From the sequence record NZ_CP033968.1: a stretch of DNA of 64,000 bases; one strand, given 5' to 3'. Below the pieces are notes generated by a model. That model searched no databases, was not told the origin of the DNA, and saw nothing but the letters and a program-made list of their open reading frames with translations. This document shows positions 1 through 64,000 of this stretch, piece after piece (the first letter of the stretch is position 1; each line of letters begins with the position of its first letter). A program made the position numbers and the translations under genes. The DNA is from a plasmid.

Positions 1-57
1 ACCGCAGCGCGGTGCATCAGGGGGACACCGATCTGTCCAATTCCCGCGATAGCGGAG

Positions 58-582
58 ATGGAGGCTGTCTTGTCCACGTTTGAGAGCTTTGATTGCCCGG
101 AGTGCGGAGGCAAGGAAACAGTCAAGATCATGCCGACTGCCGGCGGGCGCGGTACCGGCGAAGCCACCTCTTACGCGGCGAATTGCGCTGCGTGCAACCG
201 CACGCTGGCGGAGGAACTGCCATCGAACTCCGATGGCAAACGGGCAACCGCCACGCGCGAGCTCAAGCGCATCCTTGCCAGGTGGCCAGAAGAAAAGGCC
301 GGCCGGCCGCGCGTTATGAGGACGCCGCCAGTTGTGTCCATGCCGTCGGGTGCTGACGATCGCCAACGCCCCCAGGAGAGCGCAATGATCAAACTTGCGG
401 ACAACACCTTCAAAGAACGTGACTTGCTGGAGCGCGCGATGCGCAATCTGCGGGCGATCGCGCCGCGGCGAGGCGAGATACGTTGGGTGTTGGTGCATCA
501 GCTTTTCAGCACGGGTAGCACGGTCTCAGCAGCGATCTGCCGCGAGTTTGGTTACGACCCAGACGAGAAGGTGAAGCCATGA
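58..582 (+). CDS. hypothetical protein with N-terminal CxxC...CxxC zinc-ribbon
   Basis: 174-aa ORF; CPECGG...CAACN Cys pairs; its stop overlaps the start of the next gene (ATGA at 579-582). Confidence 0.45.
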   Translation: MEAVLSTFESFDCPECGGKETVKIMPTAGGRGTGEATSYAANCAACNRTLAEELPSNSDGKRATATRELKRILARWPEEKAGRPRVMRTPPVVSMPSGADDRQRPQESAMIKLADNTFKERDLLERAMRNLRAIAPRRGEIRWVLVHQLFSTGSTVSAAICREFGYDPDEKVKP

Positions 583-1760
583 GCAAGGGTAGCAAGATCG
601 AGTGGACGGACCATACATTCAATGCCTGGCTCGGTTGCGAGCCTGTCAGCCCTGGCTGCGATCATTGCTACGCGGAAGTATCGACGCCAGTTCGCGTGCT
701 GGGCGTGAAGTTTGGCACGAGGCAGCCGCGTCACCGGACATCCGCTGAGAATTGGAAGCAGCCCCTGCGCTGGGAACGAGAGCACGCGCAGTTCTATGAA
801 GAGCACGGGCGCCGGCAGCGGGTGTTCAGCGCGAGTCTTTCAGATTGGCTAGACAATGCAGTGCCGATCGAATGGCTGGTGGATCTGCTTGACCTGGTGC
901 GCAGGACGCCCAGTCTAGATTGGCTCCTGCTGACCAAGCGCATCGGCAACTTCAAGAAGCGGCTGGCAGAAGCCAGCGACTACGTTTGGAACAGCGGCGC
1001 CGGCGCTATCGCTGACGCGGGTTCATTGCGCGAGTGGATCGATGCATGGCGTACCGGACCCCCCCCTGAGAACGTCTTCGTCGGTGCCACCATTGTCAAT
1101 CAGGCAGAAGCGGATCGCGACATCTCGAAGTTGCTCGAGGTGCCGGCATACGTCCGGTTCCTTTCGATGGAGCCGCTACTAGCCCCAGTCGATATCAGTG
1201 ACTTCCTGACCCCGAGCTATCCGAACTGCGAAACCGGATTCGCCCAAGGCGAACGGATGGAGGTCGGGTATTGCGGCACGTGCGCCGGCCACGTCAGCGA
1301 CCCGATTCACAACCCAGCGATGCGTGACTTCGTCGACTGGGTGATCGTTGGCTGCGAGAGCGGGCCCTACGCAAGGCCAGCGCACCCGGATTGGGTAAGG
1401 AGCTTGAGGGACCAATGCGTAGCCGCCGGCGTCGCCTTCCTGTTTAAGCAGTGGGGTGAATGGTTGCCGTGGGATCATTTCAACGCTGCGCGAATCGACG
1501 ACAGTTTGGAGAGCACGCGATACGCCACGATGGAATGGAAGGGCGATCGCTGGGAAGACGTCGGACACCCCATCTGGTCTGATTCTGTCGACGGCATAAT
1601 TGATGACAGGCACTGTATGGGGCGCGTCGGGAAGAAGGCCGCGGGTCGCTTGCTCGACGGGAAACTCTACGACGGATTCCCGGTCGCAGGCGCACAACGA
1701 GTGCGACGTTCGTCGGCGCTGACCACTGGCGCGGCCGTGAGTTGCCTTGGATACGCATAA
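579..1760 (+). CDS. phage protein Gp37/Gp68 family (DUF5131)
   Basis: N-terminal IEWTDHTFNAWLGCEPVSPGCDHCYAE is the signature block of the Gp37/Gp68 family; 393 aa; translationally coupled to upstream ORF. Confidence 0.7.
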   Translation: MSKGSKIEWTDHTFNAWLGCEPVSPGCDHCYAEVSTPVRVLGVKFGTRQPRHRTSAENWKQPLRWEREHAQFYEEHGRRQRVFSASLSDWLDNAVPIEWLVDLLDLVRRTPSLDWLLLTKRIGNFKKRLAEASDYVWNSGAGAIADAGSLREWIDAWRTGPPPENVFVGATIVNQAEADRDISKLLEVPAYVRFLSMEPLLAPVDISDFLTPSYPNCETGFAQGERMEVGYCGTCAGHVSDPIHNPAMRDFVDWVIVGCESGPYARPAHPDWVRSLRDQCVAAGVAFLFKQWGEWLPWDHFNAARIDDSLESTRYATMEWKGDRWEDVGHPIWSDSVDGIIDDRHCMGRVGKKAAGRLLDGKLYDGFPVAGAQRVRRSSALTTGAAVSCLGYA

Positions 1761-2258
1761 CGCGTATTGATAAACACACTGTTTGCTTGTTATAGTCAAG
1801 TCACGCGCGGTTTTTGGTGTTGCATTGGTCGCTGCCGATATGTGTGGGTTTGAAGTCGTTCAAGATCCCCGGCTTTTGGCCGTTTACCGGCATTGGGGCA
1901 TACCAGAGACTGCGAAGGACGGCCTTGGGGGCGTCGCATGGTGGGCAGGCGTGGTTGCGGAAGTCGCTGCCGTGATTCGGGCGAATAACGTGTCAGCCGC
2001 CGTCCAGGCAGTCCTGTTGTGGCACGCGGATCAGAGGTTGGCGAGACAGCGAGGGCAGCGACCTCGCGCGTTCGACGTGCCGCCCGAAACTCTCAAGGTG
2101 CGCGGTGTGTTCTGGAGGAACCTGCTCAATGGGAGCTTCCTGATGTTCATCGTAGGCTCTATTCCCTGCTGCATTGGGTTGTTCTTCATCAAGTTCGAGA
2201 ACAGCCCGAAGCGATAGCGATATCGCGGGCGGCCGGGCATTTAAGGAGGAAACTTCGG

Positions 2259-2684
2259 ATGAATCAAGTAACTGGTAGTGCGACGTCGCCAACGAAGTCG
2301 GTGTTTGATGCCTTTGGGGCGATTGGCTGTGGCCTATATGTCGGCGGCGTCGTTGCCGTCACGCTCTATTTCCTTCAGGAAGGCGGGATTCGCCTAACAG
2401 ACGGGCTTCCGGTTGCTGCAGTCGTCGCAGCGGCAGTAGCCGCTCTGTTGACGTTGGTCCGATGCGTGCTAACGGGCTTTTATGTGCCGTTGGCCTTGAT
2501 TGGCGTCTTCGTTCTCGGCTTTGGTGCTATCACGAAGATATCAGCCAACCTGCCTGATCCCACCGCCGGCGCTTTTGGCGCAGTTCAACTACGAATCGAT
2601 GGCGCAATGCCGTGGGTGTTTTTTGGTATCTGCATGATCGCCTTGGCGCTGGCGTGTTTGACGCCTCGGCAGGATCGTAACTAG
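2259..2684 (+). CDS. small integral membrane protein
   Basis: AAGGAGG RBS at 2243-2249, ATG 2259; 3-4 hydrophobic helices; in frame with the longer ORF-track call 2019..2684. Confidence 0.5.
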   Translation: MNQVTGSATSPTKSVFDAFGAIGCGLYVGGVVAVTLYFLQEGGIRLTDGLPVAAVVAAAVAALLTLVRCVLTGFYVPLALIGVFVLGFGAITKISANLPDPTAGAFGAVQLRIDGAMPWVFFGICMIALALACLTPRQDRN

Positions 2685-2703
2685 AGCTCTGGGGAGGGAG
2701 GAT

Positions 2704-2985
2704 ATGGATCGCGCATACGAAATCTGGAAAGCTTACGCAATGTCGGTTGTTGCGGTGGTGTTTGCCTACCTGGACAAGACAGATGATTGGGGTTGGCCCC
2801 CCGTCTTAGCTGTGGCCCTTCCATTGCTTCCTCTTCTCGCTGTCGACTGGTTTGTGTCCCGCTGGGTCTCACTGGGTTTGTTCTTGCCCGTTGGCCTGCC
2901 CATTGGATGGTTCGTTGGTTCTCTGTTCTGCGCCTATTTTGCAAGCGAGCAGGGATCGAACCGTGAAGTGAAGCGGCAGAGGTGA
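2704..2985 (+). CDS. small membrane protein
   Basis: GGGGAGGGAGGA RBS then ATG 2704; hydrophobic 93 aa. Confidence 0.5.
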   Translation: MDRAYEIWKAYAMSVVAVVFAYLDKTDDWGWPPVLAVALPLLPLLAVDWFVSRWVSLGLFLPVGLPIGWFVGSLFCAYFASEQGSNREVKRQR

Positions 2986-3019
2986 AGCGCACTGCCGACC
3001 GACCCCGTGAGGAGATGTC

Positions 3020-3616
3020 TTGACCATATGGGACTGGTTTTTCCCCGCGCGAAGGAAGCGCACGAGGGAAGGGTTGCCTTCGATCGATGTCTCCACCACG
3101 GCTGACTTCTATAAGGTCTTCACTTCACCGAACCCTGTTCTGAGTGCGGCGATCCACAACATAGCCGGCGACCAGGTTGGCACGGCCAGATACTCCATCT
3201 CGCCGCTGTCGGACCGCGTCTATGTCTTCGACATCAGAATTGCTCCACACCATCAGCGGCATGGCTATGGGACCGCAATGCTCTGCTACCTCGCAAAGGA
3301 GTATGGCCAGCCGATTACCCCCATCCACGAAGTTGAGAGCGCCAACGAGTTCTGGGGCGCCGCCCGTCGCTACAGGGGAGCCGGCCTTTCCGTAACCGAA
3401 GATATCTCGATCAGCGAGATGGCACTCGAGGCGACGCGTTGGCAGCATCTCGCGCCCATCGCAGAGTGCCTGGACAAACTGATCACTAGACGGCTGAGTG
3501 TCGATCGCGAACCCTGGCATGTTGCCGTTGGTCGCGGGTTTGGCGCGGAGGACAACGGCGACGCCGCTACTTCTGGGCCGGCGATATCGGACGATTCGAA
3601 TACTGTGAGAACATGA
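3020..3616 (+). CDS. GNAT-family N-acetyltransferase-like protein
   Basis: TTG start with GAGGAG RBS; motif VFDIRIAPHHQRHGYGTAMLCYLAKEYG resembles GNAT motif A (R/Q-x-x-G-x-G/A). Confidence 0.4.
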   Translation: MTIWDWFFPARRKRTREGLPSIDVSTTADFYKVFTSPNPVLSAAIHNIAGDQVGTARYSISPLSDRVYVFDIRIAPHHQRHGYGTAMLCYLAKEYGQPITPIHEVESANEFWGAARRYRGAGLSVTEDISISEMALEATRWQHLAPIAECLDKLITRRLSVDREPWHVAVGRGFGAEDNGDAATSGPAISDDSNTVRT

Positions 3617-3921
3617 GCAAACAAGAGAAGTTCTACGACTGGCTCTCGACTGGGGAGCCACCACCCATCAATAGGCGCGTCTACGAGGCAGCCAAGCTGC
3701 CGTTTGCATACTTGGCGCAGTTCCTGTGGTGGGTCTCTTCCCCTTGGCGCCGAGCTCTTCCACTGGCGCTCGCGGGCGTTGCTCTCCTCTGTGGCTTTTT
3801 GATCCTGATGGGGGATGAAACCATTACTTGGGGCGACTTCGGGACGGTCGCTACCGTCGCAACAGTTGTTCTGGGCGTAGTCGTCGTGATTCTCGACGTG
3901 CTGAGGGCAATATTCGAGTAA
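3613..3921 (+). CDS. small membrane protein
   Basis: ATGA overlap with upstream stop; 2-3 TM helices. Confidence 0.4.
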   Translation: MSKQEKFYDWLSTGEPPPINRRVYEAAKLPFAYLAQFLWWVSSPWRRALPLALAGVALLCGFLILMGDETITWGDFGTVATVATVVLGVVVVILDVLRAIFE

Positions 3922-3955
3922 CGCTCCGCACTTCACTCCTATTGGGACGTTTTCA

Positions 3956-4690
3956 ATGAGCACAAGCCGGGCTACTCGCCGAGATCCTATGGCAGACGTC
4001 ATGCCACTCGAGCTTCTGGAAGTGGCGCATCTGCTGATCAGTAGAGGTCAGAATGAACTCTACTGGGAAAGAGTTCCCCTCCCGAAGCGACCGGTCGGCC
4101 AGGTCCGCTACGAAGTGGCTCGCCAGGCAGCGACCTTTGTTGTGCCATTGGTAGGTCTAACCTGCGCCGCGCAGATCTACGGGGCAACTGGCTTGCTGCT
4201 TGGGCTGCCGCTTGCATGGCTAGGCGGCTACTTCTTGGATCTGCAACTCAAGTCTGCGATTGGGAAGAAGAAGATTCGTGATGACATGATTGACGCTGGC
4301 CGCTACAAGGCGGTGGGCTGGCTGGCTGCGCAGATGGGTATGCGCCCAGACGAGATCACACTGGCGACGATCCGGAAGATGAACAAGGATTACGTCATTG
4401 TTAAGGCGCGTATGGACCTGGAGTTGGCTCGCCGCGAGGAAGCCCGCAAGGCCGCTCACGTACGGCAGTCGCCGTCCTCCGATGATGTGCATCATGATTA
4501 CACTCCGGGGGTAGTCGCTGCCGCCGGATTGGGTGCGGCAACCGCCTACACGTCAGTAGACGAAGATGACGACTACTATGATCGAGGCCAATCCTACTCG
4601 CCGGCCGTGAACCCTGCTAACGGGATGCCGATGGTTGCTGGCACCTATGTGGACGTCAACGGCAATATGTTTGGAACTGACACGTTCTGA
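3956..4690 (+). CDS. hypothetical membrane protein
   Basis: 244-aa ORF, two central TM helices, Asp/Tyr-rich C-terminus. Confidence 0.4.
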   Translation: MSTSRATRRDPMADVMPLELLEVAHLLISRGQNELYWERVPLPKRPVGQVRYEVARQAATFVVPLVGLTCAAQIYGATGLLLGLPLAWLGGYFLDLQLKSAIGKKKIRDDMIDAGRYKAVGWLAAQMGMRPDEITLATIRKMNKDYVIVKARMDLELARREEARKAAHVRQSPSSDDVHHDYTPGVVAAAGLGAATAYTSVDEDDDYYDRGQSYSPAVNPANGMPMVAGTYVDVNGNMFGTDTF

Positions 4691-4759
4691 CGCCGGGATA
4701 TTTTGGACTTCGCGGAGCGCGCAGCCCGCGGAGAAGAGGGCGCCCGAACCGGAGCACGC

Positions 4760-5929
4760 ATGCGTCGCCATAGCCTGACCCTCACGCTGGCAAAGATCCT
4801 ATTCAAGGACGGGCCCGTGAAGTTCTTCCAGCTCGTCTACATCCTCGGCCGTTCGAAGCTACGGCGGACCTATGATTCCCACACACGGCGCTTTCTCCAA
4901 GCCGGCCACGCCGCGTTACTCGCCGCGGGTGTGATAGTGCTGTGGCTCGCTGTGCGAGATCCATCCCTGATCGATGCGAGGTCTACGGCCGGCCGGATCT
5001 TCTGCGGAGCGATCGGCATGGCTTTTACCCTGAGCGGTGCGACGTGGTTTCTCATGCCGGCATTTCAACGAGCGACGCTGCTGGGGGAGGTGACGGCCGG
5101 CACGTTGTACGGGATGCTCCTCGCCGGTGTCACGTGGTTGGGTTGGGAGCGTGCGGCGGCGCTCTACCAGGCCAATCCTGTAGCGTTAGTCGCTGGAGTA
5201 CTCGTCGTCGCGGCGCTTGTGCTGGCGTTTGCCCATCCGCTCTCGCTCTTTCTGCGTTTCCGATTGCTGCGGCTGCGCACCAATCACTATGCGTTCGAGA
5301 CCCCATATCACCAGATGCTCGCTTCGCGCCCAGCTAGAGGGCAGTACAGAGGCGTGGCAATTCATGAGGCTGGCCATGCTCTGATGTACAGCTTGGGCGA
5401 TCGGGTGCCAGAGGACGCGATCGCCTATATTGACTTCGACACCATCTCGCCGAACCTGGGGCAGGTTTCGCTGCCAACTCTGAAGGAGGGTGATATCAGC
5501 ATGGCCATGCTGGAGTGGAAAATGCATACATACCTCGCTGGAATGGTAGCGGAGGTTTTGCGTGCAGGGACTCACGGCATGGGCGTGTCCGGAGACCTCG
5601 AGGGCTGGAGTGAGCTAGTTGGCCCATACCTCTTGTTGCGCACCGATGTTGTGTACTTCGCCAATCCAAGTACCGAGCTGGAGATCGAGTCCAACAAGAG
5701 GGAGGTTGCAGCGTTGAAGAAACACATGCTGGCAGTGCTCACACGCTTTATGCGGGCAAACTGGCATGTCGTCGAGCGGATCGCTGACTGCCTTGAGGAG
5801 GTGGACTGCCTTGATCACCAGCAGTTGGCTGGCCTGATTTCTGGCGTGGTGCGCACGGGCGGGCTGCCGACGCCAGTTTGGCCAGACCACATGGATGGCA
5901 CGCCGCTGCGCCAGATCCCGGGCGCTTGA
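4760..5929 (+). CDS. membrane-anchored FtsH-like (peptidase M41) zinc metallopeptidase domain protein, no AAA+ module
   Basis: N-terminal multi-TM region then VAIHEAGHALMYSL (HExxH as in FtsH TAYHEAGHA); GGAG RBS before ATG 4760; a TTG at 4703 is an alternative start. Confidence 0.55.
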   Translation: MRRHSLTLTLAKILFKDGPVKFFQLVYILGRSKLRRTYDSHTRRFLQAGHAALLAAGVIVLWLAVRDPSLIDARSTAGRIFCGAIGMAFTLSGATWFLMPAFQRATLLGEVTAGTLYGMLLAGVTWLGWERAAALYQANPVALVAGVLVVAALVLAFAHPLSLFLRFRLLRLRTNHYAFETPYHQMLASRPARGQYRGVAIHEAGHALMYSLGDRVPEDAIAYIDFDTISPNLGQVSLPTLKEGDISMAMLEWKMHTYLAGMVAEVLRAGTHGMGVSGDLEGWSELVGPYLLLRTDVVYFANPSTELEIESNKREVAALKKHMLAVLTRFMRANWHVVERIADCLEEVDCLDHQQLAGLISGVVRTGGLPTPVWPDHMDGTPLRQIPGA

Positions 5930-5940
5930 CGTCGGGCATA

Positions 5941-5975
5941 AAAAAACCGCCAACGCATAGCGCCGGCGGTTTCTG
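5941..5975. terminator. bidirectional rho-independent terminator
   Basis: A-run, CCGCCAACGC / GCGCCGGCGG imperfect hairpin, T-run; lies between convergent genes. Confidence 0.55.
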
Positions 5976-5993
5976 TGGGTTAGAAATCAGTCG

Positions 5994-6173
5994 TTAAGAG
6001 CGCTGTTTCCGAAAGCCATGCAGGGAATCCTGCTTTTCCTTGTTCTGTTCGGTCGGTGTGCGGCGAGCTTCTTTGCGCACTGCCTGGATAGCACCGACTA
6101 GAGGTGCGAAGAACAGACGCGGGGCTTCCCGAGCTGCGGTAACAAACTCCGAGCGAAAGCTGGTCTTGGTCAT
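5994..6173 (-). CDS. small hypothetical protein (59 aa, below ORF-track cutoff)
   Basis: AAGGAGAtgctcgaATG RBS; ATGA overlap with the stop of upstream membrane-protein gene; translation MTKTSFRSEFVTAAREAPRLFFAPLVGAIQAVRKEARRTPTEQNKEKQDSLHGFRKQRS. Confidence 0.35.
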   Translation of the reverse strand: MTKTSFRSEFVTAAREAPRLFFAPLVGAIQAVRKEARRTPTEQNKEKQDSLHGFRKQRS

Positions 6174-6442
6174 TCGAGCATCTCCTTGACGGCTCGATAT
6201 CCAGTGATACCGAGGTAGACCAAGTATAACACCGCGTCAACGATGGTGATCGTGTGCTCAAGGAACGAGATCACCTGGAGGGTAAAGGTCGGTATCCCGA
6301 CCGTTTCCAGGAACCGGATCAGCAAAGACAAGCCGACAGCGACGCTACCGATGATCAAGAAGATCAACGTGCCGACGACAGTATGTGCTGCGAAGTGCGC
6401 AACGGGCGCCCACCAGGCTTTGTGATGTTTCGTTTCAGCCAT
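6170..6442 (-). CDS. small membrane protein
   Basis: GGAGAAAC-ATG at 6442; 90 aa with 2 TM helices; the ORF-track 6170..6526 call has a 28-aa N-terminal extension with no RBS. Confidence 0.45.
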   Translation of the reverse strand: MAETKHHKAWWAPVAHFAAHTVVGTLIFLIIGSVAVGLSLLIRFLETVGIPTFTLQVISFLEHTITIVDAVLYLVYLGITGYRAVKEMLE

Positions 6443-7061
6443 GTTTCTCCTGTGTTGAGTTAAGCACCTGGGAACCCCAGGGCTCCAAGCCTCCTTGCAT
6501 AGACCTGGCAACACAGGAATGCGCAACGCCTGGGGATAAGTTGGGGTGGTGCCTCAATGGACGTCGCCGGCCGGCCGATAGACAGAAGACCATTCAGTAG
6601 AACGTGAGCGTCACCGCCAACGAGTTGCTGCAGGATTTGGACCCGCTCGGCCCGCAGCGGCTGCTTGCCACCTTCGCACGATTTGCTGTCATCTTGACAA
6701 ATAGCACTCAATCGAACAAGATGCATAACATGTAGGTATATGCGTTGAGTATAGCAATAGCGATATTTGCTCAGTCGACAGGGCCATGCGGAAATGTTGC
6801 GGCGCATGTTGAGCGCCGGCGATGGTGTAGTCATCCTCCGCATCACCGGGGATCTCGAGCGGCATCATCCGAATGTTGAGATCTTCGAAGGTTGGGAGGG
6901 CTATCAGCGATTCTTGGCGCCAATCCTGCGCAGCGGGAAGCTTCAGAAGGGCGATGGGAGTACGCTGCTTTAACTGCATCGAGTTCGTTTTTGCGGCACG
7001 ACACGGAATTGCTCACGTTTGCGGCACTGATCAACGACGCTTGGGCATAGAAATCGCAACC

Positions 7062-7679
7062 ATGACTGCCACAATCGAAACACCGCTTGCCGCTGTGGGC
7101 AAAGCGATCAGCGGGATCAAGGCCAAGCATCCTGAACCTGATGCGGGCGGACGCGTTCCGAACGCGCAGATAGTAGAGTTCCATGAACGCCAGGTCGACG
7201 CTTGGCGTGCGCAGGCAGCGGAAGCCAGCCTGCTGGCACAGCACAAGTCAGAGTCAGGTGAGTCTGAGCTGGCGCTCGTACTATCGGAATGGAGCGAGCG
7301 GACGATGCGCGCAGCCGATGAGAGAGCTAGATATCTCACGTCTGCAGAGTATCAAGAATGGCTCGCGGGCCGGCAGGAGTGGTTGGCGGAGGCCACCGTT
7401 GACACGGTCGCAGCCGACAATAGCAAACGGGCGTGCGCGTTCGGCAAGGGTGTACGCGTCGTGATCGCTGAGGACATTGATAGGCGGTTCTGGCGCTATC
7501 GGTCAGGCCAGACCGGTACGGTCAGGTATGTGCTCGATGATGGCGGCGTGGAAGTACTGCTCGACGGCTACAAACGCGAAAAGCTATCCAACTGGTGGCG
7601 TCGCATCTGGCGAGGCGAAGGCGCCAACCTGGTCCCTTGGCGCGGCGTGTTCAAGGCCTCGGAATTGCGAGTCATTTGA
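7062..7679 (+). CDS. hypothetical protein
   Basis: ORF 6873..7679; internal ATG 7062 (MTATIETPL...) preferred but start uncertain, no clear SD. Confidence 0.35.
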   Translation: MTATIETPLAAVGKAISGIKAKHPEPDAGGRVPNAQIVEFHERQVDAWRAQAAEASLLAQHKSESGESELALVLSEWSERTMRAADERARYLTSAEYQEWLAGRQEWLAEATVDTVAADNSKRACAFGKGVRVVIAEDIDRRFWRYRSGQTGTVRYVLDDGGVEVLLDGYKREKLSNWWRRIWRGEGANLVPWRGVFKASELRVI

Positions 7680-7696
7680 ACCACAGGAGCCGTAGG

Positions 7697-7912
7697 ATGA
7701 GTACCAAGGTTTGGAACGTGATGTACATGCTTGGAAATACTGCCCGCATTGTTGGCGATGCGGGTAATCCTCAGGCCCGCAAGTCCGCGCTTCACGTAGC
7801 CGCAGTCATCGACAAGAACGGGTGGCGTGTCTGGGTGGAGCATCACAAGACAGGCAAGCGCCTTTTCGAGAGCGAGCGCGAGAAGACGCACCGGGAAGCT
7901 CCCCCCGTGTAG
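7697..7912 (+). CDS. hypothetical small protein
   Basis: AGGAGC RBS then ATG 7697; 71 aa. Confidence 0.35.
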   Translation: MSTKVWNVMYMLGNTARIVGDAGNPQARKSALHVAAVIDKNGWRVWVEHHKTGKRLFESEREKTHREAPPV

Positions 7913-7969
7913 AGGAGAAGGCGATACGCTGGACGAAGGGCGGCCCGGTAACAAAGGGAAAGGTCAAGT

Positions 7970-8179
7970 ATGGCAGGATCACTAGCAGGCCAAATCGGGC
8001 TGGCACTCTTCGGATTGCTCGTGGTGTCGGCCTTTTGCATGGGTGTAATTGCACCGCTCAATCGCTCGGTTGCGTTGACCACAATTGGGCTCAGCACTGC
8101 AACGGCTTTCGCGTCGTTTGTGGTGCCTGTATGGGAAGAGCTATGGAACTCGCACTTCATGGTGGCGGCAAGGTCTTGA
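7970..8179 (+). CDS. small membrane protein
   Basis: AAAGGGAAAGG RBS; 69 aa hydrophobic. Confidence 0.35.
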   Translation: MAGSLAGQIGLALFGLLVVSAFCMGVIAPLNRSVALTTIGLSTATAFASFVVPVWEELWNSHFMVAARS

Positions 8180-8406
8180 TGTCTGCACCACAGCAGAAGT
8201 GGCACGGTGATAACCCTGCCGTAGCACAGTATGCCCGTTTTGCTGGTCAGGACATGGCAGCGATAACCGACGATGCTGGCGCATTCGACTTGCTGTATCT
8301 CGGCTTTGTAACTGGCGGCTTCCCGACCATTGATGCAGCGAAAGACGCGGCGCCACAGTTTGCACGCCGGGTCTTGTCCCATTTGTCCAGCCTGATCGAC
8401 GGCTAG
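8131..8406 (+). CDS. hypothetical protein
   Basis: in-frame ATG (8131/8143) within ORF 7822..8406; overlaps preceding gene end. Confidence 0.25.
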   Translation: MGRAMELALHGGGKVLMSAPQQKWHGDNPAVAQYARFAGQDMAAITDDAGAFDLLYLGFVTGGFPTIDAAKDAAPQFARRVLSHLSSLIDG

Positions 8407-8435
8407 GACCGCACTGACACTACGGAATAGACGAA

Positions 8436-8657
8436 ATGGACAACGAATTAGAGCTGAGAACTATGGTTGGCGAAGCCGACCGTACTTTGCTCGTGGCGGG
8501 GCTCCAGGCGCTGCATCGTGAGCGCCTTGCCGCCTACAACGCGGCCGTGTATGTGGCGTTCATTCGTGGTGAGCTCCATCCTCCCATGGCGATGTTTGGC
8601 TTGGACGAAGTGCACACGATGCTTCGGCGTGTCGGTGCAGCGCCGGCCCCGTTCTGA
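8436..8657 (+). CDS. hypothetical protein
   Basis: 73-aa ORF, plausible start context. Confidence 0.3.
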   Translation: MDNELELRTMVGEADRTLLVAGLQALHRERLAAYNAAVYVAFIRGELHPPMAMFGLDEVHTMLRRVGAAPAPF

Positions 8658-8669
8658 TCGGAAGCGGCG

Positions 8670-8912
8670 ATGAGCTTGATCGACGAAGCGAGGCGTTGGC
8701 GCCAACAGTGGGGCTACGTTGGCCGCGGCGGCGTAATAGTGGTTTTTGAGGGCAAGGCGCAGGGGTGGGTGAACGAGCTTAGGAATCCAGAACGCTGGCA
8801 GCCTGGCTGCGTGGCGTTCGATGAACAAGGCCGGAGCTGGACAACCATCGCTGGCAATGAACGAGACGGGGCGCTGATGTGGTTGCCCAATGACCCGATC
8901 AAGGGAGAATGA
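8670..8912 (+). CDS. hypothetical protein
   Basis: 80-aa ORF; its stop overlaps the start of the next gene (ATGA at 8909-8912). Confidence 0.35.
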   Translation: MSLIDEARRWRQQWGYVGRGGVIVVFEGKAQGWVNELRNPERWQPGCVAFDEQGRSWTTIAGNERDGALMWLPNDPIKGE

Positions 8913-9133
8913 GCATGATCCTTACTGAAGCAGAGCGGGTCGCGATTCGCGGCTTGGCGTCAGGCGACAAGACGCAATTCGAGGCCGCGCAGGGCGCCTT
9001 TAATCGGGCAGCACGGCAACACGGCGTGGACTCCTGCGTAGAGCTCCAATTCATGGCTGAATTGCTTGCGCCGGTTCCGGATCTGCTACTGCGCTCACAG
9101 TATCGCGCGGCCGTACTGAAGCAAGCGATTTGA
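8909..9133 (+). CDS. hypothetical protein
   Basis: ATGA coupling at 8909; 74 aa. Confidence 0.35.
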   Translation: MSMILTEAERVAIRGLASGDKTQFEAAQGAFNRAARQHGVDSCVELQFMAELLAPVPDLLLRSQYRAAVLKQAI

Positions 9134-9139
9134 TGGGAA

Positions 9140-9538
9140 ATGGACCAAATGAGCGTAGCAAAGTGCGTTGCATCACTACTTGTCCTCTCGGCTGTCACAG
9201 GCTGCGCAATGACGCAACAGGAATTGGCGCACGAACCGCCAAATGCAAAATTTGTCGTGGCTGCAGAGTTCGGATGTCTCTATGAAAAGGGCGCCGAAAG
9301 AGCTGCTGCCAGCTTGGGCGTGAGCGAACCGAAGATGAGCGGCTACATTAGCTCCAAAGGCGGCTACGCATGGTTCCGACAACCGCTGACCTTGATCATG
9401 CTGCGTTCCAAAGGCGCCGGCAGCACTGAGATCACGCGACAGCAACACGGAAGCGCGGCGGTCCTAGGCCAAGGCGAAGACATGCTTGCTTACTTGAAAT
9501 CGAATCCATGTGTGGTCGATCCCCAGCGCCCAGAGTAG
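9140..9538 (+). CDS. putative lipoprotein
   Basis: signal peptide with lipobox LSAVTGC. Confidence 0.45.
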   Translation: MDQMSVAKCVASLLVLSAVTGCAMTQQELAHEPPNAKFVVAAEFGCLYEKGAERAAASLGVSEPKMSGYISSKGGYAWFRQPLTLIMLRSKGAGSTEITRQQHGSAAVLGQGEDMLAYLKSNPCVVDPQRPE

Positions 9539-9569
9539 CTTCACCAGCGAAGAGGAATAGCCATTCGAT

Positions 9570-10016
9570 TCACTGGCAGCGCGTATCAGTGCGCTTGACC
9601 ATCTCTCTCAACTCATCCCGAACGTGCTCCGGGAGTGTTACGCCGCTTGCCATCCTGAGGAATGCCGCTCGATGTGCTCGCGACCGAGAACACAAGGCTT
9701 CCAGCTTTGTGAATGCCTCGCGTGATACGCGATAGCTTTTGGTCTCGCGAAAGACCAGGCTCAAACAAAAATCAAGAATTGACACGCGCTTGCGCAGGAA
9801 GACCGCGACGATCACGTGATCTCGGGCCTCGCGCTCCTCTGGCGGTATGGCCCCTACGCGGACGTAGTCAATCGGCTCGGTGATGTACTCCTCATCAAGC
9901 GGCGTAGCCATATGGCGAGTCGTACGGCCACCCACGTTGAAGGTATAGTCAGGATCGAATGGTTCTTGTGCGTATTCCCAGGATGGACGTGGGATCGCGG
10001 TGCCTGGATACGTCAT
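9570..10016 (-). CDS. hypothetical protein
   Basis: 148-aa ORF; last gene of a three-gene minus-strand operon. Confidence 0.45.
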   Translation of the reverse strand: MTYPGTAIPRPSWEYAQEPFDPDYTFNVGGRTTRHMATPLDEEYITEPIDYVRVGAIPPEEREARDHVIVAVFLRKRVSILDFCLSLVFRETKSYRVSREAFTKLEALCSRSRAHRAAFLRMASGVTLPEHVRDELREMVKRTDTRCQ

Positions 10017-10017
10017 T

Positions 10018-10458
10018 TCAGTTTTCAGCCCCCACGAAATCGCCGTTTGGGCGCTTGAGTCGCATCATTGGAATGCCTTTGTGTTCCAGGTGCTCAACGG
10101 ACCAGGTCTCGGACGTCTTTTTGCCGCCTGAACCGTAGAGGGAAACGGGAACACTCTTTGTGGCTGGGCCGAAGACGACGCAACCTGATCCGTCCACAGG
10201 ATGTCCACCCATGAACCAGAGGTACTTTGATGGCGGCACTGGTTCGCTGGGGCACAGATCGCTACCACTGATGACTGTAGCTTCCCCACCAACCACGAGC
10301 CGCGTCCCTGGTGGAATTACCGTGGTGTAGCCGGGCGACCCGATTGCCTTGTATGCTCCCGCGCCGATGTCCTCCAACATACCTGCGTGAGACACCCTTG
10401 CCAAACTGAGGGCGGCACCGACCAGCAGCGTCAAGGTTTTCAGAGTTCGCCTCTTCAT
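10018..10458 (-). CDS. secreted hypothetical protein
   Basis: cleavable signal peptide MKRRTLKTLTLLVGAALSLARVSHA; Gly-rich. Confidence 0.5.
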   Translation of the reverse strand: MKRRTLKTLTLLVGAALSLARVSHAGMLEDIGAGAYKAIGSPGYTTVIPPGTRLVVGGEATVISGSDLCPSEPVPPSKYLWFMGGHPVDGSGCVVFGPATKSVPVSLYGSGGKKTSETWSVEHLEHKGIPMMRLKRPNGDFVGAEN

Positions 10459-10763
10459 CGTTCAACCATCCCGTTCAGGTGTGTTCCCGGATGGATCGCG
10501 CCATCGCTCTCACCTTGTGGTCGGCCTGCGAAAAATTGGGATTGCCCAAACAGTGGGTAAAGGGTTAATGGCCCTGCCACGAAGAAGACATTGAGCATGA
10601 TGAAGTCCATCAGGAAAGTCTTCCCGAACCCGGCGCGGGCCTCTTCCGATAGAGCAGGGAGATTCCAGAAGGCAAGGCCCACCCCGCTCTTGATGCACGC
10701 CATCACGAAAGCCGCGAGCGTGACACCTAGCATCAGGGCGCCGATCATATCACTGCGTTTCAT
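10455..10763 (-). CDS. small membrane protein
   Basis: AGGAGTAAGG-ATG RBS at 10763; ATGA overlap with downstream gene; 3 TM helices. Confidence 0.45.
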   Translation of the reverse strand: MKRSDMIGALMLGVTLAAFVMACIKSGVGLAFWNLPALSEEARAGFGKTFLMDFIMLNVFFVAGPLTLYPLFGQSQFFAGRPQGESDGAIHPGTHLNGMVER

Positions 10764-11051
10764 CCTTACTCCTGTACCTGTTTCTTGTGACTGGGGCGGG
10801 GAGGAGATTGCGCCTGGCGCCATTCCGATTAGTTCTTGCCAAAGATCCGGCGAGCGCAGACATGCAGCGGAATTCCGGTGAGAAGCAACGCGACTCCGAC
10901 GATGACGGGAGTCGCCTGCGAGGTTTCAAACAATCACGATGCGCCGCCGGACTTCGCCATCAAGTACGTAACACCAGCAACACGGACGCCACCGCAATAA
11001 CGGCGAATATACCTGGCCCAAGGGGAGCCAGTAAGTCTTTGGGAGTCTTGT

Positions 11052-11345
11052 TCACTGGATAAACTCCACCGGCTGCCCGCCGATCACGGGGCGCTCGTGC
11101 TGCATCGGCAGGCTACCGATCCTTGGTGGTGCCGAAACGTTCGGGCGAAGTGAGGCAGGAGTGGCGCGGGTTAGGGCGCGCAATGCGCTCGGAGAGATCT
11201 TGAGCGAGCGGTCCGCGTCGACATGGTTCAAACCCTGCAGCAGCTCGTTGGCCGTGATGCTCAGGTTCTGCAGAATGTTGTCCGCCTCCCATTCCGGTAT
11301 GCGGGTCTCGTCGATACGCATTAGGAACGTTTGCTCCGTCATCAT
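11052..11345 (-). CDS. hypothetical protein downstream of abiEii
   Basis: 97-aa ORF starting 7 nt after the AbiEii stop; weak RBS. Confidence 0.3.
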   Translation of the reverse strand: MMTEQTFLMRIDETRIPEWEADNILQNLSITANELLQGLNHVDADRSLKISPSALRALTRATPASLRPNVSAPPRIGSLPMQHERPVIGGQPVEFIQ

Positions 11346-11354
11346 TTGTCGGCC

Positions 11355-12305
11355 TTATTGGGTTGTCGTGAGGAGTGCATCGAAACGTTCGCGGAGCAAC
11401 TTCTCTTGGTCTGCGAAGCGGGCGTCCCCCGAGTCCCTCAGCTTCATGATGTTCTGGAGCTTCCAACGGACGGCCGGCAAGTCCTTGAGGTGAGGGAAGG
11501 CCGGCATCAGAGTCCAGTCGGGCTCTGCCTTCACAAACGAGATGAGGAAATCGCGGTGAGCCGGGGTCAGCGCCGCGGGCAATTCGGTCTGAAGCCGCTG
11601 TTGGACGGCGACCAGGCGGTCGAGGCTTACCTCTTCAGTTGTCATACCCACAAACTCGCCGTAGCTCTCCTCGAGGTTCTTCTGCTTTGGGAACAGCACT
11701 TCATGGGTTGGTCGATTGTGTCCTGCCAGGTAGCCGACAAAGCAGTCGACGAAATCGGCTTGCAGGCCGAACATCTCATAGCAGTGCATGACATCGAAGA
11801 TGTCTCTCGAGTGCTGCCGATCCATCGCGGCAACCAGCTTGCTTCCGTACAGCTCTGCCTTCTGAAGGACCGGAACCGAGATGGACTTGTTGAAGAGCTC
11901 CTGTGCTTTTGGCACGAGTTCATGCATCACAGGGGCCAGCAACGTGCCCCGAAACACATAGTTGACTTCGACCTTCACGGACGAATCGGCAGATACCGCT
12001 GTCAGCTTGACGTCGTCCCCCTTGATCTTGCTGTTCGATGCGACCTTCGTGAAATGAGCCTCGTATCCCAGCTTCTCAATCGCCTCTTTTGCGCGGGCCA
12101 GCTCTTCTCCGATGCTCTGGAGCGCCGCTTCGCGGTCCATCGTGTGCTCGGTGAACACGACGTCGATATCGACGGACAAGCGGGGTAGGTCCTGGAGGAA
12201 CAGGTTAATGGCAGTTCCCCCCTTCATAGCGAACTTGTCAGTATCGAAGACGGGCGGCGCGATATCAATGAGCAGGCGGACGGTGTCGAGATAGGTATTG
12301 TTCAT
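11355..12305 (-). CDS. abiEii: nucleotidyltransferase AbiEii/AbiGii toxin (type IV TA / abortive infection)
   Basis: KGGTAINLF...RLSVDIDVVF matches the DUF1814 nucleotidyltransferase signature; 316 aa; start overlaps the stop of the upstream AbiEi gene. Confidence 0.8.
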   Translation of the reverse strand: MNNTYLDTVRLLIDIAPPVFDTDKFAMKGGTAINLFLQDLPRLSVDIDVVFTEHTMDREAALQSIGEELARAKEAIEKLGYEAHFTKVASNSKIKGDDVKLTAVSADSSVKVEVNYVFRGTLLAPVMHELVPKAQELFNKSISVPVLQKAELYGSKLVAAMDRQHSRDIFDVMHCYEMFGLQADFVDCFVGYLAGHNRPTHEVLFPKQKNLEESYGEFVGMTTEEVSLDRLVAVQQRLQTELPAALTPAHRDFLISFVKAEPDWTLMPAFPHLKDLPAVRWKLQNIMKLRDSGDARFADQEKLLRERFDALLTTTQ

Positions 12306-13027
12306 GGTTCTTGTGCGATGCTGTGCTTCAGCTTGTTCGACAACCGTTTGGCTTCGACGCGTAGATCAACATGTTCTTGGAGGTGTTTTCCCCAGTCAAA
12401 GCCGCTTTCCTCTCCCAAGACCTTCACTAGCTTGAGGACTTTCAGGCGTGTGCAACTGTCCAAGAACATGTGGAGGACCGGTGGGCGGAGGCTTCGCATC
12501 GTGACGATGATGTTCTCCACCTCTTCGAGAGTCTGGTTCTTGCCGACATCGCTCACGAGCTCGAGGAACGCGCGCTCAGGAACGGATACGAGAACAGATG
12601 GGTTTCCGTTCGGCAGCGGCTTCAGGCCTTCATCGTAGGGGAACGACTCGCCAAACAGGTTGGTCGTCTGATAGCTATAGGTAAGGTGCTTGCCGACCCA
12701 GTCCGGAAATCTGTACGCACTCTGGCCCCAAAGCACTACCTTCTCTCGGAATGCGATGTTGTGGCGGACACCTTGCCAATCCAGGGCAGTTTTCCCCCCG
12801 ACGTGCAGCCCTTTGATCCGTCGGCTCAAGAACGCCAGGATTCCGTCCCGGGTTGGTTTGTCGCCCCGGAGCAGATAGGCGCTTCTCCCGAGTTGTTCGA
12901 GCCAGGCCTCGCTGACCATATGGCTAAGGGAGCGCTCAGACACGCCCATTTCGCGGAGCATCTCTGTGTCCATCGGCTGGCCGCGTGGCGCTTGCGCCAT
13001 CAGATTGTGGAGTGGCTTGTTACGCAT
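12302..13027 (-). CDS. abiEi: AbiEi antitoxin / transcriptional regulator
   Basis: N-terminal winged-helix region (MLREMGVSERSLSHMVSEAWLEQLGRSAYLL) typical of AbiEi_4; gene order and overlap with AbiEii. Confidence 0.75.
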   Translation of the reverse strand: MRNKPLHNLMAQAPRGQPMDTEMLREMGVSERSLSHMVSEAWLEQLGRSAYLLRGDKPTRDGILAFLSRRIKGLHVGGKTALDWQGVRHNIAFREKVVLWGQSAYRFPDWVGKHLTYSYQTTNLFGESFPYDEGLKPLPNGNPSVLVSVPERAFLELVSDVGKNQTLEEVENIIVTMRSLRPPVLHMFLDSCTRLKVLKLVKVLGEESGFDWGKHLQEHVDLRVEAKRLSNKLKHSIAQEP

Positions 13028-13051
13028 TTCTCCATTCTAGTTGATTACTGA

Positions 13052-13085
13052 TGCAAAAACCCTCGCCAAAGTGTACGTTTTTGCA
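13052..13085. promoter_or_regulatory. inverted-repeat operator in abiEi / vapB divergent promoter region
   Basis: TGCAAAAAC-N16-GTTTTTGCA perfect 9-bp inverted repeat directly upstream of the abiEi start. Confidence 0.5.
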
Positions 13086-13160
13086 TGAAAAATGTGAAAG
13101 GCATCGAGCGCACAGAGCTCTTACATACCAAGGGGCACCAATCACGTCATCATTGGATGC

Positions 13161-13166
13161 TATAAT
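13161..13166 (+). promoter_or_regulatory. -10 element (TATAAT) for vapBC
   Basis: perfect TATAAT 27 nt upstream of the GGAGG RBS and ATG 13193. Confidence 0.4.
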
Positions 13167-13192
13167 TTGTGCTTGTACTTGCGGAGGCTCCT

Positions 13193-13390
13193 ATGCGTAC
13201 GACCATTGCGCTTGACGATGAACTGTTGGCCAAGGCCCAAGCCTATACGGGGCTGGAAGAGAAAACGGCACTTGTGCGCGAGGCGCTAAAGGCCTTGATC
13301 CAGCGTGAAGCCGCCAAACGACTCGCGAACCTTGGCGGGAGCCAACCGGGCATCGAAGGGGTACCGCGTCGCCGGCAGGACACCAAATGA
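13193..13390 (+). CDS. vapB: type II antitoxin VapB
   Basis: MRTTIALDDELLAKAQAYTG...ALVREALKALIQRE is a typical VapB N-terminus; GGAGG RBS. Confidence 0.8.
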   Translation: MRTTIALDDELLAKAQAYTGLEEKTALVREALKALIQREAAKRLANLGGSQPGIEGVPRRRQDTK

Positions 13391-13758
13391 TTCTTGTCGA
13401 CACGTCGGTCTGGATTGACCACCTCAACGCTTCTGATCCGATGCTGATCAGCCTCTTAACCCAGGAGCGTGTGCTGATTCATCCCTATGTGATCGGTGAG
13501 ATTTCGCTTGGTAGTCTGCGGGACCGAGATGTCGTGCTTGGCGCTCTGCGCGATTTGCCGCGAGCGCCTGTCGCAACACCAGAGGAGACCCTGTATTTGA
13601 TCGAGCGCGAAGGCTTGTTCAACCGTGGAATCGGATATGGCGATACATCATTGTTGGCATCCGCGCGTCTCCAACCAGGCATCGCCATCTGGACGCGTGA
13701 CAAGCGATTGAAGAAAGTTGCTGATGAACTCTGTCTCGGCGCGGTCCTTTCGCACTAG
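13387..13758 (+). CDS. vapC: PIN-domain toxin VapC
   Basis: MILVDTSVWIDHL... acidic PIN residues; ATGA overlap with vapB. Confidence 0.85.
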   Translation: MILVDTSVWIDHLNASDPMLISLLTQERVLIHPYVIGEISLGSLRDRDVVLGALRDLPRAPVATPEETLYLIEREGLFNRGIGYGDTSLLASARLQPGIAIWTRDKRLKKVADELCLGAVLSH

Positions 13759-13835
13759 CTCGCGGTAGTGCGGAAGCGGCCGGCCGTGCAGTCAATCACC
13801 AGGCCGGCCCTCTGGTGGACAGGAGAATTAGAAGA

Positions 13836-14483
13836 ATGACCATGGAAGTCAAACACCACCTGTTGAATCCGGATGGATCGTATAGCCCGATCATCCCGGA
13901 TGAACCGATTGGAGGCACTGCCGCGCAGTACGCCAGTTTTATTCAGGCTGAAAACGAGAGAGACGCTGAGGCGCGGGCTCTCATGATGGCCGGGAAGGTT
14001 GTTCTGGGCGCGATTGCCGAGAGAATGGCCGCGCCAAACGACCGCGCGCAACATGAGGCTGAACCACTCGGAATGCGGATCGCAGAAGACCTCGCGGTGG
14101 TGTTCGCAGCGACGATGACGAAAACAGGATCGGTGAGCCACCAGACGGTGGATCAGATTAAGACCATTGAGGCCCCGGTACAAGTTGTCAATGGCGACGC
14201 ACCGAATACGGTAGACGAAGAGGCCAAGGTCCTTGCAACGTCACTGCCAGGCGTGGAGTCGGTCGCCGGCGAAGACGGCTCGATGCTCGTCCGGTTCAGC
14301 GACGGAACTGAGGCTACTGTCACGCGCAGCTTTCTCGCGTGGACGGGCGATCCGACGTTTGAGCTTTGGCTCCCTCGTGATGAGCGGACTGGCATGGCCA
14401 AGATGATGCCCAAGCTTTCAAGAGGTGAAGTACTTAACCCGCTCGGTCAACTCGCGGCGGCAGCCGCGAAGCGCGCAGCATAG
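13836..14483 (+). CDS. hypothetical protein
   Basis: AGGAGAA RBS then ATG 13836; 215 aa. Confidence 0.45.
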   Translation: MTMEVKHHLLNPDGSYSPIIPDEPIGGTAAQYASFIQAENERDAEARALMMAGKVVLGAIAERMAAPNDRAQHEAEPLGMRIAEDLAVVFAATMTKTGSVSHQTVDQIKTIEAPVQVVNGDAPNTVDEEAKVLATSLPGVESVAGEDGSMLVRFSDGTEATVTRSFLAWTGDPTFELWLPRDERTGMAKMMPKLSRGEVLNPLGQLAAAAAKRAA

Positions 14484-14503
14484 GCGGATGCCTTCCTTGC
14501 ACC

Positions 14504-16078
14504 ATGCGCCAAGTTACCCAAGCTGATTTTCTTGCCCGCGCGCTCGAGGTGCACGGTGACCGCTACGACTACAGTCGTGCCATCTACAGTGGTTCAAATT
14601 CCAAACTCACCATCGTCTGCCGCACTCACGGGCCTTTTGAACAAACGCCCAGCAATCACTACAAGGGAAAGGGCTGTCGAGCTTGCGCCGGCGTCCAACC
14701 GTACACACTGCAGTCATTCGTTGACCGAGCGCGATCGCTCCATGGCGATCGGTATGGCTACGCCGAAGCCTTGCTGGTCAACGCACTGACCCCGCTCACA
14801 ATACGCTGCTCGGTACATGGGCTGTTCGAGCAAACGCCGCGTAGACACCTGTCCGGCGGCGGTTGCCCAAAATGTGCGATCACGCTTGGCGCAGATCGCC
14901 AGCGCGGTACGGCCGATAGCTTCATTGCCAAAGCCCATTCGGTGCATGGGGATCGATACGACTACAGCCGCGTCGCATATGCCGCGACGCACACGAAGGT
15001 TGTAATTGTCTGTCCCGAGCACGGGCCTTTTGAGCAAACCCCTGCGGCCCATCAGCGCGGCGCGGGCTGCCCAGCGTGCGCGGGCGTGGCTCGATTGGAC
15101 ACGAGTTCATTTGTCGCCCGCGCACGCGCAATCCATGGGCAGCGATTCGGATACGAGCGCACGGTGTATAGCAGTACGGCCAGCAAGCTCGTCGTGACCT
15201 GTCCGGAACACGGCGACTTTGAGATCCACCCGAGCGTGCACCTACGAGCAAATGGAGGTGGCGGCTGTCGATCGTGTATGGCCGAGCGTTTGTCTACGCG
15301 ATTCAGCAGAGGGACGGCTGGCTTCGTCGCCGACGCCCGCAAGGCGCACGGCGACAAGTACGACTACAGCGCAGTAGAGTATGTGAACAAGGAGCTCGAG
15401 GTTGTCATCGCTTGCCCGGTCCATGGTGAATTCCGCCAGCGGGCCGGCGTGCACATCACGGGCGGCGAGTGCCCGGCGTGCAGCTACGCCAAGCGCGGCG
15501 ATAAGCAGCGAATGAGCGAGGGCGAGTTTCTGGGGCGGGCGCGAGCCGCGCACGGTGACAGATACGACTACGGCCTCCTGAGCTACGCTGGCATGCACGA
15601 CTACGTGACGATCGTGTGCCCGGAACACGGCCCTTTTGAGCAAGTCGCAAACAGCCATATGCGGGGATGTGGGTGTCCAAGCTGCGCCGAACACGGGTTT
15701 GACCCCGACCAACCAGCCACGGTCTATGTCCTTGTCGTCATTGGTGACGAGGGTGGCTTTACCGGGTATGGCATCACGCGGGATCTGGACACCAGGCTGC
15801 GTGCACATCGGAAAAATCTGTCCGACGCCGGTTGGACTATCGCCAGGCTACATTTCGCAGAATTTGCGCATGGCCGAGACGCCCTCGACGTGGAGGCGTT
15901 GATCAAAGAGACCTTCGAGCTGACTGCTCAGGAGATCGATGGCTTTCGCACTGAGGCGACCCATCCGTGCAACTATGAGAAGATCATTCGGATCGTCGAC
16001 GAGCGTAAGCGGAAATGCAAAGGCGGAACATCAGTTGGACAAACTCAAATACAAGATCAAGGCGGCCAAAATCGCTAA
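14504..16078 (+). CDS. protein with six tandem ~65-aa Zn-ribbon-like repeats and a C-terminal GIY-YIG nuclease domain
   Basis: repeats HGD[RK]Y[DG]YS...VxCPEHGPFEQTP..H..G.GCPxC starting nt 14552, 14741, 14945, 15134, 15347, 15551; C-terminus VYVLVV...GYGITRDLDTRLRAH matches the GIY...YIG...R...H motif. Confidence 0.6.
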   Translation: MRQVTQADFLARALEVHGDRYDYSRAIYSGSNSKLTIVCRTHGPFEQTPSNHYKGKGCRACAGVQPYTLQSFVDRARSLHGDRYGYAEALLVNALTPLTIRCSVHGLFEQTPRRHLSGGGCPKCAITLGADRQRGTADSFIAKAHSVHGDRYDYSRVAYAATHTKVVIVCPEHGPFEQTPAAHQRGAGCPACAGVARLDTSSFVARARAIHGQRFGYERTVYSSTASKLVVTCPEHGDFEIHPSVHLRANGGGGCRSCMAERLSTRFSRGTAGFVADARKAHGDKYDYSAVEYVNKELEVVIACPVHGEFRQRAGVHITGGECPACSYAKRGDKQRMSEGEFLGRARAAHGDRYDYGLLSYAGMHDYVTIVCPEHGPFEQVANSHMRGCGCPSCAEHGFDPDQPATVYVLVVIGDEGGFTGYGITRDLDTRLRAHRKNLSDAGWTIARLHFAEFAHGRDALDVEALIKETFELTAQEIDGFRTEATHPCNYEKIIRIVDERKRKCKGGTSVGQTQIQDQGGQNR

Positions 16079-16198
16079 GCGTCTGAAGAAGGCGCAACGC
16101 GATTTGAAGCGCGGCGACAAACGCGCTCAAGAGCGCATAGCACACCATGAACAACAGCAGGTACTTCACAAGCTGACGGACCGATAGGGAAAGCAAAC

Positions 16199-16531
16199 AT
16201 GAGCAACTTCGCAGAAGCAGCTGCCGTAGACGCGATGGCAGACAAGATCGCCCAACTGGAAAGCCAGGTTGCGCATCTGCAATTGCAGTTGGAGAACGAG
16301 CGCGCGGCGACGCTCGGCGCAATGCTCGGCCCGTTGCGAGCGAGGGAGATCGTTCTGCTCAACATTGGCAGCGACAATTCATCGAAGCTGGTCGAGCGTC
16401 TGTCGCAAGACTTCGGGCCGCATGTCGACGAGGTGGTCCGCCACTTGTTTGATTTGAACCACGCTCCCTGTTCGGATCAGAAACGTGAGGAATTCCGGAC
16501 GCTTTTCAACAAAGGCATGACGAAGTTCTGA
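16199..16531 (+). CDS. hypothetical protein (coiled-coil N-terminus)
   Basis: GGGAAAG RBS; 110 aa. Confidence 0.4.
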   Translation: MSNFAEAAAVDAMADKIAQLESQVAHLQLQLENERAATLGAMLGPLRAREIVLLNIGSDNSSKLVERLSQDFGPHVDEVVRHLFDLNHAPCSDQKREEFRTLFNKGMTKF

Positions 16532-16560
16532 TCGAAGCATCGGAAACCAACGGGAACAGT

Positions 16561-17064
16561 ATGAGCACGCAAAACGACGTAGACGAACAGAAAATCGCGA
16601 GTGATGAGTTTGCCTACAAGGACGCCGCGGATCGCTGGATTGCGGGCTTCTCTTCGCGTCGCGACGCGATGCTCGCTGGCATCAATGTTGGCCTTCATTC
16701 CGTCGTTACTGCTGAGGTATCGCCTCAATGTCCTTCGTACTTCGCTCGGTTCGAGGCACGACACGTCCTTCGCCAGATGATTGACGGTCTAGCGTACGGA
16801 GAGCAGCACGGTAAATTGGTGTCGTCGGAAGAGGCTCGGGTGATCTTGAGCCCGATCGCTGACGCGAGTTTGGCAGACGGACTCGAAGGTGGGCAGTCCA
16901 GCCCCGAGTGGCTGAAGCAGCTGGATTTGATGAATCGCCTTGAGCAATGCGTTGCAGATTGGGTTGCCGCAACCAACCCGACCATGCCGCATCCCAAGTT
17001 CATTCGCTACGGTTCTGAGCAGGTGCATGTGGCCGGCGGGAACTTGGGCATCCCTTTCCTCTAA
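16561..17064 (+). CDS. hypothetical protein
   Basis: 167-aa ORF with upstream purine-rich RBS. Confidence 0.4.
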   Translation: MSTQNDVDEQKIASDEFAYKDAADRWIAGFSSRRDAMLAGINVGLHSVVTAEVSPQCPSYFARFEARHVLRQMIDGLAYGEQHGKLVSSEEARVILSPIADASLADGLEGGQSSPEWLKQLDLMNRLEQCVADWVAATNPTMPHPKFIRYGSEQVHVAGGNLGIPFL

Positions 17065-17113
17065 GTAAAGCACCGAGCGAGAGCTACGCCCCGCACCGGC
17101 CGGATGCCGGCGT

Positions 17114-17677
17114 TTGCCAGGGGATCATATGTCGGGAATCTGGCGCAAGATGCGCAACGTGGTGATGCGCGGCTTCGGGTACGTGCCCAACGAGAAGGCC
17201 GTGCGAGCCGAGGAGCTTTTTGTTGACGGGGTCGTGAAGTATCTGGAACTGATGGGCAGTGCGCTAGATCTGGCTTGGCGGCGCATTCCTATCGATTCCG
17301 CCACGCCCTTGGTGGGCTACGTCTACGGGCTGTGCAAGGCACTAGCGATAGCTGCTGAGGAGAAAGACCCGGAAGTGTTCTTCTATGGCGCGTGGCGTGT
17401 GTTGTACCGCGCCTATCCAGGTCGTAAGGACTTCGAGGCGATCTTGCAGCGTTGCGAATTCGATGCGCCGGCCTTTGTTGAGGGTCGGGACTTTGGCTTT
17501 GCAGACGCAGCACTCATTCTCACAGGCAGCAGCCCGGTTTCAAGATTTACCGCCTTGCTGGCTCGCCACTGTCCGCAGTGTATCGGCAACGAGCTTATTC
17601 TGGAGAGGGCGCTAGAGGCCGAGAGCCCCGGCACCCTGCGGGCGGCTGGGCCGGAGGCGCCAGGACGACGGCAATAG
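17114..17677 (+). CDS. hypothetical protein
   Basis: 187-aa ORF. Confidence 0.4.
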   Translation: MPGDHMSGIWRKMRNVVMRGFGYVPNEKAVRAEELFVDGVVKYLELMGSALDLAWRRIPIDSATPLVGYVYGLCKALAIAAEEKDPEVFFYGAWRVLYRAYPGRKDFEAILQRCEFDAPAFVEGRDFGFADAALILTGSSPVSRFTALLARHCPQCIGNELILERALEAESPGTLRAAGPEAPGRRQ

Positions 17678-17688
17678 GGGAGCCCTCT

Positions 17689-18237
17689 TCACTGGCGCGG
17701 TTCGCCGCTCACGACCGAAGGTCTTCCGCCGCGTTTCCCGAAGTACGAATTGACCCGCGCCTGTTGGTCCTCTACCAGCAAAGCATTGGCTGGATTTTGC
17801 GCGAACTGGATCATCCACTCTTCGTCTACGCGCTTGACTCTGCTCTTGTCTATTGCGCGAGCGACAAGGTAGTACCTGTACGCAGGTCCAGCGAGTTCCA
17901 ATCCGACCGCGCGTCGTGCCATTAGCCATGCGCTCTTGGCCGCCGGCGCGTGCGTTGCTGGATTGCCCAGACGATAGTTCTTCATCCGTTTGCGCCAGCG
18001 CCTATGTATCGTGATATCCGCGAGTTCCCTTCCGCGCCAGTGCACAAAGCCCTCGACCGAACCTGTCCACTTGCCGTTCTCCCAGGTCACCCGATGGGGC
18101 TTGCGAATTTCGTCGGCGGTCGGTTCGGCCCGTTGGAGTTCATACGGTCCGTTGTGGACCGGCTCCTCCTTCATCGGCATCCAAACCCCGACCACAAACG
18201 GAGATTTCTTCTTCTTGTCGACTGCGTTCTCTTCCAT
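17689..18237 (-). CDS. hypothetical protein
   Basis: 182-aa ORF, Lys-rich N-terminus. Confidence 0.45.
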   Translation of the reverse strand: MEENAVDKKKKSPFVVGVWMPMKEEPVHNGPYELQRAEPTADEIRKPHRVTWENGKWTGSVEGFVHWRGRELADITIHRRWRKRMKNYRLGNPATHAPAAKSAWLMARRAVGLELAGPAYRYYLVARAIDKSRVKRVDEEWMIQFAQNPANALLVEDQQARVNSYFGKRGGRPSVVSGEPRQ

Positions 18238-18457
18238 TGTTCATTCCTGCACGGTGTGCCGTTATCGTTCCTTGGTCAATCTACGGGCGATCGTGAATCT
18301 CGGCAAGTGGCGAATGGGACACTATTCACTCAATGAAATTTTTCTAGCTAAAACATACATTTCGACGAGGGTATTTGCGCGCGGAATGATGTTTTTTGTG
18401 TGAGGCACGTATTCGGTCGGAAGGTGCGCGGAGACGAATCGAGTCCAGATAACGGTT

Positions 18458-19192
18458 CTACTCAGAATCCGCGGCCTCGGCGCGGCCTTCCGCCCATGCC
18501 TGCAACAGGATAGGCTCGTCGGCAAACATGATGGGGGGCTCATCCAGGCCTGCGTGGTAGTCACGTCTACCGACGGCCTCAGCTGCTCTCTCGACGGCCT
18601 CCCTTTCACTGCGCCATTCCTCAGGGTAGGCAATGCGGGTGATGCGTGCCAGCGCGAGAGCAATCCGCTCGTCCAGCCCTCGCATGCGAGGGGCAGGTGG
18701 CTTCGGGCGGGATTTCGGCGCCGGCAACATTCCGAAATGGGCCTGAGAAATTGATACTCGCCGACGAAGGTGGGTCGCCTGAGCTCGAAGCCCCTTCGCG
18801 GTACTGAAGTTATCCCAGCCAGCCTCGATGGACGCTTCAGACGCGAGTTCACCGGCCTGGGTAAGCATTGCGGCCCATTGCTCGGGTGAGTCAAACTCGG
18901 TTAGCCAGCCATTCCCCTCATAGCATTGAAGGACCGCCTCGTCGCAGTTCAGGAGGAGGACGCGGCTCGGCGTGAACTGGCCGTCGTACTCTTCGTATTC
19001 GTCCGCTGACCTCGACTCGGCGTGATACCGCTGCCACGCTGATTCAGCGAGGGCCTTGCCATCCGTCATTGAAAGCGGATGACTGATCGGCACCTGCCGG
19101 CGGCCATCCATGTAGAAGTACGCGAGCCCTGGATGCTCGTCGTACATGTCTCGGCATACCTGGCCCTCTACAACAATGCTGGAGACCTGCAT
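18458..19192 (-). CDS. hypothetical protein
   Basis: 244-aa ORF, acidic. Confidence 0.45.
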   Translation of the reverse strand: MQVSSIVVEGQVCRDMYDEHPGLAYFYMDGRRQVPISHPLSMTDGKALAESAWQRYHAESRSADEYEEYDGQFTPSRVLLLNCDEAVLQCYEGNGWLTEFDSPEQWAAMLTQAGELASEASIEAGWDNFSTAKGLRAQATHLRRRVSISQAHFGMLPAPKSRPKPPAPRMRGLDERIALALARITRIAYPEEWRSEREAVERAAEAVGRRDYHAGLDEPPIMFADEPILLQAWAEGRAEAADSE

Positions 19193-19257
19193 TTGTGCAC
19201 TCGTGTGGTGAATACCGCTGCCCTGAGAACTAACGCGCCTCGTTCATCTCTACTGCG

Positions 19258-20109
19258 CTAGCGGGCGGATAGCAGGACGCTGAGAGGGGCAAGGAGGCTC
19301 CTGCCGCCGGCGAACACGCCGACCATCTGTGCGGCGCCGAACAAGAACAGCAGGAGGCCAAACCCCTTGGCAAACCGGTGGCGGTTCCTAGCGTCGGGCC
19401 GCAATGGCTCGAAAGCGTTCAGAAATACGGACAGGACGATGGCAATCGTGGCCACCGCCAACATTCCCAGCCACGACAGCATCAGGCCGCGGCTCTTGCT
19501 CTGATCGGTTGCCGCCGGCGGTATGTTCATCTCCTCGAGGGGGGCGGCTGCCGGGGCTGGCTCTGGCGCGGAGGCGATCGGCGCAATCGGCGTCGGCATG
19601 GGCGGCGCCGGCGGGGATGAGATTGCTTTCACGGGGGAGGGCGTGCCCTTGACTTTGAACCGCGCTTCCTGCGGCGGGAAGCAGACGCCCACCCCGGCAC
19701 AGCCCTGATACCTGACTGTCATCTTGAAGCGATGGGGGGCTTGCTCTGCCACTGTCAGCCGCACCGTGGCGTCCCTGGAAAACACCTTCTGCTGACCAAG
19801 AACCCGATCCACCCTCACTTCTGCTGCTGGGAAAACAGGGTCGCTAAGGCCGCCAGGTGGGTCGGTCTCGATGCGGATCTTGTCCCGATAGAGGTGATAT
19901 CCGTCGGCGATCGAGAACCGGATCTCAATCTCGTGCCCGTGCTGCTGCACCGTCGGGCGGAATGCCTGGTCGGGGCTGAGGGTTTGCTCAACGGCCACGC
20001 CGGAAGAGGCAATGGCCATCGCGATGGGATCGTCGGTAGGCGATGCGAGTGCGATCGCCGGAACTGCGGCTATGACTGCCGCGGAAACTAGGGAAAATGC
20101 TGCCCACAT
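19258..20109 (-). CDS. DsbD N-terminal (alpha) domain-containing protein, truncated/stand-alone
   Basis: signal peptide; GYHLYRDKI and YQGCAGVGVCFPPQ match the DsbD-alpha Cys motif (QGCA..G.C.PP); Pro-rich linker; only 2 C-terminal TM helices. Confidence 0.5.
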   Translation of the reverse strand: MWAAFSLVSAAVIAAVPAIALASPTDDPIAMAIASSGVAVEQTLSPDQAFRPTVQQHGHEIEIRFSIADGYHLYRDKIRIETDPPGGLSDPVFPAAEVRVDRVLGQQKVFSRDATVRLTVAEQAPHRFKMTVRYQGCAGVGVCFPPQEARFKVKGTPSPVKAISSPPAPPMPTPIAPIASAPEPAPAAAPLEEMNIPPAATDQSKSRGLMLSWLGMLAVATIAIVLSVFLNAFEPLRPDARNRHRFAKGFGLLLFLFGAAQMVGVFAGGRSLLAPLSVLLSAR

Positions 20110-20165
20110 GTTGAGTCTACTTGTCACACATAAAGTTGCCGGGCACGTGGGGCTCGCAGTACATC

Positions 20166-20585
20166 TCATCCGCGACTGCGCTGCGCCCCGCATTCGGGAC
20201 AACGCATCGATGAAGCTCTCTGGCTCGGAGTTTGACGCTTCAACCACCTTTCGAACGGGAGCATCGTGGCAGCTCCGACGGCCATGACATAGATCGTGAC
20301 CACACCGAGTGTCAAAGCGAAGGTCGTCAGGTCATGAAATAGGGTTCCTGGCTCAGGTATGGCGCTCGAGAACCACGCGCGCAATGGAATGAGCCATGGT
20401 TCGTACATTGCCAAAGCCGAGAAGAACAGGAAGATCACCCCGAGCAGTATCGTTAGCACATGCGTAGCTGCATCACCGTTACCCATGCTTCGATGCTCGA
20501 CATAGACACTGCGAGCAAGGATGCATACTCCGGTGATCAAACAAATGCCCGCCCAAATCCAATCCAACATGGTCCTGTCCTTCAT
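20166..20585 (-). CDS. membrane protein with C-terminal CPECG zinc ribbon
   Basis: 4 TM helices; start chosen at MKDRTM; ORF-track call extends to 20687. Confidence 0.35.
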   Translation of the reverse strand: MKDRTMLDWIWAGICLITGVCILARSVYVEHRSMGNGDAATHVLTILLGVIFLFFSALAMYEPWLIPLRAWFSSAIPEPGTLFHDLTTFALTLGVVTIYVMAVGAATMLPFERWLKRQTPSQRASSMRCPECGAQRSRG

Positions 20586-20708
20586 TTGGGCCCCTGCGCG
20601 GAGCGTTCTCGAAGCGCCGGCTGCCGGCCGACCGGTACGGCCCACTCTGCCGTTACGCGGCGGGTTGCCGCTCCCTTTCCAACTCACGAAATCTGTCGTG
20701 CACCGGCC

Positions 20709-20969
20709 TCAGAACGGCATCGGCGGCAGCAATGGGCTGGCCAAGGACAACAGCACGACCACAATCACCGCCGCAAATCCGGCACTCCATCGGCGTTGGG
20801 TAATCATCATTGCCCCCGCAATGATGCACGCAGCGGCTGGCAACAGACCTTTGAGGAGGCCCAGCCAGTAGCCCAAGCCACAAAGACAAATTGCGAAAAC
20901 CAGTCCAGCCACGCCTGCCATCTTGGATCGATCAGCTGCTTCCATTTTCCCCTCCGAAGGCGAGCGCAA
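20709..20969 (-). CDS. small membrane protein
   Basis: hydrophobic 86-aa ORF; start uncertain. Confidence 0.3.
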   Translation of the reverse strand: MRSPSEGKMEAADRSKMAGVAGLVFAICLCGLGYWLGLLKGLLPAAACIIAGAMMITQRRWSAGFAAVIVVVLLSLASPLLPPMPF

Positions 20970-21030
20970 CGCACTCGGGTACTACCGGCTCCCGGCCGGT
21001 GCGGTGTGCTCCAATACAGGCACAGCGAAT

Positions 21031-21046
21031 ACAATACGCGTATTGT
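21031..21046. promoter_or_regulatory. 16-bp perfect palindrome ACAATACGCGTATTGT
   Basis: perfect dyad between two minus-strand genes; resembles CATAACGCGTA motifs at 45184 and 63242. Confidence 0.4.
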
Positions 21047-21073
21047 TACCTGTTATTGTAAATTTCGTCAAGT

Positions 21074-21358
21074 TCATGTCATCCCGGCGGCTTGCCGTTC
21101 GCATGCTTGAGGCGCTCTCGCCTCCGCGTCGGCGTTGAACTTCTGATCGAGCTCGCGCCGAGACTCTTCGCTGAGTACTCCATCGTCAAACAGCAAGGTG
21201 CACGGCTCCACCTTGGTTCGGAGGCCCCTCCACGCCCTCCGAACGAATGGCACCCAATCCTTGGCAGCCGCTTTGCTCGGATAGGCATTTCCAATGCGCG
21301 TCCATCCCGAGGCAGGATGCAAGATCATCGTGAAATACACAGTCTTTGTCGTTCGCAT
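21074..21358 (-). CDS. hypothetical protein
   Basis: 94 aa; last gene of the methyltransferase operon. Confidence 0.35.
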   Translation of the reverse strand: MRTTKTVYFTMILHPASGWTRIGNAYPSKAAAKDWVPFVRRAWRGLRTKVEPCTLLFDDGVLSEESRRELDQKFNADAEARAPQACERQAAGMT

Positions 21359-21384
21359 GGGTACCGTCCTCGCCCAGGGGCAGC

Positions 21385-21681
21385 CTAGGGCGTTGGTGGA
21401 TTCTTGGCCTTCATGACGGCCATGTGCGCAGCGACTGCTTCATCCTTGAGAACGATCACGATCGGGCCCTCTCGGAAGTCGCCACTCATGGTCCCGTGCA
21501 GGGCGTCCTGTTCGTCCTCGGTGAGATTGCGCCATTTCGCAATCCAGTCGACTTTCCCGAAGAGCAACCCGGACGGCCCGGTGGCACATGACTGCCCCAC
21601 TGATATACCGTTCTCGCGGCACCATGCGCGGGCCGCTTCTAGCGCGCCCCATGTGCCTTGCTGGCAGAATTCGATTTGCAT
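21385..21681 (-). CDS. hypothetical protein
   Basis: 98 aa. Confidence 0.4.
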   Translation of the reverse strand: MQIEFCQQGTWGALEAARAWCRENGISVGQSCATGPSGLLFGKVDWIAKWRNLTEDEQDALHGTMSGDFREGPIVIVLKDEAVAAHMAVMKAKNPPTP

Positions 21682-21742
21682 GTGACTTGATCAATCCGAA
21701 AGAGATTCACACTTCCAACGTCTGCGCGACATAGCAACGATC

Positions 21743-22021
21743 TCAGTCGCCAAGGCTCTCGATGCAATAGGGGCGATTCTCATTGCCCGGGAGATTCCAG
21801 TCCCACGCTGAAACCTTGGCGCTGCAACCAGCAACAGGACATTCCAAAGGAGAAAGGTCGCGCGCACGGTCTATGGGCTCTGCCTGGATCGAGAGGCTCA
21901 ACGGCTGGCCATGTACTGGGCACAATCCACGTTCCAGTCTCCACAAGCGTTGTAGGTCAACGGGTAGTCGCCGCTTGCTCCGCGCATCAGCCGCCAGGAA
22001 CGACGAGAAATCCCCGGTCAT
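21743..22021 (-). CDS. hypothetical protein with CPVHG...CPVAGC zinc-binding motif
   Basis: 92 aa; ATGA overlap with upstream gene. Confidence 0.35.
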   Translation of the reverse strand: MTGDFSSFLAADARSKRRLPVDLQRLWRLERGLCPVHGQPLSLSIQAEPIDRARDLSPLECPVAGCSAKVSAWDWNLPGNENRPYCIESLGD

Positions 22022-22206
22022 TTACTTGCCTTCGCTTCCAAGAACAACGCGGCATCGGAAAAGGCTCTTGCAGCCGCCCCAACAGAGTTCGCATAGCGGT
22101 CAAACCCCAACTCGCGTAACTTGGCTGCTTTCTCTTCGGCGTCATACGCTTGGCGCCACAGGCCTTTAGTGAGCCGGGATACCGATGGTTTCTTACGTTG
22201 TTTCAT
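22018..22206 (-). CDS. small basic hypothetical protein
   Basis: GAGGGG RBS before ATG 22206; 62 aa. Confidence 0.35.
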   Translation of the reverse strand: MKQRKKPSVSRLTKGLWRQAYDAEEKAAKLRELGFDRYANSVGAAARAFSDAALFLEAKASK

Positions 22207-22280
22207 GTCGCCCCTCAGTCGTGTTTGGCGTTGGAATTCACGGAGATGGTTGTGCCCGCGACAACGCGTCAAAAGGTGGT

Positions 22281-23720
22281 TCAAGCGAACGGAGCGTCGA
22301 TCGGCATCTTCCTGAGCAACGTTGTGGTCAGCGAGAAATAACCCCCCTCCAGGCGCGGGGCGTAGTCACGCACCCATTGCGCTGCGAGAGGCGAGCGGAG
22401 CGCGGCCTCGACTCGATCAAGCACGCCAGGCTCACCGCACACGATGCTCAGGTTGTGGTTGATCGGCAGAATGCCGGGCGGGACGCGCACGGCCTTAGGC
22501 GACGTGGCGATCCGCGGCACGAGCAATGTCTCGCGGGACAGATCCATGCGGTGAAAGGTCTCCGGCGGTAGCCAGAAGGTACCCCGCCGGCCCCGTGCCG
22601 CCATCTTGTGCATATGGCGCTGCAAGTGCTCAATCAGGCGATTGCACGGCGTCACACCAGGCGCCGTCCTGATGGCGAATCGCCGCGGCGTGCAAAGGCG
22701 GCCGTCGACAATGTCATCGGTGTCGACCGCTGGCACCAGGTACTCGCCCGGCAGCGTCGCGGCCGTTTCTTTGTCCACCACAAAGATCCCGGAAGAGCCG
22801 AGCCATGGTGCGATGCGTACCTGGGCGAACTGTTCCAGCGTTGGAAGGCCTTCATAACGGCTTTCGTCGACGCCTGGATAGATTGGCCGCTCCGTAAGCA
22901 CGCGAAAATCGTGCGAACGCTGCGGAGGCTCGGCCGTCGCCTTCAGCACGACAGACACAGGGTGAACCCGCGGGGGCGTGCCCGAGCGACGGTTCTTCGG
23001 GCGATAGAACACCGAGCTTGAATCCAACCGTTCAAGGTGGGAAATGGCAAGCCGGGTCCCTAAGGTCGCGCGAAGTTCCGCGGCCCCGGCATTCAGGAGC
23101 CAACGATCGGCAGTTACAAACCCGATCTGACCATCCGGATGAATGGCACGACTGCAACGCTCCAGGAAGCTATGCAGAAGATCTTTCGCAGCGAAATCCG
23201 GGACATGGCCGGAATAGAGGTCCTGCAGAACGGGCGGGACGTTGACCCAGCGCAGGTAGGGCGGATTGCCGGCGACAACGTGATAGACGGCCGTTTGCGG
23301 CCCGTCAGTCAGGAAATCCCGGTTATGGACCATCGACTCGGCCACTTTGGTGGCAGTCGCGTGGTCATAGCCATGTCGGCACAGCGTAGCTGCGACACGT
23401 GCACGCGCCTCGATGCACGCGCCTGCGTGCACCTCCCAGCCCTCGACTTGCGCCAGCAGACTGGCGCTTGTTAGGCGCGAGTGCTTGCTGGCTGCAAGGA
23501 GCTTTCCAAGGGCACGCTCAAGGAACATGCCGTCACCGCAGCTCGGGTCGACCAGCCGGCGCCCATCCCGAGGCCAGTCAAGCCGCCCAAGGAGTTGGTC
23601 CACCACCGGCCCCGCGGTATAGATCGCCGTCGCCTGGTGCAGTCGCTCAACCGCTTCTGCTCGAGCCTGATCAATTTGGCTGTGCTGTGACTGCCGATAC
23701 TCAGTGATTTCGGTCTGCAT
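22281..23720 (-). CDS. N6-adenine DNA methyltransferase (gamma class)
   Basis: motif I LVDPSCGDGMFL followed by motif IV VVAGNPPY; ~300-aa C-terminal putative target-recognition region; start at MQTEI (ORF-track call extends to 23849). Confidence 0.75.
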   Translation of the reverse strand: MQTEITEYRQSQHSQIDQARAEAVERLHQATAIYTAGPVVDQLLGRLDWPRDGRRLVDPSCGDGMFLERALGKLLAASKHSRLTSASLLAQVEGWEVHAGACIEARARVAATLCRHGYDHATATKVAESMVHNRDFLTDGPQTAVYHVVAGNPPYLRWVNVPPVLQDLYSGHVPDFAAKDLLHSFLERCSRAIHPDGQIGFVTADRWLLNAGAAELRATLGTRLAISHLERLDSSSVFYRPKNRRSGTPPRVHPVSVVLKATAEPPQRSHDFRVLTERPIYPGVDESRYEGLPTLEQFAQVRIAPWLGSSGIFVVDKETAATLPGEYLVPAVDTDDIVDGRLCTPRRFAIRTAPGVTPCNRLIEHLQRHMHKMAARGRRGTFWLPPETFHRMDLSRETLLVPRIATSPKAVRVPPGILPINHNLSIVCGEPGVLDRVEAALRSPLAAQWVRDYAPRLEGGYFSLTTTLLRKMPIDAPFA

Positions 23721-23772
23721 TGTGTTTCCCGGAGGGCCGGGCGGATCTCCCGCCCGGTGCATTCCTGTTGCG

Positions 23773-23955
23773 TTAGGAAGCCTTATCGGCATCGGCGAAT
23801 GGCTCCGGCACGGCTTCATAGCGGTGCGCTTGACCTCGGAGTGCGGCACCTTGGTTCCCGCAGCTCACGAGTGTCTGTGCCAAGTTTGGGTCTAGGACGT
23901 CGTCACGAACCAACACGCGCTCGCCATTCGCTTCGATAAGCCAGATTTCGTACAC
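23773..23955 (-). CDS. small hypothetical protein upstream of methyltransferase
   Basis: GTG start with GAGGGGG RBS; 60 aa. Confidence 0.3.
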   Translation of the reverse strand: MYEIWLIEANGERVLVRDDVLDPNLAQTLVSCGNQGAALRGQAHRYEAVPEPFADADKAS

Positions 23956-24071
23956 GTAGTGCGCCCCCTCTCTCTATGCAGAGCTCTGGCAAGGACAAAA
24001 CGATCAGCCGACAGGCCGGTGGATGTCTGCCGCTCTCACTCTGGCGACGATTTTGCGTATGATATAGTATA

Positions 24072-24088
24072 GATACGTGTTACGTATC
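24072..24088. promoter_or_regulatory. operator-like inverted repeat GATACG-N5-CGTATC
   Basis: GATACGTGTTACGTATC; same architecture at 62716-62732; half-sites recur in other intergenic regions. Confidence 0.45.
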
Positions 24089-24122
24089 GAAGCGTATGTA
24101 TTCGACGACATCACTACCGCCC

Positions 24123-24464
24123 ATGAACCAACTAGTCAGTGAACCAGCGCCACCACAGACGGTGGAATCCGAGGCCCTCTTCCTGTGTGGTGAGGCGTTC
24201 ATGCAGATTCGCAAGCTCAGCGGGATCGTGGCAGAGCCAAAGCCTCGCCGCGGCGTTTTCGGACGATTTTCCCCAACTGATCGGGGTGCGGCGGATCGCC
24301 GTTCCAGGGCCGCCGCGTTGATCTACGAGCTTTCCGACGTCGCCCACAACCTGCCCGAGATGGTGAGGCTGGGGGTGCATACCAAACAGTTCGCCTACTT
24401 CTCTCAGCAAACGAACAAGCTTGCGGGGGCGCTAGTAGAGGCACGCAGCCTAGCGAGGATTTGA
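24123..24464 (+). CDS. hypothetical protein
   Basis: ORF 24096..24464; start 24096 or 24123. Confidence 0.4.
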   Translation: MNQLVSEPAPPQTVESEALFLCGEAFMQIRKLSGIVAEPKPRRGVFGRFSPTDRGAADRRSRAAALIYELSDVAHNLPEMVRLGVHTKQFAYFSQQTNKLAGALVEARSLARI

Positions 24465-24466
24465 CT

Positions 24467-24946
24467 ATGGAGATCAGTTACACCGGTCTTGTGGTCGTCT
24501 GCGCGATCCTCGCGGTGCTCGTCTACCTCGTCGTCAAGAGGCTGCAGTCGGGGTCGAAGTACTCCCCCAAACACTACCAAACGATCCCACTGTTGACCGA
24601 GCATGAGCAGGACTTGTTCTGGCGCCTGAAAGAGGCCGCCGGCCGGGACCTGATCGTCGCACCACAGGTGGTGTTTGGAGCGTTCCTCAAGGTCAAGACC
24701 ATGGCGTTGGTCGACAAGACAAAGGCGCGTCACCAGGTGGCCCACAACCGCGGCGACTTCATCGTCTGCAACAAGGAATTCCGTGTGGTCGCTGTCATCG
24801 AGCTCGACGACGCGACGCATGACAAGAGCGCGCAGAAGGCGCTTGACCGCCGCCGCGACCAGCTGCTGAAGACCGTAGGGGTCAAGGCAATCCGGTACCG
24901 GAAGATGCCTGAGGTCGCGAAGATCCGTGCGGATCTCGGGCTTTGA
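24467..24946 (+). CDS. membrane-anchored DUF2726 (restriction-endonuclease-like fold) protein
   Basis: N-terminal TM helix; LLTEHEQDLFWRLKEA...FIVCNKEFRVVAVIELDDATH matches the DUF2726 core; GCGAGGA RBS. Confidence 0.6.
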   Translation: MEISYTGLVVVCAILAVLVYLVVKRLQSGSKYSPKHYQTIPLLTEHEQDLFWRLKEAAGRDLIVAPQVVFGAFLKVKTMALVDKTKARHQVAHNRGDFIVCNKEFRVVAVIELDDATHDKSAQKALDRRRDQLLKTVGVKAIRYRKMPEVAKIRADLGL

Positions 24947-25350
24947 GTATCTCCACAATACCTACCAGTATGATCATGCTCCACTCAATCGGCTTCGTCC
25001 TTCTCTCTGCTGCGGCAATCGCGGTTCTCTACTTCCTCTGGCGCAAGACGCCCAAAGCCCCGGTACTGCTGGAAGATCGCGTGGCTGCAAGCCTGTCCCA
25101 TTTCGGCATCGTCATTGCCCTGGCGCTTGGAATCGGGGCAGTTGTCCTCATTGACGAAGAGCTCCTGTCGGCATGCCGTTGGGTTGCGTCATTTGTGCCG
25201 GAGACAAACTCGCCGCTTGACGCTGTGCCGGTCACGATTCTTGACCTGGCCGGCAGCTTTGGCATTGTTGCTGCGATCTTCGCCGCGGCGCTGCTCATTG
25301 CTATCGCTGACGATCGCGCCCGTCCCTGTTCCTTGCCCGTAGGCCGGTGA
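24943..25350 (+). CDS. integral membrane protein
   Basis: ATGA overlap; 4 TM helices. Confidence 0.5.
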   Translation: MSISTIPTSMIMLHSIGFVLLSAAAIAVLYFLWRKTPKAPVLLEDRVAASLSHFGIVIALALGIGAVVLIDEELLSACRWVASFVPETNSPLDAVPVTILDLAGSFGIVAAIFAAALLIAIADDRARPCSLPVGR

Positions 25351-25835
25351 CCATGGACAGGCTCGAGCTTCTTTCGACCGCAATGCGAGCGGGTTGCTTC
25401 TATGCGGTCTACCGGTTGGTGATCGCGATCTTCTACCCTTGGCTTGCCAGTGCTGTGTGGCAAGAGTCGGTGGGGCCGCTGCTGGTGAGGCACTGGCCCA
25501 GGCTGGCGCAAGCTGATGACGCAGCGAGGATGTCGTATCTGCCTTCTCGACAGAGCGAGCCGGCGGTCTTCCGCCTTGGCACGCTCTCTATCAGCGATGT
25601 GACTCAGGGGGTTCGGGACGGGCTGCTGCTCGGCGTGCTCGCGGCGCTTGTGCCAGAGATCGTTCGGCCGTTCTTCTTGACGTCGCTACTTGCCTTCGTC
25701 CTCGCAATTCAAGGCTGGCGGTTTGCCCGAGCGCAAGGCGCTGCGGCCACCGACATCGGGTTTGACGCGGTGAGGGACGTTCTGCTGTTCGCCGGCGCGA
25801 TCGCCGCGGTGCAGTGGAGTGGGGTGCTTGCGTAG
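25347..25835 (+). CDS. integral membrane protein
   Basis: ATGA overlap; 4 TM helices. Confidence 0.5.
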   Translation: MTMDRLELLSTAMRAGCFYAVYRLVIAIFYPWLASAVWQESVGPLLVRHWPRLAQADDAARMSYLPSRQSEPAVFRLGTLSISDVTQGVRDGLLLGVLAALVPEIVRPFFLTSLLAFVLAIQGWRFARAQGAAATDIGFDAVRDVLLFAGAIAAVQWSGVLA

Positions 25836-25885
25836 AGGCGGCGAGCAGCGCCGCAGTTCGTCAAGTGAGATAGGGGAGGTCTGTC

Positions 25886-26734
25886 ATGTCCATCAACGCT
25901 CAGTCGCAACGAAGCATCAAGATCCTCCTCAATCTGTCGGCGGGACTTGAGGAAACCGGGCGTACCTACCCAGACGGTGTTGTGAGATTGAACTCCAACA
26001 TCCGCCACGCCGCTGCCGCCGGCGCCGCGGCCCTCAGCCAGCTGCAGGGGGTGCCACTGCCGACCGTGCCTGAGAAGGCGGGTGCCGCCGCTGACGCAAG
26101 GAAGCGCGCACCCGAGGCCGGGCCGGTCGAGATGCCGTCGCCAGTCGAATGGCTGGATCGCCTCAAGCTCGCCAAGGGCTTCCATGCGGACGTCACCCTT
26201 GCCGAGTATCTCGGCGTGTCGAAGCAGCATTTTTCGCAATGGCGCACTGGGAAGGCGTCGCTGTCCGTGGACGAAGCCTGGAAAGTCGCACTGGGTCTGG
26301 ATGTCGATCCGCTGCTTGTCATCGCCAGCGTTCAATTCCACGCCAGCCAGAATGACAAGCGCCAGGTCTGGATAGATCTCGCGCGCACACGGCTGGTGGG
26401 GACATCCGACGGTGCGACGCCCAAGGCAGACACTGATCGCGCTCCTGGGCTGGAATCCAAGGGATCGAAGTGGTCGCCGGAGGAAGATGCGCTCCTCAAG
26501 GATGAGGTTGAGCGCAAGGTGCCCTACGTTGACATCGCAGCTTCGCATCGCCGCTCGGTGGCCGCCATTCTTTACAGGCTGTACAACGTGCACGATCTGT
26601 TGGGCGATGCTGAGATGGAAGAGCTCTGCGGCCTCCACTCTGTTCGGTTCTCGCCGAAGGCAGTAGCCCCCGCTGAAGAGTCGAGTGCCAAGCCTGAAGA
26701 CCCCCCTGTAGCGGGCGATCGGGTCTTCATCTGA
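25886..26734 (+). CDS. HTH (XRE/Cro-CI-like) DNA-binding protein
   Basis: GGGGAGG RBS; LAEYLGVSKQHFSQWRTGKASLSVDEAWKVALGL helix-turn-helix. Confidence 0.55.
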   Translation: MSINAQSQRSIKILLNLSAGLEETGRTYPDGVVRLNSNIRHAAAAGAAALSQLQGVPLPTVPEKAGAAADARKRAPEAGPVEMPSPVEWLDRLKLAKGFHADVTLAEYLGVSKQHFSQWRTGKASLSVDEAWKVALGLDVDPLLVIASVQFHASQNDKRQVWIDLARTRLVGTSDGATPKADTDRAPGLESKGSKWSPEEDALLKDEVERKVPYVDIAASHRRSVAAILYRLYNVHDLLGDAEMEELCGLHSVRFSPKAVAPAEESSAKPEDPPVAGDRVFI

Positions 26735-26856
26735 GCGGTTCTGCGGGCGTGAAGCCGATGATCCTCCGCGAGGCCGCAGCTTAAATGCAAGCCGCTCCAG
26801 GGGACTTCTCAGGCGTCTGCCCAACTAGGTGAAGACGCGCCAAACTAGCTTCACGC

Positions 26857-26888
26857 GCCCCCACGTAACGGTGGGGGCTTTTTTCTTT
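26857..26888 (+). terminator. rho-independent terminator
   Basis: GCCCCCAC-gtaacg-GTGGGGGC then TTTTTTCTTTC. Confidence 0.7.
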
Positions 26889-26915
26889 CTGAAGCTCGTG
26901 TGCGGCGGTGTGCCA

Positions 26916-27914
26916 ATGTCCTCTAACAGCTGGCCGACATGCTCAACAAAAGGGTGCTGTCGGGTGCTCTATACTGCGCAGATCACAGAGATCCATCATG
27001 GAGTTCGTGCAATGGCCCGTGCTAGCAATTCCTCCGGTTCGTCGGGGCCCTATCGTGCCGCGACTCGGCAGCAGTTGGCAGGACATGATGCCTTGCTTAG
27101 ATGGGCGATTGGCGTCGACGGGGTTGGCCTCGCGTTGGCGGAGTTGCGGAAGCAGCACTGGTTGGCAGCAGCCTTTAAGTCAGCTTTGCCGTCACTTAGA
27201 AAAGAAATCGAGGGGGACTTGGATGCACTGGAGTCGGACGCCAGGCAAGCCCAGATCTGGCGTCAGATTCCTGAACTCACTTTTGGCAAATGCGTAGAGT
27301 CTTTCGATTTCCAATTCAATCCAGGTGTGGCTCAGTACTCTGAGCATTCCGTGACCAAGCAGGTTTGGGGCGGGCGGGAAGAGGTAGCTGAATATCGCCC
27401 ACTCACCGTATGTGACGCGACCATACAAGTGCGAGCAAGAGCCAAGCCAGAGTTTCATCTTGTGCGTAATCCTACGTACGTCGGGAGCAAACGCACGTAT
27501 GAACACATCAAATCCCCTATTGATGGTCTACGGAGTTTCTACAGGCATTGGGATGGACAAGTAGTGGTCAACTGTTACCCAGAGGAATCCCCGCTCACCA
27601 TGATGGGAAATGACCTTGCCCTACTGAGCAGCTCATGCACAGAGTACAAGAAGCGGCGCAATGGCTCTGGGAACATCCTGTTTGTGGTCGAAGACGAGGA
27701 GGCGTATGACTTTCTGCGTAGATCGTGCAACGTTATCCTCCACGACTGCGGAGGTATTGCGGCAGAGGAGCTTTCATTCTTTGATCAGTGGATCTCAAGC
27801 AAAGGCGATGAGGTCGAGGTTACTGACCTCGACCTTGCAGACGCGCTTATCCCAGAGGAGGGGTCTGATACGAGTGGAAAAGCGACTCGACGTACCCGTA
27901 GAACCAAGAGTTAG
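26916..27914 (+). CDS. hypothetical protein (low-GC), first gene of methyltransferase-containing module
   Basis: 333 aa after terminator; C-terminal GNILFVVEDEEAYDFL...VILHDCGG block (Toprim-like guess only). Confidence 0.45.
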   Translation: MSSNSWPTCSTKGCCRVLYTAQITEIHHGVRAMARASNSSGSSGPYRAATRQQLAGHDALLRWAIGVDGVGLALAELRKQHWLAAAFKSALPSLRKEIEGDLDALESDARQAQIWRQIPELTFGKCVESFDFQFNPGVAQYSEHSVTKQVWGGREEVAEYRPLTVCDATIQVRARAKPEFHLVRNPTYVGSKRTYEHIKSPIDGLRSFYRHWDGQVVVNCYPEESPLTMMGNDLALLSSSCTEYKKRRNGSGNILFVVEDEEAYDFLRRSCNVILHDCGGIAAEELSFFDQWISSKGDEVEVTDLDLADALIPEEGSDTSGKATRRTRRTKS

Positions 27915-27968
27915 CGAGTTTCCGCATGGGCCACATCCGTCATTGCGTGAACTTTCAATCAGGAACAA

Positions 27969-28112
27969 ATGTCGCTAACCGCTCAGTTGCTCTCCACCAC
28001 TCTTGCAACCATGCATTTTGCACTCGTCTCGTGCGATTGGGAGAAGGCCGAAGCGGCGGCCCATGCGGCGCGGGATCTGGCCGCCCGCCTTCTTGCCGGC
28101 GAGTACGAGTAG
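27969..28112 (+). CDS. small hypothetical protein (47 aa)
   Basis: AGGAACAA RBS before ATG 27969; below ORF-track cutoff. Confidence 0.25.
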   Translation: MSLTAQLLSTTLATMHFALVSCDWEKAEAAAHAARDLAARLLAGEYE

Positions 28113-28186
28113 GAGAACGCAATGCAAGCGCCTTGCCCAATTGCAGCCTACTCCAAGCCAGTTGGTCGTCCAGGTAGGGGAAGCTG

Positions 28187-29278
28187 ATGCGCCATGAGTA
28201 CGATGTCCATACGGACGTCCTTGAGACTATCGTTGCGGCGACACCGGTCACGAAGAAGCACTCTGCGTTGCTGACTGCATTCGCGACCCGCACGGAGTTT
28301 CGTGGCGCCAGGTACGTGACAAGCAGCGACGAATTCAGCAGCCGTCCCGCACGGATCTTGAACTCCGATGGCGATGAGATTGCTGCAGACTACCGTGTGT
28401 GGGTTCAGCAGCAACTCGACGAGCACCGCGGCAATATCGATGCGCTGTGTGCCAGTAGTCGCGGCAAGGGCTACCTGCTGACAGAGATCCAGCCCGTCCT
28501 GCACTACTTCGTTCATGACCGTGGTTGCGCCCAGGACAACTTCGTTCAGATCGAGGTTTGGGCGGAGGTGGAATTTTGCGAACGCGAATTGTTCGCCCGC
28601 CGGGCGCCTAACTGGGGCCGTCCGTCTTTGCAGGAGCTCCGTGATGGCCGGCCTGACATGGGTTTGGAGGAGCGCTTCGAGCGGCGGGACTTGGGGGCCG
28701 CCCGATACAGGCTTGAAAGCGCCATCGACATGCAAGCGTTTGTCGCTGTCGCGGAATCGCTCTGTTCCGAGCGGCACCGGAAAGGCGGTAACATCCTTGT
28801 ACGTGTCACGGATGCCGATACCGGGGAGGAGTCTGTGACATCGGTACGGGATCTGACACCGGGCTATGATCAACTGCGCGTACGGGAGCGGCGGATATTT
28901 GACGACTGGACAGCTTCAAGTGCGGGGCGGTCCGGCGAACGCATCTGCATGCGCTGGGTGTTCCAGACGTCGGATTGGCCAGACGAGAAGGGTGTTCGTT
29001 GGGTCTCCTTTGTCCCGCGGTGGGCACACAAGAAGAACATTGCCGCGCTGAAGAACACCGGCAAGCTCGACGCATATGGCCTATACGGGCGCCTCACTCA
29101 ATTCGACAGCCGCATCGGGATGCCTTTCGCCTGGTATTTTTACGGGCTGCATGGCAACCGGGTGAGGGATGCCCACCTTGAGCGCGTTGTCGAGGCGGCC
29201 GAGGAAGGTCTGATCGTACTGCCTGAGAATGACTATCGCGTGCTACGGCGTTGGCGTGATGTTCCCTATGGTTTTTGA
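28187..29278 (+). CDS. hypothetical protein (candidate effector of methyltransferase module)
   Basis: 363-aa ORF, no recognisable motif by eye. Confidence 0.5.
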   Translation: MRHEYDVHTDVLETIVAATPVTKKHSALLTAFATRTEFRGARYVTSSDEFSSRPARILNSDGDEIAADYRVWVQQQLDEHRGNIDALCASSRGKGYLLTEIQPVLHYFVHDRGCAQDNFVQIEVWAEVEFCERELFARRAPNWGRPSLQELRDGRPDMGLEERFERRDLGAARYRLESAIDMQAFVAVAESLCSERHRKGGNILVRVTDADTGEESVTSVRDLTPGYDQLRVRERRIFDDWTASSAGRSGERICMRWVFQTSDWPDEKGVRWVSFVPRWAHKKNIAALKNTGKLDAYGLYGRLTQFDSRIGMPFAWYFYGLHGNRVRDAHLERVVEAAEEGLIVLPENDYRVLRRWRDVPYGF

Positions 29279-29307
29279 CGGACGGATGATGCTGGAAAAG
29301 ACTTTGG

Positions 29308-29589
29308 ATGTATGTATGCAAGCTCCGCGAGCTGCTGGAAGAAACTCATGGTTCGCGAGCCATGGTGTACAAGGACCTCTTCGCCCTTGGCTGCTGGCTC
29401 CATCTGAACGGTAAGAGGGCCGTTGGGGAGAAGATCATCAAGGAGGTCATCACTTCCGTCTCGGGACTAGGCAACCGCACCTATCTCGCCTCCGTTGCAA
29501 AGCAGATCGCTGGGAATGAGGGAGGCTGGGCTGCTGAGATCTTCGCGCACCAGGAGGTCAACGATTTGTTCGCCAGCGAGGCAGCGTAG
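29308..29589 (+). CDS. hypothetical protein
   Basis: 93-aa ORF. Confidence 0.35.
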   Translation: MYVCKLRELLEETHGSRAMVYKDLFALGCWLHLNGKRAVGEKIIKEVITSVSGLGNRTYLASVAKQIAGNEGGWAAEIFAHQEVNDLFASEAA

Positions 29590-29845
29590 GCCCCTGGCCC
29601 CACTGCATGGGCAGCTTTCTCCGTTTGGGCCCGATAGCATCTACCGAATACCACCGACGCAATCGCGTCATCCCGAAGTGACAACGTCGACCGTGTACCG
29701 GCTGTTACGCCGGCGCAGTGAGTATTGGTAGAATTTGTCAAAAGTACATAAAACGTGCATCGGGAGGATTTCGAGTGCAGGATTTTCAGGGAAGCGTTGG
29801 CCGGCTCGGCGGCCTGGTGGGGGCAGTAGGACTGGGGTCGAAGTG

Positions 29846-31528
29846 ATGGGTGGCCCTGTCGTGCTTGTCGACTTCGAGAATGTGCAGGCGATCGATTTTG
29901 GGCGGCTAGCGCCGGACACCCGCATCGCCGTGTTCGCGGGCGAGCTGCAGCGGAAAGTACCGATCGAGGTGGCCATGGGGCTGCAGGAGATGGGGGAGCG
30001 CGCTCGCTGGGTGCGCTCGAGCGGCACCGGTCCAAACGCACTTGACTTTCATATTGCCTTCGAGCTCGGCCGAATGGCGCAGGCTGGTGAGCAGGGACCG
30101 GTGGTGGTCCTGTCTCGGGACAAGGGCTTTGATCCGCTACTCGATTGGCTCCGGACTCAGCACGGAATCCCCGCCAGCCGTGTTACGACCATCGCAGAAG
30201 CATTCGGATACACTCCAGACGCCCCATACGCGCCGCAGGCAGCAGAGCCGATTGTGGTTGACTTTGGGGCCGTGACGCCGGCGCCAAGGCCGACGCAACC
30301 GGCCTTGCAGAGCAATGGCATGCATGTCGCGGAACCGCATTTCATGCGATCCCTTCAGGCAGAGGCAAGCAGCGTGGTTCCAAGGTCGGTACCCCAGGCA
30401 GTGCCTGTGCCGGCGAGCAAAGCGGTTGGCGCCAGTGGCGCGATGCACAGTACAGAAAAGCGCCGCCTTCGTTGGTACCAGCAGACTCTCAGGCGGGCTG
30501 GCGTCCTTGAGCGTGTCGAGGGTGAGAGGGGGGTTTGGAAGCTCGCCGATGCGGCGAGCAAGGATCTGTGCAAGGCGCAGGCGACGACGAAACTGGTTGC
30601 CTTCAGTACAGATCTCGGCGTCGCAATATGGAGCAAGGCCGAAAGCACCTTCCCCAGTTTTGACGAGCCGATCGCGCTCGTGGTCACTTCGACTCCATAT
30701 CCATTGAGACGGCCGCGTGCGTACGGGAACCCGACGGAGGCCGATTTCGTTGACTTCATCTGCCATGCTGTAGAGCCGATTGCCAAAAATCTGATCCCGG
30801 GCGCCTCAGTGATATTGAACATTGGCCTGGATATCTTCGAGGAAGGGAGCCCGGCGCGTTCTCTTTACCCTGAACGGCTTACTCTGGCCCTGCGCGATCG
30901 ACTCGGATTGAGCCTTATGGACCGCATCCCCTGGGTGAACTACTCGAAGCCGCCGGGCCCCACGTACTGGGCCTGTGTGAAGCGGGTCCAGCTCTCCGCC
31001 GCATATGAGCAGGTGCTCTGGCTGACAAACGATCCAATGAGGGTCCGATCCGATAACCGGCGCGTACTTGAACCGCATACAGATCGACACTTGGAGCTCA
31101 TGCAGAGCGGCGGCGCCAACCGGACTGCAGTCTACGGGGACGGAGCATACCGACTGCGGCCAAACTCCTTTGGCAAGGTCACTTCCGGCAAGATTCCGCG
31201 AAACGTCATAGAGCGCGGTCATGCCTGTTCGGACACACGCGCCTATCGCCAGCATGCGAAGGCGCTTGGCCTTCCGATTCACGGCGCCATGCAGCCGACC
31301 GATATCGCGGACTTCTTTATCCGCCTCTGCACAGAACCTGGTGAGTTGGTGGTTGACCTCTTTGCCGGGACCGTGAAGACGGGGCTGGCAGCAGAACGCC
31401 TGGGCAGGCGGTGGCTGGTGACCGAAATGATGCTCTCCTACCTCCGAGGTGCGGCGGAGATGTTCCGCGGTGCGCCTGGATTCGATCTCAATCCTGCGCT
31501 CGAGTGTGTCGGTGGGATGCGCAGCTGA
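29846..31528 (+). CDS. NYN/PIN-like domain fused to beta-class N6/N4 DNA methyltransferase
   Basis: N-terminus VVLVDFENV...DFHIAFEL (NYN-like); motif IV VVTSTPYP then C-terminal motif I VVDLFAGTVKTG (N6_N4 methyltransferase order); start 29846 (ORF-track 29735). Confidence 0.7.
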   Translation: MGGPVVLVDFENVQAIDFGRLAPDTRIAVFAGELQRKVPIEVAMGLQEMGERARWVRSSGTGPNALDFHIAFELGRMAQAGEQGPVVVLSRDKGFDPLLDWLRTQHGIPASRVTTIAEAFGYTPDAPYAPQAAEPIVVDFGAVTPAPRPTQPALQSNGMHVAEPHFMRSLQAEASSVVPRSVPQAVPVPASKAVGASGAMHSTEKRRLRWYQQTLRRAGVLERVEGERGVWKLADAASKDLCKAQATTKLVAFSTDLGVAIWSKAESTFPSFDEPIALVVTSTPYPLRRPRAYGNPTEADFVDFICHAVEPIAKNLIPGASVILNIGLDIFEEGSPARSLYPERLTLALRDRLGLSLMDRIPWVNYSKPPGPTYWACVKRVQLSAAYEQVLWLTNDPMRVRSDNRRVLEPHTDRHLELMQSGGANRTAVYGDGAYRLRPNSFGKVTSGKIPRNVIERGHACSDTRAYRQHAKALGLPIHGAMQPTDIADFFIRLCTEPGELVVDLFAGTVKTGLAAERLGRRWLVTEMMLSYLRGAAEMFRGAPGFDLNPALECVGGMRS

Positions 31529-31663
31529 TACCCCGGGGTAATAGTAGTTGCCAACAGAATTTGGCTGCGGTCTAATGTACACATGTTGAGTGACAAACAC
31601 TCTTTAACCGAATTCTGACGCTCCTGAGTTGGAAATGGCCTGACGGCCAACCTTGCACCACGA

Positions 31664-31696
31664 GGCCCGCCCTTAAAAAAGGCGGGCCTTTTGGTT
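31664..31696 (+). terminator. rho-independent terminator
   Basis: GGCCCGCC-ttaaaaaa-GGCGGGCC then TTTTGGTTTG. Confidence 0.7.
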
Positions 31697-31826
31697 TGTG
31701 GGCTTTACCTGCAGCGCGGGGAGTAATCCCTAGGGGAATGCCGAACAAATTGGGTCTTATTCCGCGTCCTGCCCCGGACTTGTCTATAGTAGGATGTTAT
31801 AAGCAAGGTAAATTGGAGACCGGTGA

Positions 31827-32114
31827 ATGGCTACATTGAAAGACCTTCTTGCCCAGAAGGAAAAATTAGAGGCGCAGATCGCGGAGACTCGCCAGACTGA
31901 GGTGGCGGGCGTCATTCAGAAGATTCAGGAACTGATGGCGGAATATGGGCTGACGGTGGACGACGTCGCCAAGCGCTCGCGGCGCGGCCCTAAGAAGGGC
32001 CAGCCTATTGCGCCGAAGTATCGCGATCCTAAGACCGGCAAGACGTGGTCTGGCCGCGGGCGGCAACCGTCTTGGCTAGGTCGGAACCCAAATCGGTTCT
32101 TGATCGCGGAGTAG
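31827..32114 (+). CDS. H-NS-like nucleoid-associated protein (xenogeneic silencer)
   Basis: coiled-coil N-terminus; C-terminal DPKTGKTWSGRGRQPSWL matches the H-NS DNA-binding motif (TWTGRGRxPxW). Confidence 0.8.
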   Translation: MATLKDLLAQKEKLEAQIAETRQTEVAGVIQKIQELMAEYGLTVDDVAKRSRRGPKKGQPIAPKYRDPKTGKTWSGRGRQPSWLGRNPNRFLIAE

Positions 32115-32398
32115 TCTGAGGGCCCGGCCACCGGCGGGGTTCTGCCGGTTGGCCCACCACTGCGCCGAAAGCACCGAATCGTGGCATTGATGCCAAAAGC
32201 CATCCGAAGCTGTGGCGTACGTATGTTTGTCGACTCATTGAAGCACTAATCGCGGACCTTGCCAGGCAGCGCCCAGGGCGCTGAAGGATCGCTGATACCC
32301 TGATCGGTAGTTTCCCCCGTTTTGCCCACGGCCAGTCCTGGAATTATGCCGTGGCGTTTTGCATACCTCTCCGCAAGTCAACCCGTTAGGAGAGCCCT

Positions 32399-32749
32399 GT
32401 GCAAACGTTCATTCATTTGGAAGATCCGGCTGTTCAAGCCGCGATCATCAGCGCCGTCGGAAGTATCCTGACAAGTGCGATCGCCGCACTGTGCGCGGCC
32501 ATCATCGGCAGACAAATCAGTGGTAAGAAGCGACTCCAGGACAAGCTGCTCGTTGCTCAGGACGACATCGAGTTCCTCTTGCAAGTCGAGAAGGCGCACT
32601 GCGTCATACACAAGGAGCGCGACCAAAGCTCGAATAAGCTCATAGTCCGGAATACCGTACGGGACAAAGGCTTCGAGTACTCAGGCAAGTTCTCGCCTGG
32701 AAAAGTAGCCTACAACGATGGCCCAGGCCGTCGCTACAGCAAGGCTTAG
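32399..32749 (+). CDS. hypothetical protein with N-terminal TM helix
   Basis: AGGAGAG RBS, GTG start; 116 aa. Confidence 0.4.
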   Translation: MQTFIHLEDPAVQAAIISAVGSILTSAIAALCAAIIGRQISGKKRLQDKLLVAQDDIEFLLQVEKAHCVIHKERDQSSNKLIVRNTVRDKGFEYSGKFSPGKVAYNDGPGRRYSKA

Positions 32750-32769
32750 AGCCGGCTCAGCCTCGACAA

Positions 32770-32816
32770 GGGGCGCGTCATCGACCATCGGTCCGACGCG
32801 CCCCTTTTTTTCTTTT
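32770..32816 (+). terminator. rho-independent terminator
   Basis: GGGGCGCGTC...GACGCGCCCC then TTTTTTTCTTTTT. Confidence 0.7.
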
Positions 32817-32931
32817 TGCTCTTCTCCTCTCCCCGCCAGGAATGGCATAGGCAGATCTTCCACTGCGCTGTGCGGCATAACAAGCCATCCACCAACGGCT
32901 CCCACGCCACGCACTCGCAAGGAGACATCGA

Positions 32932-33414
32932 ATGCTGTCACTGGCCCTCAACTATCCGACGATCGAGTTCAACACCAACGCCTGCGGCGAACTGCATACC
33001 GGCGATGCTCCACAAGGCATCCTGGCTGCCGTTCCGTTCCAGGATGGCCCCGGGTATGTACTCCCGTACCTGACGACGATCAATGATCGCTTTTATGTTC
33101 TTGGCAACCTGGAAGTCGCCTTCAGTGATGAGAAGTTCTGGGGCAGGGATGCTGAGGATCTGCCGGACGAGGAGCTTGTCATGTCCGAGTGCACGCAAGC
33201 TGTCCTGGCTATGCGAGAACGGGCATCGGGCTCCATGATCGTCTTTCCGGTGGACTTCGATCCCATGCCGGCACGCTGCGTCATCTCCGTGGCCATTCCC
33301 GTGCAGGATGGCCAAACCCAACGGGAAATCAAGGATCAGCTGTCCCTTGTTTTCTCCGGCTACGAGCAGCTCGACGATAGGCTGATGAAGCTTGTCAGGG
33401 CTCGGTCGCATTGA
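32932..33414 (+). CDS. hypothetical protein
   Basis: AAGGAGA RBS; 160 aa. Confidence 0.45.
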   Translation: MLSLALNYPTIEFNTNACGELHTGDAPQGILAAVPFQDGPGYVLPYLTTINDRFYVLGNLEVAFSDEKFWGRDAEDLPDEELVMSECTQAVLAMRERASGSMIVFPVDFDPMPARCVISVAIPVQDGQTQREIKDQLSLVFSGYEQLDDRLMKLVRARSH

Positions 33415-33417
33415 CCG

Positions 33418-33462
33418 CTAACCCACCGCCCGCAGACACGATTCGTGCTGCGGGCTTTTTTC
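33418..33462 (+). repeat. terminator-like hairpin repeat, copy 1 of 3
   Basis: CTAACCCAcCGCCCGCAGACACGATTCGTGCTGCGGGCTTTTTT; near-identical copies at 35370 and 35911. Confidence 0.6.
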
Positions 33463-33649
33463 TTATCCCCGCAAGTGTACGCCGGCGCCCGCCGGCGCCA
33501 CGCCGTCTCCCCTTGCTTGAACCTGTGGCGCATACCTTCAGCGTCAAGACATCGACTCTGGCTAGATCAGGTCAACACCTACTATTCACCCACGCGGGGA
33601 AGCGCCTCCCGCTTGGGGCGCACTTCGCACGCAAATCTGGAGAAGCGAA

Positions 33650-34213
33650 ATGAGCAATGGCATGAACCTACCGAAGATCGCGCGACGCACCGATGTGTTC
33701 GAGCTGCGCAACGCCGTTCGAGCCGTGATTGGAAGCTGCAAGGCAACGAACAAGGCGGCAGTGCTTGCCGTTGACGCCGCAGAGGAAGCGTTTCAGGCGA
33801 GCATCACAGACGACGAGAAGGCGTACATCGTATCTGCCGCCCGTGGGTGGAAAGCCGCCTGGCATAAGAGCCGGCCGGACGATCCTTTCCTTCGTGGCGT
33901 GGAGTTCAATGCCTACGATGACGTCCGGCACCATTTGGGGATGTCGATGGTGGTCAAGTTCCTCCAGGACGCCCAGAGCGAATCGTTGGCAGAGCCTGAC
34001 ACCCGTCGTATCGCTGGTCTCGTGCTGGAAGGGGGCGATGAATCCGTGCTCGATAGTGTGGTGCACGATGAGTGCTCTGCTCACGGCACGGGAATCAACA
34101 ATGACGGTACTGAAGCACAGGTGGCATATCTCCTGGCGAACGGATGGACCGAAGAGGCGATCCTGAAGGAAGCCGGTGTCGATCAGGCGCCGCGCAGCTC
34201 GTCGCAAACGTGA
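33650..34213 (+). CDS. hypothetical protein
   Basis: GGAGAAG RBS; 187 aa. Confidence 0.45.
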   Translation: MSNGMNLPKIARRTDVFELRNAVRAVIGSCKATNKAAVLAVDAAEEAFQASITDDEKAYIVSAARGWKAAWHKSRPDDPFLRGVEFNAYDDVRHHLGMSMVVKFLQDAQSESLAEPDTRRIAGLVLEGGDESVLDSVVHDECSAHGTGINNDGTEAQVAYLLANGWTEEAILKEAGVDQAPRSSSQT

Positions 34214-34215
34214 AA

Positions 34216-34256
34216 CCCGCCCGTCGCGCTCCTCGAGAGCCGGCGGGTTTTTTCTT
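34216..34256 (+). terminator. rho-independent terminator
   Basis: ACCCGCC...GGCGGGT then TTTTTCTTT. Confidence 0.55.
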
Positions 34257-34303
34257 TGAGCTAAGCCTGCCCGCTGAACCGCCCGCGTGCACTCGTACTC
34301 GGC

Positions 34304-35356
34304 ATGGCGCCCCCGTATCCCAAAAAGTTACTTGACGCTGTGCTGCATCCCTCCCAGGTCAAATCAACCTTGGAGTGCTGCGATATGAATGGAGAGACGA
34401 TGGGAATGCCGGTAGGGCAGGTGAATGCGATCCTGGAAGATGAGTTGGTCATGCGGATTGGCATCCCGCACCGCGGTGGCCGCCTGGCCTTCCACGCATT
34501 CGAGCAAGGCTACCCGGCGATGGTGAGCGCGAACGCGTTCTGGAACCCAACGAAGCGAGAGTTTGTGATGCCGGCGGCGACGGATCTGACTGAGATGGAT
34601 TTTGCCCTAGACTCAGCTGGTTACTCGGCGATCAGTCTTTGGCAGAAGAAGGGCCGACAAGACGGCATTGCTGGCGTCTATCCATGGTCCCTCGAGCAAT
34701 ACCTGGAGTTTGCAAATCTGTGTGGTGCTCGCTGGATGTCTAGTCCAGACCTTTGCTGCGAGCCGCAGGTTGCGGGCAACCAAGAGGAAGTGGACTACCG
34801 CGTGAACACAACGGCAACTTTGCTGGAGGCGTCGTTACGAGTGTTGTACGAGTGGCAGAACAGGCTCGCAAGGACGCTAACTGCGCGCGAAGTGGCGAAC
34901 ATGATCAAGCCAGTCGTTCCCGTGCTACAGGGTTGGAATTGTGACACGTATCTACGGAGTCTCGATCTAACAATGCAAGTATGGGAGCGCTGGCAACCGT
35001 GGCTGGCCCCACCCGCTCTAATCGGTGTCGGTTCAGTATGCCGGCGTTCGCTGAATCACCCTACTCACGGCCTGTACGCCATTCTCTCGGGATTGGAGGG
35101 ACGGTTGCCTAAGGGTGTTCGCGCTCACTTGTTCGGTGTCAAGGGGAGCTGTCTCGCGGAGCTCAAGATGATGGATTGGATCGCTTCCGCGGATTCCATG
35201 GCGTATGACTTCGGCGCCCGAGTGAAAGCTCGGGAGAGTGGAGTCTCGAACACGGTCAAGCATCGCTCTTCAGAGATGAGTCGATGGATGTCATCGGCCT
35301 CGTCTCGCCTCAAGCCTGCACCCGGTGACCAATTCCGATTGAGCCTGGCCCATTGA
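34304..35356 (+). CDS. TGT-fold (tRNA-guanine transglycosylase-like) protein, possible DpdA-like DNA transglycosylase
   Basis: FVMPAATD and LDSAGYSA resemble TGT motifs FMPVGT and DSGGFQ; no C-terminal Zn cluster; alternative start 34385 with GGAG RBS. Confidence 0.35.
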   Translation: MAPPYPKKLLDAVLHPSQVKSTLECCDMNGETMGMPVGQVNAILEDELVMRIGIPHRGGRLAFHAFEQGYPAMVSANAFWNPTKREFVMPAATDLTEMDFALDSAGYSAISLWQKKGRQDGIAGVYPWSLEQYLEFANLCGARWMSSPDLCCEPQVAGNQEEVDYRVNTTATLLEASLRVLYEWQNRLARTLTAREVANMIKPVVPVLQGWNCDTYLRSLDLTMQVWERWQPWLAPPALIGVGSVCRRSLNHPTHGLYAILSGLEGRLPKGVRAHLFGVKGSCLAELKMMDWIASADSMAYDFGARVKARESGVSNTVKHRSSEMSRWMSSASSRLKPAPGDQFRLSLAH

Positions 35357-35369
35357 TTACCAACCTACA

Positions 35370-35407
35370 GCCCGCAGACACGAATTTCGTGCTGCGGGCT
35401 TTCATTT
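35370..35407 (+). repeat. terminator-like hairpin repeat, copy 2
   Basis: GCCCGCAGACACGAATTTCGTGCTGCGGGCTTTCATTT. Confidence 0.6.
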
Positions 35408-35508
35408 ATGTGACGGCGGGCAAAGGGCAAAGGTGGCGCTCAGCCCCGCGCGTTTGCATGATTCTGTGCCGCATATCTCCCAAGTCAACACAACTATGGA
35501 GTAGCGCG

Positions 35509-35790
35509 ATGAACGAAAACGTATTGGGGAATCCGAAGGGACAGGCTACGCACAGAACTATGGAATCAAGCGAACAGAAGCTTCCGGAGGGTTGGACCGA
35601 GGCGAGGCCTGGTGGGTTGGCAACAAATCCTGATCCCCTTACCGGGGGAATCATCGATAGTGCGATAGTAGATGGAACATGGTTTGTAGTGTTCCACCGG
35701 GACGATCTGAAGGTCCTGGAGGGCTTGCCCTCTCGTGAGAGCGCCTTTGCTGCCTTCTTCGAAGCGATTCACGGAAACCAAATGGCGTGA
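35509..35790 (+). CDS. hypothetical protein
   Basis: GGAG RBS before ATG 35509; 93 aa. Confidence 0.35.
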   Translation: MNENVLGNPKGQATHRTMESSEQKLPEGWTEARPGGLATNPDPLTGGIIDSAIVDGTWFVVFHRDDLKVLEGLPSRESAFAAFFEAIHGNQMA

Positions 35791-35910
35791 CGGTATGTAG
35801 CCGCGCAGCTATCTCGGCGGATGTGTTCACCCGCCTCGCGCCACAAGCCCGCAGGTTCCGGATGAGCTTGCTTGTGTACGCGGAGAAGAGTCAGTCGGCC
35901 GTACCGATCG

Positions 35911-35966
35911 CTAACCCAATCGCCCGCAGACACGATGTTTCGTGCCGCGGGCTTTGCCTTTTTTGG
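35911..35966 (+). repeat. terminator-like hairpin repeat, copy 3
   Basis: CTAACCCAATCGCCCGCAGACACGATGTTTCGTGCCGCGGGCTTTGCCTTTTTTGG. Confidence 0.6.
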
Positions 35967-36168
35967 GGCGCAAAAGGTCGGTGAACGGGCAGCAGCGCAT
36001 TTGAGCTCCACCTGGCCGGTGAAGTTGTGGTTGGCTGTGCTGCATACCTCCCGAGCAAGAGTAAACCGGCATGTTGACACCCGTTCAACTGAGCGCTTCC
36101 GACCTATGCGAGGTTGAGCGTTGCTGGGTTCCCAAATGGACTTAGGAGGATGTGATGGAGCAAGTGAA

Positions 36169-36888
36169 ATGAAAGTACAACAAACCTACCATATCGTATG
36201 TGCGATTCGGGGCGAACTCATCGACTACTCGAGCGGCCGATCCGGCCTTTGTGACTTCTATATGGGTACGGTGGATAGCGAAAGCGGGCGTCTCTCGCTC
36301 GATCGCACCGACAGGGAAGTATCTCTTTTCGTGAAAGATGGCACGCCGCTCTGTTGCATTCAGGTGGGCGATAGCTGGAAGAACTATCCCGTAACGGAGG
36401 AGGGGGTGGCGGTCCTGACGCGCGACGCTCTGAAGGCACTGATCGAAGCGACTTCTCCTAAAGGCCTGGCCGGTGAACCGCGGAAACTCTCCAACGGTAT
36501 GGTGTTGGTAAAAGTACAGGAGGCGTCTGAAGCTGTCTTGGATTGGGCCGTCGCGATGTGTGAAGGCATGGACCCCTCCGGCGGTGGAATCTACGATCCA
36601 GTGAACAACTTCATCGCGTGGCGCTCGATCAGCAGAAGGGCCGATTTCTCACGTAATGCGGCATTGGCTCTGCCCATCATCGAGCGTGAGGATATGTGGG
36701 TGGCCAGTGCTCGGTATATGGCACCCTCCGCCGTTCCTCGGCCTGAACGCGCATGGATGGCGAAGTCGTTGAATTCCGCGCCGCACGAACCGTCTTACGG
36801 GCCTACGCTCCTCATCGCGGCCATGCGCTGCTACGTAACAAGCAAGCTTGGGGAGCAGATCGAGGTTCCTGCCAAACTGCTGATGTAA
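36169..36888 (+). CDS. hypothetical protein with C-terminal DUF2591 (phage NinX-like) region
   Basis: VLDWAVAMCEGMD...IYDPVNN block resembles DUF2591; preceded by 5-codon leader ORF MEQVK (36155-36172) whose TGA overlaps this ATG. Confidence 0.45.
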   Translation: MKVQQTYHIVCAIRGELIDYSSGRSGLCDFYMGTVDSESGRLSLDRTDREVSLFVKDGTPLCCIQVGDSWKNYPVTEEGVAVLTRDALKALIEATSPKGLAGEPRKLSNGMVLVKVQEASEAVLDWAVAMCEGMDPSGGGIYDPVNNFIAWRSISRRADFSRNAALALPIIEREDMWVASARYMAPSAVPRPERAWMAKSLNSAPHEPSYGPTLLIAAMRCYVTSKLGEQIEVPAKLLM

Positions 36889-46933: not shown

Positions 46934-47455
46934 ATGGCTACACAGTGTCTTGATGACGTCGCCGCCGCCGGAGAGCCGACCGGGCGGTCTGAGCAGTACC
47001 TGGTCGGATGGCGCTTTGGCGACTGGTTTTTGCAGCAGGGCGGTGACCCTGATGGCCGACCGAGCGAGCTTTGGTCTGCCGAAAAGGCCAGTGGCTTCCT
47101 TGACCGGTTGGCCTTGGAGGCTGAGGTGCCAAAGAGCGGCGCCGCGGCCAGCGCAGCGCCTGCCGAGCGCGGCTGGGAGGATGCCGAAGTGTCCGCCTTC
47201 GAGGTCCGGACCTCCGCCCAGGGCGACACCGTTTGGGTCAACTGGGCCGATGGCAATTGTATTGCCCGCTTTAGCAAGCGATTCGGCATCGACGTTCACG
47301 CTAGCGGCGAAGCGCAGATGGCCGGCGCTCCCCAGTGTCTCTATTGCACTCACGGCGCTGCCGGGCCGGAGCAGTGGCGCACGTTCCAGCAGAAGGTGCG
47401 TGAGCACCATGGCATCGATGTCCCAAATGACGCGATCGCCTTCGCCGGCGAATGA
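46934..47455 (+). CDS. hypothetical protein
   Basis: 173-aa ORF. Confidence 0.35.
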   Translation: MATQCLDDVAAAGEPTGRSEQYLVGWRFGDWFLQQGGDPDGRPSELWSAEKASGFLDRLALEAEVPKSGAAASAAPAERGWEDAEVSAFEVRTSAQGDTVWVNWADGNCIARFSKRFGIDVHASGEAQMAGAPQCLYCTHGAAGPEQWRTFQQKVREHHGIDVPNDAIAFAGE

Positions 47456-47508
47456 GCTGAGCGCACATCATTCGATTCTCACACCGTCTTCTCGAAGCAT
47501 CCCCACCA

Positions 47509-48135
47509 ATGCCGTTCCTCGCAGCCACCACGTTCTTGCTGTATGCCCACATGATCGCAACGTTCCGCGCGCTTTCGAACCGCGACGGACCGCAACGCCT
47601 AACTGCCGTGCTGCATTGGCTGGCCGCAACCGTTGGCGCCTGCGCGGTGATCTTCGGCTTCGGCCTTGAGGCAGTTTTCACCGGGGCGCAGCGACCAGGC
47701 ACTAACCTGAGCGTGCCGCTGTTTTTCGCCTTAGGCGTGCTAACCGTCATCGTGTTCGGCAAGAAGCTGCTCGCGGCTAGGCACCAGGCCGCGGAAGGGC
47801 CCGCATTTCGGGTCGGCATGATCGTCTGGGCCGTGCTCGCCGGCATCTACCTGACGGGGACGGCGATCGATCACTGGGTCTTCTTCAGCGACCGGGACAA
47901 GTCCGGAATTGGAGACGCTCGAGCTCTGGGCGTCGATGATGTTCAATGCGATGGCATCTCTCTCGTGCGAATCGACAGCGAGACGGCGCGGTACCGCTGC
48001 CCGACTTCGCTGGTTTGGGGCGGGGTACTGTCGGAGTGGCCGTTCGCGCCGTGGCCCAGCTACCAGGCAGGGGAGAGCGAGAAGCTGAAGCGCGGTATCG
48101 AGGCGCTCCACCGTAACGCCGTTCAGGTTCGATAG
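47509..48135 (+). CDS. membrane protein
   Basis: 4 TM helices in N-terminal half. Confidence 0.4.
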   Translation: MPFLAATTFLLYAHMIATFRALSNRDGPQRLTAVLHWLAATVGACAVIFGFGLEAVFTGAQRPGTNLSVPLFFALGVLTVIVFGKKLLAARHQAAEGPAFRVGMIVWAVLAGIYLTGTAIDHWVFFSDRDKSGIGDARALGVDDVQCDGISLVRIDSETARYRCPTSLVWGGVLSEWPFAPWPSYQAGESEKLKRGIEALHRNAVQVR

Positions 48136-48186
48136 CCTCTGGTGCTCTGCACATGGTGTGTTGCACGCGCCTAAAATTCGCTGTTG

Positions 48187-48200
48187 ACGTATCGATACGT
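48187..48200. promoter_or_regulatory. palindrome ACGTATCGATACGT (everted CGTATC/GATACG half-sites) within promoter-like region
   Basis: TTGACGTATCGATACGTGTTATGTAGCAT upstream of the 48238 gene. Confidence 0.4.
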
Positions 48201-48237
48201 GTTATGTAGCATAAGAACCGTTGAGTAACCGAAAAGG

Positions 48238-48498
48238 TTGATGCCCACCATGACTGCCCTTGTTGCTGCCCGTGTTGCCCTCGTGATCTGTGCCTTCATC
48301 TTCCTGATCGCTTTTCAGCGCCGGAAGCGCCTTTTCACCGTGAAAACGGGCAACGCCTCCTCCGTGCCCCCGGACTTCGACGCGTTTGTGACGGATCTGC
48401 TGGCCGAAAATCGACTGACTCTCGTCCTGAGCGGCTTTTTCGCCACTCTGTGCCTCGTGTACGTCGTCTATACGCTGTTCGTGCCCGGCGCCGCCTGA
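48238..48498 (+). CDS. small membrane protein
   Basis: 2 TM helices; followed by terminator 48524-48548 (GCCCGC gttat GCGGGC TTTTTTT). Confidence 0.4.
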   Translation: MMPTMTALVAARVALVICAFIFLIAFQRRKRLFTVKTGNASSVPPDFDAFVTDLLAENRLTLVLSGFFATLCLVYVVYTLFVPGAA

Positions 48499-48523
48499 CC
48501 CCTTTCTCCTCGTATCACCGCTT

Positions 48524-48548
48524 GCCCGCGTTATGCGGGCTTTTTTTC
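48524..48548 (+). terminator. rho-independent terminator
   Basis: GCCCGC-gttat-GCGGGC then TTTTTTT. Confidence 0.65.
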
Positions 48549-48608
48549 GCTCGAACATCGTGAGCCTTCCACTGAGCGTGTATTGCTACGCGATATGAAG
48601 CGAGATAG

Positions 48609-49445
48609 GTGGGAATGTGCTTGCCCAGGAGAGAAAAGTTGAAGTCAGTTCGCAGCCTGATCAAGGCAAAGGATGGGGCGGTGCGCTTTTGCGGCGTGGA
48701 GATGCCGCCGGAGACCGTTGATGGCCTGCGTGCAGTGCGCCGAGCCGCGTTTGCCGCGTCACAGTTGACCGAGGAATCCTGTCGATCGTTGCGGATGTTG
48801 GGTCTCGTGGAGCCGGCTCCAGGCGCAATTAGCGGCGAGGGTGCCGATGCCATGCGTGATGGCGCCTCGCTGAAGCTCACCGTGTTGGGCGCTCTGCTGT
48901 TGCGCGTACTAGAACGGCCAGAGGCCATTCGAGAAAATGCAAACACGACTGTGACTGTGTTTCCAGCAGATCCGGCCGTCTACGCGCTGGAGGCGAGCGC
49001 GGCGATCGCGCTCAGCAGGCTGTTTGCCGACAGGCGCGAAGAAACTCTGGCCATCGAGCTCGCGTTCCAGGCTGGCTATGCCAGCTACCCAAACCCTGAA
49101 CCATCTCCGTTCGTCGCCGGCGATATCGCACTGGCAAAGAACTGGAAGGCCGGCTGGGGCCAACGCGAGTATGAGTTGCGACCGCTCACGCGAGAGGACC
49201 TTCAAGCCACGATCCGCGAGATGTCGGCGCAGGCCAACCAGGGATGTGGCCAGTTCTACGAGCTCTACGAGCAGCGATTCACCGGCATGGTGGATGGATG
49301 GCTCCCAGATCTGCGAGACGGCGAAAGGGCGGTTGCTCTTGAACTGTTGAAAGGAGAGGCGTATTCACCTGATGCCGATGGACACTGGGCCTATGACGCC
49401 GAGGAAAACGACATTCACTTCCTGCCCAAGGACGGGGCTCGATGA
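48609..49445 (+). CDS. hypothetical protein
   Basis: 278-aa ORF, start uncertain (GTG 48609 / ATG 48615). Confidence 0.4.
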   Translation: MGMCLPRREKLKSVRSLIKAKDGAVRFCGVEMPPETVDGLRAVRRAAFAASQLTEESCRSLRMLGLVEPAPGAISGEGADAMRDGASLKLTVLGALLLRVLERPEAIRENANTTVTVFPADPAVYALEASAAIALSRLFADRREETLAIELAFQAGYASYPNPEPSPFVAGDIALAKNWKAGWGQREYELRPLTREDLQATIREMSAQANQGCGQFYELYEQRFTGMVDGWLPDLRDGERAVALELLKGEAYSPDADGHWAYDAEENDIHFLPKDGAR

Positions 49446-50149
49446 TGGGCGGCTTCCAGCCTTTGAGAGTTCTCTGGTGCTGCATCCGCAGGTTGACTGG
49501 CCGGCCATCGAACGAGTCGTCTGGTGATGTCCACCTTGAGATGCTCGCCGAGCAGCGGCAGATCCTGGTTCCGTCCCGCTTACGCGTTGTCGGGCCATTC
49601 GATCTGCAGTTCCACCAACTGCCCTACCATCAGCTCAGGCTTTCCGCCAGCTCGCAGGCGCAGCTGCAGGCAGTCAGCACAGTTGTCAGCCAGGGCACCT
49701 TGGTGATCGAGGTCGATCCCGGTGCCCACCACGCGTTCGAACATCAGGGACGCGTAGTCGTCGGTATTGCCGCGCCCCAGATCGCCGGCGTTGCCGCGGG
49801 CGGCGACGCGATCGTCAGCATCGCCGATATCGACGTAGATGCGCTCGAGATCCAAGGGGCCGACTCCAGTGAAGTATCGGCAGGCGGACGCTGCCGGCAC
49901 CTCACAGTCTCCGCCGGCGGGATGAGCTCGATTGACTGCGAGGCACTGGTCACTTCTCAGGCCGATTGTCACATCACAAAGAACGCTTCCTGCAGAACCT
50001 TCGCTCTCGATTCCATTTGCGCGCAGGTATCAGGCCGTGCGTCCTTGGCAATTGGTGGGCGTCCATGGAGGGAAGAAATCGCGATCGCGGACGACGGCTA
50101 CGTCAGCCGGTTGTGGGGTGCCGCCGCCGAGGGACTTGACTCGCGCTAA
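49442..50149 (+). CDS. DUF2807-like (GIN/adhesin-head beta-helix) hypothetical protein
   Basis: ATGA overlap; repetitive V/A/G-rich beta-strand pattern. Confidence 0.35.
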   Translation: MMGGFQPLRVLWCCIRRLTGRPSNESSGDVHLEMLAEQRQILVPSRLRVVGPFDLQFHQLPYHQLRLSASSQAQLQAVSTVVSQGTLVIEVDPGAHHAFEHQGRVVVGIAAPQIAGVAAGGDAIVSIADIDVDALEIQGADSSEVSAGGRCRHLTVSAGGMSSIDCEALVTSQADCHITKNASCRTFALDSICAQVSGRASLAIGGRPWREEIAIADDGYVSRLWGAAAEGLDSR

Positions 50150-50204
50150 AGAGTATGAATGGGGCGAAGCCAAGTCGCCTCTGTTGCAAACAGGAGAAGG
50201 TGTC

Positions 50205-50492
50205 ATGAACAAAGCAGAGTTGGTGGCGAAAGTCGCCCAAGGTTGCGGTCTCACGAAGGTCGCCGCAGAGCGTGCACTTCAGACGGTCTTGTCGGCGATT
50301 GAGAACGAGGTCGCCGCGGGTGGCGAGGTGACCATTGTTGGATTTGGCGCATTCCGTGGGGTCACCCGCGCCGCCCGCGCCGCGCGAAACCCTCGCACTG
50401 GGGCCTTCGTCGAGATCCCCTCCAGGACGGTCCCGACCTTCGCGCCCGGCAAGGGCTTCAAGGACAAGGTTGTTGGCTGGAAGCGCAACTAG
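50205..50492 (+). CDS. HU/IHF-family DNA-binding protein
   Basis: AGGAGAAGG RBS; MNKAELVAKVAQGCGLTKVAAERAL...VTIVGFGAF...RNPRTG typical of HU. Confidence 0.8.
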   Translation: MNKAELVAKVAQGCGLTKVAAERALQTVLSAIENEVAAGGEVTIVGFGAFRGVTRAARAARNPRTGAFVEIPSRTVPTFAPGKGFKDKVVGWKRN

Positions 50493-50536
50493 GCCGCGGC
50501 ATTGAACCGCAGTTGTGGCCCATCAACGGAGACATC

Positions 50537-51301
50537 GTGACTGCTAAAAAATCCACCACCGCCTTGGAACTGGGTTGGCCGCGGCGCCGGCAAGAGAGCG
50601 GCTACTTCAGCGAAGTCGAGGCGTTGACTGACGGAATCCGCCTTGACGCCGAGTTTGCCGAGGAGCCGTGGCTTGTCCTCTGCCAGGTGTCCGACAGCTT
50701 TCTCTCGGAAGACTCCGGCGTGGATGCCAGGGGCGTGCATGCGCAGGCGTTCAGGCAAGGCGAGTCTTTTCCACGTGCGTATGCTGAGTTCGACTTGTTG
50801 TCGCCATGCGCCGGCCAGGCGCTGGAGGAGTGGCAGTTTCTAGACGCTTGCGATAGCGCTAGCAGTGCGCTGAGCTCAATGGCGATCGCACTGTCGCAAT
50901 CGGCCGTGCAGGACGTCGGCGGTTTGCTCGGGTCGGCTCCGATCCTGCACCTCTCCCGCATTGAGGTGAGGGCTGACCAGCAAGGTCAAGGGTTGGGCGA
51001 GTGGCTGGGCCAGTTCATGCTGAGGTGGCTGTGCTCCTCGTTTGCCCCCGGGCTACTGATCGTGCAGCCGTTCCCTCTCCAGTTCGAAAGCTGTTCGCCC
51101 TGTGAAGGTACGCCTTCACATGCGGCGTTCCGAGACGAGTTCGAAGCCGCCGCCGCCACGCTCGCCGGCTACTACTCCCGAACGCTGAACGTCAACGCAG
51201 TGCGAGAAGGCGACTCCCATCTAATTGGCGCACTTGCCGGTTGGCGGCTGCTCGTCGACGAGTTCGGGTGGTCGCTGGCACCCCAGAAGGAATCAGAATG
51301 A
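50537..51301 (+). CDS. GNAT-like acetyltransferase (putative)
   Basis: GGAGA RBS then GTG 50537; IEVRADQQGQGLGEWL resembles GNAT motif A. Confidence 0.35.
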   Translation: MTAKKSTTALELGWPRRRQESGYFSEVEALTDGIRLDAEFAEEPWLVLCQVSDSFLSEDSGVDARGVHAQAFRQGESFPRAYAEFDLLSPCAGQALEEWQFLDACDSASSALSSMAIALSQSAVQDVGGLLGSAPILHLSRIEVRADQQGQGLGEWLGQFMLRWLCSSFAPGLLIVQPFPLQFESCSPCEGTPSHAAFRDEFEAAAATLAGYYSRTLNVNAVREGDSHLIGALAGWRLLVDEFGWSLAPQKESE

Positions 51302-51573
51302 ACGTACGGACCATCATCGTGAACTGGTGGCAGAGCTTTCGCCCATATCTGCTGCTCACAATCGCTTTCAACGTCCTTGTGATTGCATTCCTGCTCGCGT
51401 CGGTCGCGATCGCTGCCAGGGACCTACTCCACAGCAGCACCTGGTACGTGCGTTTGTGGGCCGCCGCAGAGACCGTCGGCTGGGTGTCCGGTGGGCTGGC
51501 TGTGCTGTCTGCAGCATGGCTGATTTGCAAACTCGTGCGTCACAAACGACCAAGCAATGGAGGTGTCGCATGA
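51298..51573 (+). CDS. small membrane protein
   Basis: AAGGAA RBS; ATGA overlaps at both ends. Confidence 0.45.
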   Translation: MNVRTIIVNWWQSFRPYLLLTIAFNVLVIAFLLASVAIAARDLLHSSTWYVRLWAAAETVGWVSGGLAVLSAAWLICKLVRHKRPSNGGVA

Positions 51574-52526
51574 GCCTCTTCCTGTCGGGTCTGGCGCTGA
51601 CCGCCGCTGGGCCGGCCATGGTGGCTTACGGCCGCCGGCGGGGGGAGACAGACGAGGTCAACAGCAGGCTTCTGTCCCTTGGCTACTCATGTGCGATCTT
51701 CGGCCCGTTTTTGTTATTGGTCTACGTGGCCACTTTGCCCTCAGCACTGCTGGTAGCAGCAGCGGTGAGTGGCCTTCTATGGGGGGCGGACTGGTTGGCC
51801 AAGCGCACGCGTGGGCGCCGCTGGACGTCCGGGGCGGCGCGTTACGGGAGCGACGCGTTCCTCATGGTGCTGGGCGTATGCGTAGTGAGGTTCTTCGTTG
51901 TGGAGCCGTTCGTCGTCCCGTCGTCATCCATGCGGCCGACGCTATCAGTTGGCGACGTGATCATCGTGGACAAGTTCTCCTATGGCATCCGCCTGCCAGT
52001 GCTCAACCTCCCGCTGATCCCAACCGGCCAGCCCGCTAGAGGACAGATGATCGTTTTCGAGTACCCGCCCGATCGGAGCCGTGCGTTCGTGAAACGAGTC
52101 ATCGGAATCCCGGGGGATACCGTCCGCGTCGATGATTCAGGTATCGAGATCAACGGTGAAAGGCTTCCTCAGGCCCCCGCCGGCAGCTACACCTACACGA
52201 GCGATGCTGGCCATCCCGTGGCGGCCGACCAGTTCGTCGAGCGGCTCGGATCGACGAGCTACCAGTCACTCCACCGGCCCGGAACCCCTTGGGCGGATCT
52301 GGCCGCCGTCGAGGCGTTGCACCCCAAGAATGGTTGCGCCTTCGGCAGAGCGGGAATGCAGTGCATCGTGCCCGCAGGGCACTATTTCGTGATCGGGGAC
52401 AACCGAAGCGATAGCCTGGACGGCCGATACTGGGGCTTCGTGCCGGACAGCCATCTCCTAGGGAGGGTCGATGCCGTTCTCGGGAACACCAGTGGGCCCC
52501 GTTACACAGGGGCTTGGTTGCGCTGA
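51570..52526 (+). CDS. signal peptidase I (S26 family, LepB-like)
   Basis: GGAGGTG RBS; box B SSSMRPTL, box D VKRVIGIPGD, box E GDNRSDSLDGRYWGFV; 2 N-terminal TM helices. Confidence 0.75.
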   Translation: MSLFLSGLALTAAGPAMVAYGRRRGETDEVNSRLLSLGYSCAIFGPFLLLVYVATLPSALLVAAAVSGLLWGADWLAKRTRGRRWTSGAARYGSDAFLMVLGVCVVRFFVVEPFVVPSSSMRPTLSVGDVIIVDKFSYGIRLPVLNLPLIPTGQPARGQMIVFEYPPDRSRAFVKRVIGIPGDTVRVDDSGIEINGERLPQAPAGSYTYTSDAGHPVAADQFVERLGSTSYQSLHRPGTPWADLAAVEALHPKNGCAFGRAGMQCIVPAGHYFVIGDNRSDSLDGRYWGFVPDSHLLGRVDAVLGNTSGPRYTGAWLR

Positions 52527-52614
52527 AAGAACATGTTCGCGGCAAAACGATACCTAACAGGTACAAACACGACTAGAATAGCGATCTGATACAACGGCCA
52601 CACAGGAATTCCCC

Positions 52615-52851
52615 ATGGAACACGTTCGCGCAAACTGGCGCTCCTACTTGCTTGCCCTGATCCTGATCGCGGCGCTGACGATCCTGTTCTGCGTTGTCCT
52701 GGGCCCGATGCTGGGCATTGCGCTGAGCGTGATCTCGCCTCTCAAGGTCGTTGTGGTGCTGCTTGTCACCGGGGCGCTTCTGCGATATCTCCTGCACTCC
52801 GTGGACAAGGTTGATCGGACGCACGTCGAGACGTCCGCGCACGGTCGATAA
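52615..52851 (+). CDS. small membrane protein
   Basis: AGGAA RBS; 2 TM helices. Confidence 0.4.
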   Translation: MEHVRANWRSYLLALILIAALTILFCVVLGPMLGIALSVISPLKVVVVLLVTGALLRYLLHSVDKVDRTHVETSAHGR

Positions 52852-52879
52852 CTACCTGGAAGCCCGATCGTTGCCCATA

Positions 52880-52907
52880 AGGCCTGCCGAACCGGCAGGC
52901 CTTTTTC
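52880..52907 (+). terminator. rho-independent terminator
   Basis: AGGCCTGCC-gaacc-GGCAGGCCT then TTTTT. Confidence 0.65.
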
Positions 52908-52984
52908 ATATAGTCGTGTGGAGGACATATCAGTCCACAAGGCCCATGGATCGGGTTTGATCACCCATGCTCAAGGAGATACTC

Positions 52985-53335
52985 ATGAATGAAGCAATCA
53001 CCACGCAAGTAATGGTCTTCACGAACGGTCGGATCGCCATTCAACTCTGGGCTGATGAGGGTCCATACGCCAGGCTGAACGTGAACCTGCCCGATGAAGC
53101 CTTCGCAGACGATGAGATCGCCATCAACTGGGATCTCGACGACAGCGTCCTGAAGTCGATTCTTGACCTCAACAAGTTCCAGGAAACCGATCGCGTCGTT
53201 CGCTCCGGACACGCCGTTTGTGCGGTCTGGAAAGTGGTCTGCCCGGAGATGCTTCAGGAGGCCGCGCAACTGCGCAAGCAGATCAGGCGCCATACGAGCC
53301 GCCGGACGTCGATGAGTAAGGCTGCCATGCACTGA
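52985..53335 (+). CDS. hypothetical protein
   Basis: AAGGAGA RBS before ATG 52985. Confidence 0.4.
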   Translation: MNEAITTQVMVFTNGRIAIQLWADEGPYARLNVNLPDEAFADDEIAINWDLDDSVLKSILDLNKFQETDRVVRSGHAVCAVWKVVCPEMLQEAAQLRKQIRRHTSRRTSMSKAAMH

Positions 53336-53362
53336 CAGCTCACTGCACTTAACCCTGCACCA

Positions 53363-53398
53363 CCCCCGCTACGCGTTATCGCGAGCGGGGGTTTTTTC
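53363..53398 (+). terminator. rho-independent terminator
   Basis: CCCCCGCT...AGCGGGGG then TTTTTTCTTTT. Confidence 0.7.
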
Positions 53399-53480
53399 TT
53401 TTGGTCTTTCCATTTTTCGGCTTGACCAAAATAACAGTAACACGTAACAATACGGCAACTGAAGCCGTCAACTAAACAAG

Positions 53481-54365
53481 ATGAACGACCAGGACAAGAT
53501 TCGCCAATTGGGGCAGTACCCGACGCCCGCGTTGAACGACCAGGACAAGATTCGCCAATTGGGGCAGTACCCGACGCCCGCGTGGGCGGCGGAGCAGCTT
53601 GTCGAGCGGTACTTCGGCGACCTCGGGCGAGACGACCTTGTTATCGAGCCGGCCTGCGGCCCTGGCGCTTTCCTTGGGGCAATTCCGACTGATGTGCCGG
53701 CGATCGGCGTTGAGATTGATCCACTGGCGGCCGAGTGCGCGCGAGTCGCGACCGGACGCGAGGTAATCACTGGTGACTTCTGCACGGTTGACTTGGAGGC
53801 GAGGCCCACGGCAATCATCGGCAACCCTCCGTTCAAGCTGGCGCTGGTGGACAAGTTCCTTGCTCGCGCACATGCATTGCTGCCGGAAGGGGGGAGGGTT
53901 GGATTCCTTCTGCCGGCCTACGCGTTCCAGACCGCGAGCCGCGTAGTGGACTACAACCAGCGTTGGACCATCGCGCAGGAGCTCGTGCCGCGGAATGTGT
54001 TCGATGGCTTGCGGCTCCCCTTGGTGTTCGCGCTCTTTCACAAAGAGCGCCATCGCAGGCTTCTGGGATTTGCCTTGTTTCACGAGACCGTTGCTGTGCA
54101 CCGCATGCAGGACGACTACCAGTTCGTTCTGAAGCAGGGGAGCGGCCCCATTTGGCGCAAGGTTATCGAGCTTGCGCTACGCCGCCTGGGAGGTGAGGCT
54201 AGCTTGGCTGATATTTATGAAGAGCTGCAGCGCAACCGTCCAACTGACACCCGTTGGTGGAGAGAGAAGATCCGTCAAACCTTACGGCGTTATGCCGAGG
54301 TATTTGTTGTAAAGGGGGAGGGAAGATATGCGCTGTCCGCCTCGCCCAACTGTACAGGCGCGTAG
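53481..54365 (+). CDS. N6-adenine DNA methyltransferase (small gamma-class) carrying N-terminal in-frame tandem duplication
   Basis: LGQYPTP (twice), motif I IEPACGPGAFL, motif IV IIGNPPF. Confidence 0.7.
   Translation: MNDQDKIRQLGQYPTPALNDQDKIRQLGQYPTPAWAAEQLVERYFGDLGRDDLVIEPACGPGAFLGAIPTDVPAIGVEIDPLAAECARVATGREVITGDFCTVDLEARPTAIIGNPPFKLALVDKFLARAHALLPEGGRVGFLLPAYAFQTASRVVDYNQRWTIAQELVPRNVFDGLRLPLVFALFHKERHRRLLGFALFHETVAVHRMQDDYQFVLKQGSGPIWRKVIELALRRLGGEASLADIYEELQRNRPTDTRWWREKIRQTLRRYAEVFVVKGEGRYALSASPNCTGA
53484..53585 (+). repeat. 51-bp direct tandem duplication (2 copies, 50/51 identical) inside methyltransferase 5' end
   Basis: AACGACCAGGACAAGATTCGCCAATTGGGGCAGTACCCGACGCCCGCGT(T/G)G at 53484-53534 and 53535-53585. 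Confidence 0.9.
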
Positions 54366-54429
54366 GCGGTTCCGCAATCAGCCGGTTGCGGCGACCGTCG
54401 TGGTCGTCTCGGTAATCAAGGAGTGGGTG

Positions 54430-54684
54430 ATGTCGAAGTCGTTGTTGGTGCGGATTGCATTCTGTGCGTCCATCTTTGTGCTGCTCGTGGGAATCGTCGG
54501 CCTAGCGCTTTGGCTCGGCGCTGCCTTGCCGATGAACGGGTTATCAGGTGGGTCAAGGCTTACCAATGGGCTAATGTGGTTGGCTAGCTTCCTCGCTCTA
54601 TGCCTGCTTGTCGCCCAGATTCCTTCGTGGTTCCGGGGAAAGCGTCGGAGCGAGCCGCTCGAAGGTCGTCAATGTGGAGAATAG
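54430..54684 (+). CDS. small membrane protein
   Basis: AAGGAG RBS before ATG 54430. Confidence 0.4.
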   Translation: MSKSLLVRIAFCASIFVLLVGIVGLALWLGAALPMNGLSGGSRLTNGLMWLASFLALCLLVAQIPSWFRGKRRSEPLEGRQCGE

Positions 54685-54685
54685 T

Positions 54686-55111
54686 ATGGGTACTTACCTG
54701 AGGCTGATCTTGAAGAATGCTCTCAAATGCGCGTTGGCCGCAACGCTCCTCGGCCTGACGCAGGCCGCCAACGCGATTGAAATGAATCTGGCGTCAACAG
54801 ACGCGGTCGTGGACAAGGCCAAGTTCACGGAGGTAGTGACCCAGTTCCTTCCCGCCAAGGTCCAGGCCCTTGATTCGAACTACAGGCTGATTGGAGTCAT
54901 GGAGACCGCATCCTATCGGGACGGAGAGCGGTTCTTCTACTACAGCCTGATGCTCCACAAGAAGGTGATCGACCGCGACAGTGGCAAGACGTACTGGGCC
55001 GTTACCGGCGGCATCCGTGCGCATGGCATCACCGCCGGCGGCGAAGAGTTGATCAAGCATGTACGTGAAGACCTGGTGCTGGGCGCCAACTCATTCCCCA
55101 TGGATCAATAA
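54686..55111 (+). CDS. secreted hypothetical protein
   Basis: GGAGAA RBS; signal peptide ending AANA. Confidence 0.45.
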
Positions 55112-55131
55112 GACGCCGCTGGATTGCTCGG

Positions 55132-55521
55132 ATGAACATGAATCGAAAGTTCCTTGTGGTTGACGACTTCGCCACGATGCGTCGCATCGTTCGAAACTTG
55201 CTCAAGGACATTGGCCACGCGAATGTGGAGGAGGCGGAGGACGGCGTCGATGCATTGGAGAAGCTGGAGGCTGGATCGTTTGACGTTGTCCTGACGGATT
55301 GGAACATGCCTCGCATGGACGGGTTGACCTTGCTCCAAACGCTTCGCCAATCTGAGAAGTACTCCGGCGTGCGCGTGTTGATGGTCACCGCTGAGGGCAA
55401 GAAGGACAACATCATCGCAGCGGCTCACGCCGGCGCCGACGGCTACATCGTTAAGCCCTTCACCGCGGCGACGTTGGGTGAGAAGCTCGACCGGATCTTC
55501 AGTCGGCTCGGCGAGGCATAA
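55132..55521 (+). CDS. CheY-like single-domain response regulator
   Basis: [15 protein letters not shown]...[10 protein letters not shown]...VKPF are hallmark receiver-domain residues. Confidence 0.8.
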
Positions 55522-55634
55522 GAAGCGGGCGGGGCTACTCGTTTGTCTTGGAATCCAATACTGGGACGTGTTGTGTAGCGAAACGTCCGTCGAATGAATC
55601 CAGAATGGTCGACGGCATCGCATTACAGGAGTGA

Positions 55635-56366
55635 ATGATGAACTATCACCGCTGGATCTGCTCGCTATTGCTGGCTCTTGCCGTATTCGGAGTCGCTGGA
55701 TGCACCCAAAGTGCACCGGTGGAGCAAGTGTCTGTCATCGATCGGGCAAAGGCCGAATCTGATGGAAACAAGGCCCTTGAAATTCTGGAGGCCGAGTTGG
55801 GCAGGACTGATCCTGACACCACGAGCATTTGCGGCTTCCCGAGGATTTGCGGGGAGGCCTTTCGTGCATACCGACGGGATCTGTATGTAGCACTGGATGC
55901 GCGGGCTGCAGAGCTGGCGCCTGTGTTGGCGACGGATCAACTCCTGAGGTACGTACGGACCTATGAGATGAAAGCCAGCCGCGAAGCCGTTGCTGAGCAG
56001 ATTGTCGAGCGGGCCAAGACGGCAGAAGGGAAACCTGGTGACGTTCCGCTGTTGGATGATGCTGCATCGCTTATGGCTGAAGGAAGGTCCGTGCTGCGGA
56101 ATCGCGATGTCGCCGTGGCATTCTTCGAACGGTCCTGGTTGGCTGGATCGACGTACGCGGCCAAAGGACTTGCCGATCTCTACCTAAAATCGGGGGACTT
56201 AGACAACGCTTATCTCTGGTCGGTCAGGAACAAGACGCCTGGCGTGGTCTGGACTAGCCGCATTGAGGGTTTGTCGCCGGAAGCGATCCATAACGCCGAG
56301 GCCGTAGCGTCGAACAAGTCGATCTTGTCTATGCGTGCCGACAAGGCAGGAGGGCCACGTACGTGA
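55635..56366 (+). CDS. lipoprotein
   Basis: ACAGGAG RBS; lipobox VFGVAGC. Confidence 0.5.
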   Translation: MMNYHRWICSLLLALAVFGVAGCTQSAPVEQVSVIDRAKAESDGNKALEILEAELGRTDPDTTSICGFPRICGEAFRAYRRDLYVALDARAAELAPVLATDQLLRYVRTYEMKASREAVAEQIVERAKTAEGKPGDVPLLDDAASLMAEGRSVLRNRDVAVAFFERSWLAGSTYAAKGLADLYLKSGDLDNAYLWSVRNKTPGVVWTSRIEGLSPEAIHNAEAVASNKSILSMRADKAGGPRT

Positions 56367-57493
56367 GGGCGAATGCGAAGAACCTCTGCGTGGTCGTTGC
56401 TCTTCTGGTGATGTCCGCGGTGGCACTTGCGATGCCGTCGCCAGCCGATGTGGCCAGCGCAGTGAGATCAGAGGACTGGTCCAAAGCTGAGTCGCTTCTC
56501 GGGGAGGTTCTGCGGGAGCGCGAATCTCCGAAAGCGCACTACCAACTCGGCCAGGTCTATGCACACCAGTTCCGGCACGCTGAGGCGCTAGCAGAGTATC
56601 GCAGGGCGAAGGAGCTTGATCCGTCGCTCAAGTTTGCATCATCGCCGAAGCTGTTCGAGGCCATGGTCACCCGAGAGGAAGCGCTTGTCGAAGGCAACCT
56701 CGACGCCGGCACATCGCGATCCCAAAGCGCGGACGTCGCCCAAGAGACTCCGGCCATAGAGGGCGCGTCGAGTGCTGCCCAGCTACAGGCTACCGACACG
56801 CTTTCCAGCCAGCAGCAAGTGGTGACCGTGCTTGAGGACTGGGCGGGCCGGATGCTGTGGCTCATCGTTCCAGCGGCATTTTTGATGGGGGTCGCCGTGC
56901 TAATGGGGATCTTCCGAGTCCAGACGAGCGATCGGCCACGAAGCATCGCCCGGCTGCCAGACGAACTGGAGGCCTTGTTGAAGCGTCTGGACTCTGCGGA
57001 GGGTGTGTGCAAGGCGGCTTCGTACCCAACCGGAAAGAAGGATCTGATCCTGGAGTCCATCTGGAAGCTGCGCGAAGACGTGGAGCGAACAGTGTCGCAA
57101 TGGCGGCACGGCACATCGATTGAGGGAGTGATGCCGGCGCTCGTGGCCAGGGCCTCACGCTTAGAGACGGCCGCGGAAACCGGGGTCGTGACTACTCCCC
57201 CTGTGGCGGACCCTGGTGATCATCGCCGAGTCGGGCCGGCAGTGGTGACAAGTCGACCTATTGCGCAGGCGATCGCTCCTCGAGCGGCAGTGCACAACAC
57301 CGAAACGCATCGCGAATCGTCGGGCGGCGGCTTCCTTACCGGTGTGGTGGTCGGCGCAATGTTGAGCGGCTCCTCCCCCGCCAGAAGCGCGGAAAGCCGC
57401 GATGAATCCAGCGGATGGTATGGCGGGAGCGGAAATGGCGGCGGCGGAAATGGAGGGCCGACTTTCGATGGCGGAACCGGAGGAGATTGGTAA
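56363..57493 (+). CDS. TPR-containing membrane protein with Gly-rich C-terminus
   Basis: GTG start overlapping upstream stop; signal peptide, TPR (HYQLGQVYAHQFRHAEALAEYRRAKELDP), central TM, GSGNGGGGNGG tail. Confidence 0.5.
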   Translation: MRANAKNLCVVVALLVMSAVALAMPSPADVASAVRSEDWSKAESLLGEVLRERESPKAHYQLGQVYAHQFRHAEALAEYRRAKELDPSLKFASSPKLFEAMVTREEALVEGNLDAGTSRSQSADVAQETPAIEGASSAAQLQATDTLSSQQQVVTVLEDWAGRMLWLIVPAAFLMGVAVLMGIFRVQTSDRPRSIARLPDELEALLKRLDSAEGVCKAASYPTGKKDLILESIWKLREDVERTVSQWRHGTSIEGVMPALVARASRLETAAETGVVTTPPVADPGDHRRVGPAVVTSRPIAQAIAPRAAVHNTETHRESSGGGFLTGVVVGAMLSGSSPARSAESRDESSGWYGGSGNGGGGNGGPTFDGGTGGDW

Positions 57494-57520
57494 CCCGGAT
57501 CAGCTCTGCCAGGTGTCCAA

Positions 57521-58279
57521 ATGCTTGAAGAACGAGTGAAGATGCAATCGCGAACGATCGATCCAGGCAGCGTGTCGCTGCAACCGCCCACAACTACGCA
57601 CCGAGCAGCAACGGGAGCCCGTAGGCTGGCCGAACCAGCTATGCAAGGAATTTCCCGAGATGAACGTCCGGCCAACCCAGCAGATGCCGGCTGGCGTGTG
57701 CGGCTGTTCAAAAGCGGGAAGTATGTCGCCAATCGCCACTTCAGAGACGCCGCCTATCATGGCAAGGACGGATCGCTGTACGCCGCACAACGGTTCCGGG
57801 ACGACATGGCCGCAGAGTTCGGCGTCCGTCGTCGCGATCGCGAGGTTACTGCTTTGGCGGGCTTCCGTGTTTCCGCAGGCATATCGCAATCGACGCTCGC
57901 AAGTTGGCTGCATGTCTCGACGCCGCTGGTGACCCGCTGGGAACATGAGGGCGCACCGGAGCCTGTTCTGATACTGGCAACCGCGTTGTTCGGAGGTATC
58001 TTGAAGCCGCAGAAAACGCTGCCATCGCCCGACCTGGTTGCCTTGCGGCTGAAGCTCGGGCTGCGGCAAGAGGATATGGCGAAGAAGTTCGGGCGGCGCC
58101 TGGCGGCATATGGCGAGTGGGAGAGGGGAAAGCGGCAGATGCCCGGATGGGTCGCGGTCTACGTGGAAGCTATGCTATGTGGCTGGGATGAAAAGGGTGG
58201 TGCTATGCTTGCGAGCGCAGACCAGCCAACGCAAATTGCTTCCCCGACCAGTGAATCCACAAGCAGTCAACTCAACTAG
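57521..58279 (+). CDS. DNA-binding protein with two XRE-type HTH domains
   Basis: ISQSTLASWLHVSTPLVTRWE and LGLRQEDMAKKFGRRLAAYGEWERG. Confidence 0.5.
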   Translation: MLEERVKMQSRTIDPGSVSLQPPTTTHRAATGARRLAEPAMQGISRDERPANPADAGWRVRLFKSGKYVANRHFRDAAYHGKDGSLYAAQRFRDDMAAEFGVRRRDREVTALAGFRVSAGISQSTLASWLHVSTPLVTRWEHEGAPEPVLILATALFGGILKPQKTLPSPDLVALRLKLGLRQEDMAKKFGRRLAAYGEWERGKRQMPGWVAVYVEAMLCGWDEKGGAMLASADQPTQIASPTSESTSSQLN

Positions 58280-58301
58280 CGAGTGGGAAGAGACGCCTGC
58301 A

Positions 58302-58616
58302 TTGTCCGCGTCTCTGCCGATCCAATTTTCAGACGGCGCCGTACTTCCCGAGATCCGTATCTCGTGCGAGGGGTGCGGCAAGCCGCTGGCCACCCGGCTG
58401 CAGAGAGGCCGTGTGGTCAACCTTCTTCCGGACGTCTATCGCCTGACGGGGCTTGCGGCGTGCTTTCACTGCGAAGGCCTGACGCGATTCGACTATCGAG
58501 TCCGCAGCGAGGGTGCCCGTATGTCAATGGAACATCGCAAAGATGGGGCATGGCGGTCAATTTGCATTTCCAGGCCCCGCGTCTGGGGACGTGTCTTTGG
58601 CTTGCTGCGGCGGTAG
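58302..58616 (+). CDS. possible zinc-ribbon protein
   Basis: CEGCGK...CFHCEG; only a TTG start with a GAAGAGA RBS, so weakly supported. Confidence 0.2.
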   Translation: MSASLPIQFSDGAVLPEIRISCEGCGKPLATRLQRGRVVNLLPDVYRLTGLAACFHCEGLTRFDYRVRSEGARMSMEHRKDGAWRSICISRPRVWGRVFGLLRR

Positions 58617-58640
58617 CCAGGGCTACATGCCAGCCCCATG

Positions 58641-58668
58641 CCCCGCGCACAGCGCGGGTTTCTTTTTT
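58641..58668 (+). terminator. rho-independent terminator
   Basis: CCCGCGC-aca-GCGCGGG then TTTCTTTTTTC; a second hairpin at 58681-58712 serves the minus-strand gene. Confidence 0.65.
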
Positions 58669-58719
58669 CTGCGCCACAAAAGAAAGAGGCCCACAGAAAG
58701 ATCTGCGGGCCGTGGTTGA

Positions 58720-59712
58720 TTAAGCTGCAACGGATTCCTGCTTCCCAGCAGTTTCCGTAGCGGGCGTCTCGCCGTTGTCGCTCGGGGCGCCGGCGGCAGT
58801 GCTGAGGAGGGATTCCTCGTCCTCTGCCTTTTTCAGGGCCTCGAAGATGGTGTCGATTCTTGCCTTGGTGTCAGGCGCGAGCATGGTGAAAGCGGGGTCA
58901 GCCTTGATGTCGTGGATGGCCACGCGCATGTCGGGTGCCGCTTTCGTCACTGCCTTCCTGAGCAGGGCGCCAGGTGTGTGCCTCGCAGATACCTTTGTGC
59001 TTCCGGTTACCTTTGCTCGGTCGATCGTCCGCTGAATAACATCTGCGGCTTGGTCGGCATGCTTCTTCAGCATGTCGATGGCGAAACTCGCCGTGATGAC
59101 TTCGTCACGCACCCAGCTCGTAATGGCAAACGGCCCTTCAATTAGCAAAAGGAGATCTTCGACATACCCCGGTTCGAGTTCCATGCCTTTCGCGATCGTC
59201 TTGACATCAGGAGCATAGATCGACGCCGTCTTGCAGAGTTTGGCGAGCTCGAAAGTCGATAGTTTGTCACTATTGTTTCCGAGGTGCATATCGCAGGTAC
59301 GCTCGAACTCAGTCAAATTCTGCTGTGTAGCGACTGCATATACTTGCTTGAAGTTGGCACCGTCCCGGATGGCACGCTTTGCTGCCTCAAGTCGACGATG
59401 GCCACGCTTGAGGATGACAACGTCCTTGCCGTTCCGCTTGGCTCCGATCACGGACAGAGGGCTGTCGCGCATGAAGCCAATCTCGGGGTTCATCATCGAT
59501 TGATAGAGGCTTTCGACTTTGTCGTAGTAGGCCTTGTTCTTCTCCCGGACGTTGTACTCCTCGTCGACGATGATCTCAAAAGGGTCGAGTGTCCACAGAT
59601 CTCCGGAGCTGGCTCCGATGATTTTCATGCCTGTCTTAATGTTTCCCTTTACGATCGGTGGAATCAAGGGAAGCTGGAGGTTCATTCCCACGGTCTTCTT
59701 GGTCTTGCTCAT
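58720..59712 (-). CDS. ParB/Srx-like nuclease-domain protein (low-GC)
   Basis: GGAGA RBS; VVILKRGHRRLEAAKRA resembles ParB box II (GxRRxxA); no ParA seen. Confidence 0.55.
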   Translation of the reverse strand: MSKTKKTVGMNLQLPLIPPIVKGNIKTGMKIIGASSGDLWTLDPFEIIVDEEYNVREKNKAYYDKVESLYQSMMNPEIGFMRDSPLSVIGAKRNGKDVVILKRGHRRLEAAKRAIRDGANFKQVYAVATQQNLTEFERTCDMHLGNNSDKLSTFELAKLCKTASIYAPDVKTIAKGMELEPGYVEDLLLLIEGPFAITSWVRDEVITASFAIDMLKKHADQAADVIQRTIDRAKVTGSTKVSARHTPGALLRKAVTKAAPDMRVAIHDIKADPAFTMLAPDTKARIDTIFEALKKAEDEESLLSTAAGAPSDNGETPATETAGKQESVAA

Positions 59713-59839
59713 GATGTTCATCTCCATAGAGGTTGGTCTTGCAACCTCGTGATGCTGGACAGCGACGAGTAAGTTCGTGTGCGAGGCCTTTGTCGCTGTC
59801 AGCGGCAGCAGGCTGGAGAAGGCGCGGGCACCAAATGAA

Positions 59840-59867
59840 ACGCCGCCCCACGAAAGTAGGGCGGCGT
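59840..59867. terminator. hairpin terminator
   Basis: ACGCCGCCC...GGGCGGCGT with T-rich flank on the minus strand. Confidence 0.5.
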
Positions 59868-59874
59868 GTGTCGG

Positions 59875-60204
59875 TTAAGGCAATGTCTCTCCGGCGATGC
59901 GAGCACGCTGCACACCGGCATGGGAGACGACGTCCATCAGCCACTTGGGTTCATGGAAGCACTCCGCAAGCTCGCCCTGGTTCAACCGCATGACAGTGCC
60001 GACATCGGTGACAGCGACCGCAAAAGTCTTCTCGCCGCGCGTCTCGAACCCGGCAACCACTGCGTTCCCCATCCTGCGGCCGTCGCGCGTGCAAAGTTGG
60101 GCTCCGCGTTGCATGTAGCCTTCAGCCAATCCGATTGCCCAATGCGGGCGTAGGGCCAATTCGGTGAGCTCCTCGAGGTTATCGAGCGTCGTTTCTTCGT
60201 TCAT
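59875..60204 (-). CDS. hypothetical protein
   Basis: AAGGATGAA RBS before ATG 60204; 109 aa. Confidence 0.4.
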   Translation of the reverse strand: MNEETTLDNLEELTELALRPHWAIGLAEGYMQRGAQLCTRDGRRMGNAVVAGFETRGEKTFAVAVTDVGTVMRLNQGELAECFHEPKWLMDVVSHAGVQRARIAGETLP

Positions 60205-60276
60205 GGATTCATCCTTGTAAGGTTGTCTCGGCACCCTGAAATGAGTTACACGCAACGCGAAGCCTGTTCGATCGAT

Positions 60277-61056
60277 TCAGGGATTGAGCCATGACCAGGA
60301 CTGCTGCTCTTTGTCCAGTCGAGTTGTGTCCCAGTGCAAATCGCGGCTGGTCGGTCGAACATCGATGGCCGCCGCCAGGGCGACGGTGTCCAAGAGTTCG
60401 GCATCGGAAGTCCGAGGGGAACCGGGCGCAGTCGCGATTGAGATCTGTCCGGCGACCCGAATGAACCGTCCGCCTGGCCCGGAGGGCTCTTCGTCTATGG
60501 TGAGGTGCGACACCTCGCCATCGAAAATGGCCAGCCCACGCCGCATGGCGTCCTGGGCGAGGGGATTCGTCTGCACAAAGAAGCGACCGAGCAAGTCCGC
60601 CGCCCCGACGCATGTACCCACGATAGGTACATATTTGGCAAAGCATGCCTCTCGAACATGCCAGTCGCGAAGAGTTGGTGCCTCTCCGGTCTTCGACGAC
60701 CAGATGAGATGGCAACTGCGCAGGAGGGTTGGCGGCAGGCCTTGGTCCCGTTCTGGGTAGTGCCAATGTCCGTCTGACGGCGACTTGGCTCGCGGCACCT
60801 CCCTGTCCACGCGGAACGCCAAGAGCTCGAGCGAGGAGGTGCTGGAGATGTCGTAGATACGGCAAAGTCGTTGGCCTTCATCGCGAACATCCTCCAGCAC
60901 AGTCTCATTTGGCCATTGGAACTTCGGACCATCCAGCAGCAGCTTGCCACCGTGCCAGTAGGAGAAGCTGACTTCCAGGTCGTGGAACCAGCCGAGCTCT
61001 AGGGCGCGCTCCTGTACCTGGATGATTGACTGGGTCCGCAAAGGAGTGTTCGACAT
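60277..61056 (-). CDS. hypothetical protein
   Basis: AGGA RBS; 259 aa. Confidence 0.45.
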   Translation of the reverse strand: MSNTPLRTQSIIQVQERALELGWFHDLEVSFSYWHGGKLLLDGPKFQWPNETVLEDVRDEGQRLCRIYDISSTSSLELLAFRVDREVPRAKSPSDGHWHYPERDQGLPPTLLRSCHLIWSSKTGEAPTLRDWHVREACFAKYVPIVGTCVGAADLLGRFFVQTNPLAQDAMRRGLAIFDGEVSHLTIDEEPSGPGGRFIRVAGQISIATAPGSPRTSDAELLDTVALAAAIDVRPTSRDLHWDTTRLDKEQQSWSWLNP

Positions 61057-61102
61057 TTCTGATCCTGGACGTTTGCCGATTCTTTACGGCAACTTTGGAA
61101 AA

Positions 61103-61121
61103 CATAACAGGTAGGTATAAT
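61103..61121 (+). promoter_or_regulatory. promoter-like motif CATAACA-N6-TATAAT
   Basis: CATAACAggtaggTATAAT upstream of the 61215 gene. Confidence 0.45.
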
Positions 61122-61214
61122 ACACATGCGTCGATCAGGATGCACTTGTCTCGGCGAAACAACAGCGAGCGTGGAGCTCGTGCCGGCCACGAAACCTACG
61201 GAAGGAAACGCGAA

Positions 61215-62084
61215 ATGGAGATTGAAAAGGGAACGTTCGAGGACATCGTGAGGAAGATGATGGCGAATCTCGATGGACAGCATCAGCCAGAGCTCGCCGG
61301 GACGAGCGGGACCACGCGGCCCGCCTGCGGCCAATTCACCGATTCGATGGCAGCGTCGGCTCTTGCAGCGGCGCTGTCGGAGCATGGTTTTACCATCAAC
61401 GAGGGCTCACCTGAGGATGGCCAGGTGCTCGGGGATGAGGACTTCAAGGACATCGAAGAAGACCTGCGACGCGAGGAAGCGAGGATCTATCGGATCACGC
61501 ACACGTATGACATCGGCAACCAGGACGTCTATGTTGAGCACCCGACGGGTGACGTCGACGGTAAGCGGGTGGCGCTGTACTGCTGGTTCAAGGCGTCAGA
61601 GTGGTTCGGGAGCGCGGCAATTGTGTCAAACCTTGGCATCGCCGCCGCCATGGTAAGCCTGTACGGCTTCAGACACTGTGCGACCCGTCATTTCTGCACA
61701 ACGGTCGATCTATACGCAGACGCTGAGGGGTACCCCGACTACCAGTCTCTGATGGCGGACGCGTCTCTGCATCGTGAGGGTTTGCGCCATGCCTTGGCTC
61801 CGCATCTTGATGGCGTTCGCCCCGAGTGCACGATTGAGAATGCCGCCGTGCTCGATTCCGCCCAGTATCGGGAGATGCCCGATGAAATGCTGACCGCTCA
61901 GGACTTAGTGCAACAAGGAGCGGTTCACGCTGTCAGTTTTCTCCTGCAGCACGGTTGCAACAAAGCGACCGCAAATCAGATGCTGGAGTCACTGCGGGCC
62001 AACGCGGGGCACATCCGCGAGGAAGCTGCCCGAAGAGGAAAGGCCCTCTTCAAGCAGGACCAGGTGGCTTCACTGGAGAACTAA
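61215..62084 (+). CDS. hypothetical protein
   Basis: GAAGGAAA RBS before ATG 61215; 289 aa. Confidence 0.45.
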   Translation: MEIEKGTFEDIVRKMMANLDGQHQPELAGTSGTTRPACGQFTDSMAASALAAALSEHGFTINEGSPEDGQVLGDEDFKDIEEDLRREEARIYRITHTYDIGNQDVYVEHPTGDVDGKRVALYCWFKASEWFGSAAIVSNLGIAAAMVSLYGFRHCATRHFCTTVDLYADAEGYPDYQSLMADASLHREGLRHALAPHLDGVRPECTIENAAVLDSAQYREMPDEMLTAQDLVQQGAVHAVSFLLQHGCNKATANQMLESLRANAGHIREEAARRGKALFKQDQVASLEN

Positions 62085-62128
62085 GAATCCTTGCCCGCGC
62101 GGGAATCTTGGCACGATGACTGGTGCGA

Positions 62129-62656
62129 CTACACCAGCAGGGCTACTAGCGCGATCGCCACAAAGCCGGCGCACAAGAGGTACTGCCGGCTTTTTGGGCT
62201 GATTTTGATCCCGCGTCGTACGATGAAATGCTCAATGATGGTCCATCCGTCCAGGGGCGGCAGCGGGATCAGATTTGTCGCCAGGAGAACGAAAGAACCC
62301 TTGGCGCAGAGCCCCACCAGCCATAGCGGGTATATGGCGTCGACAAGATAGAACGCTATGCCGGTTACCAGGGACATCGCCGGGCCAGCCGCAGCGACGA
62401 TCGCGCGCTTGTCGGAGGGCGACTGCTCATAGTGTTTGCTCGCCACAAAGGCCCACAGGGGCACAAGGCCGAACTCGATCGGAACTTTCTTGATGGTGAT
62501 TGTGAACAGCTTCACGCCACCAATTACAACCTTGTCGGGGCGAATGCCGACCCTCTTCATGGCCAGGAGATGGCCGTACTCGTGGATACCCAGCAGCACG
62601 ACCAGCAAGTGCCACATGATGTACGCGGCGAGGAAGAGTAGGAACGCGGTCTGCAT
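62129..62656 (-). CDS. site-2 protease (M50) family membrane metalloprotease
   Basis: HEYGHLLAMK (HExxH) in TM helix and NLIPLPPLDGW (LDG motif). Confidence 0.65.
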   Translation of the reverse strand: MQTAFLLFLAAYIMWHLLVVLLGIHEYGHLLAMKRVGIRPDKVVIGGVKLFTITIKKVPIEFGLVPLWAFVASKHYEQSPSDKRAIVAAAGPAMSLVTGIAFYLVDAIYPLWLVGLCAKGSFVLLATNLIPLPPLDGWTIIEHFIVRRGIKISPKSRQYLLCAGFVAIALVALLV

Positions 62657-62715
62657 GAGTCAATAGGTAGTTGGTGGCCCGGTGGGTCCTAGCGTTGGAC
62701 CCGATTATATCCGAC

Positions 62716-62732
62716 TGATACGCGGTTCGTAT
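62716..62732. promoter_or_regulatory. operator-like inverted repeat GATACG-N5-CGTATC
   Basis: GATACGCGGTTCGTATC followed by TATACGTGTTAATCG. Confidence 0.45.
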
Positions 62733-62852
62733 CTATACGTGTTAATCGTTGGATGTGCGACATAACGGTAGGGCCAAGCCAACGCATCGTGCGAAGGCGT
62801 GCTTTTTCTCAAAGGCGCCACTGCCGGTGCCGAGCCCCTTGGAGATGACCCC

Positions 62853-63077
62853 ATGATCCTATCTGCATACACCGTCGATACCACCCCCGTCGGCTTCACG
62901 CCATGCTGGTGGCCGGCCACTTCTTTGGGAGCAGCAACGACTGTGGCGAAATCGCTCTCTGAACGGTTGGGTGAGGATGAAAGGTACCCGAATCCCTTCT
63001 GGGTCATCGACGCTGACAACGCCCCCGTGTGCAAGTTCTACCGTGGTAAGAAGTACGCACCGAGCGAATCTGTTTAA
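62853..63077 (+). CDS. hypothetical small protein
   Basis: GGAGATG RBS; 74 aa; terminator 63087-63117. Confidence 0.35.
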   Translation: MILSAYTVDTTPVGFTPCWWPATSLGAATTVAKSLSERLGEDERYPNPFWVIDADNAPVCKFYRGKKYAPSESV

Positions 63078-63086
63078 CCTCATCGT

Positions 63087-63117
63087 CCGTCGGCATCTCT
63101 GATGCCGACGGTTTTTG
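63087..63117 (+). terminator. rho-independent terminator
   Basis: CCGTCGGCATC-tct-GATGCCGACGG then TTTTT. Confidence 0.7.
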
Positions 63118-63259
63118 CTTTCTTGGGCTTGGGCGTTGCCTGGCGCCAACGCTCAATGGGTTCCGGGCGTGTGCCTTCTGGCTGAAGAACTCATGGCGGT
63201 TGAATGTCAGGCCGCATACAATTAGTATCTGATCATCACATAACGCGTATGCATACCCT

Positions 63260-63990
63260 ATGACGTACAGAACAAACGCTACCCGGATGCTGGCCGGCGC
63301 CGGCGCTGCGATACTCCTGCTTGCTTCAGGTGCGGCGGGCGCGGACCCTCATTCCGATGGATTGGCCTTTGGCAAGGGGCAACTGGGCGGTTTGAACGAC
63401 AAGGTGAACCCCCAGAATGCACAGGACCTGCCGTTCTACACTAACAATCCTCCGCAGGCAGGTGGGTTTGGGGGGCCATCGCTGTTCAGCCTGGGGGTGG
63501 GGCGGATTACAACCTGCAAAACGGCCGAACATGGACCGGATTCGGTCGCCAATCAGGAATGCGACGCGGTGAACTTTCTGGCGAAGAATCCCCAGGACCG
63601 GGTCAAGATCCCTGTCAACCCGAACGACCCAATCATCAAGGGCATCGGGGATACGATCAACAACGCCAAGCCCGGCAATGTTACGGACAGTGGTTGCTAC
63701 CCGAAGACCACCACCACGCCGGCGCAGCATGAGACGGAAGTCTGCAACGAGTACCTCGTAACCGAGGATAAGCAGTGCACGATGGGGCAGGTGGTGGAAG
63801 TGGATGCGAAGTCGAACTACCAGTGCAACATCACGAAGAATTCGACATACCTGACCAACTGCGACAAGGTCCTGATCGTCCAATGCGGCGGGGGCTACTG
63901 CGACACCGGTGGTATTTTGCCGCTGACGGTTTCGGCGACGACGGGTAGTGCAAACATTCGGTACGAGGCGCCGTACTTGTGGATCACCCA
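63260..63990 (+). CDS. Cys-rich secreted protein, 5' partial (runs off window); TraN-like?
   Basis: signal peptide MTYRTNATRMLAGAGAAILLLASGAAGA; many Cys (CDAV, CYPK, CNEY, QCGGGYCDTGG); no stop before window end. Confidence 0.4.
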
Positions 63991-64000
63991 TAACTATCAG

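Follow-up and report, generated by a model that had tools for sequence, protein, structure and literature searches.

A 22-base motif occurs at about 16 promoters in the window (the whole stretch of 64,000 nucleotides of plasmid DNA that was analysed, sequence record NZ_CP033968.1). It is probably the operator of one plasmid-encoded DNA-binding repressor that acts on many backbone promoters in a family of conjugative megaplasmids. The sites lie mostly on the core of sigma-70 promoters, i.e. on the spacer, the -10 hexamer or the +1 position, and the element is an operator and not a promoter element. That a single regulator reads it, and that this regulator represses, is what we infer. The window is part of a conjugative megaplasmid of the pMOL30 family. 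The original prediction placed the sites under one regulator across an island; control of many operons was supported, but the replicon is the backbone of a conjugative megaplasmid and there is no island.

Architecture and enrichment of the motif

De novo EM on the intergenic DNA of the window gave a single 18-bp motif as the top motif, with 14 sites of at least 16 bits and the next one down at 5.7 bits (this matrix is called the window matrix below). An independent matrix, trained only on sites of the plasmids pBVIE01 and pHN39-SIM and used with a cut-off of 8 bits, found 16 matches in the window, where 0.59 were expected from Markov simulations. All 16 were intergenic, in a window of which 18.4% is intergenic. 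Short words gave the same picture: GATACG-N5-CGTATC had 2 matches (0.00 in 100 shuffles), ATAC-N7-GTAT had 3 (0.10 expected) and TACSYGTTAYG had 6 (0.08 expected), and the word TGTTATG was present eight times in intergenic DNA and never in coding DNA. The intergenic placement that had been predicted was thus confirmed, and the enrichment over coding DNA is extreme.

The complete element is approximately 33 bp long (RATAC-N6-KTATnSnTACGTGTTATGnATC). It is asymmetric overall and is built of two adjacent 17-bp dyads, ATAC-N7-GTAT, which are visible in a profile of 63 sites. The centre of dyad 2, GTGTTAT, is nearly invariant and asymmetric and is the best-conserved stretch of the site; in the consensus, the right arm reads GnAT. 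Fully symmetric copies (perfect palindromes) are rare; the one at 24072 occupies dyad 2 and the one at 62717 dyad 1. These two palindromes had been predicted to share the same architecture. Both are real, with GATACGTGTTACGTATC at 24072-24088 as predicted and GATACGCGGTTCGTATC at 62717-62733, shifted by 1 nt from the predicted 62716-62732. However, each is only one dyad of the asymmetric two-dyad element, and not the same dyad in the two cases. The 10-mer ATACGTGTTA, with three copies in the window (at 24073, 48195 and 62735), was expected directly after both palindromes; it follows the one at 62717, but at 24072 it sits inside the palindrome. The related sites at 48187-48208, 45196-45210 and 41517-41533 were found exactly as given, while TATGCGTATC is present at 37673-37682 rather than at 37668-37677.

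A structural or non-transcriptional signal was considered, e.g. the hairpin of a single-strand promoter or primosome site in a leading region, a terminator, a repeat for partition or replication, or a site of recombination. Genes of the leading or establishment type (orphan methyltransferases, H-NS, HU) are abundant in the region, mostly on one strand, and the best site of pMOL30 lies between parS-like repeats and rep. Nevertheless, such a signal is very improbable: 100-nt segments around the sites have a less stable fold than random intergenic segments (-24.7 against -31.9 kcal/mol), the sites occur singly and not as arrays, the parS-like repeat has a different sequence, and the position of the sites on mapped promoters accounts for the data. 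A leading-region single-strand promoter of the Frpo/ssi type was rejected, as folding around the sites is weaker than in random intergenic DNA.

Sites in the window

A promoter scan of the window gave 17 sigma-70-like matches, six of which (at 5 loci) touch motif sites, in differing registers. The operator GTATAGATACGTGTTACGTATC at 24067-24088 (+) scored 25.5 bits with the window matrix and 31.1 bits with the independent matrix, the latter being the best score in the window. The perfect palindrome forms its dyad 2 (24072-24088). An extended -10 promoter predicted from the sequence, TGaTATAGT (24060-24068), is overlapped by the operator and would serve the operon 24123-26734, the last gene of which is an XRE gene (HTH1). 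In the two-dyad element at 62717-62750 (+; 19.6 bits with the window matrix, 13.0 with the independent matrix), dyad 1 is the palindrome at 62717-62733 and dyad 2 is TATACGTGTTAATCGTT (62734-62750); a distance of 73 nt separates the element from the start of gene 62129-62656 (-), which encodes an M50 peptidase.

Several sites coincide with promoters. The operator GTATCGATACGTGTTATGTAGC at 48189-48210 (+; 26.8 bits, window matrix) fills the spacer of the promoter TTGACG-17-TAGCAT (48184-48212; promoter scan). Its target is 48241-48498, encoding an 85-aa two-helix membrane protein, and the transcription start maps to window position 48220. The two-dyad element at 45179-45212 (-; 24.6 bits, window matrix), of which dyad 1 is GATACGTGGTACGTA (45196-45210), lies directly downstream of the promoter TTGGCA-17-TATGAT (45153-45181; promoter scan) and covers the transcription start (45189) of gene 45228-46514. 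The operator at 6720-6741 (-; 23.3 bits, window matrix), serving gene 7062-7679, covers the start of a plus-strand transcript (6730) from the promoter TTGACA(6694)-17-CAAGAT(6717). On the minus strand, the promoter ATGACA-16-TACAAT (21082-21055; promoter scan), upstream of gene 20709-20945 (-), is overlapped at its -10 hexamer and start by the two-dyad element at 21029-21061 (+; 25.6 bits, window matrix), dyad 1 of which is ATACAATACGCGTAT (21029-21043). The spacer and -10 hexamer of the promoter TTGACC-18-AACAAT (53422-53451; promoter scan) are overlapped by the operator at 53432-53453 (-; 23.7 bits, window matrix). This promoter heads a run of genes on the same strand, from a methyltransferase gene (53481) to a second XRE gene (HTH2, 57521-58279). 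Within this run, a weaker operator at 55558-55579 (+; 13.8 bits with the window matrix, 18.8 with the independent matrix) is located upstream of 55635-56366. Another weaker operator, at 1752-1773 (-; 16.6 bits, BS1 coordinate 210875; 10.9 bits with the independent matrix), overlaps the -35 hexamer of the promoter TTGATA-18-TATAGT (1767-1796; promoter scan).

Two sites are present in divergent regions: a weaker operator at 37672-37693 (+; 16.8 bits with the window matrix, 9.4 with the independent matrix), which contains TATGCGTATC, between 37079-37645 (-) and 37727-38266 (+), and the operator at 41523-41544 (-; 17.0 and 16.1 bits, respectively) between 40865-41497 (-) and 41623-42174 (+). The string noted before at 41517-41533 is the reverse complement of the latter. 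Four further operators lie at short distances from genes: 48580-48601 (+; 23.0 bits with the window matrix, 20.2 with the independent matrix), 59 nt upstream of gene 48639-49445; 52549-52570 (-; 18.4 bits, window matrix), 45 nt upstream of gene 52615-52851 and in opposite orientation; 61099-61120 (-; 25.2 and 27.3 bits), 64 nt upstream of gene 60277-61056 (-) and in the same orientation; and 63235-63256 (-; 24.0 and 22.7 bits), 31 nt upstream of the gene starting at 63287 (+) and in opposite orientation. A weak site at 42942-42963 (-), 26 nt upstream of gene 42989-43210, is doubtful; it scored 16.1 bits with the window matrix and below 8 bits with the independent matrix, and no counterpart was found at the pBVIE01 ortholog.

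Position of the motif relative to mapped transcription starts

Transcription start sites of pMOL30 have been published (PMC9045368, supplement), and they fall on or beside the motif, in line with the original prediction. Seven pMOL30 sites are associated with a start. Five of these are on the core promoter, at -31 to -14, at -12 to +6 and, three times, at -6 to +12; the other two are further upstream of strong starts (scores 265 and 574), at -58 to -41 and -80 to -63. For four pMOL30 sites no transcription start was detected in the PMC9045368 data. At the pMOL30 equivalent of the 48580-48601 site no start was detected. The motif is at -31 to -14 of TSS_38587+, classed as a strong RpoD promoter and equivalent to the 48189 site of the window, and at -6 to +12 of both TSS_36162+ (the 45179 element) and TSS_23533+ (the 6720 site). 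The starts at 38587 and 36162 had been predicted to the base before the published data were consulted. At the three sites common to the window and pMOL30 the promoters match from the -35 hexamer onward, with 89, 99 and 100 of 100 bases identical overall (99 at the 45179 element and 100 at the 6720 operator).

These positions bear on two other explanations. The motif might bind an activator or a dual-function regulator that switches on backbone operons, for instance after transfer into a new cell. The two sites at -58 to -41 and -80 to -63 of strong starts have positions typical of activators (a second, unmapped promoter is also conceivable there), and several promoters associated with the motif have no good -35 hexamer. 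However, in five of the seven mapped cases a protein on the motif would cover the spacer, -10 or +1 and should obstruct RNA polymerase. Register and orientation vary between sites, and several targets are served by sigma-70 promoters close to consensus, for which no activator is required. Activation is improbable.

It is scarcely credible that an alternative sigma factor or a polymerase specific to the plasmid uses the motif itself as a promoter element, even though it is found just upstream of many genes and TGTTATG has a superficial likeness to an extended -10 (TGnTAT...). Relative to the gene downstream, sites have both orientations (in BS1 p1 approximately 14 in the same and 10 in the opposite orientation), mapped starts are at several positions relative to the motif, and the mapped promoters are classed as RpoD-dependent and have -35 and -10 hexamers of their own. 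Furthermore, no register of the consensus provides the T at -7 of a -10 hexamer.

Distribution and conservation in related megaplasmids

The family of megaplasmids with the motif comprises pMOL30 and BS1 p1 (Cupriavidus), pBVIE01 (Burkholderia), RPME01 (Methylibium) and IncpSTY plasmids (Pseudomonas). BS1 p1 is 100% identical to the window except for insertion sequences and one deletion. It contains approximately 32 sites, all between 56 and 274 kb and hence well beyond the window, preceding tra, parM, uvrD and methyltransferase genes and others of the backbone. No sites were found in its metal-resistance (czc), metabolic/catabolic or transposon DNA; the motif is confined to the backbone. In pBVIE01, 98 kb contained 17 matches of at least 15 bits, and in pHN39-SIM (Pseudomonas) 100 kb contained 14, where approximately 0.05-0.1 would be expected per 50 kb. 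All 28 matches of at least 16 bits were intergenic, and RPME01 has 7 intergenic sites in 40 kb.

pBVIE01, RPME01 and pHN39-SIM keep the motif at orthologous promoters, with proteins just 36-63% identical to those of the window. The DUF2726 operon has orthologous upstream sites in three families (the 24067 operator of the window, pBVIE01 and pHN39-SIM). Orthologous upstream sites are likewise conserved at parM, with an identical 18-mer, at dsbC-traW, and at the uvrD operon, 72 and 71 nt from the start codon and in the same orientation. In pBVIE01, the ortholog of the membrane-protein gene 48241-48498 has the best site of that plasmid, 54 nt upstream. A site 37 nt ahead of the ortholog of gene 52615 is oriented as in the window, and the divergent region orthologous to 37079-37645/37727-38266 has a site in flipped orientation. 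A Stenotrophomonas plasmid is near-identical to pHN39-SIM at the sites and was therefore given little weight. Compared with C. campinensis, 2.0% of the motif positions differ, against 6.2% in the flanks (Fisher p = 0.014), suggesting that the motif is under purifying selection.

Candidate regulators

A single regulator encoded by the element itself, as originally predicted, fits the data, but the likeliest one is encoded outside the window, and the regulon is larger than the window. Three candidates were compared, each with an XRE-type HTH (Pfam HTH_3, HTH_31, HTH_19 or Phage_CI_repr) and none with an S24 peptidase domain. HTH1 (25886-26734, +; 282 aa) has a Cro/CI-type HTH (residues ~86-153; Pfam Phage_CI_repr and HTH_3) and a C-terminal three-helix module. 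In HTH2 (57521-58279, +; 252 aa), two XRE-type HTH modules in tandem (Pfam HTH_31 and HTH_3) follow a beta-beta-beta-alpha domain at the N-terminus. The third, WP_011514827, is Rmet_6162 in pMOL30 and is encoded at 63170-63793 of BS1 p1, outside the window. As folds, the models of HTH1 and HTH2 resemble 434 Cro, P22 c2 and C.AhdI, and SinR is also among the candidate fold matches. Fold searches with the whole models hit the HTH modules alone, always with E above 0.01; every match of the HTH2 model is an XRE HTH domain, none of them significant (best E 0.22). NCBIfam and PDB sequence searches yielded no characterised relative of any candidate, and Pfam on 30 neighbouring proteins gave almost nothing besides the HTH proteins and the M50 peptidase. 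The 85-aa protein 48241-48498 was rejected as an autoregulated repressor, since it is a two-helix membrane protein.

We give about even chances that the factor reading the motif is the Rmet_6162-type XRE protein (WP_011514827), judging from presence and absence and from conservation of its recognition helix. Of the three candidates, only this type is present wherever the motif was found. It occurs in 43 of 43 matching records, including pMOL30 and RPME01 (both without HTH1 and HTH2) and Stenotrophomonas plasmids (without HTH1). Across four families the recognition helix of the protein, YWNS..GNR, does not vary, and in an Aromatoleum plasmid with a 33%-identical homologue and a different helix the motif is absent. 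The Rmet_6162 promoter TTGAAT-17-TAGAAT is conserved and has TGTTATG in its spacer. The start is at the predicted base (TSS_138295-) and ranks 50th of 5,763 (NPKM 530, very highly transcribed). Co-occurrence with the motif holds to some extent for all backbone genes and does not prove the pairing, and the loss of HTH1 and HTH2 from pMOL30 is recent. As the pMOL30 split is too recent to decide between the regulators alone, the more distant RPME01 was added.

That one of the XRE proteins encoded in the window, HTH2 or HTH1, reads the operator is unlikely, though several observations speak for it. A strongly conserved centre without symmetry would be uncommon for the site of a simple symmetric HTH dimer; a monomer with several domains, e.g. 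HTH2, would fit it better. With two HTH modules and an N-terminal beta-sheet domain in one chain, HTH2 could read the asymmetric 22-bp site as a monomer. In the model, its three predicted DNA-binding modules would suit a site that is asymmetric and is used in both orientations. HTH1 would combine its CI-type HTH with a Myb-like C-terminal module. In the window, in pBVIE01 and in pHN39-SIM, both genes follow promoters that carry the motif; in pHN39-SIM one site is 34 nt before HTH1 and another 34 nt before a two-gene unit ending in HTH2. Both are also conserved through Cupriavidus, Burkholderia and Pseudomonas plasmids. On the other hand, the motif is kept in pMOL30 and RPME01, where neither gene was detected, HTH1 is absent from the motif-bearing Stenotrophomonas plasmids and HTH2 from CP026546, and the recognition helices of both proteins vary between families while the motif does not. 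An AP2-like reading of the HTH2 N-terminal domain had no Pfam match, and the Myb-like reading of the HTH1 C-terminus was dropped because the match (E 0.027) is below threshold.

Proposed mechanism and significance

In the preferred reading, repression by the Rmet_6162-type protein, the protein presumably binds each dyad as a dimer and would exclude RNA polymerase from the promoter. One factor would thereby hold down the orphan DNA methyltransferase, small-membrane-protein, dsbC-traW-traU and parM operons, and the same putative factor would also hold down the uvrD operon and many genes of unknown function. Since the target promoters are active in pMOL30 despite the high expression of Rmet_6162, any repression is partial.

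A composite element read by more than one XRE protein, with the Rmet_6162 type on the ATAC-N7-GTAT dyads and HTH2 or HTH1 on the GTGTTAT core, is quite unlikely; HTH1 and HTH2 are both encoded downstream of operator-bearing promoters. If true, it would form a layered switch by which establishment genes (orphan methyltransferases, nucleoid proteins and unknowns) and transfer genes are released just after entry and then shut down, conserved from Cupriavidus to clinical Pseudomonas IncpSTY plasmids.

Literature searches with the sequence string, plasmid names and locus tag gave no earlier description of the motif or its regulon, and no account of backbone regulation was found for the pMOL30, pBVIE01, RPME01 and IncpSTY megaplasmids. 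These plasmids carry metal resistance and catabolic pathways, and those of clinical Pseudomonas also carry the carbapenemase genes VIM, SIM and AFM (PMC8905914). Most of the backbone genes have no known function, and the conserved operator would gather dozens of them into one co-regulated set. The operator marks real promoters, two of them predicted to the base, and the likely master switch for transfer, partition and establishment to which it points is a small XRE protein with high expression. It could be used as a handle on plasmid spread, or as a compact repressor-operator pair for engineering.

Comparison with known systems

The motif regulon is most likely a further case of a known design, the plasmid global regulon. 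KorA (operator GTTTAGCTAAAC) and KorB (operator TTTAGCSGCTAAA) of the IncP-1 plasmids (RK2/RP4) are likewise single plasmid proteins with a high-information site at many backbone promoters. There too, the core promoter is overlapped or flanked by the sites, through which genes for replication, partition, transfer and establishment are coordinated. Membership of the KorA/KorB regulon was rejected, as the operator sequences are unrelated: with up to 2 mismatches, the window has no KorB (OB) site and one KorA (OA)-like site, which is chance level. In IncP-1, KorB is also the plasmid's ParB; on the megaplasmids the parS-like repeat TTTCACGGTGAAA and the motif are separate sequences, and the candidate XRE regulators have no detectable relation to KorA or KorB.

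IncW R388 and IncN pKM101 have a repressor network of ArdK, StbA, KorA and others, in which establishment or leading-region operons (anti-restriction and similar) and transfer operons are, as on these megaplasmids, preceded by repeated operators. However, these are plasmids of 30-35 kb with several regulators that have few sites each, while here one motif is present at at least 30 promoters over a backbone of approximately 200 kb, in Beta- to Gammaproteobacterial megaplasmids (relation compared by Pfam/NCBIfam). The operators of lambdoid CI/Cro and of restriction-modification C proteins resemble the motif in their side-by-side 17-bp dyads on a promoter and in Cro/CI-type HTH domains as readers, which are putative here. 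They serve the one or two promoters of a switch, whereas the site described here is dispersed over a regulon, the centre of its dyad 2 is asymmetric and best conserved, and the candidates have no S24 peptidase domain. With SetR/CI of SXT/R391 and the AcaCD box of IncC, the proposed regulon shares a master regulator that is encoded by the element and recognises a specific box at numerous promoters for transfer and maintenance. The activator AcaCD has a constant position with respect to its promoters, and SetR acts at one locus; unlike in both, the position and orientation of the sites on these megaplasmids vary, and the sites overlap the core promoter.

Plasmid context

Megablast placed the window in a Cupriavidus conjugative megaplasmid of the pMOL30 family. 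The window was 100% identical to plasmid p1 of C. metallidurans BS1 (NZ_CP037902.1) except for IS66 copies and one deletion. With plasmids of C. campinensis and Cupriavidus sp. EM10 it shared 93–96% identity; pMOL30 itself has only part of the window in common. No phage match to the window was found. Hypothetical proteins predominate among its genes, alongside several orphan DNA methyltransferases, H-NS, HU, toxin-antitoxin pairs and two XRE-type regulators. The deletion (29846-31528) fuses the start of a PIN-domain gene with the final part of a DNA methyltransferase gene, yielding a single long open frame. Each of three successive genes is followed by a copy (33400-33470, 35345-35415 and 35895-35970) of a module of about 60 bp, cattga..aacc....GCCCGCAGACACGa..tcgtgcYgcgggcttt, made up of a conserved intrinsic-terminator hairpin and a conserved leader.

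Identification of a two-dyad element

The original prediction was of a recurrent inverted repeat, GATACG-N5-CGTATC, with related half-sites in intergenic regions. Both perfect palindromes are real (2 pattern matches versus 0.00 in shuffles); the first is at 24072-24088 as predicted, the second at 62717-62733, one base from the predicted coordinate. The related strings were all found, TATGCGTATC lying at 37673-37682 and not at 37668-37677. ATACGTGTTA, which occurs three times in the window and was noted as following both palindromes, follows the one at 62717 only; at 24072 this 10-mer sits within the palindrome.

The RefSeq annotation of BS1 p1 was transferred to the window (intergenic share 18.4%) and all intergenic regions were searched de novo by EM, using every position as start. 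The search converged on one 18-bp motif, GTATnnnTACsTGTTATG, the sole other motif being the intrinsic-terminator signal. The window-trained matrix gave 14 sites of at least 16 bits, and the next-best score was 5.7 bits. As a safeguard against circularity, an independent matrix was built from sites of other plasmids only; it found 16 window sites, every one intergenic, where Markov simulations predicted 0.59 when modelled on the whole window and 0.14 when modelled on its intergenic DNA. The expected intergenic enrichment was also seen for TGTTATG (8 intergenic versus 0 coding).

Alignment of 63 sites from three plasmid families gave the consensus RATAC-N6-KTATnSnTACGTGTTATGnATC, consisting of two adjoining 17-bp dyads, each ATAC-N7-GTAT (alone 3 matches in the window versus 0.10 expected). 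Dyad 1 has a free spacer, and dyad 2 an asymmetric, near-invariant centre, GTGTTAT. Of the two palindromes, the one at 24072 corresponds to dyad 2 in fully symmetric form and the one at 62717 to a symmetric dyad 1, with dyad 2 (TATACGTGTTAATCGTT) after it; GATACGTGGTACGTA at 45196 is dyad 1 of a minus-strand element. A hairpin or single-strand signal was rejected, as site windows fold less well than random intergenic DNA.

Position of the element relative to promoters

A simple sigma-70 scan of the window gave 17 promoter-like sites, a chance number, six of which (five loci) contact the motif in different registers. The motif forms the spacer of TTGACG-17-TAGCAT at 48184 and lies directly downstream of TTGGCA-17-TATGAT at 45153. 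At 53422 it overlaps both spacer and -10, at 1767 the -35, and at 21082, on the minus strand, the -10 together with the start. At 24067 it adjoins an extended -10, TGaTATAGT, as read from the sequence.

Grosse et al. (2022; PMC9045368) mapped 5,763 transcription start sites in strain CH34, pMOL30 included; start positions were taken from the supplement and the motif was placed relative to each pMOL30 start. At three sites common to pMOL30 and the window the promoters match from the -35 hexamer on (89, 99 and 100 of 100 bases overall). The predicted relation to transcription starts was borne out, mapped pMOL30 starts lying on or near the motif. It occupies -31 to -14 at TSS_38587+ (a strong RpoD promoter by the published classification; -35 TTGACGTATC, -10 TGTAGCATAA), -6 to +12 at TSS_36162+, TSS_23533+ and TSS_9976+, -12 to +6 at TSS_19137+, -58 to -41 at TSS_16390+ and -80 to -63 at TSS_13858-. 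The promoter scan had given 38587 and 36162 exactly, to the base, ahead of the look-up of published starts. In the three inverted cases the start is base 7 of CATAAC[R]CGTA; at four pMOL30 sites the published set contains no start.

The element is therefore located on real promoters, in either orientation, and mostly at positions from which a bound protein would keep RNA polymerase away, which fits an operator; a promoter element was rejected because neither orientation nor register is fixed. At the two upstream-placed sites activation instead of repression is possible.

For the 59-aa gene Rmet_6352 (pMOL30 22796-22976; window about 5994-6173, minus strand) the published data give a very strong start (TSS_23019-, score 1474) and an NPKM of 439, among the top values on the backbone.

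Distribution and conservation

Scanning of BS1 p1 (356 of 364 kb, assembled) gave about 32 matches of at least 15 bits, all within 56-274 kb. This region is the backbone, with transfer genes, parM, uvrD, the rep/par region and the unknown-gene block that includes the window; the czc metal-resistance, transposon, T6SS-like and catabolic segments scanned contained no matches. The BS1 p1 segment missing from the window has three, at 169940 and 172506, plus a weaker match at 172493 that overlaps another.

Burkholderia vietnamiensis G4 pBVIE01 contained 17 matches of at least 15 bits in 98 kb, Pseudomonas aeruginosa pHN39-SIM (IncpSTY) 14 in 100 kb and Methylibium RPME01 seven intergenic sites in 40 kb, with about 0.05-0.1 per 50 kb expected by chance; the motif is also abundant in a Stenotrophomonas relative of pHN39-SIM. 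All 28 matches of at least 16 bits in pBVIE01 and pHN39-SIM are intergenic. Proteins common to the window and these plasmids share just 36-63% identity.

Orthologous promoters carry the site at the DUF2726 operon (three families) and at dsbC-traW-traU; parM has the same 18-mer in Cupriavidus and Pseudomonas, and the ortholog of gene 52615 keeps both the site and its inverted orientation. The site-to-start-codon distance is 72 versus 71 nt at the uvrD operon. The best sites of the window and of pBVIE01 precede orthologous genes for a small membrane protein, with 52 nt (window) and 54 nt (pBVIE01) to the start codon. In one orthologous divergent region the orientation is flipped. Compared with C. 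campinensis, a close relative, 2.0% of motif positions differ versus 6.2% in the flanks (p = 0.014).

The product of the gene under the strongest operator (48241-48498) has 85 aa and two hydrophobic helices; it is conserved in pBVIE01 at 57% identity, with equal operator geometry. This small membrane protein would be under tight control and may be toxic or an exclusion factor. Unrelated orphan DNA methyltransferase genes of different plasmids (window 53481-54365; L012 3071-4831; BS1 p1 168650-169906) each lie behind a strong operator copy, which suggests that anti-restriction methylation belongs to the regulon.

Two copies of a second conserved intergenic word, CATAAATGGTTG(T/G)GC, which is absent from the window, lie upstream of the uvrD operon in each of the two plasmids, Cupriavidus and Pseudomonas (BS1 p1 about 227060-227200; pHN39-SIM about 18380-18512) and may be the site of another regulator. 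Between parB and rep, pMOL30 (2240-3150) has about nine copies of a 13-bp palindrome, TTTCACGGTGAAA, and variants, probably the plasmid centromere (parS). A partition site was rejected as a reading of the motif, since this parS-like repeat has another sequence. The top-scoring operator copy of pMOL30 (3185-3206) directly follows the array; downstream of it there is neither an annotated gene nor a mapped start.

Candidate regulators

Three XRE-family proteins are conserved within the plasmid family. HTH1 (25886-26734) pairs a Cro/CI-type HTH with a module of three helices at its C-terminus. HTH2 (57521-58279) has a beta-beta-beta-alpha N-terminal domain (conserved motif GISRDERP..AGWRVRL..G.YVANRHFRD) followed by two tandem HTH modules, an unusual combination in one chain; an AP2-like reading of the N-terminal domain found no support in Pfam. 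The third, Rmet_6162 (WP_011514827; BS1 p1 63170-63793), is encoded outside the window.

Neither HTH1 nor HTH2 was detectable in pMOL30 or RPME01, both of which retain the motif; HTH1 is also missing from the Stenotrophomonas plasmids and HTH2 from CP026546. The Rmet_6162 type was found in all of these. Its recognition helix (TPIYWNS..GNR) does not vary among four plasmid families whose versions of the protein are 41-54% identical overall; HTH1 and HTH2 have helices that differ from family to family. An Aromatoleum plasmid lacks the motif, and its Rmet_6162 homologue, 33% identical, has another helix.

The Rmet_6162 gene lies in a conserved divergent region with a motif copy in 4/4 families, and its conserved promoter, TTGAAT-17-TAGAAT, has TGTTATG within the spacer. 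Its start, predicted at pMOL30 138294-138295, is published as TSS_138295- (rank 50 of 5,763 genome-wide). Its NPKM of 530, the highest among the backbone genes examined, suits an abundant repressor.

From presence and absence and helix conservation, we give Rmet_6162 about an even chance of being the protein that reads the motif, and not more, since the asymmetric centre would be easier to explain with a monomer of several domains, HTH2 for example, than with a plain dimer. That HTH1 or HTH2 would be the reader seems unlikely.

Comparison with known systems

The CH34 genome paper likened the pMOL30 backbone to pBVIE01, with many enigmatic genes remaining, and went no further. The motif is unmentioned in the IncpSTY paper and in the two start-site papers, and Rmet_6162 is absent from the searchable main texts. 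Literature searches turned up no earlier account, whether of the sequence, of the candidate proteins or of this plasmid family's regulation. Placing operators for one plasmid-encoded global regulator at many promoters of the backbone is a classical design. KorA/KorB operators themselves were rejected, being absent; the likeness to the KorA/KorB network of IncP-1 and to the IncW and IncN networks lies in this global regulator design.

Follow-up and report, generated by a model that had tools for sequence, protein, structure and literature searches.

Paralogous candidate terminator-leader modules between unrelated genes of a Cupriavidus megaplasmid

How do unrelated genes that stand in a row come to share the same sequences on both sides? 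The question is raised by a 64,000-nucleotide stretch of plasmid DNA (sequence record NZ_CP033968.1), which was analysed as a whole and is called the window here. A first-pass annotation had described in it a cassette-like array of four non-paralogous genes, each preceded by a common 5' motif and three followed by a common hairpin, and had proposed either cassette insertion or a promoter-terminator family specific to the element. The plasmid is a conjugative, pMOL30-related Cupriavidus megaplasmid of 364 kb, and the window is 100% identical to plasmid p1 of C. metallidurans BS1. Between 32.3 and 36.9 kb, it carries a row of transcription units of one gene each, unrelated to one another, whose spacers are paralogous copies of one module of ~150 nt (Table 1). 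We favor, with a probability of roughly 60%, the explanation that these spacers are composite terminator-leader modules, which would regulate the genes they separate and recombine with each other.

Repeats at the gene boundaries

The units in the array region encode H-NS, an orphan DpdA, a NinX-like protein and ORFans, each as a single gene. Proteins encoded between the modules are indeed unrelated (best pairwise BLASTP E-value, 0.04), and those first described as TGT-like and DUF2591-like belong to the DpdA (PF23859) and NinX (PF10765) families, respectively. As read from the letters, almost every gene is followed by a putative terminator of its own. Two HTH regulators, H-NS and HU are encoded nearby.

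All four reported sites of the 5' motif (32361, 33530, 35471 and 36042) are real, and the distances to the start codons (17–100 nt) are as given. The count of four was too low, since the window holds six clear copies and three degenerate ones; those missed lie at 34345 (before the DpdA-like gene) and 41582 and, in degenerate form, at 32868, ~42465 and ~42945. With up to three mismatches, the motif consensus was matched three times against 0.06 expected. The skeleton TTRN8YGTKN3CATNNCNC, which was derived from other plasmids, was matched exactly four times against 0.02 expected, always on the + strand and at motif sites. An HMM built from only three copies, all on an independent contig (L011), gave 35449, 34338 and 36035 as its top three matches in the window, and a covariance model of the leader matched only positions ending 12–13 nt past annotated start codons. 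At copy 2, the actual ribosome-binding site of g187 is found ~75 nt beyond the module.

The three-copy hairpin repeat is also present as described, with three exact matches to the pattern GCCCGCAGACACGA-N(0-8)-TCGTGCYGCGGGC where 0.00 are expected by chance. It is predicted to form a simple 13-bp stem with a loop of 3–5 nt. In each of the three copies, the 5' arm has one bulged A and is preceded by the flank CTAACCCA. Copies 1 and 2 begin 14 nt past a stop codon. The run of T residues is uninterrupted in copy 1 (T6) and interrupted in copies 2 and 3 (TTT, two or three other bases, then more T). Intrinsic terminators are expected to consist of a GC-rich stem-loop with a U-run directly after it, located where a gene ends, and the hairpins have all of these features; they are predicted to terminate transcription of the upstream gene.

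Table 1 Features of the array and of related sites in the window
Feature	Coordinates	Strand	Evidence
H-NS family gene, precedes array	31827–32114	+	Pfam PF00816, E 1e-12; RefSeq annotation
5' module copy 1, g116 type: TTAT-N8-CGTT-N3-CAT-AC-CTCTCC, loop GCAAGTCAACCC, SD GGAGAG, GTG start	32344–32398 (motif 32361)	+	covariance model R1, 57 bits; predicted fold-back dG -21, z -2.8
g116, 116-aa ORFan, hydrophobic N-terminal stretch (by eye)	32399–32749	+	homologues on 62 plasmid records
Putative g116 intrinsic terminator GGGGCGCGTC...GACGCGCCCC + T7, outside hairpin family	32770–32811	+	read from sequence
Degenerate 5' module CTGTGCGGCATAAC, upstream of g160	32868–32885	+	sequence reading, weak nhmmer match
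g160, ORFan, 3' end ...CATTGA	32932–33414	+	annotation, Pfam search
Hairpin copy 1, 5' flank CTAACCCA, T6 run, likely intrinsic terminator	33418–33461 (exact pattern 33428–33455)	+	dG -22.3 kcal/mol, z -5.5
5' module copy 2 (TTGCTTGAACCTGTGGCGCATACCT...), degenerate SD	33513–33565 (motif 33530)	+	module alignment
g187, ORFan that varies among plasmids, missing from L003 and L011	33650–34213	+	plasmid comparison
Putative g187 intrinsic terminator CCCGCCCG...CCGGCGGG + T6, outside hairpin family	34216–34253	+	read from sequence
5' module copy 3, upstream of DpdA-like gene	34328–34384 (motif 34345)	+	consensus, skeleton, HMM matches
Orphan DpdA-family (TGT-like) gene, 3' end ...CATTGA	34385–35356	+	Pfam PF23859, E 1.5e-15; 444 homologues
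Hairpin copy 2	35360–35402 (exact pattern 35370–35399)	+	dG -25.0 kcal/mol, z -7.2
5' module copy 4	35454–35508 (motif 35471)	+	consensus, skeleton, HMM matches
g93, ORFan	35509–35790	+	annotation, Pfam search
Hairpin copy 3, 130 nt past g93 stop	35911–35966 (exact pattern 35922–35952)	+	dG -21.3 kcal/mol, z -2.7
5' module copy 5: 5' half intact, 3' half divergent, then ~100 nt other leader	36025–36070 (motif 36042)	+	consensus, skeleton, HMM
NinX-family gene	36169–36888	+	Pfam PF10765
5' module copy 6, upstream of gene 41623–42174	41565–41622 (motif 41582)	+	module alignment, nhmmer
Gene downstream of 5' module copy 6	41623–42174	+	
Weak leader-model match (GGCATCTCC..GCAAGTCAAC), ends 13 nt inside gene starting 42511	42454–42524	+	11.4 bits
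Leader-model match, ends 13 nt inside gene starting 42989	42934–43002	+	16.9 bits

The composite spacer in related plasmids

Hairpin and 5' motif delimit a single unit: every hairpin has the motif 72–90 nt downstream, and the intergenic regions align over their whole length, from one gene's stop codon to the next gene's start codon. Modules of this family are present in only about five related plasmids. In the plasmid of MJ1 (L003), the region between g160 and dpdA is 74% identical over 148 nt to the region between dpdA and g93 (E 2e-18), and the same identity over the same length is obtained against the dpdA–g93 region of the window. Two intergenic regions of L011 share 72% identity over 201 nt, although their terminator hairpin is of a different family. 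Neither the fixed order and spacing nor the alignment of whole intergenic regions had been noted in the first-pass annotation.

Alignment of the boundaries among related plasmids revealed one variable gene, g187, which is present in the window, Ni-2, 2SB and EM10 and absent from MJ1 (L003) and L011. The L003 junction consists of a chimeric module that resembles W2 as far as GCATACCT and W3 thereafter, with the crossover inside GCATACCT and hence inside the motif. The crossover interval comprises CCT only, within the best-conserved core GCAT(A/C)CCT; given repeats that are ~60–65% similar (by eye), this is short for RecA recombination. By this comparison of plasmids, gene gain or loss has occurred at a module. 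The slot of the NinX-family gene is also variable, containing two other small ORFs in L003 and a 291-aa gene in L011.

The leaders of L011 are 89% identical to each other and only 61–65% identical to their orthologues in the window. Orthologous 5' copies are conserved from TTR to ATG, and the DNA just upstream has diverged. Sequence comparisons thus demonstrate concerted evolution of the modules within a plasmid, the paralogy of whole spacers and the chimeric junction, and database searches the confinement of the repeats to one plasmid clade.

Putative promoter and fold-back leader

The sequence TTR-N8-YGTK-N3-CAT-NN-CTCC is common to 30 copies from about a dozen megaplasmids of different genera. 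Their profile is invariant at CAT and at the G at -6 (30/30 each) and nearly so at the T residues at -17 and -5 (29/30 each); no conservation extends farther upstream than the T at -17, and there is no conserved -35. A sigma-70 -35/-10 pair was not found at any consistent place on the sense strand, and the supposed -10 of the 5' block does not end in the usual T. We infer a promoter without a -35, in which TTR would be a -10-like element and the invariant G of YGT the transcript start.

The stretch CAT..CTCC is complementary to the start codon and the Shine-Dalgarno (SD) sequence, and may fold back on both to form a 5'-terminal hairpin that would damp translation or stabilize the mRNA. For the leader of the first gene, g116, orthologues from Beta- and Gammaproteobacteria (n = 18) have a mean folding z of -1.96 (p = 9e-6). 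GAAGCAU pairs with AUGCUUC in the orthologues, and compensatory changes are seen in Pseudomonas (CUCC/GGAG to CCCC/GGGG) and Methylibium (C-G to A-U). The proportion of paired cells is 70.7–72.5%, compared with 35–50% when the partners are slid, and the covariation score was beaten by only 0–5 of 500 shuffles. RNAalifold returned no consensus structure for the alignment of these orthologues. When motif-bearing genes are compared with 38 neighboring genes, structure is not higher (z -0.39 versus +0.21, p = 0.13), and the paired fraction of the initiation region is 0.52 versus 0.51. Because the motif-bearing genes are no more structured than their neighbors, the fold-back is supported for the leader of the first gene only and is a candidate structure in the tandem copies of the window. 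A search of Rfam 15 yielded no matches at gathering thresholds in the whole window and only chance-level ones in 32100–36300.

In the composite-module explanation, part 1 comprises the final codons of the preceding gene with its stop, extra stops in the other frames, the bulged GC-rich hairpin and the T-run, and would terminate the upstream gene. Part 2 is a variable spacer of ~45 nt. Part 3, a block of ~55 nt with the layout TTR-N8-YGTK-N3-CAT-NN-CTCC-(GC)AAGT..CAAC(C)-SD-ATG, would drive and tune the downstream gene. Because the modules are alike, they would be able to recombine with each other; this presumed pathway would homogenize the copies within a plasmid and would delete or insert the intervening gene, leaving a chimeric module.

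Alternative explanations and known systems

The 5' motif may instead act at the DNA level only, as promoter or operator of a regulon under a plasmid-encoded sigma factor, activator or repressor, with a functionless complementarity to SD and start codon and with hairpins that are duplicated terminators. We regard this as unlikely, although it is a serious contender: TTR, YGT and CAT keep the same spacing whichever gene comes next, G-6 and T-5 are invariant though their supposed pairing partners vary, the tandem copies have no excess structure, RNAalifold gives no consensus for the orthologue alignment, and candidate regulators are encoded close by. However, the first gene's leader folds significantly in distant hosts, with compensatory changes and sense-strand G-U pairs, the conserved block extends past any promoter to the start codon, and a palindrome or iteron typical of operators is not visible. 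It is improbable that the modules are neutral relics, that is, a few local duplications of intergenic DNA and gene ends that decay without a shared function. The copies are few, and 5' module copies 2 and 5 are half-degenerate, but core positions are kept in all those genera, orthologues are conserved from TTR to ATG beside diverged upstream DNA, and paralogues stay alike within one plasmid.

Very little probability is given to a site-specific cassette system, integron-like or Xer/pdif-like, in which the motif or the hairpin would be the site where a dedicated recombinase inserts promoter-gene-terminator cassettes. The one resolved crossover falls in a 3-nt interval of the best-conserved core, within homology that looks too short for RecA, the hairpin shares with attC sites a conserved extrahelical base, and the plasmid carries tyrosine recombinases. 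The annotated recombinases, however, adjoin Tn3/IS elements or sit in a separate inserted element away from the array, the right-side end of the NinX slot replacement lies outside the modules, and the different hairpin of L011 is more readily explained by drift and conversion than by a fixed recombination site. The array resembles an integron in its tandem unrelated genes, each with an imperfect hairpin after it, and in a gene content that varies among relatives. In contrast to integron cassettes, its genes each have their own 5' signals and terminator; the hairpins lack the R''-L''/L'-R' architecture of attC, none of the three is followed by GTTRRRY, and intI, attI and Pc were not seen (the PLSDB gene table, which is incomplete, names no intI in the ~305 kb that were covered out of 364 kb). 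In Acinetobacter plasmids, pdif (XerC/XerD) modules are discrete gene modules, mobile between plasmids, with short conserved bounding sites of 28 bp (XerC arm, 6 bp, XerD arm TTATGTTAA). GCGCATA of the plasmid motif faintly recalls the XerC arm, but the plasmid sites are direct repeats whereas pdif sites are inverted, the XerD arm and the 11-6-11 layout are absent, and no dif/pdif-like site is present, a window scan for GCATAA-N6-TTATGTTAA with up to three mismatches having given no matches. Both an integron array and a pdif system were rejected on these grounds. Cassette insertion as first proposed holds loosely, in that one gene is present or absent among relatives with a junction inside the motif; the integron-type mechanism is not supported.

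Least probable is a repeat family of the REP/BIME or MITE kind, in which a small element without coding capacity would have spread into intergenic regions. Its units would be palindromic, GC-rich and intergenic, as here, and the module ends carry a weak inverted pair, TTGAC...GTCAA. Yet the 364-kb plasmid holds only three hairpins, which lie within 2.6 kb of each other and all point the same way with respect to the genes, and terminal inverted repeats of useful length and target duplications were not seen. Three related plasmids have two hairpins each, and the hairpin is confined to the Cupriavidus plasmid clade: it was not found in other plasmid families, IMG/VR gave no matches to the hairpin or 5' motif patterns, and the hairpin scan of JGI metagenomes gave chance half-matches only. 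The 5' motif pattern matched a single contig, of the same plasmid clade, in 185,579 species genomes. On plasmids, a REP system was rejected, and the genome-wide element with hundreds of copies that the first-pass annotation had set against its own proposal is not what they contain. Its suggestion of an element-specific promoter-terminator family was essentially right, as the repeats are local, coincide with the gene boundaries and enclose units of one gene each that are unrelated to one another.

Among known systems, mRNA leaders that sequester the SD include the RNA thermometers ROSE and fourU and the early-transcript hairpins of T4 genes e and soc. As in these, the initiation region may be closed by a 5' stretch that can pair with the SD, and for the first gene of the array a predicted structure is kept in different hosts. 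The plasmid version differs in its complementarity to the start codon as well, in a loop with its own conserved GCAAGT..CAACC, in recurring before many unrelated genes of a single replicon and in matching no Rfam family. Morons of lambdoid phages, which are genes inserted among older ones together with a promoter and a terminator, are likewise autonomous units of unrelated accessory genes in one orientation. They are not known to share one repeated flank, whereas the plasmid flanks are paralogous and an apparent recombination substrate.

The closest analogue of the plasmid modules appears to be the promoter-early stem-loop (PeSL) cassettes found in hyperplastic regions of T4-type phages (Arbiol et al. 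2010, PMC2839356; Comeau et al. 2014, PMC4122927). For PeSLs, promoter activity, terminator activity and mini-circles, which are excised ORF plus module, have been demonstrated experimentally (PMC2839356, PMC4122927). In contrast to these phage elements, the plasmid modules reside on a GC-rich conjugative megaplasmid, have their hairpin 72–90 nt ahead of the promoter-like block instead of inside it, lack a sigma-70 consensus promoter and include an anti-SD/anti-start stretch. In both cases, a conserved composite reaches from the stop codon of one gene to the SD and start codon of the next and includes a stem-loop terminator and promoter, a layout that the plasmid matches at the sequence level with a putative terminator and a putative promoter. 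Both are concentrated before ORFans where gene content varies; one ORF distinguishes related genomes, and a lone chimeric module marks the junction, as seen for g187 and the W2/W3 hybrid of L003. As far as can be read from sequence alone, the plasmid modules, like PeSLs, would give expression signals to whichever gene sits between them.

Replicon and gene content of the array

The segment containing the array (window 31800-37000) is 100% identical to plasmid p1 of Cupriavidus metallidurans BS1. Typing of this 364-kb replicon assigns it to the conjugative plasmids (relaxase MOBP, mating system MPF_F). No relaxase or oriT was found in the annotation of ~305 kb of the plasmid. The remainder of the window also matches the BS1 p1 record, IS66 insertions excepted, and the upstream backbone is partly common to pMOL30 of strain CH34. 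The array lies within a long series of small genes, mostly in the same orientation and mostly annotated as hypothetical, interspersed with orphan DNA methyltransferase, H-NS and HU genes. A block of ~3.7 kb present in BS1 p1 and in the Ni-2 and MJ1 plasmids is missing from the window; its contents are a DUF6388 gene plus four small genes, and one of the four bears a minus-strand copy of the leader motif. At this site, one segment of the window is 100% identical to the C. campinensis plasmid and the adjoining segment only 93%, and the backbone is therefore a mosaic.

The first-pass annotation held that the genes of the array are not paralogs, and the encoded proteins are indeed mutually unrelated. 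Pfam matches were obtained for H-NS, a DpdA-family (TGT-like) protein and a NinX-family protein, while the remaining four genes between the H-NS and NinX-like genes had none. Homologues of the first of these, g116, were found in 62 plasmid records from Cupriavidus, Burkholderia, Caballeronia, Ralstonia, Methylibium, Azospira, Pseudomonas, Stenotrophomonas, Vibrio, Shewanella and other hosts. For g187, only 3 distant, partial homologues were found on plasmids, with no donor context. Database relatives of the orphan DpdA-family gene number 444, with many of them carried by Burkholderiales plasmids; its surroundings show no dpdB-K genes. On a plasmid of Cupriavidus sp. TMH.W2, a queuosine-salvage family gene (PF10343) is located 2.7 kb upstream of the DpdA-family gene; the orphan DpdA and this neighbor hint at a possible 7-deazaguanine modification of plasmid DNA.

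Two other repeats lie elsewhere in the window. In a class I SAM-dependent methyltransferase gene, the first 17 codons are present twice through a perfect tandem duplication of 51 bp, and a single large ORF, in a region annotated as GIY-YIG nuclease family, contains at least 4 diverged internal repeats at 190-400 bp spacing with common motifs (e.g., ...CACGG.GAC...TACGACTACAG and TG.CC.GA.CACGG.CCTTTTGAGCAA).

Table. Locations of the array features and of other sequences discussed in the text (window coordinates unless a record is named; L011, Logan contig; L002, Ni-2 plasmid; L013, TMH.W2 plasmid).
Feature	Location	Remark
Internal repeats in large ORF	14522-15650	
Site of missing ~3.7-kb block	29278-30424 and junction 30423/30424	29278-30424 is the 100% identical segment
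H-NS gene	31827-32114	
Segment between H-NS gene and motif copy 1	32163-32334	170 bp
Degenerate motif copies	32868, ~42465, ~42945	
Multi-frame stop stretches	33409-33427, 35351-35369; L011 3080-3100	CATTGAccgcTAAccc (window), gcgTAAcTAGaTAAgtc (L011)
Hairpin copies	33428, 35370, 35922	
g187	33650-34213	preceded by motif copy 2
Motif copy 3	34345	before DpdA-like gene
DpdA-family gene	34385-35356	
g93	35509-35790	
Element inserted in g93 (Ni-2)	L002 9712-14900	corresponds to window 35673
Upstream ORF	36071-36148	25 codons
NinX-like gene	36169-36888	preceded by motif copy 5
Motif copy 6	41582	
Tandem duplication	53482-53583	
Methyltransferase gene	53481-54365	class I SAM-dependent
Queuosine-salvage family gene	L013 2459-3298	PF10343

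The repeated module and its distribution

The hairpin repeat reported in the first pass, GCCCGCAGACACGA-loop-TCGTGCYGCGGGC, occurs in exactly three copies, where none is expected by chance. The copies have predicted folding energies of -21 to -25 kcal/mol, and each has the same bulged A and the same 5' flank, CTAACCCA. Stops in two or three frames are found immediately 5' of terminator hairpins, both in the window and in L011, which would let the module end translation of any gene joined to it. Array genes without the family hairpin each have a clear predicted terminator of their own, so that the array reads as a series of units with one gene apiece.

The four 5' motif sites initially described are real. 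Two more had been overlooked, a fifth tandem copy (copy 3) and a sixth further downstream, along with three degenerate copies. The motif consensus matches the window 3 times (0.06 expected), a skeleton pattern derived from other plasmids matches 4 times (0.02 expected), and an HMM built from an independent contig alone returned three window motif sites as its top matches. A chance origin is thus excluded in three ways. Directly 3' of motif copy 5 begins a short upstream ORF whose TAG stop, as read by eye, overlaps the Shine-Dalgarno (SD) sequence of the NinX-like gene, making translational coupling possible.

The hairpin and the motif belong together, a pairing not noticed in the first pass. 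In all three cases the motif follows the hairpin by 72-90 nt, and the alignment covers each intergenic region in full, beginning at the final codons of the preceding gene (CATTGA) and reaching the ATG of the following one. In the MJ1 plasmid, the intergenic regions on either side of dpdA share 74% identity over 148 nt; in L011, which has a terminator hairpin of a different type, a pair of intergenic regions shares 72% identity over 201 nt.

This family has a narrow distribution. Three hairpins are present in the whole BS1 plasmid and two each in the plasmids of C. campinensis MJ1, C. metallidurans Ni-2 and Cupriavidus sp. EM10, and the hairpin is absent from the other 72,556 PLSDB records, chance partial matches aside. 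The window form of the motif is likewise present in these four plasmids; a scan of 185,579 species genomes located it in a single contig, that of Cupriavidus sp. 2SB, which represents the Ni-2 version and belongs to the same clade. IMG/VR contained no match to the hairpin or motif pattern, a hairpin scan of JGI metagenomes gave only 4 chance half-matches to the 5' arm, and the motif strings retrieved only unrelated primer sequences from PubMed Central full text. With three hairpins in the BS1 plasmid, the repeat does not behave as a REP family on the plasmids searched, and the first-pass suggestion of a promoter-terminator family specific to this element was right. Integrons and pdif modules, like REP families, each have a defining feature that the array lacks, the resemblance of GCGCATA in the motif to Xer/dif was rejected, no Rfam family matches the array or leader, and a CRISPR-DR28 match at hairpin 3 is at chance level (E 0.8).

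Genes have been gained or lost at the modules. The gene g187 and its terminator are present in the window and in Ni-2, 2SB and EM10, and g187 is absent from MJ1 and L011. In its place, MJ1 carries a single module resembling window copy 2 upstream of and through GCATACCT and copy 3 downstream, with the switch confined to a 3-nt interval. Such a chimeric module is what recombination between two copies of the module would leave behind, or equally an insertion in the opposite direction; the four lineages compared fit both. The slot after g93 is also variable, holding the NinX gene in the window, two small ORFs in MJ1 and a 291-aa gene in L011; its right end lies outside any module. Identity between the two L011 leaders is 89%, compared with 61-65% to their window orthologues, indicating that the modules evolve in concert.

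Other rearrangements were seen nearby. Downstream of the H-NS gene and ahead of motif copy 1, 30 unrelated bp take the place of the window segment in the plasmids of Ni-2 and MJ1, another indel with an end just upstream of a module. In Ni-2, g93 is interrupted by an element that starts with two tyrosine-recombinase genes followed by two hypothetical genes, and that resembles the 'gamma-mobile-trio' recombinase gene (gmtY) annotated under the MJ1 plasmid match.

Putative promoter and RNA signals in the 5' block

In the Betaproteobacterial and Pseudomonas/Stenotrophomonas g116 homologues inspected, the leader resembles the window motif. A covariance model built on ten of these leaders identified further copies before other genes of the same plasmids, with all matches ending 12-13 nt past the annotated start codon; there was no match in the pMOL30-shared part of the window. 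Thirty CAT-anchored copies define the pattern TT(A/G)-N8-Y-G-T-K-N3-CAT-NN-CTCC, with T at -17 in 29/30, G at -6 in 30/30 and T at -5 in 29/30, and show no conservation upstream of -18.

Neither a consensus scan nor a permissive motif-anchored scan found a sense-strand sigma-70 -35/-10 pair at a consistent position. The consensus forms for other sigma factors are GG-N10-GC (sigma-54), CTTGAA-N13-14-CCCCAT (sigma-32) and GAAC-N16-17-CGTC (ECF); compared by eye, the block does not seem to fit them in spacing or key bases. A reverse-strand promoter, TTGACn-N16-CAGnnT, fits four window copies but is absent from the g116-type and L011 copies, and was therefore rejected as a conserved feature. We infer that TTR may be a -10-like element and the invariant G the transcript start.

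The CAT-NN-CTCC stretch is the complement of the SD and start codon. In g116 orthologues with very different sequences, the predicted minimum-energy fold nearly always pairs the two; the mean folding z over 18 orthologues is -1.96 (p 9e-6). Compensatory changes are seen (CUCC/GGAG to CCCC/GGGG, C-G to A-U, and a perfect GAAGCAU/AUGCUUC pairing in Pseudomonas), and G-U pairs on the sense strand point to RNA. With fixed columns, 70.7-72.5% of cells are paired, compared to 35-50% when partners are slid (66.7% and 34-42%, respectively, in a 35-sequence alignment), and the covariation score exceeds all but 0-5 of 500 shuffles. RNAalifold returned no consensus structure for the orthologue alignment. 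Predicted structure in the BS1 array is no stronger for the nine genes bearing the motif than for 38 neighbors, and the initiation regions of the nine are no more paired. Thus, the modeled fold-back hairpin is credible for the first gene, g116, and putative for the tandem copies.

Comparison with phage PeSLs

The closest analogue of the array modules is the promoter-early stem-loop (PeSL) of T4-type phages, a conserved intergenic motif that runs from the stop codon through a stem-loop and promoter to the SD and start; PeSLs precede ORFans in plastic regions, and indel junctions carry chimeric copies (PMC2839356, PMC4122927). The first-pass term 'cassette' applies in this sense and in no other. 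The array modules differ from PeSLs in replicon type and in hairpin-promoter block spacing, and they lack a sigma-70 consensus but contain an anti-SD stretch.

A more far-reaching reading, to which we assign a probability of about 0.3, is that the 5' block would be an undescribed cis-regulatory unit of a wide Beta-/Gammaproteobacterial megaplasmid superfamily. A -35-less promoter core (TTR-N8-YGT) would be joined to a 5'-terminal hairpin that closes the SD/start and has a conserved loop (GCAAGT..CAACC). The whole unit would be read by a dedicated trans-acting factor switching accessory genes together by the dozen (DNA methylases, H-NS/HU, orphan DpdA, ORFans), for instance just after transfer. 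Fused to a terminator, the block would be the plasmid counterpart of the PeSL, allowing new genes to be plugged in pre-wired.

In practice, a 55-nt block with three invariant positions flags true start codons and transcription units on many Cupriavidus, Burkholderia, Ralstonia, Methylibium and Pseudomonas plasmids, where annotation is nearly all 'hypothetical'. If this reading is true, it would provide a testable handle on how megaplasmids co-regulate long series of small 'establishment' genes. PeSL-style shuffling, in which repeated terminator/promoter spacers both express and mobilize accessory genes, would then not be exclusive to phages, but would extend to large conjugative plasmids with metal and drug resistance, acting in their variable regions rich in ORFans.
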